Shown one piece after another: positions 1 to 64,000 of a stretch of 64,000 bases of DNA (the first letter of the stretch is position 1; every line of letters starts with the position of its first letter). The position numbers and the translations under genes are program-made. Under the pieces are notes generated by a model, which was given only the letters and a program-made list of their open reading frames with translations, was not told the DNA's origin and made no database searches. Source of the stretch: an uncultured Methylomirabilota bacterium (GTDB taxonomy: Bacteria > Methylomirabilota > Methylomirabilia > Methylomirabilales > 2-02-FULL-66-22); contig CAWJSJ010000003.1 in NCBI GenBank assembly GCA_963845565.1, forward strand, positions 95,148 to 159,147, given 5' to 3'.

Positions 1-1403
<1,403 letters not shown>

Positions 1404-1446
1404 TTACGTTCCGTTGACTGCTGCGGGACCCTCGCCTCTCGACCGG

Positions 1447-1737
1447 CTATTGCAGGATGCCGAGGACATCCTCCTCGCGCATGATCAGGTACTCCTCGTC
1501 GCCCAGCTTCACTTCGCTCCCCGAGTACTTCCCGAAGAGGATCGTGTCGCCCACCTTCACCCCCATCGGCTGCAACTTCCCGTCCTTCGTCACCTTCCCG
1601 GGCCCCAGCGCGACCACTTCCGCCTCCTGGGGTTTTTCCTTGGCCGTGTCGGGGATGATGATGCCGCCCTTCTTGGTTTCTTTCTCTTCCAGGCGCTTGA
1701 CCAGGATCCGGTCCTGCAACGGCTTGAATTTCTTCAT
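1447..1737 (-). CDS. groES: Co-chaperonin GroES
   Basis: [10 protein letters not shown]...[14 protein letters not shown]...KYSGSEVK; directly upstream of groEL. Confidence 0.98.
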
Positions 1738-1983
1738 CGCATGATACTCCTTTCAAGGGTCGTGTGATGCTCGCGTTGCACCGAAGCGGTGCGTTCGCGA
1801 TAGGAACGTTGGCCCACTTGGGGAGGCGGTAGTATAGCACAACAAGCGCCTCCCGGCTCCATGAACCTCAGTTTATGCCGTCGCGACGATGCGGCGTGTC
1901 TTGGAGGGATGGCATCCACAACGCCGGCGTGTTTAGGCAGCCGATTCCGAGTGCAATGCAGATGCGGGGATTCGTGCAAAAAA

Positions 1984-2394
1984 GCCGGAGAGGGCCTGTA
2001 AGCCGGGTTCTGTGACGCCCCGTTGCCGGGGCCGGTGATCATTTCTCTCGATTCCGCATTGCTGCGGAACTCTAGCAGCCAACCCGGGAGTCTCGGACGG
2101 GCCGTCCTACAACTCCGCCTTGCGACGGAGACGCTCCCCTATTTGGCCTTGCTCCGGGTGGGGTTTGCCCTGCCAGCCCTGTCACCAGGGCCGCGGTGCG
2201 CTCTTACCGCACCTTTTCACCCTTACCCCGCCTCGCGGCCCTCACGGGCCGCTCTGCGGGGCGGTATGTTTTCTGTGGCACTTTCCCTGGGGTCACCCCC
2301 GGTCGGCGTTACCGACCACCCTGCCCTGCGGAGCCCGGACTTTCCTCTCCCCTCGTCTCGCGACGAGAACAGCGACCACCCGGCCCTCTCCGGC
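1984..2394 (-). ncRNA. rnpB: RNase P RNA (bacterial type A)
   Basis: Minus strand has GAGGAAAGTCCGGGCTC, GGAAAGTGCCACAGAAA and ACAGAACCCGGCTTA. The ends GCCGGAGAGGGCC / GGCCCTCTCCGGC form P1. Confidence 0.97.
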
Positions 2395-2451
2395 GATTCC
2401 TACCTTACTCCTTCTGTGGCGTTCGGTGCAACCCCCACGCTCCACGCGGAC

Positions 2452-2510
2452 AATGGACCATGGACGATGGACGATACGTACTGATGGTCCGTGCTCCGTC
2501 GTCCACGGTC
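2452..2510. repeat. Short tandem heptamer (ATGGACC/ATGGACG) palindromic repeat
   Basis: ATGGACC ATGGACG ATGGACG followed by complementary GTCC-containing units; intergenic. Confidence 0.45.
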
Positions 2511-2537
2511 GGGCAATCCAAATGCCCCTCTGCCGTT

Positions 2538-3482
2538 CTACTTGAACTTCCCGGCCCGCTCCAGGCGCAGGAACTCCATGAGGAACGCATCGCGGCGGGC
2601 CCGCACCTGCTCCGCCTTGCCGGCCGGCCAGTCGAGGAAGCCCTTCCCGACCTTGGCCCCCGTCTCCCCCTTGGCGATCTTCTCGTTGTGGATGGGTCCG
2701 GCTCCCTGCGCCTTGCCGAGATCCGGGATCACATAGTCCTGGACCGCCTTGACCAGCTCCAGCCCCACCAGGTCGGCGTGCTCGAAGACGCCGTAGACGG
2801 GGAGGCGCAGGCCGAACCCCGCCTTCACCGCCAGGTCCACGTCCTCGGCCGAGGCGATCCCCTCGGCCACGATGTGCACGCACTCGCGGATCATCGCGTG
2901 CTGGATCCGGTTGCCGAGCTGCCCCGGCACGTCCTTGCGCACCAGGACGGGCACCTTGCCGCAGGCCTTGAGCAGGGCCACCACCCCTTCGGCAATCGCC
3001 TGGCTCGAGCGCTTGCCCATGATCACCTCGACCAGGGGGATGATGTAGGGCGGGTTCCAGAAATGGGTCGTGAGGACACGCTCGGGCTTTCGACATTTGG
3101 CTGCGATGTCGGTGATGCTGATCCCCGAGGTGTTCGAGCACAGGATCGTGTCCGGGGCCGCCGCGTCCAGGCGGGCGAAGTACTCCTGCTTGACGGCCAA
3201 GTCTTCCGCAACCGATTCCACAAAGAGCTGGACCGACTTGACCGCCTCCTCGGGATTGTGCGAGGCCGAGAAGCGAGCCTGAGCCGCTTTCGCCTGGGCC
3301 GGATCGGCCAGGCCGTTTGCCGCCAGCGTGGCGATGAGCCCCTGCGCGGTGGCCACTCCCTTGGCGGCTCCCTCCGCGGTGCGGCTGACGATGACGGCCT
3401 CCTTGCCCGCCAGGGCATAGGTGGCGGCGATGCCCGGCCCCATCATGCCGGTCCCGGCGACGGCAACACGACGAACGTCCAT
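2538..3482 (-). CDS. 3-hydroxyacyl-CoA dehydrogenase family NAD-binding protein
   Basis: GTGMMG Rossmann motif, SNTSG, HFWNPP, PGQLGNR. Confidence 0.9.
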   Translation of the reverse strand: MDVRRVAVAGTGMMGPGIAATYALAGKEAVIVSRTAEGAAKGVATAQGLIATLAANGLADPAQAKAAQARFSASHNPEEAVKSVQLFVESVAEDLAVKQEYFARLDAAAPDTILCSNTSGISITDIAAKCRKPERVLTTHFWNPPYIIPLVEVIMGKRSSQAIAEGVVALLKACGKVPVLVRKDVPGQLGNRIQHAMIRECVHIVAEGIASAEDVDLAVKAGFGLRLPVYGVFEHADLVGLELVKAVQDYVIPDLGKAQGAGPIHNEKIAKGETGAKVGKGFLDWPAGKAEQVRARRDAFLMEFLRLERAGKFK

Positions 3483-3527
3483 GAATCTCCTCCTTGACAG
3501 TCATAACGCGAGGTTCGAACGAGAGTA

Positions 3528-3620
3528 GCCCACGATGCACAAGAAGCATAAGTCATTTCAGGGCCGGACTACACCCCGAGTCCAAGGCCCCTTCCCTTGT
3601 GCATCTTGTGCCTCTGTGGT
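3528..3620. repeat. REP-like imperfect palindrome (CACAAGA..TTGTG family), copy 1
   Basis: GCACAAGAAGCATAAG ... CTTGTGCATCTTGTGC; shares core TTCAGGGCCGG with copy 2. Confidence 0.6.
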
Positions 3621-3657
3621 TGACATCGGACCCCTTGGCGCCCTGCGAAATGCCCGA

Positions 3658-4095
3658 CTATTTCTTCTCGCGGATGCGGAAGTTGCCGTCGGCGTCGTTG
3701 TACCGCTCGGTCTGGACTCCTTCCAGCACCGTCAGACTCACCTCGGCCCGGTAGGCGACCACGCTGCCCGGCTCGAGATGACCGATGTAGGTCTGCTTGC
3801 TGTCCCAGTCGAACACGGTGATGTGGGCGTGGACGTCCCCGCCGATGACCGACCCCTGGACGCTGGACAGCTCGATGGGCCCGGTGAAGGCCCAGTACTT
3901 GTCCGCCGGGGGCAGGCCGGTGGTGGTGATGGTGTGGAGCTGGACACGCTGGAACGAACCGATCCCGCCCGTGATCGCCGCGGTATCGATCTTCTCCTTC
4001 TTGACGACCTCCTGGAGTCCTTCCAGCAGCGTGTCACCCCGGTCAAAGAGCACCAGGATCACGCGCGGAGAGGTCTTCGAAACGAAGTACTGCAT
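3658..4095 (-). CDS. PPC domain (DUF296) protein
   Basis: DRGDTLLE, GIGS, ELSSVQG, HAHIT, GHL motifs. Confidence 0.85.
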   Translation of the reverse strand: MQYFVSKTSPRVILVLFDRGDTLLEGLQEVVKKEKIDTAAITGGIGSFQRVQLHTITTTGLPPADKYWAFTGPIELSSVQGSVIGGDVHAHITVFDWDSKQTYIGHLEPGSVVAYRAEVSLTVLEGVQTERYNDADGNFRIREKK

Positions 4096-4168
4096 GAACT
4101 CCTCCTTTCGACAGTTGAGAGAACTCGCACGTCAACAGCCGAGCCGCCAAGAACACCGGGGAAGATTG

Positions 4169-4261
4169 GCCACAAGACGCACAAGAATCACAAGTGGATT
4201 CAGGGCCGGGGTGAAAGAGCTGAAGGCTCCATCCCCCTGTGCGTCTTGTGCCTCTTGTGGC
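4169..4261. repeat. REP-like imperfect palindrome, copy 2
   Basis: GCCACAAGACGCACAAG ... CTTGTGCCTCTTGTGGC. Confidence 0.6.
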
Positions 4262-4355
4262 TGGAAGCGGGCCCCGTGGCGTCTCGGCGGGGGATTCGCT
4301 CGGCCCTGACGGTGCCGGCCGCACGCATCCTCCTGGTCAAATCGTGGGCGCGTCC

Positions 4356-5630
4356 TCACCGGATCATCTTCGGCAGCCAGAGGGTCAGCTCGGGCAGGAG
4401 CGTGATGATCGCCAGCGTCAAGAGCAGAGGAACATAGAACGGGACCAATTGTCGCAGCACGTCGCGCATCGACACCTTCGCAATATCGCTGATCAGGAAC
4501 AGCGCTAGCCCCATGGGCGGGGTCAGGAGTCCTACCATCAAGTTAAAGATCGCCACGATGCCGAGGTGGACGGGATCCACACCCGCCTGATGGAGCGGAA
4601 CGGAGAGGATCGGAATGACGAGGAGTGTCGCGGTCGTGCTGTCGAGGAACATCCCGACGACGAGCAGGATCAGGTTCACGACCAGCAACAGCACGAGCGG
4701 ATCCTTGCTAAAGGAGAGCAGCCCCTGCGTGAACATCTGGGGGATCTGCTCGATCGCCATGATCCAGCCGAAGAGCGCCGCCGCCGCCACGATGACCAGG
4801 ATCGCCGAGGTGCTCTTGACGGTCTCATACGCCGAGTACAGCAGGTGGGCCGGCGTCAGCGTCCGATAAACGAAGGCGGTAATGAGGATCACATAGACGA
4901 CCGTGATGGATGCCGCCTCGGTGGGGGTGAAGAAGCCCAGCAGCATCCCCGACACCAGCATGATGGGGGTGAAGAGGGCGGGGATGGCGGGCTTGAGGTC
5001 GCGCCAGAGCTCGCTCCGCGTCGGCCAGCGCTCGGACCGGGGGTAGTCCCGCCGCAGGGCCAGGATCGCCACGGTGATCATCAGGAGCGCGACGCAGATC
5101 AGGGCGGGCACGATTCCGGCGAGCAGCAACTGGATGATCGAGACGTTGGTGACGGAGCCGTAGATGATCAGCGGGATGCTAGGGGGGAAGATCGGCCCGA
5201 CGATCGCGGAGGCGACGGTGACGGCGGAGGAGAAATCCTTGCGGAAGCCCCGGGCCGTCATAGCCTTCACCTCAATGCGCCCGAGGCCCCCGACGTCGGC
5301 GAGCGCCGCGCCGCTCATCCCGGAAAAGATCAAGCTGGCGAACACGTTCACCTGCGCCAGGCCGCCCGGAATGCGCCCGACGAGCGTGTCGGCGAACCGG
5401 AAGATCCGCTCCGTGACCCCCGCCTGGTTCATCAGGTTGCCCACGAAGATGAACACCGGCACCGCCACGAGCGGAAAGGAGTCCAGCGCGTAGGACATCC
5501 GCTGCCCGATCAGTTCGATCGGCAAATCGTGCATTAAGACATACACCACGGACGGGCCAAGGATGGACAACACTACCGGCCAGCCGAGCAGGAACAACAG
5601 CGTGAAGGTGCCGAGCAGTAATGCGGTCAT
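4356..5630 (-). CDS. dctM: TRAP transporter large permease
   Basis: FSGMSGAALAD, IFPPSIP, GFFTPTEA, GLLTPPMG; highly hydrophobic. Confidence 0.95.
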   Translation of the reverse strand: MTALLLGTFTLLFLLGWPVVLSILGPSVVYVLMHDLPIELIGQRMSYALDSFPLVAVPVFIFVGNLMNQAGVTERIFRFADTLVGRIPGGLAQVNVFASLIFSGMSGAALADVGGLGRIEVKAMTARGFRKDFSSAVTVASAIVGPIFPPSIPLIIYGSVTNVSIIQLLLAGIVPALICVALLMITVAILALRRDYPRSERWPTRSELWRDLKPAIPALFTPIMLVSGMLLGFFTPTEAASITVVYVILITAFVYRTLTPAHLLYSAYETVKSTSAILVIVAAAALFGWIMAIEQIPQMFTQGLLSFSKDPLVLLLVVNLILLVVGMFLDSTTATLLVIPILSVPLHQAGVDPVHLGIVAIFNLMVGLLTPPMGLALFLISDIAKVSMRDVLRQLVPFYVPLLLTLAIITLLPELTLWLPKMIR

Positions 5631-6247
5631 GGGTTTTGTCCGATCGACGCCTCGTGTGCGAGCGCTCGTTCGAGGTCGACCTCCTCCGGGGGCTGCTCCT
5701 CCGCAAAAGTGACGTAGAGCGGACCGCGACCCAGCGCCTTCACGCTCTGCACGCCCGACTCGATGGCGGAGACTAACAGGCCGATGAATGCCGCCGAGAA
5801 GAACACCCAGTATGGGATGCCGAGACTCGGCGTGGCGTTGTCAAGATTCCGCAACGTCGCGACCGCGACCGAATACGCGGCGATCCCGAAGGTGACGGTG
5901 GCCGTCGCCGCGATGGCAACCCGCAGGGGCCATTGCACCCCCTGGGGCAGGCAGGAGATTAGCTCCTCCATGCGGATATTGGCCCCGGACGAAACGACGT
6001 ACGGTAGCGTCACGAACACGACGCAGATCAACATGAACCGCGCCAGCTCCTCGGCCCCCACGAACGGGGTTCCGACGACCCCCCGCAGAAACACTTGCAG
6101 CGCCGGCATGAGGATCATCACGAATAAAAGCGCCAGGCCGAACCGGCGCAGGTTCCGCCGCAGCGGCTCCACGGCGCGATCGAGTGGGGCGCATGCGGTT
6201 GGGTCGGCGCCGCTCTGGGCACCCGGAGATTGCGAAAAATCGGACAT
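5627..6247 (-). CDS. dctQ: TRAP transporter small permease
   Basis: 4 TM segments, EELARF motif, between dctP and dctM; start chosen from the GGAG RBS. Confidence 0.85.
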   Translation of the reverse strand: MSDFSQSPGAQSGADPTACAPLDRAVEPLRRNLRRFGLALLFVMILMPALQVFLRGVVGTPFVGAEELARFMLICVVFVTLPYVVSSGANIRMEELISCLPQGVQWPLRVAIAATATVTFGIAAYSVAVATLRNLDNATPSLGIPYWVFFSAAFIGLLVSAIESGVQSVKALGRGPLYVTFAEEQPPEEVDLERALAHEASIGQNP

Positions 6248-6323
6248 CGACATGCTCCGGCGAGATGTGGATCGAGCGGGCTCGCCGGGTGCCGTCGGCA
6301 CCCGGCGAGCCGAGCCTCTCCTG

Positions 6324-7328
6324 CTACTTGATGGCGGAGATGCGGTCCATGTACGGCTTCCAGGTGGGGAAGTCCTTTGCCACCTCGGTGTTCACCCCCT
6401 TGCGGAACTCGTCCATCTTGAGACCCTCTTTGTCCGTAATGAAGGTCATCCCCTTCTTCTTCAGCTCTCCGATCAGATCCTGCTCGGCCTTCTGGCCCAT
6501 CTGTAGGCTTTCCCGTGTGATGCCGTCCAGCGCGTCCAGGATGGCCGTCCGATCCTTTTCGCCGATCTGTTGCCAGGTGCGCTCGTTGAGGAAGACCGGC
6601 AGGACATTCTGCATGTGCGCCGTGAGCATCACGTGGGTCTGCACTTCGTACAGTTTGTTGGCGTTGATCATGGTGAGCGGGTTCTCCTGGCCGACCACCA
6701 TCCCCGTCATCAGCGCGGTGGGCAGCTCGCTCACCTCGACCGGGGTCGGGATGGCGCCGAATCCCCGGACCATCGTCGTCCACAGCTGGATCGGAACCCC
6801 GCGGAACTTCTTCCCCTTCAGATCGGCCGGCGAATAGACGGCCTGCTTCGCCGTCATCTGGCGCGCACCGCGGTACAGGCGCCCGACAATGCGCATGTTC
6901 CCCCCGGCCAAGAGTTTCTTGTTGAATTCCTCGAGCACCTCCGACTTGCGTGGATCGGTTGCGGCCACCGCGTGGGCGGCGTCCCGATAAACAAAGGGCG
7001 CATTAAAGACCGCGATGTCCTTGGCCAGGCGGTCCAGCGAGGCAAACTCATGGTGCCCCATGGCGATGGAGCCACTCTTGACACCGTCGATCAGCTCTTG
7101 AACGCCGCCGAGCTGCGAATTCGGGAAGACGGTGACCTTGACCCGTCCCGCCGTGACCTCCGGAATCTTCTTGGCGACTTGCTCCGCGTACCAGAACTGG
7201 ATGTCACCTTCCGAGCCGACATGGGCGTACCGAAGGAGAACCTCCTGAGCCTCGGACAGGCTGGGCAATAGGGCGAGCCCGACGATCGTGGCCACTGCTG
7301 CTACCAGGAAAACGCTGCGACGAAGCAT
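6324..7328 (-). CDS. dctP: TRAP substrate-binding protein
   Basis: Signal peptide, FPNSQLG, DLKGKKFR, GQENP. Confidence 0.95.
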   Translation of the reverse strand: MLRRSVFLVAAVATIVGLALLPSLSEAQEVLLRYAHVGSEGDIQFWYAEQVAKKIPEVTAGRVKVTVFPNSQLGGVQELIDGVKSGSIAMGHHEFASLDRLAKDIAVFNAPFVYRDAAHAVAATDPRKSEVLEEFNKKLLAGGNMRIVGRLYRGARQMTAKQAVYSPADLKGKKFRGVPIQLWTTMVRGFGAIPTPVEVSELPTALMTGMVVGQENPLTMINANKLYEVQTHVMLTAHMQNVLPVFLNERTWQQIGEKDRTAILDALDGITRESLQMGQKAEQDLIGELKKKGMTFITDKEGLKMDEFRKGVNTEVAKDFPTWKPYMDRISAIK

Positions 7329-7527
7329 GTTGGCCTCCTCTTCTTGCGCTCGCGCGCGACCGAGAGAGATGTGAGCGGTGAAAGTTCCCTGATCACGACC
7401 CGCGCCGACCCGGCGGTCGACCCGCTCACGAACCAGCCGGTACTCCGTTTCCCGCCGACTCGACCGCGACGGCTCCGATCGCCGCCCGGTTTCCGGATTT
7501 TCCTCCCCTCTTTGCGAACATCACGCC

Positions 7528-8583
7528 CTACGACGCCGGTAGGCCCACCCCTCCAGGCCCCGACGATGCCCGGCAGCCGCACGATGCCCGAAGCACCAGC
7601 CGGGTGGGCAACACGGTGTCCGCAACGGCCGGTGCACCGGACGCCACCACCTCGCCCAGCACCTCCACCGCCTTCTCTCCCATCCCCACCGGATCCTGCT
7701 CGACCACCGTGAGGGGCGGCGTCATGGCCGCCGCCGACCGGAAGTCGTCAAAGCCGATCAGGGCCACGTCCTCGGGGCAGCGGAGCCCACGTTCGTGGAT
7801 GGCGAGCAGTGCCGCCTCGGCCATCAGGTTATTGAACGCAAAAAAGGCCCGCGGCCGCGGCGTCTCGTCCAGGCATTCGGCGGCAGCCTTGTAGGCATGC
7901 ACGGTTCGGCCGTAACCGACCTTGAGCCACAACTCCTCCGGCGGCACGCCACACTCGACCGCCGCACGGTGGCAACCGGCCAGACGGCCCTCCGTCGTGC
8001 TGAGGTGCGGCGTCCCCAGCAGCAGCGCCAGGGGGCGGAGCCCCTTGGCCAGCAAGTGGCGGGCGGCCTCGTAGGCGCCCTGCTGGTTGTCCGCCGTCAC
8101 CGAGGGAACCGACACATCGGTCAGCACCCGGTTCACGGCGACGATGGGGAGGTGCCCGTCGTAGCGCGACAGATAGTCGTGTGGGCCGGCCGCCGGACAC
8201 AGGAGCAGCCCGTCGATCTTCCCGTCCGCAAGCGTCCGGACCAGGGTCTCCTCGCGTGTCACGTCCTCGTCGCTGTTGCACAGGATGAGATTCCAGTCGC
8301 GCAAGCCCGCAGCGCGCTCCGCGCCCTTGACCAGCGAGGTGAAGAACGGATTCTCGATGTCCGGCAAAACCAGCCCGATGGTGTCGGTGCGCCGGGCCCG
8401 CAAGCTCTTGGCCCGCCAGTTCGGATGATAATCCAATTCCTTGGCCGCCCGACGCACGCGTCCGCGCACATCGTCACTGGTGGGCCCAAGGCCGTTCAGC
8501 ACGCGCGAGACAGTCGCCGTCGAGACCCCGGCACGTGCGGCAACGTCTTTGAGTCGGCTGGTTTTCGGCGTGTGTTCCGTCAT
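7528..8583 (-). CDS. LacI-family transcriptional regulator
   Basis: LKDVAARAGVSTATVSRVLN HTH; GFDD; PPLTVV. Confidence 0.95.
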   Translation of the reverse strand: MTEHTPKTSRLKDVAARAGVSTATVSRVLNGLGPTSDDVRGRVRRAAKELDYHPNWRAKSLRARRTDTIGLVLPDIENPFFTSLVKGAERAAGLRDWNLILCNSDEDVTREETLVRTLADGKIDGLLLCPAAGPHDYLSRYDGHLPIVAVNRVLTDVSVPSVTADNQQGAYEAARHLLAKGLRPLALLLGTPHLSTTEGRLAGCHRAAVECGVPPEELWLKVGYGRTVHAYKAAAECLDETPRPRAFFAFNNLMAEAALLAIHERGLRCPEDVALIGFDDFRSAAAMTPPLTVVEQDPVGMGEKAVEVLGEVVASGAPAVADTVLPTRLVLRASCGCRASSGPGGVGLPAS

Positions 8584-8631
8584 TCGTAGAGAGCCTGGTT
8601 GGCGTCGCCTCTGCTGTCTATCGTGGGTAAG

Positions 8632-8666
8632 TGTAAACGATTTCCGCTGGAATGTAATCAATTACA
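8632..8666. promoter_or_regulatory. Two LacI-type operator-like sites upstream of the regulator
   Basis: TGTAAACGATTTCC (8632-8645) and near-perfect palindrome TGTAATCAATTACA (8653-8666). Confidence 0.6.
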
Positions 8667-8795
8667 GTAATGAGTGGTCCAAATACCAGTTCGAGCCCGA
8701 TTTTTCAAATGAGCCCCTCACCATTGTGCGCCTTGGCAGACGATTGACCAAAAGAGCCTCGTCCAGGCCGAACCCGCCCCTCGCGGCGTCGCGGG

Positions 8796-9455
8796 TCAGG
8801 ATTCCGGCTGGAGAATCTCGACCCGGCAGAGCGCGCTCTTCCTGAAGGCGTCCGCATCCGCAACCGTCCCGACGATGGACCCGTAGTGCATCGGGATGGC
8901 CAGCGTCGGCCGGATGGTGTTGCACGCCGTGACCGCCTCGGCCGCCGTCATCACGTACGTTCCGCTGACCGGAAGGAGGGCCACGTCCACGCGGCCGAGC
9001 GACGCCATCTCCGGGATCGCATCCGTATCTCCCGCGTGGTAAACCCAGAGCCCCCCGATCCCGATGACGAATCCGACCTTGCCGTCGGCCTGGGGGTGGA
9101 ACGGATTCCCCGGCGACCGGAATTTGGACGTGTTGTAGGCCGGGACGGCGTGGATGGCGACGCCGTCCACCTCCAACCGGTCTCCGGGCTTCACGACCCG
9201 CACCGCTTTGGGGTGGAGGCCGACCACCGCCTCTCGACAGGCTGGGATCGTGACCACGGTGGTCCGGGGCGTGACGATCTTCGCAAGGTCGTCCACACTC
9301 AAGTGGTCGAAATGCTCGTGCGTCACGCAGGCCACGTCGGCCAGCTCCGCGGCCGATCCCAGCTTGTACGGATCGATGTAGACCACGATCCCCTTCTTCA
9401 GCTTGAACCCATCATGTCCGAGCCACGTGATCTGGACGTCCGCGTGCTCCAACAT
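8796..9455 (-). CDS. MBL-fold metallo-hydrolase
   Basis: THEHFDH, YHAGDT, IPMHYG. Confidence 0.9.
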   Translation of the reverse strand: MLEHADVQITWLGHDGFKLKKGIVVYIDPYKLGSAAELADVACVTHEHFDHLSVDDLAKIVTPRTTVVTIPACREAVVGLHPKAVRVVKPGDRLEVDGVAIHAVPAYNTSKFRSPGNPFHPQADGKVGFVIGIGGLWVYHAGDTDAIPEMASLGRVDVALLPVSGTYVMTAAEAVTACNTIRPTLAIPMHYGSIVGTVADADAFRKSALCRVEILQPES

Positions 9456-9472
9456 CTCGCGCCTCCACCGGG

Positions 9473-12400
9473 TCAGCGTTGCGCGCCGTCACCCCCGAAA
9501 ACTCGCTGAAAGACCTCGTGGACCTGGCCGGTGCGCGCCGCGTAATCGGCCAGGAATTGCGCCTGGGAGGAGGTGTCCGCCTTCGCCGGATACCCCATCC
9601 GCCTGACGAGCGTTTCCAGCTTGGCGGGGACGCTGGGCAGGGTGTTCACGCTGAGGTCCGCCACGATCCGAAGGCGCGTCTCCACTCGCCGGAGGAACCG
9701 ATACGCGTCACCCAGCGTGACGGCATCCGCGGCCGGCAGGACCCCCGTCTCCGCCAGCGCCGCGAGTGCCGGCAGCGTGCTCTGGCTCCGGAGCGCCGGA
9801 TGCGTCCGCCCGTGGCGAAGCTGCAGGTACTGCACCAGGAACTCGATCTCCACGATCCCCCCGCTCCCCAGCTTCACATGGGTCGCCTTCCCCGCTGTAC
9901 CGACCCGCTCCGCCGAGATCCGATGGCGCATGGCCAGGATCCGCTCCGCCAGATCCGGCTCCTCGGGCCCCTCGTAGACAAAGCGCTGCGCCACCGCCAG
10001 GAAGGCCGCCCCCACCCGGGGATCGCCCACGATGGGACGGGCCTTGATGTACGCCTGCCGTTCCCACAGTTCGGCCATCCGCTCGAAGTGCGTCTCGAAC
10101 GCCCGAAGCGAAACCGCCACCTCGCCCTTCTGCCCCCCGGGCCGCAGGCGGGAATCCACCCGATAGGCCGCGCCCTCCGCCGTGATCGAGGCCAGGATCT
10201 TCGTCACGCGGTCCGCCAGCTTGCTGAAGTATTCCGGATGACTCACCCGTTCGGGCCCGGTGGTCTGTCCGTCGTCGCCGTATACGAACAGCAGATCCAG
10301 GTCCGACCCGTATCCCAGTTCCTGCCCACCCAGCTTCCCCATCCCCACGATCGCGAACCCGGCCGGATCGGGTCGGCCGAAGCGCACCGCGAGGTCCTGC
10401 TCCGCCATGTCGAGTGCGACCTCGAGGCAGGCCTCCCCCAGATAGGTGAGCGCCCGCTGGGTGTCCGTGACGTCGGCCTGCTCCAGGATGTCCGCCAGGC
10501 CGATCCGCAGGTCCTCGGCCTTCTTGACGCGCCGCAGCGCATCCAGGCGCCCGCTGCCGGGGTCCGCCGCCTCCACCGCCCGCCGCAGCTCTTGCGCGGT
10601 GCGCTCCCGGCCATGGCGCGCCGCGGGCTCCGGCGCCAGCAGGGTGTCTATGAGCTCCGGCTGCCGCAAGAGCGTGGCGGACAGGACCTCGCTGGTGCCG
10701 AACAGACGAACCAGCAGACCCACCAGGCCCGGTGTTTCGGCCAGCAGACGCAGGAACGTCGTGCGTGCCGCCACCCCGGCGATGAACCGCTCGAAGGTGG
10801 TCAAGGCCAGATCGGGGTCCGGCACCTGGGCGAGCGCCAGGAAAAGCGGCCCCGCCAGCTGACCCAGGGCGCGCCGGACCTCGGGCGTGTAGCGCGCGGA
10901 CGATTGCCCCTCCCGCATGAGCTGCAGGTTCCGCAGCGCCCGCTCGACGTCCTCGAACCCGACGGCGGCCAGGCGGCTGCGCACCTGCTCCACGGGCAGG
11001 TCGGAACTGAAGAAGAGCACCAGTTCGTCGGACGGCGGGTCGGCGGCGCGCTCCGCGGCGGAGCGCGTCCCCTGAAGGAAACTGTCGTAGAGCTGGCGCA
11101 CCGCCTCCGTGTGGCGCTCGTAATCCACCAGCAACGCCGCTCCCGCGTCAAGATGTTCGGGCGGCTGATACCCCATCCGACGTCCCAGGATCTGGATCTC
11201 CTGGAGATCGTCGGGCAGCGTGTGGGTCTGCCGGTCGTGCAGGATCTGCAGACGGTGCTCCAGCCGGCGCAGGAAGGTGTAGGCCCGCACCAGTGCCTCG
11301 TAGTCCGGGTCGGCCAGCACCCCCTGCCCCGCCAACCGGTGCAGGGCGCGGAGGGTGTTGGCCTCCCGGAGCCAGGGATTCTTGCCACCGTGCAAAAGCT
11401 GGATTCCTTGCACGAGGAATTCGATCTCGCGGATCCCGCCATACCCGAGCTTCACATTCCGTCGGGCCCGCGCATCTTGCGCCACGCTGAGGTTGATCCG
11501 ATCCTTCATGGCGCGAATCTCGTCCAGTGCGGTCAGGTCCAGCGACTGCCGGAAGACGAAGGGGGTCATCATCGCCAGGAACATGGCCCCCAGCGCTGGA
11601 TCGCCCGCGACGGGTCGGGCCTTGATCAGGGCCTGGCGCTCCCAGGTCTGGCCCCAGGATTCGTAGTAAATCTCGCAGCTCCGGAGCGATGAAGCGATGG
11701 CCCCGGATCGGCCCTCGGGGCGCAACCGGAGATCCACGCGGTAGAGGTGTCCGTCGGCCGAGACCTCGTTCATTCCCTTGACCAGCATCTCACCCAGCTT
11801 CCGGAAGAATTCCTGATTGGCCAGGCGGCCCGCGGTCCCGCTGTCCGTCCCCGCGGTTTCGCCTTCCTCTTCGTACACGAAGATCAGATCGATGTCCGAG
11901 CTGAAGTTCAGCTCCCGCCCCCCCAGTTTCCCCATGCCGAAGATCACGAAGGGGCACTCGCGGGAGCGTCCCGCCTCCCCGGCGACCTGGGGCACTCCGT
12001 GCCGTCGGACGAGCTCGGCGCGACAGACTTGATAGGCCGTCTCCAGCGAGACGTCGGCCAGGTTGGACAGCTCTTCCGTGATCCCGACAAGATTCTGGCG
12101 TCCCACCAGGTCTTGCAGGCCGATGCGCAGGATCTCTTGCGACTTGAATCGGCGAAGCGCGAGCCACGCGCGCTCCAGCGAGGCGGCGCCGGCCACCGCG
12201 TGTCGCGCCTCCTCGAGCAATTCCTCCTTGCTCTTCGGCCGGTGCACGACGCCCGGCTCCAGCAGCCACTCGAAGAGCTGCGGCTGCCGCGCCAGGATGT
12301 CGCTCAGAAACTGGGAACTGCCGAAGATCGTGAGCGCCAAATGCAGGATCCGCGGATTGTCGCGGAACAGGCCGAGCAGAAAGCGGCGATCCAACACCTT

Positions 12401-12607
12401 TTGCGCGAACCGCTCCAGGTTGTTGAGGGCCAGGTCGGGATCCGGAAGGTGCCCAAGCGCACCAAGCAGCGTCGGCAGGATCAGCTCGAGCGACGATCGG
12501 CTCCCCGGGTCGGAGGCGAGCAGACCGATGTTCTTGGCGGCCTGTTCCGGCCGTCGGCAACCCGCTGCGGCAAGTTTTGGCGTGAGCGAATCGGGAAAGC
12601 CGTCCAT
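9473..12607 (-). CDS. glnE: Bifunctional glutamine synthetase adenylyltransferase/deadenylase
   Basis: Two nucleotidyltransferase repeats (GMGKLGGRELNFSSDIDL; GMGKLGGQELGYGSDLDL); downstream of glnA. Confidence 0.96.
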   Translation of the reverse strand: MDGFPDSLTPKLAAAGCRRPEQAAKNIGLLASDPGSRSSLELILPTLLGALGHLPDPDLALNNLERFAQKVLDRRFLLGLFRDNPRILHLALTIFGSSQFLSDILARQPQLFEWLLEPGVVHRPKSKEELLEEARHAVAGAASLERAWLALRRFKSQEILRIGLQDLVGRQNLVGITEELSNLADVSLETAYQVCRAELVRRHGVPQVAGEAGRSRECPFVIFGMGKLGGRELNFSSDIDLIFVYEEEGETAGTDSGTAGRLANQEFFRKLGEMLVKGMNEVSADGHLYRVDLRLRPEGRSGAIASSLRSCEIYYESWGQTWERQALIKARPVAGDPALGAMFLAMMTPFVFRQSLDLTALDEIRAMKDRINLSVAQDARARRNVKLGYGGIREIEFLVQGIQLLHGGKNPWLREANTLRALHRLAGQGVLADPDYEALVRAYTFLRRLEHRLQILHDRQTHTLPDDLQEIQILGRRMGYQPPEHLDAGAALLVDYERHTEAVRQLYDSFLQGTRSAAERAADPPSDELVLFFSSDLPVEQVRSRLAAVGFEDVERALRNLQLMREGQSSARYTPEVRRALGQLAGPLFLALAQVPDPDLALTTFERFIAGVAARTTFLRLLAETPGLVGLLVRLFGTSEVLSATLLRQPELIDTLLAPEPAARHGRERTAQELRRAVEAADPGSGRLDALRRVKKAEDLRIGLADILEQADVTDTQRALTYLGEACLEVALDMAEQDLAVRFGRPDPAGFAIVGMGKLGGQELGYGSDLDLLFVYGDDGQTTGPERVSHPEYFSKLADRVTKILASITAEGAAYRVDSRLRPGGQKGEVAVSLRAFETHFERMAELWERQAYIKARPIVGDPRVGAAFLAVAQRFVYEGPEEPDLAERILAMRHRISAERVGTAGKATHVKLGSGGIVEIEFLVQYLQLRHGRTHPALRSQSTLPALAALAETGVLPAADAVTLGDAYRFLRRVETRLRIVADLSVNTLPSVPAKLETLVRRMGYPAKADTSSQAQFLADYAARTGQVHEVFQRVFGGDGAQR

Positions 12608-12755
12608 GAACGCCGCCAACCCTTAAGAAGAGCACGGAGTGGAAACCCATGCATACCACACGGACGCGCTGTCCCGCAAGCGCCCCCTGCGTGGCGTTGC
12701 GTGGAGCCGGCTGATCCAGGGGCCACCCCCGGCCGCACTCCAAAACCCCAGACGC

Positions 12756-12791
12756 AAAATGCCCCGCAAGGAGAACCCTGCGGGGCATTCC
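12756..12791 (-). terminator. Intrinsic terminator after glnA
   Basis: AATGCCCCGCAGG-loop-CTTGCGGGGCATTTT on minus strand. Confidence 0.75.
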
Positions 12792-12807
12792 GGTGGTAGA
12801 AGGGTGA

Positions 12808-14226
12808 TTAGATGTCGTAATACAGCATGAACTCGTACGGGTGCGGCCGCATGCGGACCGGATCCACCTCGCGCTTCCGCTTGTACTCGATCCAGGTGTC
12901 GATGGCGTCCTGCGTGAAGACGTCGCCCTTCAGCATGAACTCGTGGTCGTTCTCCAGGGCGGTCAGCGCCGCGTCCAGCGACCCCGGCACCGAGGGGACG
13001 CCCTTCAACTCCTCCGGCCCCAGCTCGTAGATGTCCTTGTCCAGCGGCTGCCCCGGATCGATCTTGTTCTGGATGCCGTCCAGACCCGCCATGAGCATGG
13101 CCGAGAAGGCCAGGTAACCATTCGAGCTGCAGTCGGGGAACCGCACCTCGACCCGCTTCGCCTTGGGGCTGGGCGAATACATCGGGATCCGGATGGCGGC
13201 GCTGCGGTTCCGGCTCGAATACGCGAGGTTCACAGGCGCCTCATATCCGGGAACCAACCGCTTGTAGGAGTTGGTCGTGGGCGCCACGATGGCGCACAGC
13301 GCGGCGGCGTGCTTCAGAATGCCGCCGATATACCACAGCGCCATGTCGGAGAGGCCGGCGTAACCGTTGCCCGCGAAGAGGGGCTGCCCACCCTTCCACA
13401 GACTCTGGTGGCAGTGCATGCCCGTCCCGTTGTCGCCGAAGAGCGGCTTGGGCATCAGGGTCACGGTCTTGCCGTGCTTGCGCGCCACGTTCTTGATGAT
13501 GTACTTGTACCACATCAGGCTGTCCGCGATCTTGGTCAGGGTGTTGAACTGCATGTCGATCTCGGCCTGGCCGCCGGTGGCCACCTCGTGGTGCTGCGCC
13601 TCGACCGCGATCCCAACCTGCTCCATGACCAGCACCATCTCGGAGCGGAGGTCGTTCATGCTGTCCGTGGGGGGCACCGGGAAGTAGCCTTCCTTGTAGC
13701 GGGCCTTGTAGCCGAGGTTCGGGTTTTCCACCCGGCCGGTGTTCCACTGCCCCTCCGCCGAGTCGATGAAATAGTAGCCGGCGTTCTGCGTGCAATCATA
13801 CCGGATGTCATCAAAAATGAAGAACTCCGCCTCGGGTCCCACGAACGCGGTGTCCGCGATCCCGGTGGACTTCAGGTATGCCTCGGCCTTCTGGGAGATG
13901 TTGCGCGGGTCGCGGCTGTATTTCTCTTTGGTAATGGGATCCACGATGTTGCAGATGAAGCTGATCGTCGGGGCTGCCGTGAAGGGATCCATCACCGCCG
14001 TGGCGACGTCCGGGATGATCAGCATGTCGCTGGCGTGGATGGCCTGCCAGCCGCGAATAGAGCTGCCGTCGAAGCCGAACCCGTCCTCGAAAGAACTCTC
14101 CTCGAGGCGGCCGATGGGGACCGTGAAATGCTGCCACATCCCGGGGAAGTCCATGAACTTGAAGTCGGCGAACTTCGCCCCGTTCTCCTTCACCATCTTC
14201 ATGACGTCTTTCGGGGTCATGCGCAT
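12808..14226 (-). CDS. glnA: Glutamine synthetase type I
   Basis: [34 protein letters not shown]; adenylylation Tyr in KDIYEL. Confidence 0.98.
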
Positions 14227-14313
14227 GCTCCTCCTCGCCGAGGAAACCGGCGGTTCTCAGTGTCCCGCCCCATCCATGCGCCCGGGACCCGGGCCGCTCT
14301 TTGGGGCGTAGGG

Positions 14314-15303
<990 letters not shown>

Positions 15304-18300
15304 TCAGGCCGACCCGGTGGGGGCCTCCACCGGCAACCAGAGGCGAAACGTCACGCCGTCGCCGGGACGATTGTCCACTTCCACGCGTCCGCCGTGGGCC
15401 CGCGTGATGCGCCGGACCAACGTGAGACCCAGTCCGGTGCCGACCTCCTTGGTGGTGAAGAACGGATTGAACACCTCCCCCAGGATCTCGGTCGGGATGC
15501 CGCCCCCGGTATCGCCGACGCTGAGTGTCGCCCAGCGTGTCGGAGTGGGAAACACGGCGAGCCCACCGTCCTGCAACCCATCCCCGCTGTCCTCGTGGCG
15601 ACCTGTCGGCGGCCCCTGGACCGCCTCGACGACCCTCGTGGTCAGTGTCAGGGTTCCCCCGCTCGGCATCGCCTCCAGCGCGTTGATCAAGAGGTTGAGG
15701 ACGGTCTGCTTCATCTGCACCGGATCCAGGCGGAGGACCGGGAAGCCCTCCGCCAGATCCCTGCGGACGGCGACACCTTGCAGCGCGATCCGCTCGGCGA
15801 ACAGCACCAGACACTCCTGGATCACGGCATGGAGGTCCGTCTCCGCCAAGGCGAGGCGGAGCTCGCGCGACAGGCCGCGCACGTCGCGCGCGATCCGTTC
15901 CAGGCGATCCGCCTCCCGCGCGATGATCTGGGCATACTGGCCCTCCGGTTCGCGCCCTGCCAGCCGCTGCGCCAGCCGCCGCGCGAACCCGCCGATCGCC
16001 ACCAGGGGGTTGCGGATCTCGTGCACTACGTGGGCGGCCATCTCCCCCAAGGCCGCCAGCCGCTCCTGGCGCAACAGCCGATGATGGCTGCGCTGGATCT
16101 CCCGGTTGGCGTCTTCCAGGCTACTATAGACCCGAGCGTTCTCCACGGCCAGCCCCGCCTGCGTAGCGAAGGCCGACAGGAACTCCAGGTCCTCGTCGGT
16201 GATGGGCTTCCGGTTGAACTTGTTGTCCACCACCAGAACCCCCACCACCTTGCCCTTGGCCATCAGGGGGGCGCAGGCGAACTCGTCCACCTCCAGCTGA
16301 CGTTCCCAGGCGGGACGGCCGCCGGACTCCCGGCGGGCGTCGGCGGCCCGGAAGGCGCGCGCCTCGCGGACGGATCGGGCCAGGAGGCTCTCGCTGTCGT
16401 CCAGCGGAATCCGCAGGCTGCGCGCGAGGCGATCGAATGGCGACGTATCGCGATCGCCGCCCAGCTTCGCCTGCTCCGCGACCACCTCGGCCAGCGGACG
16501 GTGCTGCTCCGTCAGCGCGCCCCAGATGGCGGCCGCCTCCTCGCCCGAGGCCGGTCCCACCCCCAGCCGACCCACCAGAAGCCGACGCACGTCATCCACC
16601 AGCAAGAGCATGGCGCGGTTGAATCCGAGCCCGCCTCCATAGGTCACCCCGCTCAGCACGATGCGCAGCAGCGCGTCAATCTGCATGGTGCCCTGCATCG
16701 CCGCCCCGATCTCGCTCAGGACCGCCAGTTTGCGGAGACGCAGGAGTTCCTCCACCGCCAGCCGCTCCTTCTCCCGGAACAGCCGAGCATTCTCGACGGC
16801 GATGGCCACGTGCTGCGCGAACGAGGTGAGCACCTCCAGGTCGTCCGCGCGGAAGGCGCGGCCCGTTCGCCGCGCCACCGACAGCACGCCCACCGCGCGC
16901 TCGCCCAAACGGACCGGCACCACCGCAACGTTCCGGACGCCCCGCGCACGGGCCCAGGCGTGCTCGGCGTATCGGGGATCGTTGCCCGCATCGTCCAGGA
17001 TGGCGATCTCCGACGTCTGGAATACCGCACCCGTCACCCCTTCACCCGCGGCAAACGTCTCCCGTGCCGGGGGCAAGAGGTCCGGATCGCCCGCGCTCGC
17101 CGATACGTGCAGGAGGCCGGTGGCCTCCTGCCACCCCCAGAGCCGCGCCAGCGCCAGATCGAGCAAGTCCACCGCCGCCCGGACGGCATAATCGAACACC
17201 TGCTGCGAGTCCAACGAGGCGGTGACCTTTCGACTCAGCTCACTGAGCGCCCGAAACCGGGCGCTCCGCACCTGCGCCTCTTCGAAGAGGCGCGCGTTTT
17301 CGATGGCGATGGCCGCCTGCGTGGCCAGCATCCGGAGCAGCCGCAGATCGGCGGCGGTGAATCGCTTTCCGGGCTGCGTGGTATGCGAGTGCAGGATTCC
17401 CAGGAGCCGGTCGCCGAACAGGACCGGCGTCGTGATGGTGGCCACCACATCGGGAAACTCCGGCAGCGCGTAGGGGGAGGCTTGATAGTCGTCCAGCAAC
17501 ATCGCCTGACGGGTTCGCGCCACCGTCGCATTCACGCCCCGACTCTCCGAGAATACCTGGACGCGGACCCGCTCCGCCTCCGGACCCAGCGCCGCGCCGT
17601 ACCGCAACTGCTGGGTGGTCTCGTCCCAGAGCAGCACCTGGGAGTACTGGCTGTCCAGGAGCCGCGTCGTTCCGGTGACGATGGCGTCCAGGACGCTCGA
17701 CAGCTTCAGCTGTCCCGCGATCGCCTGCCCGACCTCGCGCAGCGCGGCGAGTTCCGCCGCGTGCTGGGACGCCGCCTGGAAGAGTCGGGCATTCTCGATG
17801 GCGATCCCCGCCTCGGTCGCCAGGGACAGCAGCAGAGTCACGTCCCGCTCTTCGAAGGCGGCCGGTTCGCCGGGTGTGGCGGCGATTTTGTCCAGCAGGC
17901 AGAGCGTACCAAGGAACGTGTGGCGCTGGAGCAGGGGCACGGCCAGCGCCGAGATCGGGCGGACCGGCACTTGCGGGGCGAAGCGGGCGTCCTGCGAGAG
18001 GTCCGGGATCAGGATCGGAACCGTCTCTTGCCGTGTCAGCGCCGCCAGCGATTCCTCCGCGACGACGAGCTCGGCCGACGGCGCCTGTTCAAAACGAAAA
18101 ACCTGATCGAAGGCACCCGTCGCGTCGTCCGCCAACCGCAAGATGGCGGTACGGGCCCGGAGCGCGTTGGCGGACAAACGGGGGACCAGCGCCAGGACCT
18201 GAGACAGTTCGAGGGGGACGCCGAGCGCGTACTCGCCGAGGTGCCGACGCGATAGCTCCGTGAGGCGGTGCGAGGTCTGTTCCACGGCCCTCACCCGACG

Positions 18301-18318
18301 CTCGAGGGAGACGGTCAC
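15304..18318 (-). CDS. Cytoplasmic multi-GAF sensor histidine kinase (start uncertain)
   Basis: About four GAF repeats ending AIAIENARLF; H-box HEIRNPL; NLLINALEAM; DTGGG; GTGLGL. Confidence 0.9.
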   Translation of the reverse strand: MTVSLERRVRAVEQTSHRLTELSRRHLGEYALGVPLELSQVLALVPRLSANALRARTAILRLADDATGAFDQVFRFEQAPSAELVVAEESLAALTRQETVPILIPDLSQDARFAPQVPVRPISALAVPLLQRHTFLGTLCLLDKIAATPGEPAAFEERDVTLLLSLATEAGIAIENARLFQAASQHAAELAALREVGQAIAGQLKLSSVLDAIVTGTTRLLDSQYSQVLLWDETTQQLRYGAALGPEAERVRVQVFSESRGVNATVARTRQAMLLDDYQASPYALPEFPDVVATITTPVLFGDRLLGILHSHTTQPGKRFTAADLRLLRMLATQAAIAIENARLFEEAQVRSARFRALSELSRKVTASLDSQQVFDYAVRAAVDLLDLALARLWGWQEATGLLHVSASAGDPDLLPPARETFAAGEGVTGAVFQTSEIAILDDAGNDPRYAEHAWARARGVRNVAVVPVRLGERAVGVLSVARRTGRAFRADDLEVLTSFAQHVAIAVENARLFREKERLAVEELLRLRKLAVLSEIGAAMQGTMQIDALLRIVLSGVTYGGGLGFNRAMLLLVDDVRRLLVGRLGVGPASGEEAAAIWGALTEQHRPLAEVVAEQAKLGGDRDTSPFDRLARSLRIPLDDSESLLARSVREARAFRAADARRESGGRPAWERQLEVDEFACAPLMAKGKVVGVLVVDNKFNRKPITDEDLEFLSAFATQAGLAVENARVYSSLEDANREIQRSHHRLLRQERLAALGEMAAHVVHEIRNPLVAIGGFARRLAQRLAGREPEGQYAQIIAREADRLERIARDVRGLSRELRLALAETDLHAVIQECLVLFAERIALQGVAVRRDLAEGFPVLRLDPVQMKQTVLNLLINALEAMPSGGTLTLTTRVVEAVQGPPTGRHEDSGDGLQDGGLAVFPTPTRWATLSVGDTGGGIPTEILGEVFNPFFTTKEVGTGLGLTLVRRITRAHGGRVEVDNRPGDGVTFRLWLPVEAPTGSA

Positions 18319-18344
18319 CCGCGCCGGCCGCGCGACCGAGTCCG

Positions 18345-19343
18345 TCAGACCTTGGCGTCTCGCAGGTACTTGGCAGCCTCTTCCGGCGGCGTGGGATTGA
18401 TATAGAACCCGCTCCCCCACTCGAACCCGGCGACATGGGTAAGCTTGGGCATCAGCTCGATGTGCCAGTGGTAGTACCGTCCGTCCGTTTCGCGCAAGGG
18501 GCTGCTGTGGATGATGAGGTTATAGGGGGGATTCATCAGGACCTTCTCCATCCGCAGGAAGAGGTCCCGGAGCAGTTTCGACAGATTGACATACTCGTGC
18601 TTCTGGGCGTCCTCGAAAAACGGACCGTGCGCCTTTGGCAAGATCCACGCCTCAAAGGGGAATCGGGAGGCGTATGGCGCGATGGTGATGAACCCGTCGT
18701 TCTCGCTGATGACGCGGGTCCCCTGGTTCAGCTCCTGCCGGACGATGTCGCAGAAGACGCAACGCTCTTTGTAGTTGTAGTACTCCTTGGCGCCGTCCAG
18801 CTCCTCCCGCACCCGCTTGGGGATAATGGGGGTGGCGATGAGCTGCGAATGCGGATGGTCCAGCGATGCGCCGGCCGCCCGACCTGCGTTCTTGAAGATG
18901 AGGATGTAGCGAAACCGCGGATCCTTCTTGAGGTCCAGGACGCGGTCGTGGAATGCCCACAGGATGTCCTCGATCCGCCGCTCGTTCATGCTGGCGAGGG
19001 TCTCGCCGTGCTCGGGCGTCTCGATGACGACTTCGTGGGCGCCGATGCCGTTCATCTTGTCGTACATCCCGTCGCCCTGACGATTCAGATCCCCCTCGAT
19101 CTGGAGGGCCGGGAACTTGTTCGGCACCACCCGAAGATGCCAGTTGGACCCATTGGCGGTGGAGCCGTCGGGGCGATAGGCCAGGACTTCCGGCGGCGTC
19201 TTCCCCTCGTTCCCGGGGCAGAACGGGCAGAAGCCCACCCGCTCTCGCTCTGCGGCGCTGCCGAAATCCGACGGGCGCTTGCCCCGTTCGGTCGAAATGA
19301 TCACCCACCGCGAGGTGACCGGATCTTTGCGCAATTCAGGCAT
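18345..19343 (-). CDS. galT: Galactose-1-phosphate uridylyltransferase family protein
   Basis: ELRKDP, CPFCPGNE, VVPNKFPAL, GASLDHPHSQ. Confidence 0.93.
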   Translation of the reverse strand: MPELRKDPVTSRWVIISTERGKRPSDFGSAAERERVGFCPFCPGNEGKTPPEVLAYRPDGSTANGSNWHLRVVPNKFPALQIEGDLNRQGDGMYDKMNGIGAHEVVIETPEHGETLASMNERRIEDILWAFHDRVLDLKKDPRFRYILIFKNAGRAAGASLDHPHSQLIATPIIPKRVREELDGAKEYYNYKERCVFCDIVRQELNQGTRVISENDGFITIAPYASRFPFEAWILPKAHGPFFEDAQKHEYVNLSKLLRDLFLRMEKVLMNPPYNLIIHSSPLRETDGRYYHWHIELMPKLTHVAGFEWGSGFYINPTPPEEAAKYLRDAKV

Positions 19344-19355
19344 GCACGTGCTCCT

Positions 19356-19463
19356 TTAGGAGCCGTTACGAAATAGTCTATACATCTCTTCTTTCTATTT
19401 CGTTACGGCTCCTTATGCCGTTTCGGAATGTCTCCGCTCAACTAATTCTTTGACAACGGCTTA
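19356..19463. mobile_element. MITE-like double-hairpin element family A, copy 1
   Basis: TTA-GGAGCCGTTACGAAAT..ATTTCGTTACGGCTCC-TTA-TGCCGTT..AACGGC-TTA; AT-rich; three copies in window. Confidence 0.75.
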
Positions 19464-19513
19464 CCGGCGCGATCGATTGGCGCCTCGAACATTAGTTGAG
19501 CACCTGGGGAAAG

Positions 19514-20533
19514 TCAAGGTCGGGCGGCGGATGCCACGAGGGCCCGGAGCAGTGCCAGAAGCGCGGCTTGGACGGCGAGCCCGGTGCCGTCCACGGTGGG
19601 AACCCGCTTCCGCGTGGCGCCGTCCACGGCGCCGGCCCGCACGATGCGCCGGAGCATGCGCGCCTCGCTCTGCGGGCGGTGCAGGAGACCGGGGCGCCCG
19701 AGGTAGGCGGCCAGGGCGGCCGTCACCGCGTGCGCCCCCCAGTTGGAGGCAAAGGCCACCACCGGCTTCCGGGCCCGCACGGCACAGGCGATCCCGCCTC
19801 GACACGGACAGGCGCAGCGCGCCGTCCGCATGAGCAGACCGCCCATACCGATCTCGTTTCCCCGATCGCCGATCCCGATGGTGAGCACGCCGTGCCGGTG
19901 GGCCGGCGGGAACAGGAGGTCGGTACGCGCCTGGTGGGCAGTGACGTCCTCCCCGCGCATGGTGTGCACCACGCCCCGGCGGTTCGGTCCGAGCTTCTCG
20001 ATGCTGATCACGGCGGCGGGCCGGTGGCCCGCGAACAGCCGCCGCACCACTCCGGCCGCCGGCGCCGGATCGCTGGGGAAGGCCTGCAGGTGCAGGCGGG
20101 GGCGCCAGTCCGTGCCGTCCCCCTCCGAGGTTGCCAGGGCCTCGACCCCTTCGGCGAGAACGGGGACGACGCTCGACTCCGTCAGGACCGACGCCTCCAC
20201 GCCCAGCCCCAGGATCAATGCCCGGGCCAGGGCCAGCGTGCCCGGCGGCCCGTCAGTTTCCCCGCAGGGGATGTGCGGCGTGACCAGGCCGGTGGTGAGG
20301 AGAACCCGGCTGCCGGGCCGCAGACGGGCGAGCAGGGCCCGGGCGGCCCCGTCGGCGAGCGGGCCACCCTCGACTCGCCGCGCTGCGCGGTACAAGGCCT
20401 CGAACGACAGGCGAGGGCCGACGGGACGTTGCGCGGCGTCCCGCTCCCACGGAACGGTGGGCGTCAACCGGAGCAGGAGGTCCAGCGACTCGGCAAACCC
20501 GACCATGACGGGGGGCGACGATGCGGCGGTCAC
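19514..20533 (-). CDS. DUF4392 / D-glutamate cyclase C-terminal-like domain protein
   Basis: ETDGPPG, ISIEKLG, GIGDRGNEIGMG, SNWGA, GAVDG. Confidence 0.85.
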   Translation of the reverse strand: MTAASSPPVMVGFAESLDLLLRLTPTVPWERDAAQRPVGPRLSFEALYRAARRVEGGPLADGAARALLARLRPGSRVLLTTGLVTPHIPCGETDGPPGTLALARALILGLGVEASVLTESSVVPVLAEGVEALATSEGDGTDWRPRLHLQAFPSDPAPAAGVVRRLFAGHRPAAVISIEKLGPNRRGVVHTMRGEDVTAHQARTDLLFPPAHRHGVLTIGIGDRGNEIGMGGLLMRTARCACPCRGGIACAVRARKPVVAFASNWGAHAVTAALAAYLGRPGLLHRPQSEARMLRRIVRAGAVDGATRKRVPTVDGTGLAVQAALLALLRALVASAARP

Positions 20534-20955
20534 CGGACCGTGAGGCGCGCGCGGAGGCGGTTACTGGTGTTGCCCTGTTTGTTGACGACCTGGAACTCGA
20601 CCCAGCGCACCCCTTCGGTTGCCCAGCGCACGGGAACCTCGGCCACGCCGGCCACCTGGCCCGAGTACTGGCTGAGGTCTATGGTGATGCGTTGCAGGGC
20701 GGTGAAGAACTGGAACTGCGCAAACCCTTGTTCGAGCAGGAACCCCTCATCGAGATCCGCCGATCCCACCTCGAAGTAAAAGCTCATCCGGGCCGTTCCG
20801 CCGACCGGGATCGTCTCCGGCTCGAACCGCAGATTGGCGATCCGGGGCACCCCGGGTCCGGGCGGGGTCTCGGAGGAACCGAAGGTTGCGCACCCCGACA
20901 AGACAACGGCGAGACCGAGGAGCATGGCAGTGCCGATACCGTGAACTCTCACCAC
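20530..20955 (-). CDS. Hypothetical lipoprotein (Ig-like)
   Basis: Lipobox LSGC; beta-rich sequence; GGAG RBS. Confidence 0.7.
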   Translation of the reverse strand: MVRVHGIGTAMLLGLAVVLSGCATFGSSETPPGPGVPRIANLRFEPETIPVGGTARMSFYFEVGSADLDEGFLLEQGFAQFQFFTALQRITIDLSQYSGQVAGVAEVPVRWATEGVRWVEFQVVNKQGNTSNRLRARLTVR

Positions 20956-21154
20956 GTTTCCACTCCTTCAGACACCGGCGGTCGCACATCCCGTGCTGCT
21001 TGACGTACACGCCGCGCCTCGTCCGCCGCCATCCTCGGAGCCGGCTGTCCGCCATATCACCGCGGGCAGTATACCACGCACGCCGCGGCCGCTCCACGCT
21101 CTTTTCACGCGAGGCCTCCGCTCCCGGCTCCCGTATCCCTGCGATACGACGACG

Positions 21155-22948
21155 CTAGCAGAGATCCGACATCCCGCCCGCGTCGCTCCACAGGCTGAGA
21201 TCCGTCAGGGTCGCATCCAGCTTCAAAAGGTCCCCTTCGAGCGTGCGGGCAGCCGCTTGCGCCTCCGCGGTGGCCAGCGCCTGGAACCGCACGTGATCGC
21301 CCGGCCGCACCTGCGCGAGCTTGGGGATATCCGGACCGATCACCGTGGCGATCTTGGTATAGCCGCCCGTGGTCTGCCGATCCGCCAGCAGGATAATCGG
21401 CTTCCCGTTTCCCGGAACCTGGATGCCGCCCAGGGGAATCCAGTCGGAAATGATATCGGCGGCTCCGGTATGTTCGATGGCCGGCCCCTCCAGACGACAC
21501 CCCATCCGGTCCGACGACGGCGTCACCTCGTAGCTCGCCTCCAGGAACGTGCGCCGACCGGCCTCGGTGAAGGCGTCGTCTTGCGGCCCCAGGACCACCC
21601 GGATCGTCTGCGGCGATGCGAAGGTGGGCCGCCAGGTGCCCGGTACGGTCCGGCCCGCCCAGCGGGCGGGAGACCCGATGATGGGCCCCACGGACAGGAC
21701 GTCCCCGTCACAGAGCGGGCGCCCCTCGGTACCTCCGAACCCCGCCGCCAGGCTGGTGGAGCGACTCCCCAACCGCACGGGAACATCGATCCCGCCCCCG
21801 GCAGCCAGGTAGGCGCGCATGCCCCGGGTGCAGTGGCGGATGTCCAGGGTCTGCCCGGCCCTCGCCAGGAAAGCCTGATACCAGGGAACCGGTCGGCCAT
21901 CCAGCTCCGCGGCGACCTCGGCCCCGGTCAAGGCCAGCGACACGTCCGCTCTGAACCGGATCTCCGGACCGAGGAAGCTAATCTCCAGCGCGGCGGCGTT
22001 CTGGGCGTTCCCCACCAGGATGTTCCCGACCCGGAGCGCCACCTCGTCCATCGCCCCGCTCACGGTCACGCCGAACTTCTGGCACCCGACACGACCCCGG
22101 TCCTGCACCGTCGTGAGCGGGCCCGCCCGAAGGATCTCCAGCGCCTGGCGCGAGGAAAGCGGCGACTGGGCGACTGGGCGACTGGGCGATTCGGAGCCCC
22201 CCGGATGCCCGCTTGCCTGATTGCCTACGTGCCTATCTGCCCGCTGCCCGCTGCCCGCTGCCGTCCGGTACTCCCGCTCCAGCCGATCATACTCCTCCCG
22301 CCCGACGGCCACGAACCGCACCGTGTCCCCGGCCACCATCGGGGTCGGCGGATCTTGGGCGGGATCGAACAGGGGCACGGGCGTCCGCCCGATCAGGCGC
22401 CATCCCCCGGGCGTCTCCGCCGAGTAGGCTCCGGTCTGGCTCCCGCCGATCCCCACCGCCCCCCGCGGCGTCTTGGTCCGCGGCGAAGGAAGCCGCGGCG
22501 TGTGGAGCTGCTCCGGCAGGCCACCCAGGTAGGCGAACCCCGCCGTGAAGCCGATCATGTGAACGTGATACGGCGTCTGGCTATGCAGCCGGATCACCTC
22601 GGCCTCACTGAGCTTGGTGTGCTCGGCCACGAACGGCAGATCGGGGCCGAACTCGCCCCCGTAACAGGTGGGCAGCGTCACCACCTTGGGGGCCGGTAGC
22701 CGGCTCGGGTCCAGGGTGGCCAGGGTGGACTGGATGTGCGCCTTCAACTCGTCGAGGCCGAGCCGCGTCGGGTCGAACTGGATCCCCAGAGAGCGGTACG
22801 TCGGCACGACTTCCACCAGACCGGGCATCCCGGACGCCGTCAAGGCGATCGCGAGCGCGCGGACCTGATTGTTGACGTCGACGGTGACCGTCGTTCCAAA
22901 CTCGACTACAACACCCCGATCGCCGGCCGGCAGGAATCGCGCAGTCAT
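21155..22948 (-). CDS. pxpBC: 5-oxoprolinase PxpB-PxpC fusion (allophanate hydrolase subunit 1+2 type)
   Basis: PxpB: VPTYRSL, GFTAGFAYL, TPGGWRLIGRT. PxpC: TTVQDRGR, SDRMGCRL, QTTGGY. Confidence 0.9.
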   Translation of the reverse strand: MTARFLPAGDRGVVVEFGTTVTVDVNNQVRALAIALTASGMPGLVEVVPTYRSLGIQFDPTRLGLDELKAHIQSTLATLDPSRLPAPKVVTLPTCYGGEFGPDLPFVAEHTKLSEAEVIRLHSQTPYHVHMIGFTAGFAYLGGLPEQLHTPRLPSPRTKTPRGAVGIGGSQTGAYSAETPGGWRLIGRTPVPLFDPAQDPPTPMVAGDTVRFVAVGREEYDRLEREYRTAAGSGQRADRHVGNQASGHPGGSESPSRPVAQSPLSSRQALEILRAGPLTTVQDRGRVGCQKFGVTVSGAMDEVALRVGNILVGNAQNAAALEISFLGPEIRFRADVSLALTGAEVAAELDGRPVPWYQAFLARAGQTLDIRHCTRGMRAYLAAGGGIDVPVRLGSRSTSLAAGFGGTEGRPLCDGDVLSVGPIIGSPARWAGRTVPGTWRPTFASPQTIRVVLGPQDDAFTEAGRRTFLEASYEVTPSSDRMGCRLEGPAIEHTGAADIISDWIPLGGIQVPGNGKPIILLADRQTTGGYTKIATVIGPDIPKLAQVRPGDHVRFQALATAEAQAAARTLEGDLLKLDATLTDLSLWSDAGGMSDLC

Positions 22949-23277
22949 CGCTCCATCGCTCCCGTTCTCGTCTCCGTGTGCCAGAGGTCCTCGCACCAAC
23001 GCGACCGGCGTATCTTCTACCATACCCTCCGCGAAGTCGGCCAGTTCTTTCCGCCCCCCGTCGCCGGCGCCCGCACGCCCGCGCACAGTCGGCCGCCCAT
23101 GGGAATCCCGACCGCCTGGGAAGATGCCTATACGCGTGGGAATCCGTGAAGGGGTCTCTTCGCCGATGCATTTCTTCAATTGCTGTTGACGCCCGCGTCC
23201 GGGGTGCGGGATACTCCCCGCCGTTCCGTGGATATGACCATCACCGAGCGGCACGAGAAGCCGGAGGGGCGACGCGT

Positions 23278-24117
23278 ATGATGCGATCTGATGACCTGCG
23301 GGAACTGGAGCGGACCGCCTGGCGGCTGCGGCTGGAGCTGCTGCGGATGTTCGGCTTCGGCAAATTTCACCACTTCGGCGGTTCGTTCTCCTGCGCGGAA
23401 CTGGTGACGGCGCTCTATTTTCACAAGATGCACTATTCCGCGGCGCTCCACGACGCGCCGGAGCGGGACCGGTTCATCATGAGCAAGGGGCACACCGTGC
23501 CGGCCCAGTACGTGGCGCTCGCGATGCTGGGGGTCCTGCCGATGGAGGAGTTGCGCACAATCAAGCGGCTGGGCAGCCGACTGCAGGGCCACCCCGACAT
23601 CCTGAAGACGCCGGGTCTCGAAGCGCCCACGGGATCGCTCGGACAAGGCCTCTCCTACGCCAACGGCATCGCGCTCGCGGCACGGCTCGACGGTCTGCGG
23701 TTCAACGTCTACGTGCTCATGGGTGACGGCGAGTTGCAGGAGGGGCAGCCCTGGGAGGCGGCGATGACGACCAGCCACAGCGGGCTGGGGAACGTCTGCG
23801 TCCTGGTCGACCGCAATGGCCACCAGAGCCAGGGCTGCGTTTCCGAGATCATGAACATCGAGCCGCTCGAAAGAAAATGGGAGGCCTTCGGCTGGGACGC
23901 CGTCCGCGTGGACGGCCACGACATGACCGCGGTCTGCGGCGCACTCGACCGCGTCGACGGGACAAGCCGGCGCCCGCTGGCCATCATCGCGGACACGGTG
24001 AAGGGCAAGGGGGTCAGCTTCATGGAGAACACCTTCAAATTCCACAACGCCAACCTCACCGAGGCGCAGTTCCGTGCGGCCGAACAGGAGCTGCTGGCGC
24101 AGGTGGAGGGAAAGTGA
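23278..24117 (+). CDS. Transketolase, N-terminal subunit
   Basis: HFGGSFS, DRFIMSKGH, GSLGQG, GDGELQEG. Confidence 0.93.
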   Translation: MMRSDDLRELERTAWRLRLELLRMFGFGKFHHFGGSFSCAELVTALYFHKMHYSAALHDAPERDRFIMSKGHTVPAQYVALAMLGVLPMEELRTIKRLGSRLQGHPDILKTPGLEAPTGSLGQGLSYANGIALAARLDGLRFNVYVLMGDGELQEGQPWEAAMTTSHSGLGNVCVLVDRNGHQSQGCVSEIMNIEPLERKWEAFGWDAVRVDGHDMTAVCGALDRVDGTSRRPLAIIADTVKGKGVSFMENTFKFHNANLTEAQFRAAEQELLAQVEGK

Positions 24118-24121
24118 CCTC

Positions 24122-25066
24122 ATGAGCACAGAACGGACACGCGAGACGCGGGATGGGTACGGCGAGGGCCTGGTGCGGCTGGCGCACGCGCACACGGACG
24201 TCGTGGCCCTGGACTGCGACCTGGGCCGCTCCACGCGGGCGCACCGCATCACCGAGGCGGATGCCGCCCGGTTTTTCGACATGGGCATCGCCGAGCAGGA
24301 CATGATCTCCACCGCGGCGGGTATGGCGAAGATGGGCAAGACCGTCTTCGTGAACTCCTTCGCCGTGTTCGTCACCGGCCGGTCGTTCGACCAGATCCGT
24401 CAACAGGTCGCCCTGCCCCGTGCCAACGTCAAGGTCTGCGGATCCAGCGCGGGAATCACCCAGGGCCCGGATGGGGCGACGCACCAGTCGGTGGTGGATG
24501 TGGCCCTGATGCGCAGTTTGCCGAACATGACCGTGATCGTTCCGGCGGACGCCAGGCAGGCCGAGCAGGCCGTGGCGGCCGCGTACGAAAGGAAGGGGCC
24601 GGCCTACCTTCGCCTGTCGCGCTATCCCACGCCGGATTTCGTCCCGCCGGAACGCAATTTCCGGATCGGCGAGGCGCAGGTGCTGCGCGAAGGGGACGAC
24701 GTGTGCCTCTGCGGCTGCGGGCCGGTGCTGTGCAACGCCCTGGCGGCCGCAGACCTGCTGGAGGCGGACGGCATCCGGGCCGGGGTCGTCAATTTCCACA
24801 CGCTCAAACCGCTCGACGCCGAGGCCGTCGCTCGGTTGGCCGGGACGCACCGGCGGCTCGTCTCTGTCGAGGAACACAGCATATACGGCGGCCTCGGGAG
24901 CGCCCTGGCGGAAGTCCTCGCCGGGCGGGGTACGGGAACTCGCCTGCTGCCCCTCGGCGTCGCGGATACCTTCGGCGAGTCGGGCTCGGCGGACGAACTG
25001 CTGGCCAAGCACGGACTCGACGCCGCGGGAATCGCGGCGGCGGTGAAGCGACACCTGGGGGCCTGA
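24122..25066 (+). CDS. Transketolase, C-terminal subunit
   Basis: GIAEQDM, GPDGATHQ, EEHSIYGGLG. Confidence 0.93.
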   Translation: MSTERTRETRDGYGEGLVRLAHAHTDVVALDCDLGRSTRAHRITEADAARFFDMGIAEQDMISTAAGMAKMGKTVFVNSFAVFVTGRSFDQIRQQVALPRANVKVCGSSAGITQGPDGATHQSVVDVALMRSLPNMTVIVPADARQAEQAVAAAYERKGPAYLRLSRYPTPDFVPPERNFRIGEAQVLREGDDVCLCGCGPVLCNALAAADLLEADGIRAGVVNFHTLKPLDAEAVARLAGTHRRLVSVEEHSIYGGLGSALAEVLAGRGTGTRLLPLGVADTFGESGSADELLAKHGLDAAGIAAAVKRHLGA

Positions 25067-25234
25067 CCCATTCCCCAGGCGAAATGACCGGGCGCGGACC
25101 GGCGAGACCAAGGAGCCGCGAGGACGGATAGCGCGCGCCCACCGCCATGGGCGACGGGAAACCGGATTCCGTGGGAGCCGTCCGTCCTTTGATGCGCACG
25201 CGGCAATAACCTCAGACAGAGGAGCGACCGACCG

Positions 25235-26098
25235 ATGGACAACCCTGTCACCCAGCCGTTCGTTTCCCGATTACAGGGCAAGGCCGGGATCCTGACCGGC
25301 GGCAGCAGCGGTTTCGGATTCGAGATGGTCAAGGCCATCACGGCCCAGGGGGCCAATCTGGCGGTGTTCTCGGTGGACGATCTGCCCGCTGCCGGCCGGC
25401 AGGAACTCGACGCCCTCCGCCAGGCCGAGGCGGTCTACACGCGCAAGGACATCATGGCGCCCGGCGCGGCCGACGAGATGGTGGACGAGACGGTCGGGCG
25501 CTTCGGCCGACTGGATTTCGTCATCGCCAACGCCGGCTTCGCCATCCGGTTCGAGGAGCCGCTCCTGGAGATGCCGGCCGAGAAGATTGCCCAGGCGATG
25601 CGGACGCAGTTCGAGGTCTTCCCGATTGCGTTTGCCACGCTGGCCCTGCGGGCCGCTCGCGCCATGGCGCCCCGCTACCGCGGCCTGGCCCCCAACGCCA
25701 CCGGCCATCGCCCGGATTCCGGCGCCATCGTTGCGACCCTTTCGGTCGCGGCCCTCATCCCGTTGCGCGACGACCTCTTGGCCTACGCGGCGGCCAAGCG
25801 GGCCGGCCTGTCGGTCATGGAGAGCCTGGCCGCCACGCTGGGGCCGCTGAACATCCGGGTCAACGCCATCGCTCCAGGCTTCGCCAACACCGCCGGCCCC
25901 CAGAAGTTCTACAGCCGCTTCCCCAACATCCGCGCCGACATCGAAGGGCGGTGCCACCTGGGCCCCTCGTTCCTGCACCCCGGCGCGGTGGTGTCTGCCG
26001 TGCTGTACCTGCTCACGGACAACTACGTCACGAGCCAGTGCATCGGCTTGGACGGGGGATACACCAACAACACGTGCCGGTATTTCCAGGGGGAGTAG
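25235..26098 (+). CDS. SDR family oxidoreductase
   Basis: TGGSSGFG, ANAG, YAAAK, RVNAIAPG. Confidence 0.9.
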   Translation: MDNPVTQPFVSRLQGKAGILTGGSSGFGFEMVKAITAQGANLAVFSVDDLPAAGRQELDALRQAEAVYTRKDIMAPGAADEMVDETVGRFGRLDFVIANAGFAIRFEEPLLEMPAEKIAQAMRTQFEVFPIAFATLALRAARAMAPRYRGLAPNATGHRPDSGAIVATLSVAALIPLRDDLLAYAAAKRAGLSVMESLAATLGPLNIRVNAIAPGFANTAGPQKFYSRFPNIRADIEGRCHLGPSFLHPGAVVSAVLYLLTDNYVTSQCIGLDGGYTNNTCRYFQGE

Positions 26099-26178
26099 GC
26101 ATGCACGGCGCACGCAGCGCCGCGGATCCCCCCGCGTCCCGATGATGCCCGCGACCGGTGGGCTGGAGGAGAGCGCAC

Positions 26179-27417
26179 ATGTACCGCCCGGACAGCGTCT
26201 TCGAGTTCTCCCTGAACCAGTTCGTCAAGTTCGGCGCCGGCGCCTGCGCGGAGCTCGGCTACGAGGCGAAGAAGCTCGGCGGCAGCAAGGCCCTGATCGT
26301 CACGGATAAGGGGGTCGTGGGCGCCGGCATCCTGCAGAGCATCCTCCCCCCCCTGGAGCGCGAGGGGATCCCGTGCGCGGTGTTCGACGCCGTGATTCCG
26401 GAGCCGACGGACCACACCTTCTCCGAATGCCTGGCGTTTGCCAAGCAGGACACCTACGACATCATCATCGGGGTGGGGGGCGGCAGCGCCATCGACGTGG
26501 CCAAGACCGTCGGGATTCTCCTGAAATACGGCGGCGACCTGCTGGACTATGTTGCGCCCCCCACCGGCCGGGGGAAGCCCATCCCCGGCATGGGCGTTCC
26601 GGTCATCGCCTGTCCCACCACGGCGGGAACCGGGGCCGAGGTCTCGCCGGCCGCCGTCATCTCCTTCAAAGAGTTGAAGCTCAAGGCGGGGATCTCGAGT
26701 CCGTATCAGCGGCCGACCCTGGCGCTGGTCGATCCGTGTCTGTGCATCAGTGTACCGCCCAGGGTGACCGCCTTCACGGGCATGGACGCCCTGTGCCACG
26801 CCATCGAAAGCTATGTCACCAGGCAATACGACCGGAAGGCGATGCCGGACACCCCCGCCAAGCGACCGGTCTATGGCGGCTGCAATCCGTTGAGCGATGC
26901 GATTGCCCTGCGGGCCGTCCAGCTCGTTTCCACCTACCTGCGCCGGGCCTGCGACAACGGCGAGGATCTGGAGGCACGCTGGGGCATGTCCCTGGGCAGC
27001 CTGATGGCCGGCATCGCCTTCACCAACTCTGGGCTGGGATTGGTCCATGCCATCGCGCTCAGCCTCGGAGGGAAACATCCCATCTCGCACGGCGAGACGG
27101 TGGCCATCCTCCTGCCGGCCGTCATGGAGTACAATGCCCCCAGCAACTTCGCGAAGTTCGAGGAGATCGCCCGGATCATGGGCGAGGACACGGAAGGACT
27201 GTCGCGCATGGATGCGGCCGCGCTCGCCGTGCAGGCCGTCAAGCGGCTGGCGGCGGATATCGGCATCCCGTCGAGCCTGAAGGCCGTGGGAGTCGCCGAG
27301 GAGGACCTGGCCCTGATCGCCGAGGATACGTTGAAGGTGCAGCGCCTCTTGGTGGGGAATCCCCGCCGCGTCAGCACGGCGGCGCAGGTCGATTCGGTGT
27401 TGCGAAAGATCTTCTGA
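26179..27417 (+). CDS. Fe-containing alcohol dehydrogenase, hydroxyacid-oxoacid transhydrogenase-like
   Basis: GGGSAIDVAK, PTTAGTGAE, DALCHAIESY, HOT-like insert RPVYGGCNPLSD. Confidence 0.85.
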   Translation: MYRPDSVFEFSLNQFVKFGAGACAELGYEAKKLGGSKALIVTDKGVVGAGILQSILPPLEREGIPCAVFDAVIPEPTDHTFSECLAFAKQDTYDIIIGVGGGSAIDVAKTVGILLKYGGDLLDYVAPPTGRGKPIPGMGVPVIACPTTAGTGAEVSPAAVISFKELKLKAGISSPYQRPTLALVDPCLCISVPPRVTAFTGMDALCHAIESYVTRQYDRKAMPDTPAKRPVYGGCNPLSDAIALRAVQLVSTYLRRACDNGEDLEARWGMSLGSLMAGIAFTNSGLGLVHAIALSLGGKHPISHGETVAILLPAVMEYNAPSNFAKFEEIARIMGEDTEGLSRMDAAALAVQAVKRLAADIGIPSSLKAVGVAEEDLALIAEDTLKVQRLLVGNPRRVSTAAQVDSVLRKIF

Positions 27418-27469
27418 TCGTCCGGCGGCTCGCCGCACGGGGCGCCGTGCGATTCCGCCTGCCGCCCGG

Positions 27470-27982
27470 CTATCGTCCCCGGAGGATGCGCTGCGGCGTA
27501 GGTGAAGGCGTGGAAGTAGCGCCGCCAGGATTCGCGCTTGAGCCGTAGCGGTTGTCGAACCGAAGGAATCGGCCAGAACTTCCCGCAACCGGGTCAGTTC
27601 CCGAGACGCGCCCGATGCTCGGCATCGGCATGGTGAGGTCCAGGAGTTCCAGCGCCCGCTCGAACGCCCGGCCGGCGGACTCCGCATTTCCCTGTCGTCC
27701 CCCGCCACCCAGAGCGAACTTCGCCTTCCTGCGACATGGGCAAGCTGGTCCGGAGTGGAACGTGAACGCTCGTCCAGTCTGCCGGCATCCCGTGTTCGTT
27801 GTCACCCCTTCAGCCAGGTTGGCCTGGATCTCTCGCCGAATTCTGCCGGCCAGCCACCACGTGTCGTTGATGTCCTCCGGCTCCTCGAGATCCGGTGGGA
27901 GCGCCGCCACGAGAGAGATCCGGCACTCGGCACACGTGCCGACGCCTTCCACGTACTCGGCCTTGCACGCGGGACACCACAT
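27470..27982 (-). pseudogene. Zn-ribbon N-terminus joined to a frameshifted small helical hypothetical protein
   Basis: MWCPACKAEY..CAEC after a GGAGG RBS; downstream AFERALELLDLT / RELTRLREVLAD / FDNRYGSS lie in different frames. Confidence 0.5.
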
Positions 27983-28224
27983 GGTTTCACCTCCGGGTGG
28001 AGGCCTGGCCGCGGGTCCCCGACCGACGGAGCCCCACCACCAGGACCGGACCGCGCCTGCTCGCCGGACGCTCGGCTCGGACCCATTAGACCGGATCGAG
28101 GGACATTCCGCAGCCGTCGCGAGAGGTCGTCGTGTCGCGCGTCGGCCGCGGTGGGAATCTCGATCCGCGGAGACGTGGTCGGAGGGACAAACGCAGAGGT
28201 GGGTGAACTCGATGATCCCTGGAA

Positions 28225-28995
28225 TCAGGCGCGCGCCAGAAACTCGCCCAGGGGACGCACCTGCACCCCAGCCGCGTCCAGCGCCTCGCGCACGGCCTTC
28301 GCGATCATGCCGGCCCCGGGCGTGTCCCCGTGCAGGCAGATGGTGTCGGCGTGCAGGCGGATCTCCGTGCCGGTGATCGCCGTCACGGTCCCCTTGGCCA
28401 ATCCGATGACTCGCGCGGCGACCCGATCCGGATCCGTGATGAGCGAACCGGAAATCTTGCGCGCCACCAGGCTCCCATCCTCGTTGTACGCCCGGTCCCC
28501 GAAGGCCTCGCCCGCCACGCGCACGCCAACCTCCTGCGCCGCCCGAAGCATCTCGGAACCCGGCAGGCCCATCAGAATCAGGTCACCGCCGGCGTCTTTC
28601 ACCCCCTCGGCGATGCCGAGAGACAGCTCCCGATCCTTGGCCGCCACGTTGTAGATCGCCCCGTGCGGCTTGACGTGTTGAAGCCGCAACCCGGCCGCCT
28701 CCACGAAGGCGCGGAGCGCCCCGATCTGGTACAGCATGTAGTCCCGGGCCTCCTGGCGGGTGATCTGCATGACCCGGCGGCCGAAGCCGAGGAGATCCGG
28801 ATAGCTGGGATGGGCGCCCACCGCCACCCCCAGGGCCTTCGCCCGCGCAACCGTCTGCCGCATCACGTGCGGGTCGCCGCCATGCCAGCCACAGGCCACG
28901 TTGGCCGATGTCACCCACTTGAGAATTTCCTCGTCGGCGCCAATACTGTACGCGCCGAACGACTCTCCCATGTCGCTGTTCAGGTCGATCTGCAT
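28225..28995 (-). CDS. pxpA: 5-oxoprolinase subunit A (LamB/YcsF)
   Basis: IDLNSDMGESFG, ANVACGWHGGDP, HVKPHGA, CLHGDT. Confidence 0.95.
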   Translation of the reverse strand: MQIDLNSDMGESFGAYSIGADEEILKWVTSANVACGWHGGDPHVMRQTVARAKALGVAVGAHPSYPDLLGFGRRVMQITRQEARDYMLYQIGALRAFVEAAGLRLQHVKPHGAIYNVAAKDRELSLGIAEGVKDAGGDLILMGLPGSEMLRAAQEVGVRVAGEAFGDRAYNEDGSLVARKISGSLITDPDRVAARVIGLAKGTVTAITGTEIRLHADTICLHGDTPGAGMIAKAVREALDAAGVQVRPLGEFLARA

Positions 28996-29101
28996 CGCCA
29001 CGCTCCGCTTTCGCTTGGCCGCCCGGCAGCCCGGCGGCCCCGTCCCTGTCGCTGTCGCTGTCTCTGTCGCCCCGTCCCCTGTTCCTGTCGCGCTTGTCTT
29101 C

Positions 29102-29806
29102 CTAGATCCCCAGGTACACCTTGCGAACCATCTCCGACTCCAGGAGTTCCTGGGCCAGGCCGGACACCACCATGCGGCCGCTCTCCAGCAGGTAGCCGCG
29201 GTGGGACGCGCCCAGGGCCAACTGGACGTTCTGCTCGATGAAGAGGACGGTTACGCCGGCGGCATTGATCTTCGCGATAATCTCCACGATCTTCTGCACG
29301 ATGATCGGGGCGAGTCCCAGGAAGGGCTCGTCCACCATCAGGAATCGCGGGCGCGACATCAGCCCGCGCGCGATGGCCGCCATCTGCTGCTCGCCGCCGG
29401 ACAGACTATAGGCGAGCTGGTTCCGCCGCTCCCGCAGGATGGGAAACAGCTCGAAGACCCACTCCAGGCTTCCTGCCCGCTGCGCACGCGCCCGGGGCTG
29501 GTAGCTCCCGAGCAGTAGATTCTTCTCGACGGTCAGATAGGGGAACAGGCGGCGCTGCTCCATGACCTGCGAGAGTCCTCGCGTCACGATCTCGTGCGTG
29601 GGCAGACCGTCGATCCGTTCGCCGCAAAACTCCACGCGCCCTCCGGACGGCTTGACCAGCCCGGAGACGGCGCTGATCAGCGTGCTCTTCCCGGCGCCGT
29701 TGGGGCCGAGCAGGCAGACCACCTCCCCCTCCCGGACGTCGAGCGACACCCCCCAGAGCGCCTGGAAGTCCCCGTACTTCACTTCCAGATCCTGCACGTG
29801 CAGCAC
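29102..29806 (-). CDS. Branched-chain amino acid-type ABC ATPase (LivF-like)
   Basis: GPNGAGKS, LSGGEQQM. Confidence 0.93.
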   Translation of the reverse strand: MLHVQDLEVKYGDFQALWGVSLDVREGEVVCLLGPNGAGKSTLISAVSGLVKPSGGRVEFCGERIDGLPTHEIVTRGLSQVMEQRRLFPYLTVEKNLLLGSYQPRARAQRAGSLEWVFELFPILRERRNQLAYSLSGGEQQMAAIARGLMSRPRFLMVDEPFLGLAPIIVQKIVEIIAKINAAGVTVLFIEQNVQLALGASHRGYLLESGRMVVSGLAQELLESEMVRKVYLGI

Positions 29807-29809
29807 GGG

Positions 29810-30571
29810 CTACCTCCCCGTCCCCGGCCCGGCATTCTCCGCCGCCGGCACCACGAAGGTGTCTCCCAGATACGCCTCGATCACCCGCCGCTCTTTGACC
29901 ACGGCCGCGGGCGACCCGTCGGCGATCACCTCCCCCAGGTGCAAGGCCACGATCCGGTCCGAGACGGACATGATCACGCGCATGTTGTGCTCGATCACCA
30001 CCAGCGTCAACCCTTGCTGGGTCCGGAGGCGGCCGATGAGCTGCAACAGTGTGGGAATCGTCCGCTGGTCCACCCCTCCCGTCACTTCGTCCAGCAACAG
30101 AAGCCGCGGCTTGGTGGCCATGGCCCGCGCCATCTCCAGGCGCTTGCGCTCGCCGATGCTGAGGTTTCGCGCCCCGGCGTCCCGCTTGTCCGCCAACTCC
30201 ACGATCTCCAGGTAGCCGATCGCCTCCCGTCGGGCCGCGGCCGGGTCCGGCGTGTGCTGCATACCGGCCACCATGACGTTCTCGACCACCGTCATGCCGA
30301 GGAACGGGCGGACCTTCTGGAAGGTGCGCCCGATCCCCAGGCGATTCACCTCGTCGGGCCGGAGGCCGACCAGGTCGTGGCCGCGGAACGTGATGCGCCC
30401 CGCCGTGGGCGGGTAGAAGCCCGTGATCTGCTCGAACAGCGTGCTCTTGCCCGCACCGTTCGGACCAATGAGGCCCAGGATCTCGCCCTCCTCGACCGTG
30501 AAGCTGACGTTGTTATTGGCCACCAAGCCGCCGAAGCGCTTGGTCACCCCCTCCAGCGCGAGCAGAGCCAT
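29810..30571 (-). CDS. ABC ATPase (LivG-like)
   Basis: KRFGGL, GPNGAGKS, RTFQ, LLDE, EAYLG. Confidence 0.93.
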   Translation of the reverse strand: MALLALEGVTKRFGGLVANNNVSFTVEEGEILGLIGPNGAGKSTLFEQITGFYPPTAGRITFRGHDLVGLRPDEVNRLGIGRTFQKVRPFLGMTVVENVMVAGMQHTPDPAAARREAIGYLEIVELADKRDAGARNLSIGERKRLEMARAMATKPRLLLLDEVTGGVDQRTIPTLLQLIGRLRTQQGLTLVVIEHNMRVIMSVSDRIVALHLGEVIADGSPAAVVKERRVIEAYLGDTFVVPAAENAGPGTGR

Positions 30572-31569
30572 CAGCGCCTCCCCCACCGCCGGAACATGCC
30601 GACGAGCCCCGCCGGTTGGAAGACCGCCATGGTGGTCAGCAGGGCGCCGTAGATGAGCAGGTCCACGGCGCTCCCGGTGCCGCCCCATTTGATGCGGGTG
30701 AACTCCGACAGCGGCAGCATCAGGGCCGAGCCGACCAGCGGCCCCCAGAGCGTCCCGGTGCCGCCGACCACCGTCAAGAGACAGACCAGGATGGACAGCG
30801 AGAGCGGGAACACGCTGTCGGGATCGAGGTAAAGCAGGTATTGGGCGTAAAAGGTTCCTCCGGCCGCCATGAAGCCCGCCGAGATCGCCATGGCGATGAG
30901 CTTGTACTTGGTGACCGAGATCCCCACGCTCTGCGCTGCGTCGGGGTCTTCGCGGACGGCCTTGAGGTAGTACCCCAGCCGGGCGCGCTCGATGCGCCAG
31001 GTGACGTAGAAACAGACGGCCATCAACGCCAGGATGATGTAATAGTAGAGATACTTGGTGCCGTGGAACTGGAAGGCGGCCAGCGAGTCCTGCCGGATCG
31101 GTAGCGTGAGTCCCCGGGCGCCCCCGATAAACTCCCAATTGATGGCCAACGTGTGGATGATCTCGCCGATGGCGATCGTCGCAATCGCAAAGTAGTGCCC
31201 GCGCAGCCGGAAGCAGGGGTACCCGATCACCTGCGACAGCGCCACGGCCAGGATCACTCCGATGACCAACCCCAGCCAGGGATTCACGCCGAATGCCATC
31301 TGGAGCGCGCTCGAGGTGTACGCCCCCGTCCCGAAGAAGACCGCATGACCGAGCGAGACTTGCCCGCAGTAACCGGCCAGGATGTTCCAGGCCTGGGCCA
31401 GCATCGCGAACAAGAGGACCTTGATGGCCAGGTCTCGGTGGTATGGCATCGTGAAGACCAGCGGGAACGCCAGGGCCACGACGACGAGGATGCCGAAGAG
31501 GGCGCTCAACACTTTTCGACGCCCACGGGAGCTTTGCCCTACCGTGTCCACCGTCTTTTCGGTCGCCAT
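30571..31569 (-). CDS. ABC permease (LivM-like)
   Basis: WNILAGYCGQVSLGH, GGTGTLWGP. Confidence 0.93.
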   Translation of the reverse strand: MATEKTVDTVGQSSRGRRKVLSALFGILVVVALAFPLVFTMPYHRDLAIKVLLFAMLAQAWNILAGYCGQVSLGHAVFFGTGAYTSSALQMAFGVNPWLGLVIGVILAVALSQVIGYPCFRLRGHYFAIATIAIGEIIHTLAINWEFIGGARGLTLPIRQDSLAAFQFHGTKYLYYYIILALMAVCFYVTWRIERARLGYYLKAVREDPDAAQSVGISVTKYKLIAMAISAGFMAAGGTFYAQYLLYLDPDSVFPLSLSILVCLLTVVGGTGTLWGPLVGSALMLPLSEFTRIKWGGTGSAVDLLIYGALLTTMAVFQPAGLVGMFRRWGRR

Positions 31570-32447
31570 CAGAATTTCCCGAACAGGCCTTGCGGCCGGA
31601 TCAGCACCACGATGAGGTAAACGAGGAACACGGCCACATACTTGAACGCTGGGGCGATGAGCAGGCCCCCAAGGACCTCGATGACGCCGATGATGATGCC
31701 GGCCGCCAGCGACCCGGGAATACTCCCGAAGCCTCCGAGAGCCACGGTCACATACGCGATCAGGCCGAACAGGCTTCCGACATAGGGGAAGACGTAGAAA
31801 AAGCTGGCGAGGAACGCCCCGGCGATGCCGACGGTGGCCGAACTGATCCCCCAGCCCAATGTGAACATTCGCTCGGTGTTGATCCCCATCAGCGCCGCGG
31901 CCTGCCGATCCTGGGCCGTCGCCTCGAGGGCGGCCCCCGTCTCGGTCTTGGTGATGAACCAGTAGAGGAAGCCGAAGGCCAAGAGCGAAGCGGCGCTCGC
32001 CACGAGCTGCGGAAGGCCGACGGAGATCCCAAAGATCTTCACCGGACCCTGCACCAGCGGCTTCGCCACCTGCCGAAAGTCCGGCGACCAGAGGAACTGG
32101 GCGGCCGCCCGGATGAAGATCCCCAGGCCGAAGGTCGCGAAGATCTGCGCCAGCATGGGGGCGCCCAGAATCCGCTTGATGATGCCCTTGTGTGTGGCCC
32201 ACCCCACGGCGAAGAGGACCGCCCCGCAGACCGGGACGCTGAAGAGCGGGTCCAGGGCGAACAGGGTGTACATCCAGAACGCCGTGTACATGCCCAGCAT
32301 CAGAAACTCGCCGTGGGCGAAGTTCACGATCTCCATCAGGCCGAAGATCAGACTGAGGCCCGCGGCGATGAGCGCATAGAGGCACCCCATGAGGATCCCG
32401 CTCATGATCCCCTGGATCAGGACCTCGGCAGACGGTAGCTCCATCAT
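31569..32447 (-). CDS. ABC permease (LivH-like)
   Basis: GLSLIFGLMEIVNFAHG, LGGFGSIPG. Confidence 0.93.
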   Translation of the reverse strand: MMELPSAEVLIQGIMSGILMGCLYALIAAGLSLIFGLMEIVNFAHGEFLMLGMYTAFWMYTLFALDPLFSVPVCGAVLFAVGWATHKGIIKRILGAPMLAQIFATFGLGIFIRAAAQFLWSPDFRQVAKPLVQGPVKIFGISVGLPQLVASAASLLAFGFLYWFITKTETGAALEATAQDRQAAALMGINTERMFTLGWGISSATVGIAGAFLASFFYVFPYVGSLFGLIAYVTVALGGFGSIPGSLAAGIIIGVIEVLGGLLIAPAFKYVAVFLVYLIVVLIRPQGLFGKF

Positions 32448-32519
32448 AGATATACAACAGGGGCGGGGATTCGCGTCTGGCACACCCCCGCCCCCGGCTC
32501 CCCTCGTGGTGGTCCGGTG

Positions 32520-32624
32520 TTAGGAGCCGTTACGAAATAACCTATACATCTCTTTCTATTTCGTTACGGCTCCTTATGCCGTTTTGGAATGTCTCCGCTC
32601 AACTAATTCTTTGACAACGGCTTA
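32520..32624. mobile_element. MITE-like element family A, copy 2
   Basis: Near-identical to copy 1; terminal TTA is the TAA stop of the upstream SBP gene. Confidence 0.75.
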
Positions 32625-33902
32625 CTTGCGCTGCGACCAGGCCGGGACCGGATAGTTCGCGTCCTTCAGGGCCAGGTCGAACGGATAGATGGTGTGATAG
32701 CTTCCGCCCTGCAGCTGCTGCAGGATCGCGCGCACGCCGATGTTCTGCCCCTTCTCGTCGAACTTCACCCCGGTCCAAGGCATCAGGAGCTGGTCGGCGG
32801 GGAGATTCGTCTCCCGGAGCGCCTTCTGGATGGCCGCGGGGTCGGTCGAGCCGGCGCGGTTGATGGCATCGGCCAGCGTAAGGAACCCGGTGAAGGCCCG
32901 GGCCGAGACGTCGGCCATGTCGCGGCCGCCGGACAGCTTCTTGAACATGTCGTTGACGGCCGGGATGAGCGGCTTCTTGGCCGCCAGATCGAGCGCAAAC
33001 GGCGCCCGCGTGATGGCCGCCTCGGCGTCCTTCCCCATCTCGGACACGAACTTCGGGTCCGTGTAGCCCGCGTTCTGCGCGATGAGCAGCTTCGGGTTAT
33101 AGTCCAGGTTCCGCATGGTCCGGGTCAGCAGGATGGCGTCCGAGGTGTAGAGGCTGGGGAGGAACACGTCCGCGTTGGTGGACTTCAGCCGCCCCACTTC
33201 GGCGTCCAGGCTCGTGGTGCCGGCGCGGAAGGCGATCTTGGTCGCCACCTGGTAGTTGTATTTCTTGGCCAGGGCCTCCTGGACCTTCGCGCTGTCCGTT
33301 CCGAAGGTCGTGTCCTCGTTCAGGATGGCCACCGACTTGAACTGCACGTTCCGCTTCTTCTCCAGATCCTTCATGAAATCGAACATGACCACGCTGAAGT
33401 GTTCATCATGCGGGCTGGTCCGGAAGAACCACTTGAACCCGCGCTCCGTGAGCGCCGGCGATGACGAGTCGGCGTTCATGAACGGGATGCCCATCCGCTC
33501 GGCCACCTGGCTGGCCGTGTTCGTGACGCTGGAGAAGTACGCCCCAAAGAGCGCGTGGACCTTCTCCTGGGTGATCAGCCGCTCCGCCTCGGACAGGCCG
33601 ATCTCCGGCTTGCCCTGGTGATCCACCTTCACGATGCGGACCTTGGCGTTGCCCAGCCGCGGCAGGCCGACGCCCTTGCCCAGAGGCAGATTGACATCCA
33701 CGTCATTGTTGATGATGTCCAGCGCCACCTGGATCACGTTGAGCGCGTCGATCCCGATCTGGGCCGACGGGCCGGTCATCGGATACAGCACCCCGATGAC
33801 CACTTCCTTCGCCTGAGCGTGGGCATAACCGGCGCATCCAAGCATCATCCCGATCAGCGCGACCGTCGTCAGGAAGCCTCGCATTCCCCTTGTCATCCGC
33901 AT
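32622..33902 (-). CDS. ABC substrate-binding protein (LivK/LivJ-like)
   Basis: Signal peptide, IGVLYPMTG, FFRTSP. Confidence 0.92.
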   Translation of the reverse strand: MRMTRGMRGFLTTVALIGMMLGCAGYAHAQAKEVVIGVLYPMTGPSAQIGIDALNVIQVALDIINNDVDVNLPLGKGVGLPRLGNAKVRIVKVDHQGKPEIGLSEAERLITQEKVHALFGAYFSSVTNTASQVAERMGIPFMNADSSSPALTERGFKWFFRTSPHDEHFSVVMFDFMKDLEKKRNVQFKSVAILNEDTTFGTDSAKVQEALAKKYNYQVATKIAFRAGTTSLDAEVGRLKSTNADVFLPSLYTSDAILLTRTMRNLDYNPKLLIAQNAGYTDPKFVSEMGKDAEAAITRAPFALDLAAKKPLIPAVNDMFKKLSGGRDMADVSARAFTGFLTLADAINRAGSTDPAAIQKALRETNLPADQLLMPWTGVKFDEKGQNIGVRAILQQLQGGSYHTIYPFDLALKDANYPVPAWSQRK

Positions 33903-33959
33903 CGCCCTTCTCCTTGCTGAATGTCCCCCGTGCCACCGCCGCGATCCGAAGGGCCTCGA

Positions 33960-34050
33960 CCCCTCTCTTTCCCTGTCTCTTCCCTGTCTCTGTCGCTATC
34001 CCTGTCTCTGTCGCTGTCCCTGTCCCTATCCCTTTCCACTGTCCCCTATC
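33960..34050. repeat. Hexamer low-complexity tract (CCTGTC/GCTGTC); similar tracts at ~29041-29095 and ~40795-40815
   Basis: Direct reading of tandem degenerate hexamers. Confidence 0.65.
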
Positions 34051-34116
34051 GGACATCCCTGCGCGCCCTCGCCCTCTGTCGTGCCCTAGTAAATCGCTGA
34101 ATAACTCGCTGTCGCT

Positions 34117-34259
34117 CAGGCTGCTCAAAAAGGTCCAGATGCAAGGCGGTTTGCCGGAGGTCGGGGTACCCAGTCGGCTGGGTCCAGACGTACTGGAGGT
34201 ACGTCGCAGCGAGTGCCGAGGCAAACCAACGCCGCAGATGGGCCTTTTTCAGCAGCCTG
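34117..34259. mobile_element. MITE-like element family B, copy 1
   Basis: Terminal IRs CAGGCTGCTCAAAAAGG..CCTTTTTCAGCAGCCTG; internal CAGATGCAAGGCGG and CCAACGCCGCAGATGG; abuts a TAA stop. Confidence 0.75.
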
Positions 34260-35036
34260 TTAGCTCGCCGCCAGTTCCTCGTTCCGGAGGTCGGTGATGA
34301 ACATGTGTCCCGGAGCGTGCGTCAGCATCAGCGACGGCTTCGCCTGCATGGCCACGGCCTGCGGAGTCACGCCGCAGGCCCAGAACACCGGCACCTCCCC
34401 GGGGCGAATCGTGACGGCGTCGCCGAAGTCGGGCGCCCGCAGGTCCCGGATGCCGATGTCCGCCGGGTCGCCGAGGTGGACGGGCGCCCCGTGGACGCCC
34501 GGATAACGCCCGCTGATCTGGACCGCCCGCGCCACCAGTGGTGCCGGGATCGGGCGCATCGTCACCACCAGGGGTCCGCGGAACACCCCGGCCGGTGCGC
34601 ACGGAATGTTGGTGATGAACATGGGCACGTTCCGGCCCTCGTCGATGTGCCGGACGGGCACGCCCGCCTGCAGTAGGGCCGACTCGAAGGTGAAACTGCA
34701 GCCCAGCAGGAACGACACGAAGTCCTCCTGCCACACCGACCGGAGGTCCGTCACCTCGCCGGCGAGGGCGCCCGCCCGGTACACACAGTACCGAGGAACA
34801 TCGGTGCGCAGATCGGCGCCGGGGGCGGACAGCTTCGGCTCGGGCGAGCCGACGTCCGTCACTTCGATCACCGGACAGGGTTTCGGGTTTCGCTGGGCAA
34901 ACAGCAGGAAGTCGAAGGCGAGGTCGCGGGGGAGAATCACCAGGTTCGCCTGGACGAAGCCGGGCGCGAGCCCCGCGGTCGGTCGTCGCCACTTCCCCTC
35001 GCGGATCTGCTGGCGCACCTCGCGCGGCTCGGCCAA
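34260..35036 (-). CDS. DUF1445 putative hydro-lyase (YcsI; D-glutamate cyclase N-terminal-like)
   Basis: [43 protein letters not shown]. Confidence 0.93.
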
Positions 35037-35170
35037 AGACGCTCCCTCCGCAGTATCGAGACGACGTCACCCTGTGCGTGGTGGCCCTCTTTACACCAGG
35101 AATTGCGAGGAGTGTCAATACAAATCCCGGCCGGCGGAACCGGCCCGCCATGCCGCCGGTGCCCGGCCAC

Positions 35171-35677
35171 TCACAGCAGCGACGGCTGCCGCGGATCGTC
35201 GGGGTGGGGGCCGGGCGGGAGGTCCTGGTGTGCCAGCAGCGAGCCGTCCGCCAGGATGTGCCGGATGGAAACGCCCGCCGGAATGTTCGGGCAGATCAGC
35301 AAGCCGCGGTGGCAATTTCGCGGGTCTTTCTCAGCGCACAGGATCGCCGTCCGTTTGGCCGCCGCCTCCCGGAGCAGACGCTCGATCCCCGCCCGAAACC
35401 GATCGCCAGCGGCAATCAGCGCGTATCGCGCCTGGTCGTCCGCCGGGTACCCGGGCTCCTTCGGCTTGCCGCCCAGGGCGTCGCCCAGATACAGGTATCC
35501 GATGCCGTCTCCCTGCAACGCGGCGGCGAGCGTCTCGCGGTTGAATTGCGGGTTGAACCGGCTGTACGGCGTCGAGCGCACGTCGCAGACCAGTGCGATG
35601 CCATGGAGTCCCAACAACTCCAGGAGGCGTGCGATCGGATGATTCGAGTGGCCGATGGTGAAGAGTCCGTTGACCAT
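35171..35677 (-). CDS. DUF488 domain protein
   Basis: FTIGHSN, DVRSTP, LCAE..CHR. Confidence 0.88.
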   Translation of the reverse strand: MVNGLFTIGHSNHPIARLLELLGLHGIALVCDVRSTPYSRFNPQFNRETLAAALQGDGIGYLYLGDALGGKPKEPGYPADDQARYALIAAGDRFRAGIERLLREAAAKRTAILCAEKDPRNCHRGLLICPNIPAGVSIRHILADGSLLAHQDLPPGPHPDDPRQPSLL

Positions 35678-35701
35678 GGAAATCCCGCGAAAGACGCCGT
35701 G

Positions 35702-36985
35702 TCACCCGGCGGGTTCCGCCGCCCCCTGGCGGCGGCGCTGGACCAGCCGCGCGAACCGAAGGATCATCACCGGTCCGAGCAGCGCTCCGACGCCCGCCGT
35801 GCTCCACGCCAACCCCCAGGGGATGGTCGACGCGCCGCCGAACTGCTCGCGCCCGACATCCAGCGCGAGGCCGAACGCCACCGGACTGATGGCTCCCGTC
35901 GCAAAGCCCATCACCGACCGGACCGAGTACGCCGTACCCAGGCGGGACGCCGGCACCGCTTCGGCCAGCGCGGTCGAGTACACGGACGAATCCGCGATGG
36001 CGCAGAGGTTATACAGGGCACCCGCCGGCACCAGGAGCCAGAGCGGCCACGCCCACAGCCAGCCGAAGAGGAAGGAGCCGATCAGACTCAGGCTGCTCAG
36101 GATCAGCATCACGCGGCTGCGGCCCCAACGATCCGAGGCGCTTCCCCCGACGATGCTCCCCGCCGCGCCCAGCACGTGGGCCAGCCCGGCCACACCGATC
36201 CCCCAGGTCCCCCCGTGCCGGCCGGCGGAGTCGGCACCTGCCGCCGCGAGGAAGCTGGGGAGCCACGCCCACACCACGAACAGCTCCCAGCAGTGGCACG
36301 TGTAGGCCCAGTTGCAGGCCATGGCCCTGGAATCTCGCAGCGTCTCGACAATGGCCTGCCAGGGCCCGGCCGCGTCGCGCCCCCCGTCAGGAACCGGGTC
36401 GCGTAACCCTCGAAGTGCGATCCATCCGAGACCCGCCCCCACCACGACGGCACCTGCGGCAACCCCCAGGGCCGCGCGCCACGAGGCCAGCGCCGTGACG
36501 ACGGCGATCACGCCCAGCGCGGCGGCGTACCCGAGCGACGAGGCCGCCAGGAACCACCCCATGGCGCGGCCGCGGTCGCCGGGATCGATGTGCTGGTAGA
36601 TCAGGGCCAGCCCCGGCGTGTACGACCCACCGGAGCACAGCCCCGCGACACCGTACAGGACCAACGCGGACAGGTACCCGTGGCTTCCGACGGCAAAGGC
36701 CGCCGCCGCCAGCGCGGCGAGGATGCTGGAGACCAGGTAGGTGCGCCGTGCGCCGTAGCGGTCCGCCAGCATCCCGACGACAAACAGGGACACCAGATAG
36801 CCCAGGTGCCAGGCGCTCTGGATGGTGGCGGCCCGCGCCGCCGACATGCCCCAGGCGTCCCGGAGCAGCGGCATCACCCCGGCATACGCGTTGAAGATCA
36901 ACGAGAGCGCAAAGCGGCTGAGACACAGCCCCACCAGCCAGCGGGGCGTGGGCGACGTGGGGCGCGAGGGTGTGGACATTCCCAT
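35702..36985 (-). CDS. MFS transporter
   Basis: About 12 TM; GMLADRYGARR motif A; WEL motif. Confidence 0.9.
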   Translation of the reverse strand: MGMSTPSRPTSPTPRWLVGLCLSRFALSLIFNAYAGVMPLLRDAWGMSAARAATIQSAWHLGYLVSLFVVGMLADRYGARRTYLVSSILAALAAAAFAVGSHGYLSALVLYGVAGLCSGGSYTPGLALIYQHIDPGDRGRAMGWFLAASSLGYAAALGVIAVVTALASWRAALGVAAGAVVVGAGLGWIALRGLRDPVPDGGRDAAGPWQAIVETLRDSRAMACNWAYTCHCWELFVVWAWLPSFLAAAGADSAGRHGGTWGIGVAGLAHVLGAAGSIVGGSASDRWGRSRVMLILSSLSLIGSFLFGWLWAWPLWLLVPAGALYNLCAIADSSVYSTALAEAVPASRLGTAYSVRSVMGFATGAISPVAFGLALDVGREQFGGASTIPWGLAWSTAGVGALLGPVMILRFARLVQRRRQGAAEPAG

Positions 36986-37041
36986 ATCCGATGCGCGGCG
37001 ACCCGACACCGCGCGGACACATCTGCGGAGGGCCTCCCCGG

Positions 37042-37146
37042 TTAGGAGCCGTTACGAAATACCGTGTCCATTGTTTGCGATTTCGTTACGGCTCCTTATG
37101 CCGTTCCCGAATTTCTCTGGTCACGTTATTCTTTGACAACGGCTTA
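37042..37146. mobile_element. MITE-like element family A, copy 3 (divergent loops)
   Basis: Arms identical to copies 1-2, loops different; terminal TTA is the TAA stop of the upstream gene. Confidence 0.75.
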
Positions 37147-38163
37147 CTTCTTCACCGGCATGCTGCGCATGCGCGCCACCGTCTCGCGCTCGGCTCGTTG
37201 CAGCCGGAGCGGCGGCAGTCCTTTCAAGATCTGCGCGAGGTCGTCCACCAGCATCTCCCCCATCAGGCGATACGCGCTCGACAGGCTGCCCGCCCGGTGT
37301 GCGGACAGGATGACATTGTCGAGGGTTCGCAGCGGGTGGCGCTTCGGAAACGGCTCCTGGGGAAACACGTCCACGGCCGCGCGGATGTCTCCCGTCCGGA
37401 CCTTGGCGGTCAGCGCGTCGAAATCCACCAGTGAGGCCCGGCTCACCAGCACCAGACAGGCGCCATGCGGCATCCGCTCGAGTTGCCGCATGCCGATCAT
37501 GGCCTGGTTCTCCGCCGTGGCGCCGGCGAGGACGAAGAGCACGCGGGACGTCGTCAGCACGTCGTCCAGCGACGAGGGGATCATCCCGAACTCGGCCAGC
37601 CAGCGCGGCGGGAGCCACGGGTCATACACGCGGACGCGGCTCCGAAACGGCTCCAGCAGCCTGATCAGCGCCCTCCCCAGGTTGCCGAACCCGACGAATC
37701 CGATCTCGGCGCCCGAGATCAGGAACGCGTCCTGGTTCGAGAACCGGCCGTACACTTCTTTTCCCTTTCGGAACTGTCGGTCGGCGTAGGGGATCCCGCG
37801 GGCCAGGGCCAGCGCCATCCCCAGGGCCATCTCCGCCACGGCTTTCCCGAAGGCCACGCCGACCCCCAGGACGTGAATCCCGCGCTCGAAGCAGTACTCG
37901 TAGTCCACGTTGGGCTGGAAGTTGCCCTCCACGTTGATGATCGCCTTCAACGCGGGGGCCCGCTCCAGCCGCTCACGCGGCAGGTCGGTCTGCCCAAGGA
38001 CGACGGCCGTTTCCGACAGATGCTTTTCCAGCATCGCCTCGGGCATCCGGCTGCCTTCCCACACGACCGGGTTGACCAACGCCTTGAAGCGCCTGAGGTC
38101 GCTCGGGTCGAAGAGCATCTCCAGAGTTCGGGGATGCGGGTCCACCAGAACCTTCGGTTTCAT
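37144..38163 (-). CDS. D-2-hydroxyacid dehydrogenase family protein
   Basis: GFGNLG, SRA, DVFPQEP, SAHRAG. Confidence 0.9.
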   Translation of the reverse strand: MKPKVLVDPHPRTLEMLFDPSDLRRFKALVNPVVWEGSRMPEAMLEKHLSETAVVLGQTDLPRERLERAPALKAIINVEGNFQPNVDYEYCFERGIHVLGVGVAFGKAVAEMALGMALALARGIPYADRQFRKGKEVYGRFSNQDAFLISGAEIGFVGFGNLGRALIRLLEPFRSRVRVYDPWLPPRWLAEFGMIPSSLDDVLTTSRVLFVLAGATAENQAMIGMRQLERMPHGACLVLVSRASLVDFDALTAKVRTGDIRAAVDVFPQEPFPKRHPLRTLDNVILSAHRAGSLSSAYRLMGEMLVDDLAQILKGLPPLRLQRAERETVARMRSMPVKK

Positions 38164-38243
38164 GGAACCCTCCTGTCACCGCGCGAGTGAGTGACGAATG
38201 GGGCGCCCGCCTGCCGGCGGCGGGATCTCGAAGGGGCGATCGC

Positions 38244-39497
38244 TCACGCCACCCCGCAATACTCGCAGATCGTCATGGCCAGCGCCCGCGCCGCCGTCTC
38301 CACCTCGGAGAGCGCGACATGCTCGTCCGTGAAGTGGGCCAGTCGGATGTCCCCGGGACCGAAGAGCACGCCGGGGACACCGAAGGTGTTGGTGAATAGC
38401 CGGAGATCGGACCCGTACGTTGCGCCGCAGACGCGGGCCGGACGGCCCAGCACGTCGGTCGCCGCGCGCTGCAGCGCACGCACCACGGGATGGTCCGGCG
38501 ACGGACGACTCGGCTCCCAGACACCCCCGATCCACTCGACCGTTGGCGGGTGCTCCCTCAGCCACGGATCGGTGGTCGCCGCCCGCGCCACCGCCGCTTC
38601 GAGTTGCCGCCGGACGTCGACGACCCGCTCCCCGATCCCCACGCCGATTCGCCCCTCCGCCACCAACCGTTCGGGCACGATCGCCGGCCAGATTCCGGCT
38701 TGCACGATCCCGATGCTGAGCGGCCAGGGCAGCGCCGTCCCCTCGTAGAGCGGATGTCGCACCGTCCGGTTCCGGTCCTCCTCCAGCGCCTTGAGCGCCG
38801 TATGGATCGGCAGGAAGCGCTCGAAGGCGCTCACCCCTTCCGCCCGCACACAGCCGTGCGCCGCCCGTCCCGGAACCGTGATGCGGAAGATCGTGACCCC
38901 CGCGTGCACGGGGATCACGGCGAGTTGGGTCGGCTCGCAGATGACCACCGCGTCGCCGGTGTGGCCCCGCCGCAGCGCGGCGAAGGCGCCGACGCCGCCG
39001 TCCTCCTCGCCGATGACGCTCTGCACCTGAACCGTGCCCTTCAGCCGCACCCCGGCCATCCGGACTGCGCGTACCGCGGCCAGGATCGCCGCCAGGCCGC
39101 CCTTCATGTCTGCGGCGCCCCGGCCGTACAGGAAATCGCCGACCACCTCGGCGCCGAACGGCGGGTGGGCCCACCGGCCCTCGTCTCCCGGGGTCACCGT
39201 GTCGATGTGCCCATTCAGAACCAGGGTCGGGCCGCCGCCCGTCCCGGCGAATCGCGCCACCACATTCAGCCGCGGCGAGGTCACCCGCGCACCGGGATAG
39301 TCCGCCTCACCCTGCAGCGCCTCGGGCTCGACCCGCCAGCGATCCACCTCGCCGCCCAACTCGCCCAGCGTACGCGCAACCCACTCCTGGGCCGCGTCCT
39401 CGTTCCCAGTCACACTCGGGATACGCACCAACGCCTCCAGCGTTTCCGTCAGCCAGGTCCGATGTACCTGGCGGGCCAACTCGCCCGCAATCGTCAT
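38244..39497 (-). CDS. M20 ArgE/DapE-family deacylase
   Basis: NGHIDTV, GRGAADMKGG, EE, EPT, AH..DE. Confidence 0.92.
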   Translation of the reverse strand: MTIAGELARQVHRTWLTETLEALVRIPSVTGNEDAAQEWVARTLGELGGEVDRWRVEPEALQGEADYPGARVTSPRLNVVARFAGTGGGPTLVLNGHIDTVTPGDEGRWAHPPFGAEVVGDFLYGRGAADMKGGLAAILAAVRAVRMAGVRLKGTVQVQSVIGEEDGGVGAFAALRRGHTGDAVVICEPTQLAVIPVHAGVTIFRITVPGRAAHGCVRAEGVSAFERFLPIHTALKALEEDRNRTVRHPLYEGTALPWPLSIGIVQAGIWPAIVPERLVAEGRIGVGIGERVVDVRRQLEAAVARAATTDPWLREHPPTVEWIGGVWEPSRPSPDHPVVRALQRAATDVLGRPARVCGATYGSDLRLFTNTFGVPGVLFGPGDIRLAHFTDEHVALSEVETAARALAMTICEYCGVA

Positions 39498-39582
39498 GGT
39501 CGGCCTCCTTGAAATTGTCTCGCACCGCCGGTCCCCGCGGGGACCGGCGATAGGAACGGCTTCCGGATAACCCCGACCCAGG

Positions 39583-39875
39583 CAGGCCGCTCAAAACGGT
39601 CCAGATGCAAGGCGGCACGCAAAGGGCCGAGTGAGGCGTACTCCAGATACGCCGCAACGAGTGCCCGAGCGCGCCAACGCCGCAGATGGGCCGTTTTCAG
39701 CCGTAAGACGCGCGCCGGTCTCGTCGACGATCGAACGACCCGTTATCGAGCAGGCCGCTCAAAACGGTCCAGATGCAAGGCGGCACTCGCAGAGCCGAGT
39801 GAGGCGTACTCCAGGTACGCCGCAACGAGTGCTCCAGAGCGCCAACGCCGCAGATGGGCCGTTTTCAGCGGCCTG
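39583..39875. mobile_element. Two tandem MITE family B copies (39583-39701 truncated; 39751-39875 complete)
   Basis: CAGGCCGCTCAAAACGG..CCGTTTTCAGCGGCCTG; second copy abuts the hisG TGA. Confidence 0.75.
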
Positions 39876-40751
39876 TCAGTAGATCAACTTGTTCAGCGGA
39901 TACTCGACGATACCCTCCGCCCCCGCCTTCTTCAGCTTGGGGATCAGGCTCCGGGCGACCTGCTTGTCGATGATCACCTCGAGGGCCACCCATTCCGGGT
40001 CGACCTGGCTGGAGATGGTGGGCGTGTGGAGCGACGGGAGCTGGCCCGACACCTGGTCCAACTTCGCCCGCGGGACGTTCATCTTCAACCCCACCTTTCC
40101 TTCTGCCTCCAGCGCCCCCTTGAGCAGTGTGGCCAGCACCTCGATCCGCTCCCGCTTCCAGGGATCCGCCCAGGCCTGGCGGCTGGCGATGAGCTTGGTC
40201 GTCGATTCCGCCACCGTGTCGATGATCCGCAGATGATTGGCGCGCAACGACGCACCCGTCTCCGTCCCTTCGACGATGGCGTCCACGAGCAGGGGGGCCT
40301 TGATCTCCGTGGCACCCCACGAGTACTCCACCTCGGCCGCGACGCCGTTCTGTTTGAGGTATCGCTTGGTCGCGTGCACCAACTCGGTGGCGATCCGCTT
40401 CCCCTCCAGATCCTTCACGCTCTGGATGCCGGAGGCTTCCGGCACCGCCAGGACCCACCGGTAGGCCTGCGTCGTGTTCTTGCTGTACACCAGATCCTCG
40501 ACCTCCACCACGTCCGCCTCGTTCTCGAGGATCCAATCCTTCCCCGTCAGGCCGACGTCCAGCACGCCTCGTTCCACGAACCGGGCCATCTCCTGGGCGC
40601 GGAACATCAGGCATTCGATCTCCGGATCGTCGATCACGGGGATGTAGGAGCGGTCCCGCACCAGGATCTTGTACCCGGCCTTCTCGAAGAGATCGATCGT
40701 GGACTTCTGGAGGCTTCCCTTCGGCAATCCCAGCTTCAGCACGTTCTTCAT
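39876..40751 (-). CDS. hisG: ATP phosphoribosyltransferase (long form)
   Basis: [33 protein letters not shown]-terminal regulatory domain. Confidence 0.96.
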
Positions 40752-40974
40752 CAGGCGCGCGTTCCTTTCCGTGTCTCCCGACCCCGATCCCCCGTCGCTG
40801 TCCCTGTCCCTGTCGCGGCGCCGGAACGCTATCACCGCAGCCGCCATTGTCAAGAGGAATTGCCGACGCCGGGCGGACCTCCAACGCGTGAAAGGCATTG
40901 GCCGCAGCCGGATTTCGTGGTAATTTCACGGACCTCGTTCACCGATAGAATCCAGTCCCCCGACGGAAGGACGT

Positions 40975-41784
40975 ATGAATCGCCAAGCGCTCTTGAAGCT
41001 CCTGAGACACGTTCGCACCGACAAGATCACGCCCGAAAAGGCGGCGGAGCAACTCCGCCATTTGCCCTACGAGGACATGGGCTTCGCTCGGATGGATAAC
41101 CATCGGGCTTTGCGCCAGGGATTCCCGGAGGTGATCTTCTGCGAAGGGAAGACGGTCGAGCAAGTCGCCGCCATCGCGGAGCGCATCGTGGAACGCCACG
41201 GCACCCTCCTCGCGACCCGCGCCACCGCCGAGATGTTCGCTGCCGTGAGGGCTTCCGCTCCGCGTGCCGTGTATCATCCTCTGAGCCGCGCCATCGTCGT
41301 CACGGCGCCGCGACCGCCGCGTCCGGTGGGCCGGGTGCTGGTCGTCTCCGCGGGCACCTCGGACATTCCGGTGGCCGAAGAGTCCGCCGTGACCGCGGCA
41401 ATTCTCGGGAGTCGCGTGGAGACGCGATACGACGTGGGCGTCGCGGGGTTGCACCGGATCCTGGATGCTCGGGAAGCCCTGGAAGCCGCCAACGTCATCG
41501 TGGTGGCGGCCGGCATGGACGGCGTCCTGCCGTCCGTGGTGGGCGGCCTGGTCGCCAAGCCCGTGGTCGCCGTCCCGACCAGTGTCGGATACGGGGCGAG
41601 TTTCCACGGCCTCGCCGCGCTCCTCACGATGCTCAATTCCTGCGCCGCCGGGGTGGCGGTCGTGAACATCGACAACGGCTTCGGCGCCGGCGTCCTGGCG
41701 CACCGGATCAATGCGTTGGGTGCGAAAGGCCGAGCCGCGAGACCGCGCAGCCGCGACAAGACGCTTCGCAAGCGCCGGGGATAG
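40975..41784 (+). CDS. larB: Nickel-pincer cofactor biosynthesis protein LarB
   Basis: AGTSDIPVAEE, DVGVAGLHR, PTSVGYG, VNIDNGFGA. Confidence 0.94.
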   Translation: MNRQALLKLLRHVRTDKITPEKAAEQLRHLPYEDMGFARMDNHRALRQGFPEVIFCEGKTVEQVAAIAERIVERHGTLLATRATAEMFAAVRASAPRAVYHPLSRAIVVTAPRPPRPVGRVLVVSAGTSDIPVAEESAVTAAILGSRVETRYDVGVAGLHRILDAREALEAANVIVVAAGMDGVLPSVVGGLVAKPVVAVPTSVGYGASFHGLAALLTMLNSCAAGVAVVNIDNGFGAGVLAHRINALGAKGRAARPRSRDKTLRKRRG

Positions 41785-41795
41785 GAACGAATCGC

Positions 41796-42998
41796 ATGCG
41801 TATCGGATACTTCGACTGCTTCAGCGGCTGCAGCGGGGACATGATTCTCGGCGCCCTCGTGGACGCCGGGCTCCCGCTGGCAGAACTTCAGGCGGCGATC
41901 GACGGCCTCCAGGTTTCGGGTATCACGTTGCGCGGCGAAACGGTCAAGCGGGGCGCGTTCCGCGGGACCCTCGTCCGGGTGGAGACGGAAGAGCACGGTC
42001 ATCCCCATCGCCATTTGGCCGACATCCTGAGAATCCTGGACGCCGCCGAGATCCCCGCAGACGTGCGCGCGGACGCCACCCGGATTTTCCAGCGTCTCGC
42101 CGAGGCCGAGGCCGCGGCACATGGCGTCCACATCGAGAAGATCCACTTCCACGAGGTGGGCGCCCTGGACGCCATCGCCGACATCGTCGGGGCCGCCTGG
42201 GGCATCCGGCGGCTGGGCCTCGCAGCAATCTACGTCTCCCCCATCAACCTGGGGAGCGGCTTCGTGAAGGGGGCGCACGGGACCATGCCGGTTCCCGCCC
42301 CGGGAACCGCCGCCCTGCTCGCCGGGTTCCCGGCTTACGGCAGTGAGACCCCGATGGAGCTGACGACACCCACCGGGGCCGCCATCCTCACCTCGCTGGC
42401 CAGCGGCCACGGCCCCATGCCCGCCATGACGGTCGAGCGGACCGCGTACGGCGCCGGCCAGCGCGACCTCGGAACACACCCCAATTTGCTCCGCCTGATC
42501 GTTGGGGAGTCGGCGGCGCGGCACGAGCGGGATCAGGTCGCGGTGCTCGAGGCGAACATCGACGACATGAATCCCCAGTTCTTCGAGCCGCTCCTGGAGC
42601 GCCTCTTCGAGGCCGGAGCGTTGGACGCGTTTCTCTCGCCGCTCCTCATGAAGAAGTCGCGGCCGGCCTCACTCCTCACGGTCCTGGCGGAACCGGAACA
42701 CGCGGAAAGGCTGGTCGCCCTCATCCTGGGCCACACGACGACCTTCGGCGTCCGCACCTACACCGCCAGCCGATGGAAGCGGTCCCGGGACTTCGTCACC
42801 GTCGCGACGCCGTATGGCCAGGTCCGCATCAAGCGCGGCCTCGACGGGGGCCGGGTGACGATCCTCTCGCCGGAATTCGAGGACTGCCGTCGCCTGGCGA
42901 AGGTCGCCGGCGTCTCGGTTCAAGCCGTGTACGAGGCGGCGAAGCGTGCCGCCCACGAGGCGGAGTCCACCCACCCCCCCGCGGAGACCACGAAATGA
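41796..42998 (+). CDS. larC: Nickel insertion protein LarC
   Basis: DCFSGCSGDMILGAL, HFHEVGALD, EANIDD, PEFED. Confidence 0.94.
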   Translation: MRIGYFDCFSGCSGDMILGALVDAGLPLAELQAAIDGLQVSGITLRGETVKRGAFRGTLVRVETEEHGHPHRHLADILRILDAAEIPADVRADATRIFQRLAEAEAAAHGVHIEKIHFHEVGALDAIADIVGAAWGIRRLGLAAIYVSPINLGSGFVKGAHGTMPVPAPGTAALLAGFPAYGSETPMELTTPTGAAILTSLASGHGPMPAMTVERTAYGAGQRDLGTHPNLLRLIVGESAARHERDQVAVLEANIDDMNPQFFEPLLERLFEAGALDAFLSPLLMKKSRPASLLTVLAEPEHAERLVALILGHTTTFGVRTYTASRWKRSRDFVTVATPYGQVRIKRGLDGGRVTILSPEFEDCRRLAKVAGVSVQAVYEAAKRAAHEAESTHPPAETTK

Positions 42999-43879
42999 CC
43001 TTGGAACGGATTGTCGGGCCGGCGCACTATGTCGCCGGCCGCGTGAACATCGGCGTGATCGTCGGGGACGGGCAGGCCGCCTTCATCGACAGCGGCCTGG
43101 ACGAGGGCGCAGCCCGCAAGGCCGTCCAGGCGGTCGAGCAGGCCGGGCTTCGCGGCGTGGCTCTGATCAACACCCACGCCCACGCCGATCACTGCGGCGG
43201 GAACGCCTTTCTGAAGAAGCGCACGGGCGCCACCGTCTATGCCCCGGCCATCGAGGCGGCGCTCGTCCAGCACCCCGAGATCGAGCCGTTCTACCTCTTC
43301 GGTGCCGCCCCGTTTCCGGCCATCGACACCAAATGGTTCCATGCCACGCCATCTCTGGTGGACCAGATCCTCGGGACGACGCTCGCCGTCTGCGGTTTGG
43401 ACCTGGAGATCCTCCCCACGCCGGGTCATTCCATCAACCAGGTGGCCGTCCTGACGGCGGACGCGGCGTTCCTCGGCGACGCCGTCGTGGCGCCGGCGCT
43501 CCTGGAGCGGTATCCCATCCAGTACTGCTACGACGTCCCCGCCCACCGGGCCACGCTGGAGCGACTCGCCGGACTGCGGAAGGCCTGGTACGTCGGCGCC
43601 CACTTCCCACCGACGCAGGATATGGAGGGGCTCGTCGCCGCCAACCGGCGGAATCTGGAGCGGACGGCGGATGCCGTCCTGGCCGCCGTGGCGCCCGCCT
43701 CCACCACCGAGGATGTCATCGCGGGGGCCACAGAGGCGCTGGGCGTCCTGAGCATGGACGCCTCCGCCTACCTCCTCAACGCCGCCGCGATCAAGGCCCA
43801 TCTCTCCGCCCACGTACGCGACGGCCGCCTGGTCTTCGACATCCACGACCGCCGCCCCCTCTGGCGGCGCCCGGCGTAG
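42995..43879 (+). CDS. MBL-fold metallo-hydrolase
   Basis: THAHADHCGG, PGHS; ATGA overlap with larC. Confidence 0.88.
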   Translation: MTLERIVGPAHYVAGRVNIGVIVGDGQAAFIDSGLDEGAARKAVQAVEQAGLRGVALINTHAHADHCGGNAFLKKRTGATVYAPAIEAALVQHPEIEPFYLFGAAPFPAIDTKWFHATPSLVDQILGTTLAVCGLDLEILPTPGHSINQVAVLTADAAFLGDAVVAPALLERYPIQYCYDVPAHRATLERLAGLRKAWYVGAHFPPTQDMEGLVAANRRNLERTADAVLAAVAPASTTEDVIAGATEALGVLSMDASAYLLNAAAIKAHLSAHVRDGRLVFDIHDRRPLWRRPA

Positions 43880-43915
43880 GGCGACTCGACCACGAGCGGC
43901 GCTAGCCGCACGGGA

Positions 43916-43990
43916 GCCAAAAAAACACGCAGGGCCTCGGAGACCCCCGAGGCCTTGCGTGTATCGCTTCGAACCCGAGTCCCAGTCTTG
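43916..43990. repeat. Imperfect direct repeat (left copy) containing a minus-strand terminator
   Basis: GCCAAAAAA..GGCCTCGGAGACCCCCGAGGCCTTGCGTG..CGCTTCGAA; recurs at 57569-57640. Confidence 0.7.
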
Positions 43991-44169
43991 AGGGTGATTT
44001 ATTCTCACCAATCAACGGGTATGGATCCCAAGGCAAGCCCTGGACCTCGTTCCGCGGCAGCCCGCGGGGTATCGCCCGTCAACGAATTGGTTATGTCATT
44101 TCATCCAGAAACCCAATGGCGGTTCATTATCGGCGCAAAGACTACATGGAGTTTCGTCCCGGGGTAGGA

Positions 44170-44650
44170 CGCTTCGGTGCACGGCTCCCGGAAGGCGGCC
44201 TCGTCGAAGCCCGGATCCAGCTGGCGGATGTGGCCGAGACCCCGGTCCCGGTCCTGTTGCCAGGTCGGGGTGTCCAGCGTGACGGTCGGCGCCGCGCCCA
44301 GGTTGAATGGCGCGACCATGGCGCGGTCGACGGGGCCGTCCGCGAGGGTCACCGCCTGCCGGGCCCGTATGCGCCGGACGACCCAGTAGATCAGACAGGC
44401 GACCCCGGCCAACAAGAGCAGATCCATCATGCCGAAGCCGCCGCCACTGGCCCCGCCGGCAAACCCCAGGCTGCGGAAGAGCATCCCGCCCAGGAGGCCC
44501 CCCACGAGCCCGCCCGCCAGGGACCGCAGGAACCCACCCGCGGGCGCGGGTTGGGCCATGGGTGAGGGCGCCGGGGCCGGGGTCGGCCGCGTGCTGGGGG
44601 TCGGGGCCGGGGCGCTGTAGGTCCGGCTAGGGCTCGAGAAGCTCCGCACG
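44170..44650 (-). pseudogene. Tim44-domain membrane protein remnant
   Basis: RSFSSPSR, Pro-rich linker, GGLVGGLLGGMLF, ..LDPGFDEAAF; no start codon and truncated before the Tim44 domain. Confidence 0.65.
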
Positions 44651-44711
44651 CCGCGGGTGCACGTTCGTCTGGCGGGGCGTCCGCCCTGCGTCCCCCCTCT
44701 TCGACCGCCCG

Positions 44712-45694
44712 CTACCGTGCGGGGCGGGCCGCACCGGACGTCCGGCCGGTCGCGTCCTTCAGGTACCGATAGAAGTCGCTGTCCGTGGTGAGGATCACGT
44801 CGAATTCTTGTTCTGCCCCTCCTTGTAGACCTCCAGGGTGCGCAGGAATGCGTAGAACTCGGGATTGCGGCTGAAGGCGGCGCCATAGACCTGCGTTGCC
44901 TCCGCATCGGCCTTGCCGCGGATCTCCTGCACCCGGCGGTAGGCGGTGGATCGGATCTGGCGCAGTTCTTTTTCCATGGTTCCGAGGATTTCCGCGCTCC
45001 TGCCCTTCTCCCTCCGACCGGAACTGGGCGGCGATGCGTTTCCGCTCGGAGATCATCCGGGCATACACCTTCTCCCGGACGCTCTCCACGTAGTCGAGAC
45101 GTTTGATGCGCACGTCCACCAGCTCGATCCCATACTGGGGGATGATCTTCCGCGCCTCGGTCAGGATGGTGCGGGTGATCTCCTCCCGCCCGCGGGTGAT
45201 CTTCTTCTTGAGCTCCTCCTGCAGCTCGGCCGGGACTTCTTCGCAGGACTTCGTCCTCGGGAACTTCCCACGATGCGCTGCGGACGAGCTCGACCAGTTC
45301 ACTGCTCGACACCTGGTCGCGGACCACGGAATCGATGATATCGTTCAGACGGGACTGAGCCCCCGCTTCCGTGGCCACGTTCTCCAGGAACTTCTTGGCA
45401 TCGGCGATTCGCCAGCGCGCCGTGGTGTCCACCCAGATGAACTCCCGTCCCTTGGTGGGGATCTGGTTGGGGTCGCCATCCCAGATGAGGAGGCGCTTCT
45501 CGAAACGCCGGACCTCCTGGATGAAGGGGAGCTTGATGTGCAGCCCCGCCTCGGTCACCGGCTCCCCCACGGGCCGGCCGAACTGCACGATGACCGCCTG
45601 CTGGCCCTCCTCCAGCGTGTAGAACGTGCCGGAGAGCACGAGCAGGATCGCCAAGACCAGGATGACCCAGCCCGACCTTCAGCGCGGTCTTCAT
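44712..45694 (-). CDS. hflC: Protease modulator HflC (several frameshifts)
   Basis: EGQQAVIVQFG, GLHIKLPFIQ, RMISERKRIA, PEFYAFLRTLE, SDFYRYL spread over frames. Confidence 0.85.
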
Positions 45695-46755
45695 GCTGCT
45701 TCCCTCCTTCGGCGGCCGGCTTGCTCCCGGATTCCAGGGGGAGCCAGGGGATCAGGGCTTTCTGGTCGCTGTCGACGATATAGAGGTCCTTCGCCTCCGC
45801 CAGGAAGCCGCCCAGGGATTCCAGGTAGAGGCGCCGCCGCGTGACCTCCGGAGCGCGCTGGTACTCGTCCAGGATGGCCAGAAAGCGGTTGGCCTCCCCG
45901 GTGGCCCGGTTGACGCGCTCGAGGGCGTAGCCTTCGGCCTGGCTGATGGTCTGGGTCGCCTCGCCGCGGGCCTTGGGGATTTCCCGGTTGGCCTGCTCCT
46001 GGGCCTGATTGATCGTCCGTTCCCTGTCCTGGCGCGCCTCGTTGACCTCGTTGAAGGCCGGCTTCACCGAATCCGGAGGCGTCACGTCCTGGAGTTCCAC
46101 GGTGACCAGACGGACCCCGGTCTCGTATTCGGTGAGGATCTTCTGAATCTCCTCCTTCACCTCGGTGGATACGTCGACCCGGCCCACGGTGAGCACGTCG
46201 CTGCCGAGACGGTTGCCCGACCACCCGGCGCATGACCGCCTCGGTGATGTCCCGGATCGTCTTCCGAGTGTCGCGCACCTGGAAGAGAAAGCGGATCGGG
46301 TCCTCGATCCGGTACTGGATGATCCACTGGACGTCGATCACGTTGAGGTCCCCCGTCAGCATGAGGGACTCGTCTTTGAGGCTTCTTGTCCGCGGTATTG
46401 CGTCCGCTGGCCGGCCGCGGTGGCCGTCGTCCGGAAGCCGAACTCCTCCTTGAGGACCCGGGCGGTGGGGACCATCCGAACGGTCTCGATCCCATACGGC
46501 AGCTTGAAGTGCAGACCCGGCCCGACTGTGCGGACGACCTCCCCGAATCGCTGGACGCATGCCCGTCTCTTCGGGCTGGACCGTGAACCAGCTCGACCAG
46601 AACAAGACGACCACGAGGAAGACCAGCGCCCCGGCGGCGAGCCGCCAGATTCCCGGGCCGCGGAAGAAATCCCGCGCCTGCCTGAATACGCGCTCCAGGT
46701 CGGGTGGCGGCCAGCGGGTCCCCCCGCCCGGGTCCTCGAATTCATACTGTCGCAT
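45691..46755 (-). CDS. hflK: Protease modulator HflK (several frameshifts)
   Basis: GPGLHFKLPYGIE, MLTGDLN, VKPAFNEVNEARQ, APEVTRRRLYLE. Confidence 0.85.
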   Translation of the reverse strand: MRQYEFEDPGGGTRWPPPDLERVFRQARDFFRGPGIWRLAAGALVFLVVVLFWSSWFTVQPEETGMRPAIRGGRPHSRAGSALQAAVWDRDRSDGPHRPGPQGGVRLPDDGHRGRPADAIPRTRSLKDESLMLTGDLNVIDVQWIIQYRIEDPIRFLFQVRDTRKTIRDITEAVMRRVVGQPSRQRRAHRGPGRRIHRGEGGDSEDPHRIRDRGPSGHRGTPGRDASGFGEAGLQRGQRGAPGQGTDDQSGPGAGQPGNPQGPRRGDPDHQPGRRLRPRARQPGHRGGQPLSGHPGRVPARSGGHAAAPLPGIPGRLPGGGEGPLYRRQRPESPDPLAPPGIREQAGRRRREAA

Positions 46756-46927
46756 GGCGTGTCTCCTTCCTATGAGGGTGGTGTGCGATCTGGCTGGCGC
46801 GGTGCATTCTCTCTGCACACATCGTTCCTAGGATCGGGGCGACAGCGAACGCCCTTCCCGTTCACCGCTCCCCACTCGCGGGCAGGGAAAGCGCGGCTCA
46901 GGATGCCGGTGCCCCCCAGCGCCTTGG

Positions 46928-47071
46928 CTACTGGTCAGCGGGGCCATCCGCTTGTTCTTTCTCACGCAGCATTTCCGCCTCGGCTTGGAACCAGTCGTCC
47001 CATTCGCCCCCGGGCTGGCCGCCCCGACCGAGGAAGAGGGTGTAGGCGCGGGCAGCGATTTCCTTCTCGAT
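46928..47071 (-). CDS. 47-aa DUF2934-like small protein (missing from ORF track; ATC start after GGAGG)
   Basis: Manual translation IEKEIAARAYTLFLGRGGQPGGEWDDWFQAEAEMLREKEQADGPADQ*. Confidence 0.7.
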   Translation of the reverse strand: MEKEIAARAYTLFLGRGGQPGGEWDDWFQAEAEMLREKEQADGPADQ

Positions 47072-47128
47072 CGGTGCGCCTCCGTCTCTCCCGCCGCGAC
47101 CCGATCGCTCGGGTGCACCGAGGTGGGG

Positions 47129-47265
47129 AAAAACAAAAACCCTTCAGCGGCCGGTTCAGCCGCGAAGGGTCTTGATCCGGGGACACGGTCCCCGCTGAGA
47201 GGCCGGGCGTCTGCGCGCCGTCCTGACGACCTCATCAGACCAGCCGAGTGATCTACTCCCCCTTG
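47129..47265 (-). ncRNA. yybP-ykoY (Mn2+) riboswitch with overlapping terminator, copy 1
   Basis: AAGGGGGAGTAG..CGTCAGGACGG..CCGG..CAAGACCCTT, then hairpin and U-tract. Confidence 0.85.
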
Positions 47266-47274
47266 CTGTCGCGC

Positions 47275-47334
47275 ACTGTACCGAAAGGCGACTCCGGTTG
47301 TCAATCATATTCGCATATAATTGTTCAATCATTC
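47275..47334 (-). promoter_or_regulatory. sigma70 promoter plus conserved operator-like motif, copy 1
   Basis: TTGACA-N18-TACAGT; upstream motif (plus strand) CATATTCG..TAATTG..TCATTC shared with 56462-56520. Confidence 0.7.
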
Positions 47335-48020
47335 ACTACTCGGCCGCGCGCCGCATGCGTCGGCCGTGCTGCCGTCTGCGCGCCGCGCCGCCGCTTCACG
47401 ACTTCGACTGCCGCCGGCGCCGCGCTGACGATGACGATCGCCAGGATGACGTACTGGAAATTCTGCTGGACCGCAGGGAGCGTCCCGATGGTATACCCCA
47501 GGCCGACGAAGATCAACACCCAGGCCACGGCGCCCACGACGTTGAAGAGGGCGAAGCGTCCATAGCGCATCTGCCCCATCCCGGCCACGAATGGCGCGAA
47601 CGTGCGGACGATCGGCACGAAGCGGGCGAGAATGATCGTCTTGCCGCCATGCCGTTCGTAGAAACGCTGCGCGGTCGCCAGATGCCGGGGGTTCAGGAGC
47701 CAGGCACGGTGCGACCGACACAGCCGTGATCCGAGCCGAGCGCCGACCGCGTAGTTGAGCGCATCGCCCAGGATGCCGGCGAGGATCAGCAGCGCGGCGA
47801 CCACCCCGATGTGGATGGGCGTGCCCGGCATGGCGGCCAGGGCCCCAACGGCGAAGAGCAGGGAGTCCCCGGGCAGAAACGGCGTCACGATCAGCCCCGT
47901 CTCGCAGAAGACGATTATTGCGAGCACGACGTAGAGCCAGGGGCCAAGGCTGCCCGCCCACTCCGCCAGTGTCACGTCGATGCGGGTGACGAGACTCCAC
48001 AGGTCCGCAAGCAATTCCAT
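47325..48020 (-). CDS. dedA: DedA family protein
   Basis: ETGLIVTPFLPGDSLLF, ARFVPIVRTFAP. Confidence 0.95.
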   Translation of the reverse strand: MELLADLWSLVTRIDVTLAEWAGSLGPWLYVVLAIIVFCETGLIVTPFLPGDSLLFAVGALAAMPGTPIHIGVVAALLILAGILGDALNYAVGARLGSRLCRSHRAWLLNPRHLATAQRFYERHGGKTIILARFVPIVRTFAPFVAGMGQMRYGRFALFNVVGAVAWVLIFVGLGYTIGTLPAVQQNFQYVILAIVIVSAAPAAVEVVKRRRGAQTAARPTHAARGRVVND

Positions 48021-48436
48021 CAACCGGCTCCCTGCAGGAGCGCCCGCAGCGGCTCCAGTAGTGCAACGAGGGCGGCGGAGGCTGGGATCAGTAACACTCG
48101 CAGGCTGGCGGTCTGGTCGCCGGGGAACGCGGGCTGGGCGTGCCCCAGACCGGCCAATGCGAAGACGCCAAACAGCGCGAGAACGACATACGCGGCGAGG
48201 GCAGTGAGCCCGAGGAGGTCCAGGAACGCGCCCGCAATGACCAGCGGAAGTCGCGACAACCGCCGACGCAGCGAGGCGAGCCGGGCTGACCTCTGCTGCG
48301 GCAACCGCCGCCCCGAGTCAGCATCCTCCACATCCGCGACCCCGCCCAGGTCGTGGGCTACACGGGCGGTATGCCAAGACGTCTCGCGCCTTCCCCGCGT
48401 CCCCGCGGTATACCCCCACCTCTGGCTCGCAGCCAT
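48020..48436 (-). CDS. Hypothetical membrane protein
   Basis: AAGGAGG RBS, hydrophobic C-half, TGATG coupling to dedA. Confidence 0.55.
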   Translation of the reverse strand: MAASQRWGYTAGTRGRRETSWHTARVAHDLGGVADVEDADSGRRLPQQRSARLASLRRRLSRLPLVIAGAFLDLLGLTALAAYVVLALFGVFALAGLGHAQPAFPGDQTASLRVLLIPASAALVALLEPLRALLQGAG

Positions 48437-48449
48437 TCTCTTGCCTCCT

Positions 48450-48890
48450 TCAGCGGTACGCCCACGGATCCGGCACTGCTTTGATTGACCTCTCCGTCCA
48501 CCGCTGCTCCTCGCGCCAGCGCCACTGCCCCGCCGCCACCGGGCGATAACGCCACCGGAATCCGCTCCCACTGCGGTTGAGCCGTTTGCCGTCGCCCGTC
48601 ACCGCCACGGCGACTCGCCTGTACGCGGAGACGATCGGCCCCCCCGGCGAAGCCAGCGCGACCGCGCATCGCACCGTGAACCCGCATCCCCGACATCGCT
48701 TTTAGCGGGCCGTCCAGTTGCCCCTCGGTCTCCCGGTCTCCCAGCTCCACCATTGCCTCCTGGCAGCAGGGGCCAGCGCGTGACGGGGATGACGATCCCG
48801 CGCCGGGAAGCTGCGCTGACGCCCTCCCGAACCGAGGGGCGGCCTTCTCTCCCGTTCGCGCCGCAACTCTCGCCGCCGTGTGGCGGCCGG
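48450..48890 (-). pseudogene. Disrupted GPCC..CxxCGFTVR protein (paralog of 60261-60539)
   Basis: Reconstructed IVIPSRAGPCCQEAMVELGDRETEGNWTAR*KRCRGCGFTVRC; two indels and one TAA; start approximate. Confidence 0.6.
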
Positions 48891-49226
48891 TCACCTCGAT
48901 TGGAACAGGCGCAGCCAGAAGTCCCTCGGCGCACTCCGTGCCGCGCGGAACCCTCCGAGGGCGCCCGAGCGATGGGGCCCGATCACAAGTGCGCCGCCAC
49001 ACTCCACGTGCACAAAGGCCCCGGTTTCGACGAGCAGCCCGACGTCTAGCCGGTCCCGGACCTGCGTCCAGCACCGCGCACATCGGTGCCCCGTCCGCTC
49101 CCAGGTCTCGAGACACTGGCGGCAGATGGCGAGGCGTGGGCGAAAGGGGGAACGGAGCGCGCGTTCCCACGTCCCGCAGACCTCACCGCACCTGCCACAA
49201 CGGAATCCGGCCAGCAGCCGCCACAT
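48891..49226 (-). CDS. Small double zinc-finger protein
   Basis: GGAGG RBS; CGRC, CRQC, CARC, HVEC. Confidence 0.6.
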   Translation of the reverse strand: MWRLLAGFRCGRCGEVCGTWERALRSPFRPRLAICRQCLETWERTGHRCARCWTQVRDRLDVGLLVETGAFVHVECGGALVIGPHRSGALGGFRAARSAPRDFWLRLFQSR

Positions 49227-49357
49227 CTTGGAACACCTCCTGCCCGATCGCGTCGTCAAGAGGGGGCGAGGCTTGCCCCCGGCGCGCCAAGGAATTCCGA
49301 GGGAAACCCGATCCCACCGCACATCCACGCGTGCCTTCACGTCCTCCCATAGGATCC

Positions 49358-52133
49358 TCACTCACGATCCTGCTCGCCCGTCTGCCCACCCTGGCCGCGC
49401 CGACCGGACCCGGGCCACCGGCCGGCCACCCATTTGCCCGTCTCGACGAGCAGAAAGCCGGCTCCGCTCACCGAGAGCGCGACTCCCCAGTCGGCCCAGG
49501 TCAACGGGATGACATGGAAGGCTTTGGCCCACGCTGGGATGTAGATCACCGCGAGCGTCATGGCCCCCGAACCGAGGGTGGCGAGCCAAAGCCACCGGTT
49601 GCCGAAGACCCCGAGCTGTAGGACGGTGAACCGGAGCGAGCGACAGGTGTGCGCGAAGAAGAGCTCGAAGAGGATCAGGGTCACGAAGGTCATGCGTCTG
49701 CGCCTTGGCCACGCCCTCTGTCTGCCAGTAGGTGTAGAAGATCGGCACCAGCCCCGCCACGATGATCAGACTGAGACTGAGGAGCGCGGTGAGGACGGAC
49801 CAGCCGAAGACCGCGTCTCCCGATTTCCGCGGGGCCCGGCGCATCAGGTCCGGTTCCGCCGGCTCCACGCCCAGCGCCAAGGCCGGGAGCCCGTCCGTGG
49901 TGAGGTTCACCCAGAGTATCTGCAGGGCCACGAGCGGGAGCGGCCACCCGATGAAGCCCGCCATGCCGAGGAGCAGGATCTCTGCGACATTGCAGGACAG
50001 GAGGAAGGTCAGATATTTCTTGATGTTGTCATAGATGACCCGGCCTTCCTCCACCGCGGCGACGATGCTGGCGAAGTTGTCGTCCGCCAACACCATGTCG
50101 CAGGCTTCCTTGGTGACGTCTGTACCCGTGATGCCCATGGCCACCCCGATGTCCGCACGCTTGAGGGCCGGGGCGTCGTTCACGCCGTCGCCTGTCATGG
50201 CGACCACGTGCTGCTGGCTCTTCCAGGCACCCACGATCTTCATCTTGTGCTCGGGGGACACCCGGGCGTACACGGCCACCTCGTCGACCATGCGCGCGAG
50301 GTCGGCCTCCGAGAGACGATCCAGCTCCCGGCCCTCGAGGACCCGGAGAGAGGTGCCCTTCCCGTTGCCGCCGGCCCCGTTGCCATTGCCCCTCTTGAAC
50401 AACCCGAGCTCGCGCGCCACCGCAGTCGCGGTGAGCTTGTGATCGCCCGTGATCATGACCGTGCGAATCCCCGCTTCGCGACAGGAGCGGATGGCCTCGC
50501 GCGCCTCGTCCCGCGGCGGGTCGATCATGCCCACGAGCCCGAGGAACGTCAGGTCGGTCTCCAAGGTCTCGGGGGTCATGGCAGCCGGGACGCCGTCTAG
50601 GCGCCGGTAGGCGATCCCCAGGACGCGGAGCGCGTCAGTCGCCATCCGGTCGTTCGACTCCAGGATCCGCGCGCGGATGGCTGATGTGAGCGGCTCCAGG
50701 CGTCCATCCCGCTCCCACGCCACGCAGCGGTCTACCAACACATCCGGCGCGCCCTTTACGAAGGCCACCACGCTCCCGTCCCGGTCCGCGTGGACCGTGC
50801 TCATGCGTTTCCGCTCGGACTCGAAGGGGATCTCGGCCACCCGGGGCCAGACCTGCCGGAGGTCCGCCGCCTGCATGCCGGCCTTCTCCGCGAGGACCAG
50901 GAGCGCCGCCTCCGTGGGATCGCCCTTGACCCGGCGGCTCCCGTTCTCACCGACGAAGTGCGTATCGTTGCAGAGCGCGCCGGCCTGGAGCAGCCGCTCC
51001 GCAGCGGGATCCGCGACGACCGCCACCGCCCCACCGTTGATGCGGAACTCCCCGACCGGGTCGTAGCCAACGCCCGTGACGTCGAGCAGCCGCCCGCCGG
51101 CGAAGACCTTTCGGACCGTCATCTCGTTTCGAGTCAGCGTCCCCGTCTTGTCGGAGCAGATGACGGTCGTGCAGCCAAGGGTCTCCACCGCCGGGAGGCG
51201 GCGGATGATGGCGCGGCGGCGCGCCGCGCGCTGCACCCCGATAGCCAGCGCGCCGGTCACGACGGCCGCCAGGGCCTCCGGCACCGCGGCAATAGCCAGG
51301 CTCACGCCCCAGATGAGCATCTCGAGCGGGGGATTGCCGCGGAAGATGCCCAGCGCGACCACGGCGGCCGAGACCCCGAGGCAGGCCAGGCCCAGCCGCT
51401 TTCCGATGTAGTCCATCTTGATGGCCAGGGGTGAAGGGTCTTCCACGACGTCCTGGAGCATCTTGGCGATCCGGCCGAACTCCGTCTGCATGCCGGTGGC
51501 GGTCACCACGGCCTGGCCGCGTCCGTACGTCACCACCGTCCCGGCGAACACCATGTTGCGCCGGTCGCCCACCCCCGCCTCCAGCCCGAGCCGCGCGTGA
51601 ACATCCTTCTCCACGGCCGTCGATTCGCCGGTGAGCGACGCCTCGTCCACCCGCAGGTTCGCGGCCTCCAGGAGCCGCGCATCCGCCGGTACCCGATCGC
51701 CGGCGTTGAGGAGGAGCACGTCGCCAGGGACGACCTCGGCCGAGGCCACCTCGATGGGCTCGCCCCCCCGGACCACCGACGCGCTCGGCGCGGCCATGGC
51801 CTTCAGCGCCTGCATCGCGCGCTCGGCGCGGAACTCCTGGTAGAAGCCGAGGAGCGCGCTCACGATGACGATACTGAAGATCACCGTGGCGTCCAGGGTG
51901 TGCCCCAGGAGCAGGGAGAGCCCGGTGGCCCCGATCAGGAGCAGGATGAGGAAGTTCTTGAACTGCGCCAGGAGGATGTGCCAGGGGCTCACGCCCTTCT
52001 CTTCCCGCAGCGTGTTTGGGCCGAACCGCTGCAGCCGGACAGCCGCCTCAGCAGGGCTGAGCCCCGTAGGAGTCGTGTCCAGCCCTCGCAGTGTCTCGTC
52101 GGCCGTCAAGTGATACCACCGTGTCTCCACCAT
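49358..52133 (-). CDS. Type II (Ca2+/Mn2+-like) P-type ATPase; frameshift near 49695
   Basis: TGES, VPEAL, DKTGT, TGDGVND, CNVAE, NLTTDGLPALAL. Confidence 0.93.
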
Positions 52134-52280
52134 CGCTCCTCCTCGCTTCCTCAGTTGTCGTCGGTGCAGTGTGACATGAGCAGTATGGATCGCCTCAACC
52201 CCGCGTCGTCGGCTCAGTAGCCCGGTATCCGCGGTGGCCGCCACGTGTCTGCGCGAATCGCGCGGCCACCACGCCAACCC

Positions 52281-53183
52281 TCATCTACGGACGACCAGTG
52301 TCGGGCATTTGGTCTCGCGCAGCAGCGTCTCCGCGACACTGCCCAGTGCAACCTCCCGTCCCGCCGTCCGCCCGCGGGCGCCCAGGACCAGGAGGTCCGG
52401 AACCCAGCGATGCACCTCATCGACCAGCTCACGTCCGGCATCGCCTTTCCGCAAGGACGACTGGACCCGGCAGGACAGCGAGGCCACGATGCCGAGCGCC
52501 TTGGTCACCGTCTGTATCGCCGTCCGTTTCTCCACCTCCGCCAGGAGGAGCAGCATGCCGCCCCGGCGGGCGCGCCCGGGCAGGGGCACGCTCGGCAGCG
52601 CGTCCGGCGTTTCCGAGACGGCGCAGATGCGCAGCTCGGCGCTGGGCGGCACCGGGAGTCCGGCCACGAAGCGAAGCGCCGCCTCCGCGTGCAACGAGCC
52701 GTCCGTCGCGACCAGCACCCGCTCAAAGCTCGCCACACGTCGCTTGGCCACCAGCACGGGACACGGCGCGGTACGCACGACCTCGTCCGACACGCTGCCG
52801 AGGATCGCCCGGCTGAGGGCGCCTCGGCCGCTGGAGCCCACGAGGATGAGATCGGCCCGCCACGACGTGGCGACTTGGAGGATGCCCGCCGTCGGCCGCC
52901 CGTCCACGATTCTGACCGCCACACTCGCGGCTCGGTGTCGGAGCGCCGCGTAGAGGGATTCCACCACCTTCTCGGCGCCCCGTTGGGCCTCGGCGCGAAG
53001 GCCGGCGATCGCGCTTCCGTAGAGCCGGCGGGCGTGCGGGCCAGGCGACGTGAGCGGCGGGCGCGGGATGTCCAAGACGGACGCGAGGACGATGTTCAGA
53101 GGGTCGGTCAGGGGGAAGATCCGGATGCCCTCCTCAACCCATCCCGGGTCGGCGTGCGGCTCGACGGCGATGACGATTCGCAT
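52281..53183 (-). CDS. Tandem-domain universal stress protein
   Basis: Two USP domains (GSSGR..LGSVSDEVVR..CPVLV; GARG..LGSVAE..CPTLVV). Confidence 0.9.
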   Translation of the reverse strand: MRIVIAVEPHADPGWVEEGIRIFPLTDPLNIVLASVLDIPRPPLTSPGPHARRLYGSAIAGLRAEAQRGAEKVVESLYAALRHRAASVAVRIVDGRPTAGILQVATSWRADLILVGSSGRGALSRAILGSVSDEVVRTAPCPVLVAKRRVASFERVLVATDGSLHAEAALRFVAGLPVPPSAELRICAVSETPDALPSVPLPGRARRGGMLLLLAEVEKRTAIQTVTKALGIVASLSCRVQSSLRKGDAGRELVDEVHRWVPDLLVLGARGRTAGREVALGSVAETLLRETKCPTLVVRR

Positions 53184-53196
53184 GGTGGTCCAGAGA

Positions 53197-53213
53197 AGCA
53201 ACGCCCGTACCAG
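53197..53213 (-). promoter_or_regulatory. Putative sigma54 promoter of the usp-ATPase operon
   Basis: CTGGTACGGGCGTTGCT (GG-N10-GC). Confidence 0.7.
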
Positions 53214-53380
53214 CGCGAGCCCCAGACTCCCACAGGCCAAAGTGCTCGATTCTGTGGCGCCGGCGGCGCGGGGAGCGAGCGGCGAAGGATGACGGCCAAC
53301 GGCAAGGTGTCGCGAGCCGACGCTATCCGTATCGGAGGGTATCGCCAGAAATTTGGGGGGTTAGTGTTTCAGGGCGGCCG

Positions 53381-53413
53381 CGACAGGCTGTCGGCTAGTC
53401 GGACACGGTGTCG
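53381..53413. promoter_or_regulatory. Tandem palindromes, candidate enhancer (UAS)
   Basis: CGACAGGCTGTCG and GGACACGGTGTCG, 20 bp apart. Confidence 0.55.
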
Positions 53414-54783
53414 GGCGGGAAGGATTCCGCAGCGGGCGGCTTCGCCAGCCGCTGATCGCGGCGCTCGAGCGTCCGGGGATGCACCTGCAGGATCTGGGCG
53501 GCACGGGCCCGGTCGCCATGCACCTCGGCGAGCACGCGCTCGATGTAACGCTCCTCCAGGTCACGGAGGCTCCAGTTGTGGGCCAGGCCCATCTCAAGGA
53601 TCTCGCCCTGCTCCCGCACCGAGGACGGGAGATCCGCCGGCGTGATGAGCTCCGCACGCGCGAAGGCCACGGCGCGCTCCATGGCATTCTCCAACTCGCG
53701 GACGTTCCCGGGCCAGCGGTAGGCCTCCACAAGCGCTATCGCCTCGGACGTCAGGCCGCGAACCGGCCGCTCCTGCTGCGCGGCGAACTTCCCGACGAAA
53801 TGGCGCACGAGCCGCGGGAGGTCGCTCGCTCGCTCGCGGAGCGGGGGAAGGTGAATGCCCACGACGTTGAGCCGGTAGTAGAGATCCGCACGGAACGTGC
53901 CGGCATCGATCTGGGCATTCGGGTCGCGATTGGTCGAGGCTATGGCCCGGAACTCTACCACCGTGCCGCGGTTGCTCCCCAGGGGACGCACTTCCCGATC
54001 CTCGAGGACGCGGAGAAGTTTCGCCTGCAGGGCGACGGACATCTCGGAGATCTCGTCGAGGAAGAGCGTTCCCCCGTGCGCCTCCTCCACCAGGCCCTTC
54101 CGGGCCGTCGCGGCCCCGGTGAAGGCCCCGCGGACGTGGCCGAACAACTCGCTTTCGAGCAGAGTTTCGGGAATCGCGGCGCAGTTCAGCGCGACGAAGG
54201 GGCCCCGACGTCTCGGGCTGTTGTAGTGAATGGCCTTCGCCACCAATTCCTTGCCGGTCCCGCTCTCGCCTGTCACGAGGACGCTGAGATCGGCACGCGC
54301 GGCACCCGCGATCAGCGCGAACACTTCCTGCATCCCGGGGCTGCTTCCGACCAGGCTCGCGAAACCATAGCGCCGCTCGACCTCGCCCCGGAGCGAGCGG
54401 TTCTCGCGCCGAAGGCGCGTATCTTCCAGGGCCCGCTCCAGCGCCAGGACGAGTTCCTCGATCTCGAACGGCTTGGAGACATAATCGAAGGCGCCCTGTT
54501 TCACCGCCTCGATCGCGGAGGCGATCGTGGCGAAGGCGGTGATGATGATGACCTTCGCTTCGGGCTGGCTCTCCGCGGCTGCCCGCACGATCTCCAACCC
54601 GTCGAAGTCGGGCATTCGGAGATCGGTCACCACCGCATCCACGGGCGCTTCGCGGAGGATTCGCATCCCCGCCGCGCCGGAGGACGCGGGGAGGACCGTG
54701 AAGCCGCACGCGGCGAGTTCCTGCTCCAGCAAACGCACAATCTCGCCGTCGTCATCCACGACCAGCACTCTGGCCTCAGGCAC
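53395..54783 (-). CDS. NtrC-family sigma54-dependent response regulator
   Basis: Receiver, GESGTGKE, GAFTGA, WPGNVREL, Fis HTH. Confidence 0.95.
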   Translation of the reverse strand: MPEARVLVVDDDGEIVRLLEQELAACGFTVLPASSGAAGMRILREAPVDAVVTDLRMPDFDGLEIVRAAAESQPEAKVIIITAFATIASAIEAVKQGAFDYVSKPFEIEELVLALERALEDTRLRRENRSLRGEVERRYGFASLVGSSPGMQEVFALIAGAARADLSVLVTGESGTGKELVAKAIHYNSPRRRGPFVALNCAAIPETLLESELFGHVRGAFTGAATARKGLVEEAHGGTLFLDEISEMSVALQAKLLRVLEDREVRPLGSNRGTVVEFRAIASTNRDPNAQIDAGTFRADLYYRLNVVGIHLPPLRERASDLPRLVRHFVGKFAAQQERPVRGLTSEAIALVEAYRWPGNVRELENAMERAVAFARAELITPADLPSSVREQGEILEMGLAHNWSLRDLEERYIERVLAEVHGDRARAAQILQVHPRTLERRDQRLAKPPAAESFPPDTVSD

Positions 54784-56276
54784 GCCGCGCCTCCCGCCGG
54801 TCCCCCGGCAGCCAGATGGTGAAGCGAGCACCCTCGCCCGGTGCGCTCTCGACGGTGATGGTCCCCTCGTGTGCCCGCACGATGTCGAGGCAGATGCTGA
54901 GCCCGAGCCCGGTACCGCCGCTCCCCTTGGTGGAGAAGAAGGGATTGAAGATGCGCTCTAGATCCTCTGGGGCGATCCCCGTCCCGGTGTCCGTGACGCA
55001 CAGCGCGATGCCCGCGCGGCCGTCCTGATGCACCGCGGCCGCGGAGACACCCACATGGCCTCCGGCGGCCGTGGCCGCCGCCGCGTTCATGAGGAGATTC
55101 AAGAGGACCTGCGTGAGGCCGTCGCCATCCGCCAGGAATCGTGGGGAGGTCGGGGGGCAACGCCAGGCCGAGGTGGACGCGCCGCGCCGCGAACTCCGGC
55201 GCGGCGACTGCCGCGGCCTCGCGGACCAGCCGCCCCGCATCCATGGGCTCGTGCCGCGTGGGCAGCGCCCGGGACGATTGCAGGACCTGCTGCATGGTGC
55301 GCGTGATGCGGCTGACCTGCTCCCGGATCGTCGCCACCTCATGGCGCCGAGGATCGTCTTCCGATAGGCTCCGGCCGAGGATGCGGGCCCGCCCGGAGAT
55401 CACGTGAAGCGGAGTCCCGACCTCGTGCGCAATGACGCTCGCCAGCTTGCCCACCGCGGCGAGCCGTTCCGCGTGCCGAAGCTGGCGCTCCAGGACGGTG
55501 CGGGTCTCCTCCGCACGCCGGCGCTCGTCCTGCGCGTCCGCCAAGTTGCCGGCCATGCGGTTAAAGGCCCGGCCCAGCTCGCCGATCTCCGTGTGTCCCA
55601 CGGCCGAGACCCGGGCGGTCAGGTTGCCTTGCCCGATCTCAGCGGCTCCCGCGATGAGACGTCGGATCGGGCGGGTGACCAACAGTGCGATTCCGATCCA
55701 CACGGTCACGCCGATGGCGACGAGCGCCCACGCCCGCTCCACCAGGATGGTGTTCCGAACGGTCTGGAGCGGCCCAGAGACCCGGGCGACATCGAAGACC
55801 AGCTTGAGGATCGCCTGGGGCGAATCGTTCGGGGTGACCGGAGCTTGGATGTTGTAGGTACCCGAGAGGCTCCACTGGGCGGACACGGTTTCGGCAACGG
55901 GCTCCGGGGTGATCGCGGGCGGACAGACGTCGGGACCCCGTTCCGATGTTGCCGACTCGAACGCGGCCCGAAGGCGTCGGCCCTCCAGGGTGTACACCCC
56001 CACGCACTCGGCGCCCTTGGCCTGCCGAATGTCCTCCAACAGTCCGACCAGCCGTGGATCGTCGGGGGCGTGCAGGAGGGGCGGCACTTGCCCCTCGATA
56101 GCCTGGGTCACCAGGCTCGCTTCGCGCTGGAGCTGAGTCAACACCCGCTTCCGCTCCTGGCGAAGCCGCCACCCGTCCGCCGCCAACGTGACTCCAACGA
56201 CGGCCAGCGTGACGAGCAGAAACAGGCGCAGCCCGAGGCGATTCCGCGGCAGCAGCGCCGCCAGATGCTTGCTCAC
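54776..56276 (-). CDS. HAMP sensor histidine kinase; frameshift near 55135
   Basis: 2 TM, HAMP, HEVGTPL, NLLMNA, DTGTG, GTGLGL. Confidence 0.9.
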
Positions 56277-56314
56277 ACGCTACCTCGTCGCGGAAGCTCG
56301 GGTGACCGACCCCC

Positions 56315-56454
56315 AAACACGAAGACCCTCCACGGCCGGTGGGCCACGAAGGGTCTTGATCCGAGGGCAGCGTCCCCCGCTGGGAGGCCGGGCCGCACGC
56401 TATGGCGGCCGGCATGACGACCTCGCCAGACCGACGGCGATCTACTCCCCCTTG
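56315..56454 (-). ncRNA. yybP-ykoY (Mn2+) riboswitch, copy 2
   Basis: AAGGGGGAGTAG..CGTCATGCCGG..CCGG..CAAGACCCTT, then hairpin ending GGGTCTTCGTGTTT. Confidence 0.85.
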
Positions 56455-56461
56455 CGAGGGG

Positions 56462-56554
56462 ACTCTAGCCAACCCAACGCGCGGTGTCAACCATATTCGA
56501 ACGTAATTGAATGCTCATTCCTCCTTGACCAGCCGGCGGCGCAGCGACTAGAAT
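56462..56554. promoter_or_regulatory. Divergent promoters with shared operator-like motif, copy 2
   Basis: Minus: TTGACA-N17-TAGAGT. Plus: TTGACC-N18-TAGAAT for arsR. CATATTCGAACGTAATTGAATG lies between them. Confidence 0.7.
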
Positions 56555-56583
56555 AGTGCCATCATTTCTCCTGGAGACCCCCC

Positions 56584-56937
56584 GTGCCCCTGCGTCAACG
56601 CGTGCTAGAAGATGCGGCAGAGCTCCTCGGCGTGCTCGGCCATCCTAATCGGCTCCGGATCCTCGCGCTGCTCCACGACGGTGAGCGCGACGTGACCGAT
56701 TTGAAGACTCAACTCGAGGTGCCCGCGGCAAACGTCTCGCAACATCTTGGCGTCCTCCGCTCGCACCACCTCGTCACGGTCCGCCGCGCCGGCACCCGGA
56801 TGGTCTATGCGCTTCGGGACCCTCGGGTGGTCGACGTCATCAACCGCACCCTCGATTTGCTCGCTGATGACATCGCACAAGCGCCCCAGCTTCGTCGAGC
56901 GATCGAGCGCGTGCGCATTCCACCGACGAAGCCCTAA
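56584..56937 (+). CDS. ArsR/SmtB-family repressor (no Cys)
   Basis: LGHPNRLRIL..VSQHLGVLR..RRAG..VYAL. Confidence 0.9.
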   Translation: MPLRQRVLEDAAELLGVLGHPNRLRILALLHDGERDVTDLKTQLEVPAANVSQHLGVLRSHHLVTVRRAGTRMVYALRDPRVVDVINRTLDLLADDIAQAPQLRRAIERVRIPPTKP

Positions 56938-57388
56938 GCGATCGATCTGCCCTCGTTCGCCAATGCGGTGCTTCCCGATACCTTTTGCTCATCGATCCCG
57001 GCACACTTTTCGCGGCTCTGCATCACGCTCTCCGCCTAAACCAAATCCTCCTTCCGCTAACGCATCCCCCAACAGGACACCCATCGGTCATGCGGTGCGC
57101 GGGTTTGCGGGCAGCCACGTCCGCTCCGCTCCCGCTTTCCTCGCAACGTCAGTCATTCGGAGCCGGAGCCGCCACAGCGTCTGCCTTGGCACGAGCAATC
57201 AGCGGACCAGCCGGACGCACCTGAGGGATCTCGCTTCGGGCAAGGGTGTCGGCTTCGGCGACCTGACGAGCAGCTCGCATCGCACGGAGGCCGCCGGCCG
57301 AGACAATGGAGGCGCCGACTGAGATCTTGCAGACACGCATCGCCAGTGTCTTGATCCCAACGAATACGGGGGACGTGCCTTCGTACGG

Positions 57389-57564
57389 GGGGACGGTGTT
57401 GCCTTCGTGAACTTACACTCGACCCGCGCTGGCCCCGAACCGCGGCGGCCCTCCGGGGCACCGTCCGTCGTTCACCGGCGAGCCCAGCAGGTGCCGGCGA
57501 ATCGTGAAGCCCACCGCGTCGGCCGAACGATTTCAGATAAGTTCACGAAGGCAACACCGTCCCC
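57389..57564. repeat. 176-bp element with perfect 27-bp terminal inverted repeats
   Basis: GGGGACGGTGTTGCCTTCGTGAACTTA ... TAAGTTCACGAAGGCAACACCGTCCCC. Confidence 0.8.
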
Positions 57565-57568
57565 TCCG

Positions 57569-57640
57569 GCCAAAAAAGCGAAGGCCTCGGACACCCCCGA
57601 GGCCTTGCGTGCGCCGCTTCGAATCCGTGTTTCAGGCTTG
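57569..57640. repeat. Imperfect direct repeat (right copy); terminator after cupin gene
   Basis: Homologous to 43916-43990. Confidence 0.7.
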
Positions 57641-57658
57641 CGAGGACCAATCCCCCCG

Positions 57659-58135
57659 CTACTTAACAGGCGGTGGCACGGCTATCGTCATGCCATGGCG
57701 CCGGAAGACGTCCATCATCTTCGCACGGTCGGGCGGGCCGGGGGCGGCAGCACCGATGACTTCGGCCGCCTCGCGGAAGTAGGCGGGGCCCATGATCGCC
57801 GGGGTTATAACACAGAGTTGTTTCGCATCCTCGCTGCCGAGGTTGTCGAAACGGTGCACCGCGCCACGGGGGATGCACAGCGCCTGCCCGGGGCCAACCG
57901 CGATCGGTGTTCCGTCAACCGTCCAGGTAAGGACGCCGTTGATCCCGTAGAGGACCTCCTCGTAAGCGTCGTTCTTGTGGGTCGGCGCCGGCAGCTTCTC
58001 CCCGACGGGGACGAAGACTTCGAATATTGACACGCTGCCCCCCGAATCGCCGCCCGTGAGGAGAAACCGGATTCCTAGCGGACCAATCTTGATGGTCTCT
58101 TCCGCAGGATTGACTCTGGTCGTGCGCTGCTGCAT
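57659..58135 (-). CDS. Cupin domain protein
   Basis: PTHKN..EE..G.L..GPG..IPRGAVHRFDN. Confidence 0.88.
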   Translation of the reverse strand: MQQRTTRVNPAEETIKIGPLGIRFLLTGGDSGGSVSIFEVFVPVGEKLPAPTHKNDAYEEVLYGINGVLTWTVDGTPIAVGPGQALCIPRGAVHRFDNLGSEDAKQLCVITPAIMGPAYFREAAEVIGAAAPGPPDRAKMMDVFRRHGMTIAVPPPVK

Positions 58136-58476
58136 GGGTGGCCCCCCCTTCAGTAAGGCGCTCCGACATCTTCCGGTTGTGCTATCCAGCGTGTGAGCCG
58201 CATCTCGGTCTTGCGGGAGTTCACGCTTGTCTCGAACGTCCCATGCCTTTCGAGATGGCTAACTGGCGCTTCTGCGGAAACCAAGAGAGCGACACCGATC
58301 AGCCAGATCTCGACTGCCCAACCCCGTGGCCACGACGCGCGCCGGTAGCGACCCTCGCGTTCCGTAAAGAGATTCCGGCACTGCGGACACTCCTGCTCTG
58401 CCATGTGGGCCTCCCGCCCGAGGGGGCCGCGGTTCCGCATGGGGGTCTGACGGGGTTGGGCCCCGCGTGGCGACAC

Positions 58477-59142
58477 TCACCGCAAGCCGCACAGGAATGC
58501 CTGCAGCGGCGGCTCGCTCCACGGGTCGACCCGGGAGAAACCGCAGTCCGTGACGGTACCACGCCCCGTGCAACAGCGGGGCCGGCTCCTCGGCCCAGAC
58601 GACCTGCGCGTCGGCGGCGATCGGGCCGTACGGCGTGGCGATGCGCAGATCCATTTCCGTCCCCATGGGCACGGGGTCCGCAATGCGGAGTCCCGCCCCC
58701 CGGTCGGACAGGTCCCGGATCGCGCTGGGCACCGCCGGGCACGCGATGCCTTTGGTGTGGCAGGTCCCGGCCAGCGCGCAATAGAGGCGCACCGGGCGCA
58801 CCGATGTCTTGGCGGCGAGGAGCGTGCCGATCCCGGTCGCGGCCGGCCGCCGTGATGCCGGTAAACCGCAGGCCGTGCAGGAACGGGGTGGGGTGCTCCG
58901 CGGGGCACGTCCAGGCCACGTGGGCGACCAGGGGCACGTCCCCCGCCGGCGTGTCGAGCGCGATCTCCAGGGTGCTGCGCGCCATGACCCGCTCGGGCAA
59001 CTCCACCCACGCCCCCCGCAGGTTCAGGTTCTCGAGTCCGCCCCACCTCTGGCCGGTTGGTACTCCCGGCCGTGCAGTGGTATCGGAAACGCACCTCGGT
59101 CGCATATCGGGACACATGGTCCCGCAACAAGTGCTCTTCCAT
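58477..59142 (-). CDS. Tandem PilZ-domain protein (frameshifted)
   Basis: NLNLRGA..VAW..HGLRF and DLSDRGA..VVW..HGLRF in different frames. Confidence 0.65.
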   Translation of the reverse strand: MEEHLLRDHVSRYATEVRFRYHCTAGSTNRPEVGRTREPEPAGGVGGVARAGHGAQHPGDRARHAGGGRAPGRPRGLDVPRGAPHPVPARPAVYRHHGGRPRPGSARSSPPRHRCARCASIARWPGPATPKASRARRCPARSGTCPTGGRDSALRTPCPWGRKWICASPRRTARSPPTRRSSGPRSRPRCCTGRGTVTDCGFSRVDPWSEPPLQAFLCGLR

Positions 59143-59446
59143 ATCTGTTCCCCCCCACGAGACGCCCCGTTTGGTATGTTGAGCGTCACCCGCACAAGCA
59201 TTGGGGTCCTCCACGAGTCCACGGAAGCCAGGCAGGAAGGGAACGAGGATGAAGACTGACGACCAGGGACTCCGGGAGCAACGGCGCGAGCGTTCCGGCC
59301 GACACAAGGAGGACCGGACTTGTCACGTATAAGGGATGATCGAGCGGATGTCAATATGCCAATGTTTTTTCGACTGACATACGTCTCCCCAGCCAGGGTT
59401 CGTAACCCTCACCGCATCCTGAATGGGGGGGGATTTGGCCGGCGGC

Positions 59447-60164
59447 TCAACATCTTTTTTTTGTGTCAGAAGGGGGTCTACCCGACCCATTTTCTAGGGA
59501 ACGGAATACTCGATGCTCGTTGAGGACGGACACTGCCATCTGCACGCGATTTTCCAGGTGGAGTGTCGCAAGGATGTTCTTGAGGTGGTTCTTCACCGTG
59601 TTCTCCGCAAGGCCGAGCTGCGCGGCGATTTCCTTGTTGCTTTTCCCCTCCGCGACCAGCGTCACGATCTCTCGCTCCCGCGGGTTCAGTTCGGCCCGGG
59701 GAGGCGTCCCCACCGCCGAGTGGAGCCCCGCCCGGGTGAACGCCCGCACGACACTGGCGGTCGCCACGCCGCTCGCGAGCGCCGCCTCCCCGCGCACCAC
59801 CCCGCGCAGGGCATCGAAAGGGGCCGGCGGGTCGATCGTCTTCAGCAGGTACCCCTGCGCGCCGCTCTGCACCGCATTGACGACGCTGTCCTCATCGCCC
59901 GAAACCGTGAGCATGACAATCTTCGCGTCCGGGCTCGTCTCCAAAATCCGTCGGGTGGCCGCCGGCCCGTCCGCACGCGGCATCCGCATGTCCATGAGGA
60001 TGACGTCCGGTCGCAGGGCGGCGGCTTGGGCGATGGCCTCAATGCCGTCAGCGGCCTCCCCTACCACCTCGAAGTCCGGCTCCTCACGGAACAGGATGGC
60101 GAGCGCCTTCCGAAACAGGGCATGATCGTTGGCGCAGGACACGTATGCGGGTGGCGCCAGTCAT
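59447..60164 (-). CDS. NarL/LuxR response regulator (5' frameshift)
   Basis: DHALFR..DMRMP..REREIV..GKSNKEIA..TVKNH; AGGAGG RBS before ATG 60164. Confidence 0.85.
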
Positions 60165-60260
60165 AGCCCCTCCTGATGTTCGCGGCGATTCTCACACTGC
60201 CGGCCTGTCATGCGTGCCCGCCGCGGCGTCCGTTCCGGCAGGCCAGCCGGCCCTCCCCGT

Positions 60261-60539
60261 TTACAGATCTGGCACGTTTCGAACGAAGGCACGGGCCAGG
60301 ATCTTCCGCAACTCGTCCGCCCGGACCGCATCCGGGACCTCTCGGAGGATCACGCGTACCGTGAAGCCGCACTGGCGGCACCGTCGGTATTGAAACACCC
60401 ACCGGCCCTCGCGTTCCGTCGTCCCGACCTCCTCCATGTCGGTGAAGCAACAGGGCCCCGGCTGACGCGGCGACACGATGCGCTCTGGATACTTGTTCGT
60501 GGCGGGCTCCCGGTCGGTGTAGTTCACGATCGTCGCCAT
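60261..60539 (-). CDS. Small Cys-motif protein (GPCC..CxxCGFTVR)
   Basis: AAGGAG RBS; paralog at 48450-48890. Confidence 0.75.
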   Translation of the reverse strand: MATIVNYTDREPATNKYPERIVSPRQPGPCCFTDMEEVGTTEREGRWVFQYRRCRQCGFTVRVILREVPDAVRADELRKILARAFVRNVPDL

Positions 60540-60602
60540 GGCACTCTCCTTCGACGATGCGCCGGGGCGCGGGGGCCCCGCCGCGCTCGGGCATAGGGGT
60601 GT

Positions 60603-61235
60603 TCAATGGCACCCGGCGAGGAGCGCGGGCTCCCCGGCCAGGAGGGCCGCCTCCCTTGCGCTCAGTAGGCCCTCCCGCTGCCCGGCGCCCGCGAGATCTC
60701 TCCAGCTCGGCGTGTGGACCGTCCTGGGGTCGCGTGGACGTGTCCGCTCCGCGTCCAGACGGAGGCAGACCTGGCGGACCAGGGTGTTCGACCCCTCGGT
60801 GATCAGCCGATACAACAACTGGCCCCTCGTCTCCCGGAACCCGAGGTCGCTCCCCTCGGCCCACCGCGCCGGTGCCCCCAACACCGCGTCCACGACGTCG
60901 CAGAGTTCCTGGAAGGTCACCGGCTTCCGTAGGATGGCCGCCACGGCGTGCGCCCCGCTGTCCCGCACGAGGGCAGCCGCGTCCGGGTCCCCCGAGACGA
61001 TGACGACTGGAATCTGCGCGGTCTCCTGGGTGCATTTGAGGCGCCGGAGCACCTCGGCGCCCGACAGAACCGGTAACCCCAGGTCCAGCAGGATCAGGTC
61101 GGGCCGGGCGGACGCCTCGCGGAGTGCCGTCGCCCCCTCCGCGGCGACCGTCGGCGTGTGCCCGGCCTTGCGCAGGAAGTACGCCACGATCCCGGCCACC
61201 GCGTCCTCGTCCTCCACGATCAAGATCCGCGCCAT
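60603..61235 (-). CDS. Response regulator with unknown C-terminal domain
   Basis: ILIVEDE..LLDLGLP..VSG..KP; GGAGG RBS. Confidence 0.85.
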   Translation of the reverse strand: MARILIVEDEDAVAGIVAYFLRKAGHTPTVAAEGATALREASARPDLILLDLGLPVLSGAEVLRRLKCTQETAQIPVVIVSGDPDAAALVRDSGAHAVAAILRKPVTFQELCDVVDAVLGAPARWAEGSDLGFRETRGQLLYRLITEGSNTLVRQVCLRLDAERTRPRDPRTVHTPSWRDLAGAGQREGLLSAREAALLAGEPALLAGCH

Positions 61236-61471
61236 GCCTCACCTCCGAGTTCTGACCCCGTTGAGCTATGTCCGACGGGCAGACCGTCCGCGCGCTGCTG
61301 GCCGTGACCAAGGCCGACCCGCGCTCCGTTAACCGCGCGATGAGCATCAACTCCGTCGGCTTCCATCACGTGGTGCCCGGCCGCTCGAAGCACTTGGGCA
61401 AGGACCTGCCGGTGCGCGGCGTGATCGTCGATCAGCAGGATTGTGCGAGGTGCGACGAACGTCGGTTTCAT
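61220..61471 (-). pseudogene. Truncated receiver domain
   Basis: ILLIDDH..GHHVMEADG, then sequence degenerates. Confidence 0.5.
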
Positions 61472-61525
61472 GCCGCCCTCCGCGCGTTGTCCCCCACCTG
61501 GTGGGGCCTCAGAGGTTCCCTCGCC

Positions 61526-61954
61526 TCAGCCCACCGGTCGCTGCCACGCGTCGGCGCGTCGGGGCCCGCGCGACGCCAGGCGCCGGATGGTCGGGATCAG
61601 ATCGTGCTCGAGGCGCACCTTGGAGACGAATGCATCCGCGCCGGCCGTCAGCGTCGCCGCCTGATACGTGTCCGGATCCAGGAGGGTTAAGGCGACGAGG
61701 ATGGCGTCGGGGAGCCGGGTCCGTAAGTGCGGAAGGAGCACCAAGCCTGATTGAAGCGGCATCTGCAAATCGACCAGCACGACATCCGGTTGGAGCGTTG
61801 CCGCCTGGGCGACAGCCTCTCGCCCGTCAAAGACCGACCCCACGACGCGCAGCGCGCCCTCCCCGTTTTCGGCAAGAAACTTGGTGACAACGCGGAGAAA
61901 GGTCCGGTTGTCGTCCACCAGCAGCACGGACAACATTGGGAATTCTGCCTCCAT
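61526..61954 (-). CDS. Single-domain response regulator
   Basis: VLLVDDN..VDLQMP..GADAFVSK. Confidence 0.85.
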   Translation of the reverse strand: MEAEFPMLSVLLVDDNRTFLRVVTKFLAENGEGALRVVGSVFDGREAVAQAATLQPDVVLVDLQMPLQSGLVLLPHLRTRLPDAILVALTLLDPDTYQAATLTAGADAFVSKVRLEHDLIPTIRRLASRGPRRADAWQRPVG

Positions 61955-62162
61955 CCTGGGAGTACGCCGCGCCCTGTATACGCCCTGCGTTCTACGGAAG
62001 AATATGGACTCTGCGGCCGGGTTTGCCTATCCGGCGTTTCCCGGATTTTTCGGACCAAATTTCCGGAGGGCTCGGCCCCGGGGATGCTCACCGGCTGGCG
62101 GGCGGTCAGTGAGGGGCAGAGGTCGTTCTTGGGGAGAACGAGCGGCCAGGGAGCGGCGAACC

Positions 62163-62820
62163 TCAGCCCTCTAGTGGCAGGATCCCCCGTCGGAAGGCAT
62201 ATCGGATCAGGTCGGTTTGGCTTTGGAGGCCGAGTTTCCGCATCAGGTTCTCGCGATGGGTCTCCACGGTCCGAGGACTGATGCCGAGGCGAGCGGCGAT
62301 CTCCGACACGCTGGAGCTTTCAGCCGCCAACTGGAGGACTTCCCGCTCGCGGGTGGTGAGGGTCTCGTATGCATCCGCCGGGGCCGCTTGCGCTTGGCGG
62401 GCGTACGCGGCGTACGGCGCGCTCGGTTAGGGCGGGGCTGAGATAGCGGCGGCCCGCGGTCACCTCGCGGACGGCCACGAGCATGTCGCTCGGGGGCGCA
62501 TCCTTGAGGACGTAGCCGGCGGCACCATGCCGCAGCGCGTCCAGGACAAGGTTTCTGTCGGCGTGCATGGAGAGGATCACGATTCGCGTCTTGAGGGCGC
62601 GCTGGACGATCTGGCGCGTGATCTCCAGCCCGTTCAGCCCCGGCATCCTCACGTCCAGCAGCAACACGTCCGGCCGGAGCCGCTCGACCAGCGCGACCAC
62701 CTTTAGCCCATCCGCCTCTTCGCCGATGACGGCGAAATCGCCCTCGGCTTCCAGCAGCGTGCGGAGCCCCTGCCGCACGATGTGGTGGTCGTCCGCCAAG
62801 ACAACGGTGGTTCGACTCAT
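62163..62820 (-). CDS. NarL/LuxR response regulator (frameshift near 62415)
   Basis: LADDHHIVRQG receiver; HTH LTTREREVL..ISPRTVETHRENLMRKL in a shifted frame. Confidence 0.85.
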
Positions 62821-63290
62821 GACGTCTCCTGCGTTCCCCGTGCCTTGGCCACGGGAGGGCGCCTACGCCGCCGGCGTCCCTCCCCCCGAATGGCGGCGAG
62901 CAAGGCCTCCGCGGAGTCGTTCTTACTCAGATAGCCCACGGCGCCGGCCTGCCGCATCGCCTCCGGCTGTTCGGGGTCTTCGAACATCGAGAGGCCGATC
63001 ACCCGTGTCGTCGGGAACTCCGCCAGGATCGCTCGGGTTGCGTCAATGCCGTTCATGACCGGCATGCTAACGTCCATGACGATGACGTCCGGGGTAAGTT
63101 TCCGGGTCAACTCGACGGCTCGCTGGCCGTTGTCGGCTTCGCCGACCACCTCCAGGTCAGGCTCCCCGGCGAGCAGCGTGGCGAAGCCTCGGCGGACGAG
63201 CGCATGGTCGTCCACCAACAGCACGCGGAGGCGTCGCCCGTCGGGCGATCGCGGCTCCACCTCCGCAAGGCCCGCACCCTGAAGGGTCAC
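62817..63290 (-). CDS. Single-domain response regulator
   Basis: [23 protein letters not shown]. Confidence 0.88.
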
Positions 63291-64000
63291 TGGAGGGCGA
63301 CGGCCTGGCCCAGCGGGGCAACCAGGGTGAAGCGACTCCCACGGCCGGGGGTACTCGCGATCTCCAGGCGGCCGCCCAAGATCTCCAGCCGCTCGCGGAT
63401 GCCGAGGAGCCCGAAGCCGCCCTCGGTCCCGCCTGCCGCGCGGAGTGTGGTGGGGTCAACGCCGACCCCCGCATCGGCCACGGTGCACGCGAACCACTCG
63501 CCGTCCTGAGTGAGCGTCACCTCGGCCGCCGAAACCTGCGCATACTTGACGACGTTCAGCAAGAGTTCCCGCACCGACTGATACACCAGGACGGCGAGGT
63601 CCGGGGAAGCGCTGGCAACGAGGCTCCGGGCGAATCCACGTGCACCGTAAGTTGGTGCTTCTCCCCCGCCCAGCGGGTCAGCCACGCCAGCGCGGGCAGC
63701 AGATTTCCTGTCTGCAGGGCCGGCGGGCTGAGTTCTCCGGCAAGCGAGCGGGTTTGGGCAATGGCCTCCTCCAGGAGGGTAACCAGCTCGTCGGCGCCCG
63801 CCTGCACCGCCGCGGCGGACGACCGCGCCAGCATGCGCCCGAAGGCGCGCCGCCACCAACTGCTGCTGCAATCCGTCGTGGAGCACGTCAGCCAGTCGGC
63901 GGCGCTCCCGTTGCTTGGCGCGGGTCAGGTCGGTCGCCAGAGCCCGGAGCTGGGTTGCCTGTCGCTCGAGGGCGTCGGATAGCTTGGGACAGGTCGGCGG
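63287..64000 (-). CDS. NarX/HisKA_3-type histidine kinase, partial (frameshifted)
   Basis: LHDGLQQ, RELLLNVVKYA, DAGVG, GFGLLGIRERL. Confidence 0.85.
   Translation of the reverse strand, partial: PPTCPKLSDALERQATQLRALATDLTRAKQRERRRLADVLHDGLQQQLVAARLRAHAGAVVRRGGAGGRRRAGYPPGGGHCPNPLACRRTQPAGPADRKSAARAGVADPLGGGEAPTYGARGFARSLVASASPDLAVLVYQSVRELLLNVVKYAQVSAAEVTLTQDGEWFACTVADAGVGVDPTTLRAAGGTEGGFGLLGIRERLEILGGRLEIASTPGRGSRFTLVAPLGQAVALQ

Follow-up and report, generated by a model that had tools for sequence, protein, structure and literature searches.

A yybP-ykoY-type RNA with an overlapping intrinsic terminator ahead of an hflK-hflC locus in an uncultured Methylomirabilota bacterium

Riboswitches known from the yybP-ykoY class turn on transporters, and HflKC and FtsH are a textbook pair. 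The role of the extruded adenine in loop L1 of these RNAs is described in the accessible part of 10.1101/553354. The alx element of E. coli, located before the gene of the TerC exporter Alx, forms a three-way junction and combines a translational platform with pH gating (PMC13594968). In B. subtilis, FtsH and HtpX co-purify with TerC proteins, and cells that lack the TerC proteins cannot do without FtsH (according to the accessible text of PMC10550928), and the overexpression of MntP is described as toxic, as that of a membrane protein (PMC11647493, in the portion available). No literature joining this riboswitch to hflK, or naming htpX as its target, was found, and the gene tables of the two founding papers of 2015 may list such targets. 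In this study, we report a yybP-ykoY-type RNA ahead of hflK and hflC in a window of 64,000 nt, the whole stretch of DNA analysed, to which all coordinates refer. With modest confidence, we favour its reading as an ON switch through which Mn2+ would induce exporters and membrane-protein quality control together.

The aptamer, its terminator and its promoter

The aptamer occupies positions 47264-47165 of the minus strand and folds into seven helices, giving two helical legs and, of the three- or four-way junctions allowed in the class, a four-way junction without unpaired junction bases. P1.1 pairs 47264-47260 with 47169-47165, L1 is made of 47259-47254 and 47173-47170, and the seven-base L3 (47226-47220) reads UCAGGAC, with the Mn-coordinating A in third place. 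Among the 33 copies collected for the class, which are non-independent counts where they come from related genomes, L3 starts with UCA in all. L1 shows GGAGUA opposite RAGA, with the extruded A; GGAGUA is kept in 32 of the 33, and alx and mntP carry the same letters. In the aptamer alignment 90.9% of the cells were paired and both sides had changed in 15 of 34 pairs; none of 500 shuffles scored as high, and slid controls reached 31-52%. Fifteen model-aligned matches outside the training set were paired in 91.4%, a value from a fitted alignment that leans toward the model, and the C-G and G-C pairs closing L3 were invariant in 14/14 and 15/15 RNAs of two alignments. A preliminary description had recognised here a homologous aptamer and had named its RNA class; homology to the copy at 56455-56347 holds (73% over 195 nt, E 5.7e-20), and fold, covariation and L1/L3 bases agree on the class. 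By its predicted structure, the RNA is of the yybP-ykoY type, and class membership together with the conserved bases of L1 and L3 makes Mn2+ its likely ligand.

The Rfam model RF00080 (cut-off 45 bits) gave no match to this RNA at four sensitivities, even at E 10, found nothing in the genome and scored none of 20 loci of relatives. The preliminary description had counted a missing covariance-model score against the aptamer; the score is indeed missing, but alx, a validated E. coli switch, goes undetected by RF00080 as well and mntP stays below the cut-off with 41.6 bits, so that the miss is uninformative and, after this control, was rejected as a refutation. Model R1, built only from 14 RNAs of the lineage, aligned alx end to end (37.2 bits, E 1.6e-7) and with filters off scored alx at 40.4 and mntP at 22.4 bits. 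The RF00080 consensus shares the 5' GGGGAGUAG motif and the P3/L3 arm with the hflK-locus RNA, whereas it has a mntP-type L3 and no P1 pairs and leaves the variant unscored. With an entire multi-copy family escaping RF00080, tallies of Mn riboswitches and their targets come out too low.

An intrinsic terminator (47129-47171, minus strand) shares its 5' arm with P1.1, as pairing, covariation and T tail indicate. Its hairpin (47171-47139) has -24.9 kcal/mol and runs into a stretch of 11 bases of which 10 are T; the metal-free minimum-energy fold includes it (z -3.25; 1 of 200 shuffles as good). The strand GACCCTT (47171-47165) had been described as both the 3' strand of P1 and the 5' arm of a U-tailed terminator, which is borne out by the covariation of both pairings across relatives. 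Terminator cells were paired in 96.2%, against 29-63% in slid controls, and the 5' strand of P1.1, the common strand and the 3' arm of the terminator vary in concert, as in alternating platforms. The pairings of P1.1 and of the terminator are mutually exclusive, in keeping with the ON-switch geometry proposed earlier. In 27 of the 33 copies the common strand belongs to a hairpin followed by a T-rich tail, the L117 copy being counted among those without a tail.

A sigma-70-type promoter, TTGACA-18-TACAGT (47275-47304, minus strand), is the sole promoter-like site in 42000-49000 in a scan for the sigma-70 consensus only, and TTGAC stands at the same distance in 24/33 copies. Between the switch and hflC, the sigma-70-consensus and terminator scan found neither promoter-like nor terminator-like sites. 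The unit would end at a terminator-like hairpin (43931-43947, minus strand), a weak call because four such sites were found against 3.0 expected in shuffles. Adjoining the -35 box is a candidate ArsR/SmtB operator (47305-47334, minus strand) with a 12-mer (47318-47307) of which the 5.36 Mb genome holds two occurrences (0.02 expected), the second in the promoter of an htpX-terC-ATPase-ftsH unit; a similar motif is present at the 56455 copy and in genome G263. ArsR paralogues, 56-60% identical, diverge from three promoters with the operator-like motif, and the one at 56584-56937 (plus strand; PF01022; NF033788 84 bits, cut-off 55) is a candidate operator binder. The common candidate operator would link the promoter of the hflK locus to the htpX-terC-ATPase-ftsH unit. 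Neither this operator nor the hflK/hflC frameshifts described below appeared in the preliminary description. Directly upstream, a dedA-family gene (47325-48023, minus strand; PF09335 73 bits; NF008102 258.5, cut-off 236) is separated from the promoter by no terminator-like site in the scan, and read-through from it into the leader is possible because its stop codon overlaps the candidate operator. The region from the promoter to the start of hflK is spanned without a gap by independent short-read contigs, which show 2 differences (X2 record 15).

Genes behind the switch and the other copies of the RNA

The order DUF2934-hflK-hflC-Tim44-like, as given earlier, was recovered, but none of the four is an intact ORF in the assembly, and the two outer ones, formerly listed as controlled genes, are truncated remnants. 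The DUF2934 remnant (46928-47071, minus strand; 47 codons; PF11154 33.4 bits, cut-off 22) is not a complete gene: it has no in-frame ATG, GTG or TTG, only ATC after GGAGG, and lacks about 45 N-terminal residues of its intact relative (L135 form, 92 aa), identity to which begins at 47064. Short-read contigs show no indel in it. The Tim44-like piece (44101-44658, minus strand) is a start-less, truncated duplicate; it matches a 350-aa protein over residues 42-200 with 72% identity. The domain of that protein spans 177-320 and homology stops about 24 residues into it; PF04280 gave no match, the Tim44 domain being absent from the piece. The piece is also truncated in L136, and a full-length copy lies on contig C1 at about 117000-117966. 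We favour the reading that both remnants are passengers left by the rearrangement that placed the switch here.

hflK (45692-46755, minus strand) passes TIGR01933 on its C-terminal piece (168.6 bits, cut-off 159.4) and carries one-base indels in the assembly at about 46556, 46397, 46382, 46219 and 45694. hflC (44712-45694, minus strand) covers TIGR01932 in order, in pieces of about 114.8-116.7, then 61 and 55.5 bits (family cut-off 134.4), with one-base indels at about 45663, 45244, 45001 and 44797. Nine one-base indels thus fall in 2 kb of hflK/hflC and none, relative to L136, in the 1.5 kb flank, which was counted against the best reading. They are probably assembly artefacts, because L136 has an intact hflK (353 aa, TIGR01933 292.5) and hflC has an intact sibling (326 aa, TIGR01932 265 bits), 147 of 159 relatives align in one open frame, the locus has no stop codons and is dominated by third-position, mostly synonymous changes, and a contig whose depth equals that of the near-identical ones is free of three of these insertions (X2 record 14).

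The pair had been described as accessory, beside a housekeeping HflKC; this did not hold, as no second hflK-hflC pair was found in the genome (98.7% complete), whose three further SPFH matches each stand alone, unpaired. Going by its distribution, the label fits only in the sense of patchy occurrence and horizontal spread: the clade (hflK tree by FastTree) is common to several phyla at 74-90% identity, in varied gene contexts. None of the 159 closest hflK loci (112 with at least 1 kb upstream) carries the switch, so the join of switch and hflKC here appears recent and lineage-specific; a looser regex found none at loci of this clade either. Conserved switch-hflK synteny within the clade was rejected, the best R1 matches (21.2 and 20.6 bits) being partial or downstream of hflK. 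R1 matched in one of 40 genomes carrying the clade (40 of 79 loci), one of the same phylum, with 95 candidates per genome scored, a search in which weak variants may be missed.

The genome has five aptamer copies, at 47264-47165, at 56455-56347 and three on contig C2. The second lies in a promoter-aptamer-terminator unit (56312-56485, minus strand) ahead of a histidine kinase, a sigma-54 regulator, Usp and a P-type ATPase. Three regex matches in the genome (C2 1835282, C2 394765 and C5 529375) were dropped for want of an R1 score, a G217 match (31.1 bits) was dropped before the count of 33 for lack of the L1/L3 motif, and a third match to an 11-base motif, at 26088, is a ribosome-binding site without an aptamer. 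The association of the class with exporter genes is found across the copies: 22/33, the hflK-locus copy not among them, precede Pfam-confirmed TerC, P-type ATPase, GDT1 or Na/Ca exchanger genes, and the TerC proteins pass NCBIfam R_switched_Alx and R_switched_YjbE. Seven of the 33 precede hflKC, htpX or ftsH, with hflKC behind three, htpX behind five (first gene in three) and ftsH behind one, where a promoter-like site in the terC-ATPase interval could drive ftsH independently. The hflKC cases are this locus, G003 and G029, in two distant clades; the G003 hflK is only 37% identical to the present clade, so the pairing arose at least twice, and in G029 hflK lies 8.5 kb behind the switch, beyond an insertion sequence. 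Copies in G001, G100 and G146 also front broken genes.

This recurrence bears out one part of the earlier proposal of metal- or alkaline-induced membrane quality control. The alkaline part is not supported, since alx requires a three-way L2 loop and UCAUUAC (PMC13594968), whereas this RNA is a four-way junction with UCAGGAC; P2 is paired in 92.9% of the cells of the aptamer alignment, leaving no alx-type L2 capping loop, and UCAUUAC occurs in 0/33 copies.

Competing readings of the locus

In the favoured reading, Mn2+ binding to the aptamer ahead of hflK-hflC likely stabilises P1.1 and so blocks the overlapping terminator, and RNA polymerase would read on into two genes presumed intact in the living cell, yielding one transcript from 47275 through hflC. 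A local ArsR protein would repress the promoter. The same signal would induce the polytopic exporters TerC and P-type ATPase together with HtpX, one of three FtsH paralogues and HflKC, and HflK/HflC, by family annotation, would bind and modulate FtsH; the favoured purpose would be to clear and control the extra membrane-protein load. The scars of the locus could also speak for accidental capture, the main rival reading, in which a mobile promoter-riboswitch cassette was rearranged ahead of a decaying hflKC island and a working switch makes a useless transcript. The 5' end of DUF2934 is cut exactly where L135 homology starts, the Tim44 copy is a fragment, hflKC has nine indels, close hflK loci are without the switch (0/159) and broken genes recur behind other copies. 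We nevertheless consider capture rather unlikely, as no damage is seen in aptamer, terminator, promoter or operator, hflKC shows mostly synonymous changes and no stop codons, contigs without several of the indels exist, and hflKC of another clade stands behind the switch in G003 and G029, as does htpX in five loci.

Quite improbable is an arrangement in which intact hflK-hflC are read mainly from a promoter of their own within the 175 bases that precede hflK, or with the help of an alternative sigma factor, and the switch contributes little. Conservation over the 100-150 bases next to hflK amounts to 87-94% in L135, L136 and L142, two of which (L135 and L142) show no switch, and the clade occurs in many gene contexts; but the stretch holds no sigma-70-type site and may partly be coding or ribosome-binding sequence, and hflK in L135 and L142 lies behind same-strand genes and may be read from upstream. 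There is similarly little to recommend control of hflKC by Ca2+ or alkaline pH in place of Mn2+, even though L3 starts with U as in the pH-responsive alx (in the available portion of PMC12153347), the targets include Ca-type P-ATPases, a Na/Ca exchanger, MpsC-domain proteins and a Na/H exchanger, and the pneumococcal mgtA aptamer binds Ca2+ tighter than Mn2+ (accessible text of PMC6649816). According to that same text Mn2+ activates even mgtA better, and the alx pH response requires the three-way L2 loop and the exact L3 (PMC13594968), against a paired P2 here.

Beyond the favoured Mn2+ ON switch, we tentatively suggest, as a possibility still short of probable, that a Mn2+ riboswitch unseen by Rfam and an ArsR repressor together form, in Methylomirabilota, a two-key lock on a split regulon of metal exporters, HtpX, a dedicated paralogue of FtsH and the HflKC cage belonging to it. 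If true, a riboswitch would control a protease system, and Mn2+ overload would be the condition that keeps accessory HflKC and FtsH copies. The recurring switch offers an inducing condition for a widespread, horizontally shared HflKC clade. The value of the finding is tempered because the join at the hflK locus is recent and scarred and its reading frames are uncertain.

Comparison with known systems

With E. coli alx the hflK-locus RNA shares the L1 GGAGUA/RAGA, the CG-UCA..AC-G core and the P1.1 switch helix, and Alx-type TerC genes stand behind most sister copies; it differs in its short P2, its L3 UCAGGAC and its intrinsic terminator. The transcriptional Mn2+ ON switches of S. pneumoniae mgtA, L. 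lactis yoaB and B. subtilis ykoY (meeY) likewise work by aptamer-terminator competition leading to read-through, as described in the accessible part of PMC6649816, and have P-type ATPase and TerC targets, as found among the sister copies; here, in contrast, the target is hflK-hflC, the genome holds five copies, and a candidate ArsR operator covers the promoter. HflK and, going by its pieces and its intact sibling, HflC belong to the same families (TIGR01933 and TIGR01932) as those of the E. coli hfq-hflX-hflK-hflC run and keep the order hflK then hflC, but HflK is 31% identical and no hflX adjoins. The repeated switch before hflKC, htpX and ftsH turns the B. subtilis dependence between TerC and FtsH into a testable regulatory claim, that cells raising exporter synthesis also raise membrane-protein clearance. 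As with B. subtilis MeeF/MeeY (TerC), TerC Mn transport would be joined to membrane proteases (accessible text of PMC10550928); the link there is physical and genetic, whereas here it would be a common regulatory RNA.

Fold and class of the leader RNA

A sigma-70-type promoter-like site (TTGACA-18-TACAGT; 47304-47275, minus strand) was the sole promoter-like match in a scan of 42000-49000, and 11 bases below it starts an RNA of 100 nt that adopts a four-way-junction fold. Its parts are P1.1 (47264-47260 with 47169-47165, minus strand), L1, P1.2, P2 (three pairs), P3 with the seven-base L3 (UCAGGAC; 47226-47220, minus strand) and P4. The strand GACCCTT (47171-47165) doubles as the 5' arm of a hairpin (-24.9 kcal/mol), after which 10 of 11 bases are T, confirming the ON-switch geometry of the preliminary description, in which the 3' P1 strand is shared with a U-tailed terminator. 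This terminator was present in the free fold of the leader RNA and, with the other aptamer helices fixed, the terminator form reached -60.8 kcal/mol versus -52.2 for the P1.1 form, which predicts a switch that is OFF by default and whose P1.1 needs ligand to hold.

The preliminary description had staked the class assignment on a covariance-model score. The Rfam Manganese (yybP-ykoY) model, RF00080, gave none at the locus aptamer or at 20/20 sister-copy loci, but the same model missed E. coli alx and scored mntP at 41.6 bits, below its cut-off of 45. R1, a covariance model built from 14 RNAs of this lineage only, aligned alx over its full length (37.2 bits, E 1.6e-7) and, with filters off, matched mntP weakly (22.4 bits). 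Because R1 aligns alx and the L1 and L3 features reported in PMC12153347 and 10.1101/553354 are kept (L1 GGAGUA in 32/33 copies, the third-position L3 adenosine in 33/33), the RNA belongs structurally to the yybP-ykoY class while not being an RF00080 hit.

Sister switches and the genes behind them

The locus aptamer, previously reported as homologous to another, is one of two copies in the window, with three more on contig C2, giving five in the genome. When 14 copies, drawn from this genome and six relatives, were aligned, 90.9% of aptamer cells were paired and 15/34 pairs changed on both sides; 0/500 shuffles were as high, and slid controls gave 31-52%. The terminator was 96.2% paired versus 29-63% in slid controls, its count of five pairs changed on both sides being reached by 81/500 shuffles, and the P1.1 5' strand, shared strand and terminator 3' arm co-vary together in three versions. 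As kinship alone, without structure, can outscore shuffles, more weight is given to the slid controls and to 15 matches outside the training set. R1 matched 14/21 genomes of the genus and, under stricter filters, 11/151 of the phylum; a sequence pattern matched 21/251 genomes of the class, and its reversed control matched zero.

Targets were tallied over 33 copies (G217 left out), counts that are non-independent because kin share cassettes. A Pfam-confirmed exporter-type gene lies behind 22 (TerC 17, P-type ATPase 4, one of them shared with TerC, GDT1 1, Na/Ca exchanger 1), and 3 of the remaining 11 copies end at a contig edge. Quality-control genes follow seven: this locus, a C2 copy (htpX-terC-ATPase-UPF0114-ftsH) and copies in the relatives G003 (dksA-like, HhH, small ORF, hflK, hflC), G006 (zinc ribbon, htpX, terC), G029 (exchanger, Usp, dksA-like, htpX and, further on, hflK, hflC), G146 (an interrupted htpX) and G263 (htpX). 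The suggested count of switches ahead of hflK returned this locus, G003 and G029, the last a weak case with 8.5 kb and an insertion sequence in between. HflK of G003 is 81% identical to that of G029 and only 37% to the clade of this locus, which means that hflKC arrived behind the switch at least twice.

Other arrangements were also seen. The sister switch at 56347-56455 (minus strand) is followed, as far as 49362, by a histidine kinase, a sigma-54 response regulator, Usp and a P-type ATPase, which would place a two-component system under a metal riboswitch; G002 and G226 repeat this kinase-first layout, and G100 retains a remnant of it. A DksA/TraR-like zinc-finger protein (Pfam), usually the first gene, follows 8/33 copies (L042:11709-12179, L047, L051, L110, L113, L114, L117, L327:1131-1640) and a TFIIB-type zinc ribbon follows others, possibly linking Mn to RNA polymerase control. 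In three genomes (L115, L116, L120) the switch is followed by one or two MpsC-domain (PF10057) genes and then by terC and usp. Copies at L134:1501-1599 and L330:5618-5717 lack P4, forming a three-way junction, and still have terC downstream; those at L133:1501-1606, L132:68-173 and L328:864-967 lack the T tail and may have platforms that act on translation. The leader's closest relative (78%; L043:3785-7290) has a zinc-ribbon gene and a UPF0182 membrane protein downstream.

The hflKC unit and its join to the leader

HflKC is a cage that modulates FtsH, a role to which family annotations also tie it. Of the three ftsH genes in the genome, one follows a switch. The hflK-hflC pair at the locus is the only one in the assembly, so that the housekeeping copy implied by the first proposal of an accessory pair was not found. 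Of 20 genus relatives, 6 have an hflK match with E of 1e-30 or less. The nearest relatives share 74-90% identity with the C-terminal HflK piece and stand in varied gene contexts in Methylomirabilota, Desulfobacterota, Nitrospirota, Nitrospinota and Betaproteobacteria. Among these 159 closest hflK loci, 112 with at least 1 kb upstream, ftsH is a neighbour at 7, a P-type ATPase at 14 and the switch at 0. At L149, L152 and L216 this clade stands together with ftsH and groES-groEL-like genes, possibly a mobile protein-quality-control island. On the plus strand (39876-43879), hisG-like, larB-like and larC-like (named by eye) and metallo-beta-lactamase-fold genes converge on the unit; a class A RNase P RNA (303.6 bits) lies at 1983-2391, minus strand.

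Both outer genes of the reported DUF2934-hflK-hflC-Tim44-like series are present, but as truncated remnants. DUF2934 (33.4 bits) lacks any usual start codon and the N-terminus of the 92-aa form at the related locus L135, to which identity begins at 47064; the truncation is genuine, since short-read contigs carry the same letters with no gap. A start is also missing from the Tim44-like stretch, which ends early in the domain, as it does in the sibling locus L136; a full copy lies on contig C1. L135 has the order Tim44, DUF2934, hflK, hflC and L142 the order Tim44, zinc ribbon, hflK, hflC, with no switch in the 2-3 kb upstream examined. By these orders and the truncated DUF2934, the leader came to the hflKC block through a rearrangement. 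The join is not a long-read chimera, because short-read contigs span it (X2 record 15, 46714-47342, 2 differences; X3 record 22, 46789-47627, 7 differences); the source sample may itself be among these runs.

Compared with L136 (92.7% identity over 4.15 kb), hflK and hflC contain nine one-base indels (seven extra bases, two missing), against zero in the flank 42700-44170. The flanks are 92-98% identical, but the hflK 3' half and much of hflC only 83-89%; other loci match better there, and the C-terminal HflK piece groups apart from its siblings in a tree. In our reading, several of the indels look like a superposition of two alleles. Recent recombination and decay could possibly account for the indels. 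The genes have no stop codons, and third-position changes dominate (46/78 in hflK, 70/110 in hflC). Contigs in four studies are missing bases at indel sites, with other organisms mixed in at 85% likeness, and one such contig has the same depth as near-identical leader contigs. We consider an assembly or polishing artefact the probable origin of the indels. Apparent single frameshifts elsewhere in the window (54627-56276, kinase; 49362-52277, ATPase; 29810-32457, ABC permeases) are as expected of long-read assembly.

Candidate operator, proposed mechanism and known systems

The 30 bases above the -35 box are conserved in both window copies, while the spacer has diverged. Within this stretch is a 12-mer with two occurrences in the genome (0.02 expected), one at the locus and one inside a palindrome at the htpX-ftsH promoter; a third switch has it with one mismatch. 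ArsR paralogues are oriented divergently from the 56455 and htpX copies, and the same layout of ArsR, motif, switch and htpX occurs in G263, which belongs to another family, making the motif a candidate ArsR operator. Common descent of the cassette is an alternative source of the shared motif, which is missing in most genus relatives; the window's ArsR has zero cysteines.

Building on the observed structure, gene order and co-occurrence, we infer that relief of ArsR would open the promoter. Without Mn2+, the presumed ligand, the transcript would stop near 47135; with it, the L1-L3 pocket would dock and P1.1 hold, and polymerase would pass through the DUF2934 remnant into hflK-hflC as a putative single transcript. 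Sister switches would raise TerC, ATPase, HtpX and FtsH simultaneously, the likely purpose of the arrangement.

Mn2+ read-through of this kind is described for mgtA in PMC6649816. In B. subtilis, according to PMC10550928, TerC proteins co-purify with FtsH and HtpX, and FtsH is essential once TerC proteins are missing; MntP made in excess is toxic as a membrane protein (PMC11647493). The pH features of E. coli alx, as given in PMC13594968, are absent from the locus RNA, which speaks against the alkaline-stress induction suggested earlier. A literature search whose scope stopped short of the target tables in the 2015 founding papers returned no paper joining yybP-ykoY, or riboswitch and manganese, to hflK/hflC; for yybP riboswitch and htpX it returned one work, whose available text does not name htpX as a target, and those tables may bear on novelty. 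Among known systems, the locus falls within an established riboswitch class, here with a set of targets that is unusual and recurs.

Follow-up and report, generated by a model that had tools for sequence, protein, structure and literature searches.

The validated yybP-ykoY riboswitches all act, to our knowledge, directly on genes of transporters or membrane proteins, and those of E. coli, alx and mntP, lead exporter genes directly. Switches of this family on P2A-type ATPases are described for L. lactis yoaB and S. pneumoniae mgtA (PMC6649816; PMC8632737). In the parts of these accounts that concern us, both resemble the switch of this study in the four-way junction, the L1 G-G-A and AGA, the L3 C-A, the terminator-type ON platform and a P2A pump as output. 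In those two systems the pump gene follows the switch directly; in the present locus the two are separated by genes for a kinase and a sigma54 activator, by an enhancer and by a further promoter. The window analysed is a 64,000-nucleotide stretch from the genome of an uncultured Methylomirabilota bacterium (G000) and contains the following features:

56584..56937, plus strand: arsR, divergent regulator of the ArsR/SmtB family (PF01022 and NF033788 above cut-off)
56525..56554, plus strand: candidate sigma70-type promoter for arsR (consensus 10/12)
56492..56520, minus strand: putative operator box for ArsR, directly next to the -35 element (core T[TG]CGAATAT)
56462..56490, minus strand: sigma70-type promoter TTGACA-17-TAGAGT before switch A (same hexamers and spacing in G085)
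56349..56453, minus strand: yybP-ykoY-family aptamer A (four-way junction; L1 GGAGUA/AAGA; L3 UCAUGCC)
56357-56322, tail to 56315, minus strand: terminator-type hairpin of switch A, sequestering the 3' strand of P1.1 (moderate U tract)
54776..56276, minus strand: sensor kinase (TM, single Cache/PAS-like domain, TM, HAMP, HisKA, HATPase)
53395..54783, minus strand: sigma54 activator (receiver with D54, Walker A/B, GAFTGA at residue 219, Fis-type HTH)
53412-53402 and 53392-53382: tandem GACA-N3-TGTC palindromes, candidate enhancer (exact copies, 20-bp period)
53197..53212, minus strand: predicted -24/-12 (sigma54) promoter
52281..53183, minus strand: usp, tandem universal stress protein domains (PF00582 twice)
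49358..52133, minus strand: P2A-type (LMCA1/SPCA/SERCA-like) ATPase (frameshift near 49700; G085 copy intact)
48891..49226, minus strand: small Cys-rich (Zn-finger-like) protein, travels with usp
47325..48020, minus strand: dedA
47275..47334, minus strand: second sigma70-type promoter with the same upstream box
47129..47264, minus strand: second yybP-ykoY aptamer (B) and strong terminator, before DUF2934-hflK-hflC

The initial annotation had placed an aptamer and hairpin directly before a HAMP kinase and a GAFTGA activator, with tandem palindromes and a -24/-12 promoter before usp and a type II P-type ATPase; inspection of the window located all elements on the minus strand at the positions first given, with the switch at 56453-56315. 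The Zn-finger genes, claimed in the plural, come down to a single Zn-finger-like gene, whose product has no Pfam family match. The annotated dedA is present, ~870 bp past this gene and separated from it by ORFs that have no Pfam family match, but its proposed place in the operon is not supported by synteny: no dedA follows the ATPase or the Zn-finger gene at five other loci (G085, G010, two loci of G014, and G016).

A significant Rfam match had been proposed as the check on the switch, its absence as refutation. The Rfam model RF00080 gives no match to the leader (56453-56315) in any of four settings, even at E<=10. We discount this negative as a refutation because the model misses E. coli alx as well; in the same control mntP scores 41.6 against a cut-off of 45 and RF00080 exceeds its cut-off in just 2 of 14 control genomes, showing that the check is insensitive. 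In the reverse direction, a model built from this leader and its relatives with no E. coli input (R1) recovers the alx and mntP switches full-length, at 42.5 and 24.1 bits, as the top two matches among 13 loci, and has no match on the manXYZ control locus. Helices P1-P4 of the alignment form a four-way junction; L1 belongs to P1 and L3 to P3. In 17 of 31 pairs both sides change, and 91% of cells are paired; the covariation score is reached by 0 of 500 shuffles, and slid controls give 31-51%. Pairing is lowest in P4 (70.6%), a helix that 4 of the 24 rows lack. The metal-site elements as defined in the relevant part of PMC6649816, L1 G-G-A, 3' AGA and L3 C-A (the A41 equivalent), are invariant in 24/24 rows; as 5' GGGGAGTAG and 3' AGAC formed part of the search pattern, the L3 C-A alone is partly independent. 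Four of the 27 pattern matches (L025, L026, L027, L030), which had no L3 or terminator, were dropped before alignment and counts; the alignment (A4) also omits the near-duplicates L010 and L016, and the count of 42 family copies used below omits a weak match in G001. Single-sequence folds of the two aptamers are no better than those of shuffles (z -0.14 and -0.35) and were therefore left out as support. Covariation and the reverse model test thus support the leader as a member of the yybP-ykoY family, and switching is predicted. The present GC-rich variant escapes RF00080, and current Rfam annotation misses the entire GC-rich lineage of switches to which it belongs.

The terminator-type hairpin of switch A (-26.2 kcal/mol, z -2.97) overlaps P1.1 of the aptamer in predicted folds, a layout as in an ON switch; it is kept in G014, G235 and G016 and weaker in G085. 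Among the 42 family copies, 21 lie no more than 1.5 kb from terC or a P-type ATPase gene, and four head a kinase of the present type. This genome has five copies, and TerC/Alx genes follow others of them. Mn2+ is the most likely ligand of switch A and a predicted substrate of the pump; from the pump residues Ca2+ appears an equally plausible substrate. TIGR01522 and TIGR01116 rank first for the ATPase, both below their eukaryote-type cut-offs, LMCA1 and SPCA1 are on top of a PDB search, and the pump keeps the SERCA-type two-site residues, with a Glu at the position of LMCA1 Arg795. We regard it as quite improbable that the architecture is right and the ion wrong, with aptamer variant and pump serving Ca2+ (or alkaline pH) homeostasis. 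That reading can draw on the closeness of the pump to the Ca2+ pumps LMCA1 and SPCA1, on this Glu, and on a C at L3 position 6 in all four kinase-linked copies (6/42 overall; A in 36); in the cited parts of the literature, the S. pneumoniae switch is Ca2+-responsive in vitro (PMC6649816) and yybP variants for other ions are suspected (PMC7266159). However, L1 G-G-A, 3' AGA and L3 C-A are retained, other copies head TerC/Alx genes, and the same part of PMC6649816 gives Mn2+ as the best activator.

Compared with a contig of 98.6% identity, the kinase gene carries an additional base at 55138, probably an assembly error. Two TM helices flank its Cache/PAS-like domain, which has an invariant Cys91/Cys118 and five conserved acidic residues. 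Full-length kinases of this kind (447-519 aa) fall into 67 clusters, and the yybP link offers a candidate physiological context for this orphan family of at least 67 kinases. For the activator, the best NCBIfam equivalog profile is AtoC (464, cut-off 714), and ZraR scores 373 against a cut-off of 760; none of the AtoS, AtoC, ZraS and ZraR equivalog cut-offs is reached. The genome encodes rpoN and ~31 other sigma54 activators.

The first of the tandem palindromes falls inside the last ntrC codons, and a third, degenerate site is found near 53312-53300. Taken singly, the palindrome is no more frequent than chance allows (2 in the window versus 0.67 expected); the tandem arrangement exceeds chance and is unique in the 5.36 Mb genome. 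The -24/-12 consensus occurs twice in the window (0.03 expected); its strict form has four matches in the genome, one of them ~170 bp from the tandem site, and the candidate enhancer sites thus lie 100-200 bp upstream of the promoter, the layout looked for. Tandem site and sigma54 promoter are present in 4/4 ntrC-usp spacers of syntenic loci, and the tandem site in 0/5 usp-upstream regions that have no kinase-activator pair. The promoter of G085 matches at merely 6 of 8 positions, and a 6-of-8 match is also found in one of the five control regions. The palindromes and -24/-12 promoter claimed before usp and the ATPase are thereby borne out as a conserved candidate enhancer and sigma54 promoter, seen only where the two-component pair is present. 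Given the ~31 other activators and the similar tandem sites carried by paralogues in G020, this activator is a candidate for the cognate one of these sites.

We consider it reasonably probable that the locus is a two-tier, metal-gated cassette in which the switch gates the kinase-activator pair and the pair fires the sigma54 promoter of the pump. In the first tier, the sigma70 promoter would read into the yybP-ykoY ON switch. A terminator would form in the absence of ligand; with ligand, most likely excess cytoplasmic Mn2+ and possibly Ca2+, docking of L1 and L3 would hold P1.1, and kinase and activator would be made. In the second tier, the periplasmic Cache domain would sense a separate stimulus and the activator would be phosphorylated. 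Bound to the tandem GACA-N3-TGTC sites, which lie where its own gene ends, the activator would then switch on transcription of usp, the P2A ATPase gene and the Zn-finger gene from the sigma54 promoter. Both switching and circuit logic are predictions from sequence. Full pump expression would require both inputs; riboswitch-only read-through would probably supply a basal level (coherent feed-forward or a leaky AND), because nothing terminates transcription after ntrC: the 210-bp ntrC-usp spacer has no terminator in G000 or G085. Of the architecture first proposed, with the switch on the regulators, the exporter one tier lower and an AND gate, the two-tier layout is therefore supported, while a strict AND is no likelier than feed-forward wiring.

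The same spacer suits another arrangement, which we think unlikely: a single riboswitch-led operon in which the pair was inserted into an ordinary yybP-usp-ATPase unit, the pump being expressed mainly by read-through and the sigma54 promoter only amplifying, or answering a separate signal (OR-like). The predicted +1 lies ~3 nt before the usp ATG in G000 and G085, which would leave the sigma54 transcript with hardly any leader before usp, and usp-Znf is found within switch-led operons of G008, G017 and G018. In G016, which has no kinase and activator, a closely similar switch and terminator stand directly on usp-Znf-ATPase, with neither tandem site nor sigma54 promoter, an observation that also speaks for the two-tier reading. 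Enhancer and promoter are, however, kept in all four spacers, even at two loci whose switch is decayed or replaced, which argues that the sigma54 tier carries real load. Metatranscriptome contigs cover the cassette as short scattered pieces only.

The survey of relatives proposed in the initial annotation found the switch heading the kinase-activator pair in four genomes of three families. It is intact at 4 of 6 close kinase loci; in G010 it is decayed (8 of 500 shuffles reach its score), and the leader of G014:C524 is unrelated to it and has no Rfam family match. The kinase of G235 is truncated. Switch and sigma54 tier are on one contig in G000 and G085 only, G014 being joined across two contigs by inference. 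The decay in G010, the replacement in G014:C524 and the moderate U tract of copy A would fit a switch that is a vestige upstream of an inserted two-component pair, its gating lost; we hold this to be very improbable, as all four genomes retain a complete aptamer, promoter and overlapping hairpin, with compensatory changes.

Beyond these loci, switch-usp-ATPase is also found in a genome of the phylum Acidobacteriota (L162); in the 151 genomes covered from the phylum that includes G251, R1 found nine copies, and no kinase follows any of them; a metagenome scan gave two near-identical contigs only, among 34 loci. Sequence identities indicate that the cassette moved horizontally as an intact unit: between G085 and G000, ntrC is 85% and the ATPase 83% identical, compared with 46% for the flanking rimO and 56% for yajQ. 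In the usp and ATPase trees G016 falls in an open fork, compatible with insertion as well as with loss of the two-component pair. Tentatively, and with less confidence than in the two-tier layout, we suggest a mobile natural AND gate, in which a cytoplasmic Mn2+ riboswitch would license the pair, the periplasmic domain would sense an external divalent cation or envelope cue, both would be needed for the Mn2+/Ca2+ pump, and the whole would have arisen when kinase, activator, enhancer and promoter were inserted as one complete block into a standard yybP operon.

The initial annotation had overlooked a second switch just past dedA (47264-47129; hairpin z -4.85) and a shared box beside the -35 elements of both switches; in G014, too, another switch follows the Zn-finger gene. 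The long box motif has two occurrences in the genome, before the two switches of the window, and its core T[TG]CGAATAT accompanies four of the five switch promoters (5 of the 29 genome matches). A related box precedes an arsR-linked switch of G164, and an arsR paralogue (61%) is divergent from another yybP switch in G000. ArsR, which by sequence reading lacks Cys residues and any evident alpha5 metal site, is presumed to bind the box at 56492-56520, and an ArsR-type repressor may add a third input in this genome.

In AtoSC/ZraSR-type systems, the pair adjoins its sigma54 target operon, and we know of no riboswitch leader on them. They share with the present locus a membrane kinase and an NtrC-family activator, with AtoC as best profile, while the present proteins score below their profile cut-offs. 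The eut system of Enterococcus and Listeria, with an AdoCbl riboswitch and EutVW, is alike in that riboswitch and two-component system jointly set operon expression; as described in the cited part, its ligand is B12, the sRNA that its switch shortens sequesters an ANTAR regulator, synthesis of the pair is not riboswitch-gated and there is no sigma54 (PMC5821096). MnxS1/S2-MnxR of P. putida GB-1 differs in having Mn oxidases as targets, and the part of the report cited describes no riboswitch; shared is the Mn-dependent activation of predicted sigma54 promoters via kinases and a regulator (PMC11930936). Direct control (G016), two-tier control (G000, G085, G014) and a lost switch with the sigma54 tier kept (G010, G014:C524) are present side by side in the relatives, so that rewiring of a metal regulon is testable with simple reporters. 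Unlike the validated members of its family, the yybP-ykoY switch found here in a few uncultured Methylomirabilota bacteria appears to be part of a signalling hierarchy.

The leader ahead of the kinase and sigma54 activator (ntrC) genes, at 56453-56315 on the minus strand, is well supported as a member of the yybP-ykoY family, as the initial annotation had proposed, and all elements of that annotation were located on the minus strand of the window. The Rfam yybP-ykoY model (RF00080), on which this identity had been staked, found no match in the window, in the 201-nt focus or in the genome; as a control, it also missed E. coli alx and scored mntP under the cut-off. Relatives of the leader were gathered by sequence pattern: there were 27 matches in 23 of the 251 genomes of the phylum, four matches were removed (no L3 or no terminator), and the leader alignment holds 24 copies. 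A four-way junction fits this alignment with 91% of cells paired (31-51% in slid controls), and 17 of 31 pairs have changed on both sides, which none of 500 shuffles equalled; these covariation figures are inflated, as the structure was drawn from the same sequences and the sequences are related. A covariance model built from the leader and its relatives (R1) recovers alx with 42.5 bits and mntP with 24.1 bits, both full-length and as the top two among 13 loci, and this is an independent check because no E. coli sequences had entered the model. The nucleotides that define the yybP-ykoY metal site according to PMC6649816 and PMC6754395 (L1 G-G-A, 3' AGA and L3 C-A) are invariant in the aligned copies, and the leader would be expected to bind Mn2+. 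Position 6 of L3 is C in all four kinase-linked aptamers and in six of 42 copies overall, which may be drift or tuning; within 1.5 kb of these 42 copies, terC is present in 18 cases and a P-type ATPase in three.

A sigma70 promoter lies immediately 5' of the leader (with identical hexamers in the related genome G085), and the terminator-type hairpin (z -2.97) captures the P1.1 3' strand, with a moderate U tract downstream of it; this arrangement of promoter, aptamer and hairpin is the layout of an ON-switch. The P1.1-capturing hairpin is kept in three relatives (G014, G235 and G016); in G085 it is weaker and masks a ribosome-binding-like sequence. The genome of the window (G000) has five switch copies, those besides the leader being:

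Window 47129-47334, minus strand: second switch, not listed in the initial annotation, with its own promoter and a strong terminator, just past dedA; heads DUF2934-hflK-hflC
G000:C2:541588-541701: switch copy missed by Rfam; heads htpX-terC-P2A ATPase
G000:C2:546208-546317: switch copy missed by Rfam; heads a dksA/traR-like gene
G000:C2:1029050-1029157: switch copy missed by Rfam; heads two zf-TFIIB genes with terC

DUF2934-hflK-hflC is an unusual target set for the family. At the position of this second switch in G000 and G014, after the Zn-finger gene (Znf), G085 has a second TTGACA-18-TAGAGT promoter (L041 9914-9943, plus strand), downstream of which no aptamer was found. Four of the five switch promoters of G000 share a box next to the -35 element, likewise absent from the initial annotation, and at two of them arsR is divergent; in G164, too, arsR and a related box accompany the switch. 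We infer an ArsR input via this box, which would be lineage-specific, since the other kinase-linked promoters do not have the box. Eight switches (L020, L011, L013, L021, L014, L010, L091, L019) head a DksA/TraR-type zinc-finger gene, often with terC after it, which is another case of a yybP-ykoY switch on a putative regulator.

The kinase is predicted to have a single Cache/PAS-like domain between two membrane helices (model pLDDT 75), with Foldseek matches to WalK, CitA and DctB and Atlas matches of the CHASE8/sCache type; among 67 homologues, the conservation of Cys91, Cys118, E41, E52, D82, D116 and E129 is 90% or higher. The activator carries D54, Walker motifs, GAFTGA and HTH and scores under the AtoC and ZraR cut-offs; rpoN and about 31 other sigma54 activators are present in the genome (six contigs, 5.36 Mb). 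Methylomirabilota are the closest named relatives. Several genes of the window are frameshifted (kinase, ATPase, hflK and hflC), which we treat as assembly errors, because the extra kinase base at 55138 is absent from a 98.6% identical metagenome contig and the kinase family has 67 full-length clusters. The window also holds a class A RNase P RNA (1983-2391, minus strand, 303.6 bits) and, at 39876-42998, what we take from their motifs to be a long-form hisG (minus strand) and larB/larC-like genes (plus strand).

Tandem GACA-N3-TGTC with a 20-bp period and no mismatch occurs only once in the genome, at 53412-53382, and one of four genome matches to the strict -24/-12 consensus is at 53212-53197. 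A further strict sigma54 consensus site lies at 14697-14712 (minus strand). The tandem site is present in all four available ntrC-usp spacers (G000, G085, G010 and, on contig C524 of G014, G014:C524), and 170-213 bp downstream of it each spacer has a -24/-12 match, which scores 8 out of 8 in G000 and 6 in each of the others. The tandem site is missing from all five usp-upstream regions without the two-component pair, one of which shows a promoter match of 6 out of 8. Similar sites 3' of more distant activator genes in G003, G004 and G020 indicate that the tandem motif belongs to the activator subfamily. In G020 (L143 7105-17993), two kinase-activator pairs, each then followed by a tandem GACA-N3-TGTC-like site, flank terC-usp-Znf, with an insertion-sequence-like ORF in between; no switch was found. 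The predicted +1 is about 3 nt upstream of usp in G000 and G085 and about 50 nt in G010 and G014:C524; the ATPase has a strong ribosome site of its own.

The initial annotation had read riboswitch and sigma54 cascade as an AND gate. No terminator was found between ntrC and usp, so read-through into usp is possible, which limits this reading, as do the many other activators of the genome. We lean towards two-tier control of the pump cassette and regard a strict AND gate with Mn2+ as rather doubtful; RNA data (metatranscriptome contigs) were uninformative. The pump is nearest to LMCA1 and SPCA1 and retains the SERCA-type two-site residues, making Ca2+ a plausible substrate; in G000, a switch also directly controls another P2A ATPase together with terC.

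Close kinase orthologues are present at six loci in five of the 251 genomes. The expected synteny, a switch ahead of the kinase, is intact at four of the six (G000, G014:C169, G085 and G235, the last with a truncated kinase) but decayed in G010 and replaced in G014:C524. The G010 remnant (L060 16663-16900, minus strand) has P3.2, part of L3 and the 3' end left, while the 5' L1 motif is gone, and its alignment score was equalled by 8 of 500 shuffles. The different leader of G014:C524 (L061 5170-5360, plus strand) has a promoter, a long perfect hairpin and a terminator and matched no Rfam family. Only two genomes carry both tiers on a single contig, which also limits the AND-gate reading, and dedA, initially counted as an operon member, is absent from the five other loci.

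In G016, usp-Znf-ATPase directly follows a closely similar switch; L162 has a switch-usp-ATPase arrangement, and G008, G017 and G018 (L147, L146 and L145) have switch-mpsC-mpsC-terC, then usp-Znf (MpsC is DUF2294). Since these switch-led loci without the two-component block carry them, usp, the Zn-finger gene and the pump count as ordinary members of the switch regulon. In one lineage, the two-component block separates the switch from its targets; insertion of the block is the more parsimonious reading, while trees do not decide between insertion and loss. The cassettes of G085 and G000 are 83-85% identical, far above the neighbouring housekeeping genes (46-56%), so the cassette moved as one unit by transfer.

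The architecture of switch, two-component system and sigma54 is real and conserved, but rare. The accessible parts of the literature searched, including PMC8632737, PMC7266159, PMC11672702 and PMC11930936, contain no case of a two-component or sigma54 regulator headed by a yybP-ykoY switch; the gene-context lists of Dambach 2015 and Price 2015 could contain one. Integration of a riboswitch with a two-component system is already known from the eut system (PMC5821096), which works by a different mechanism.
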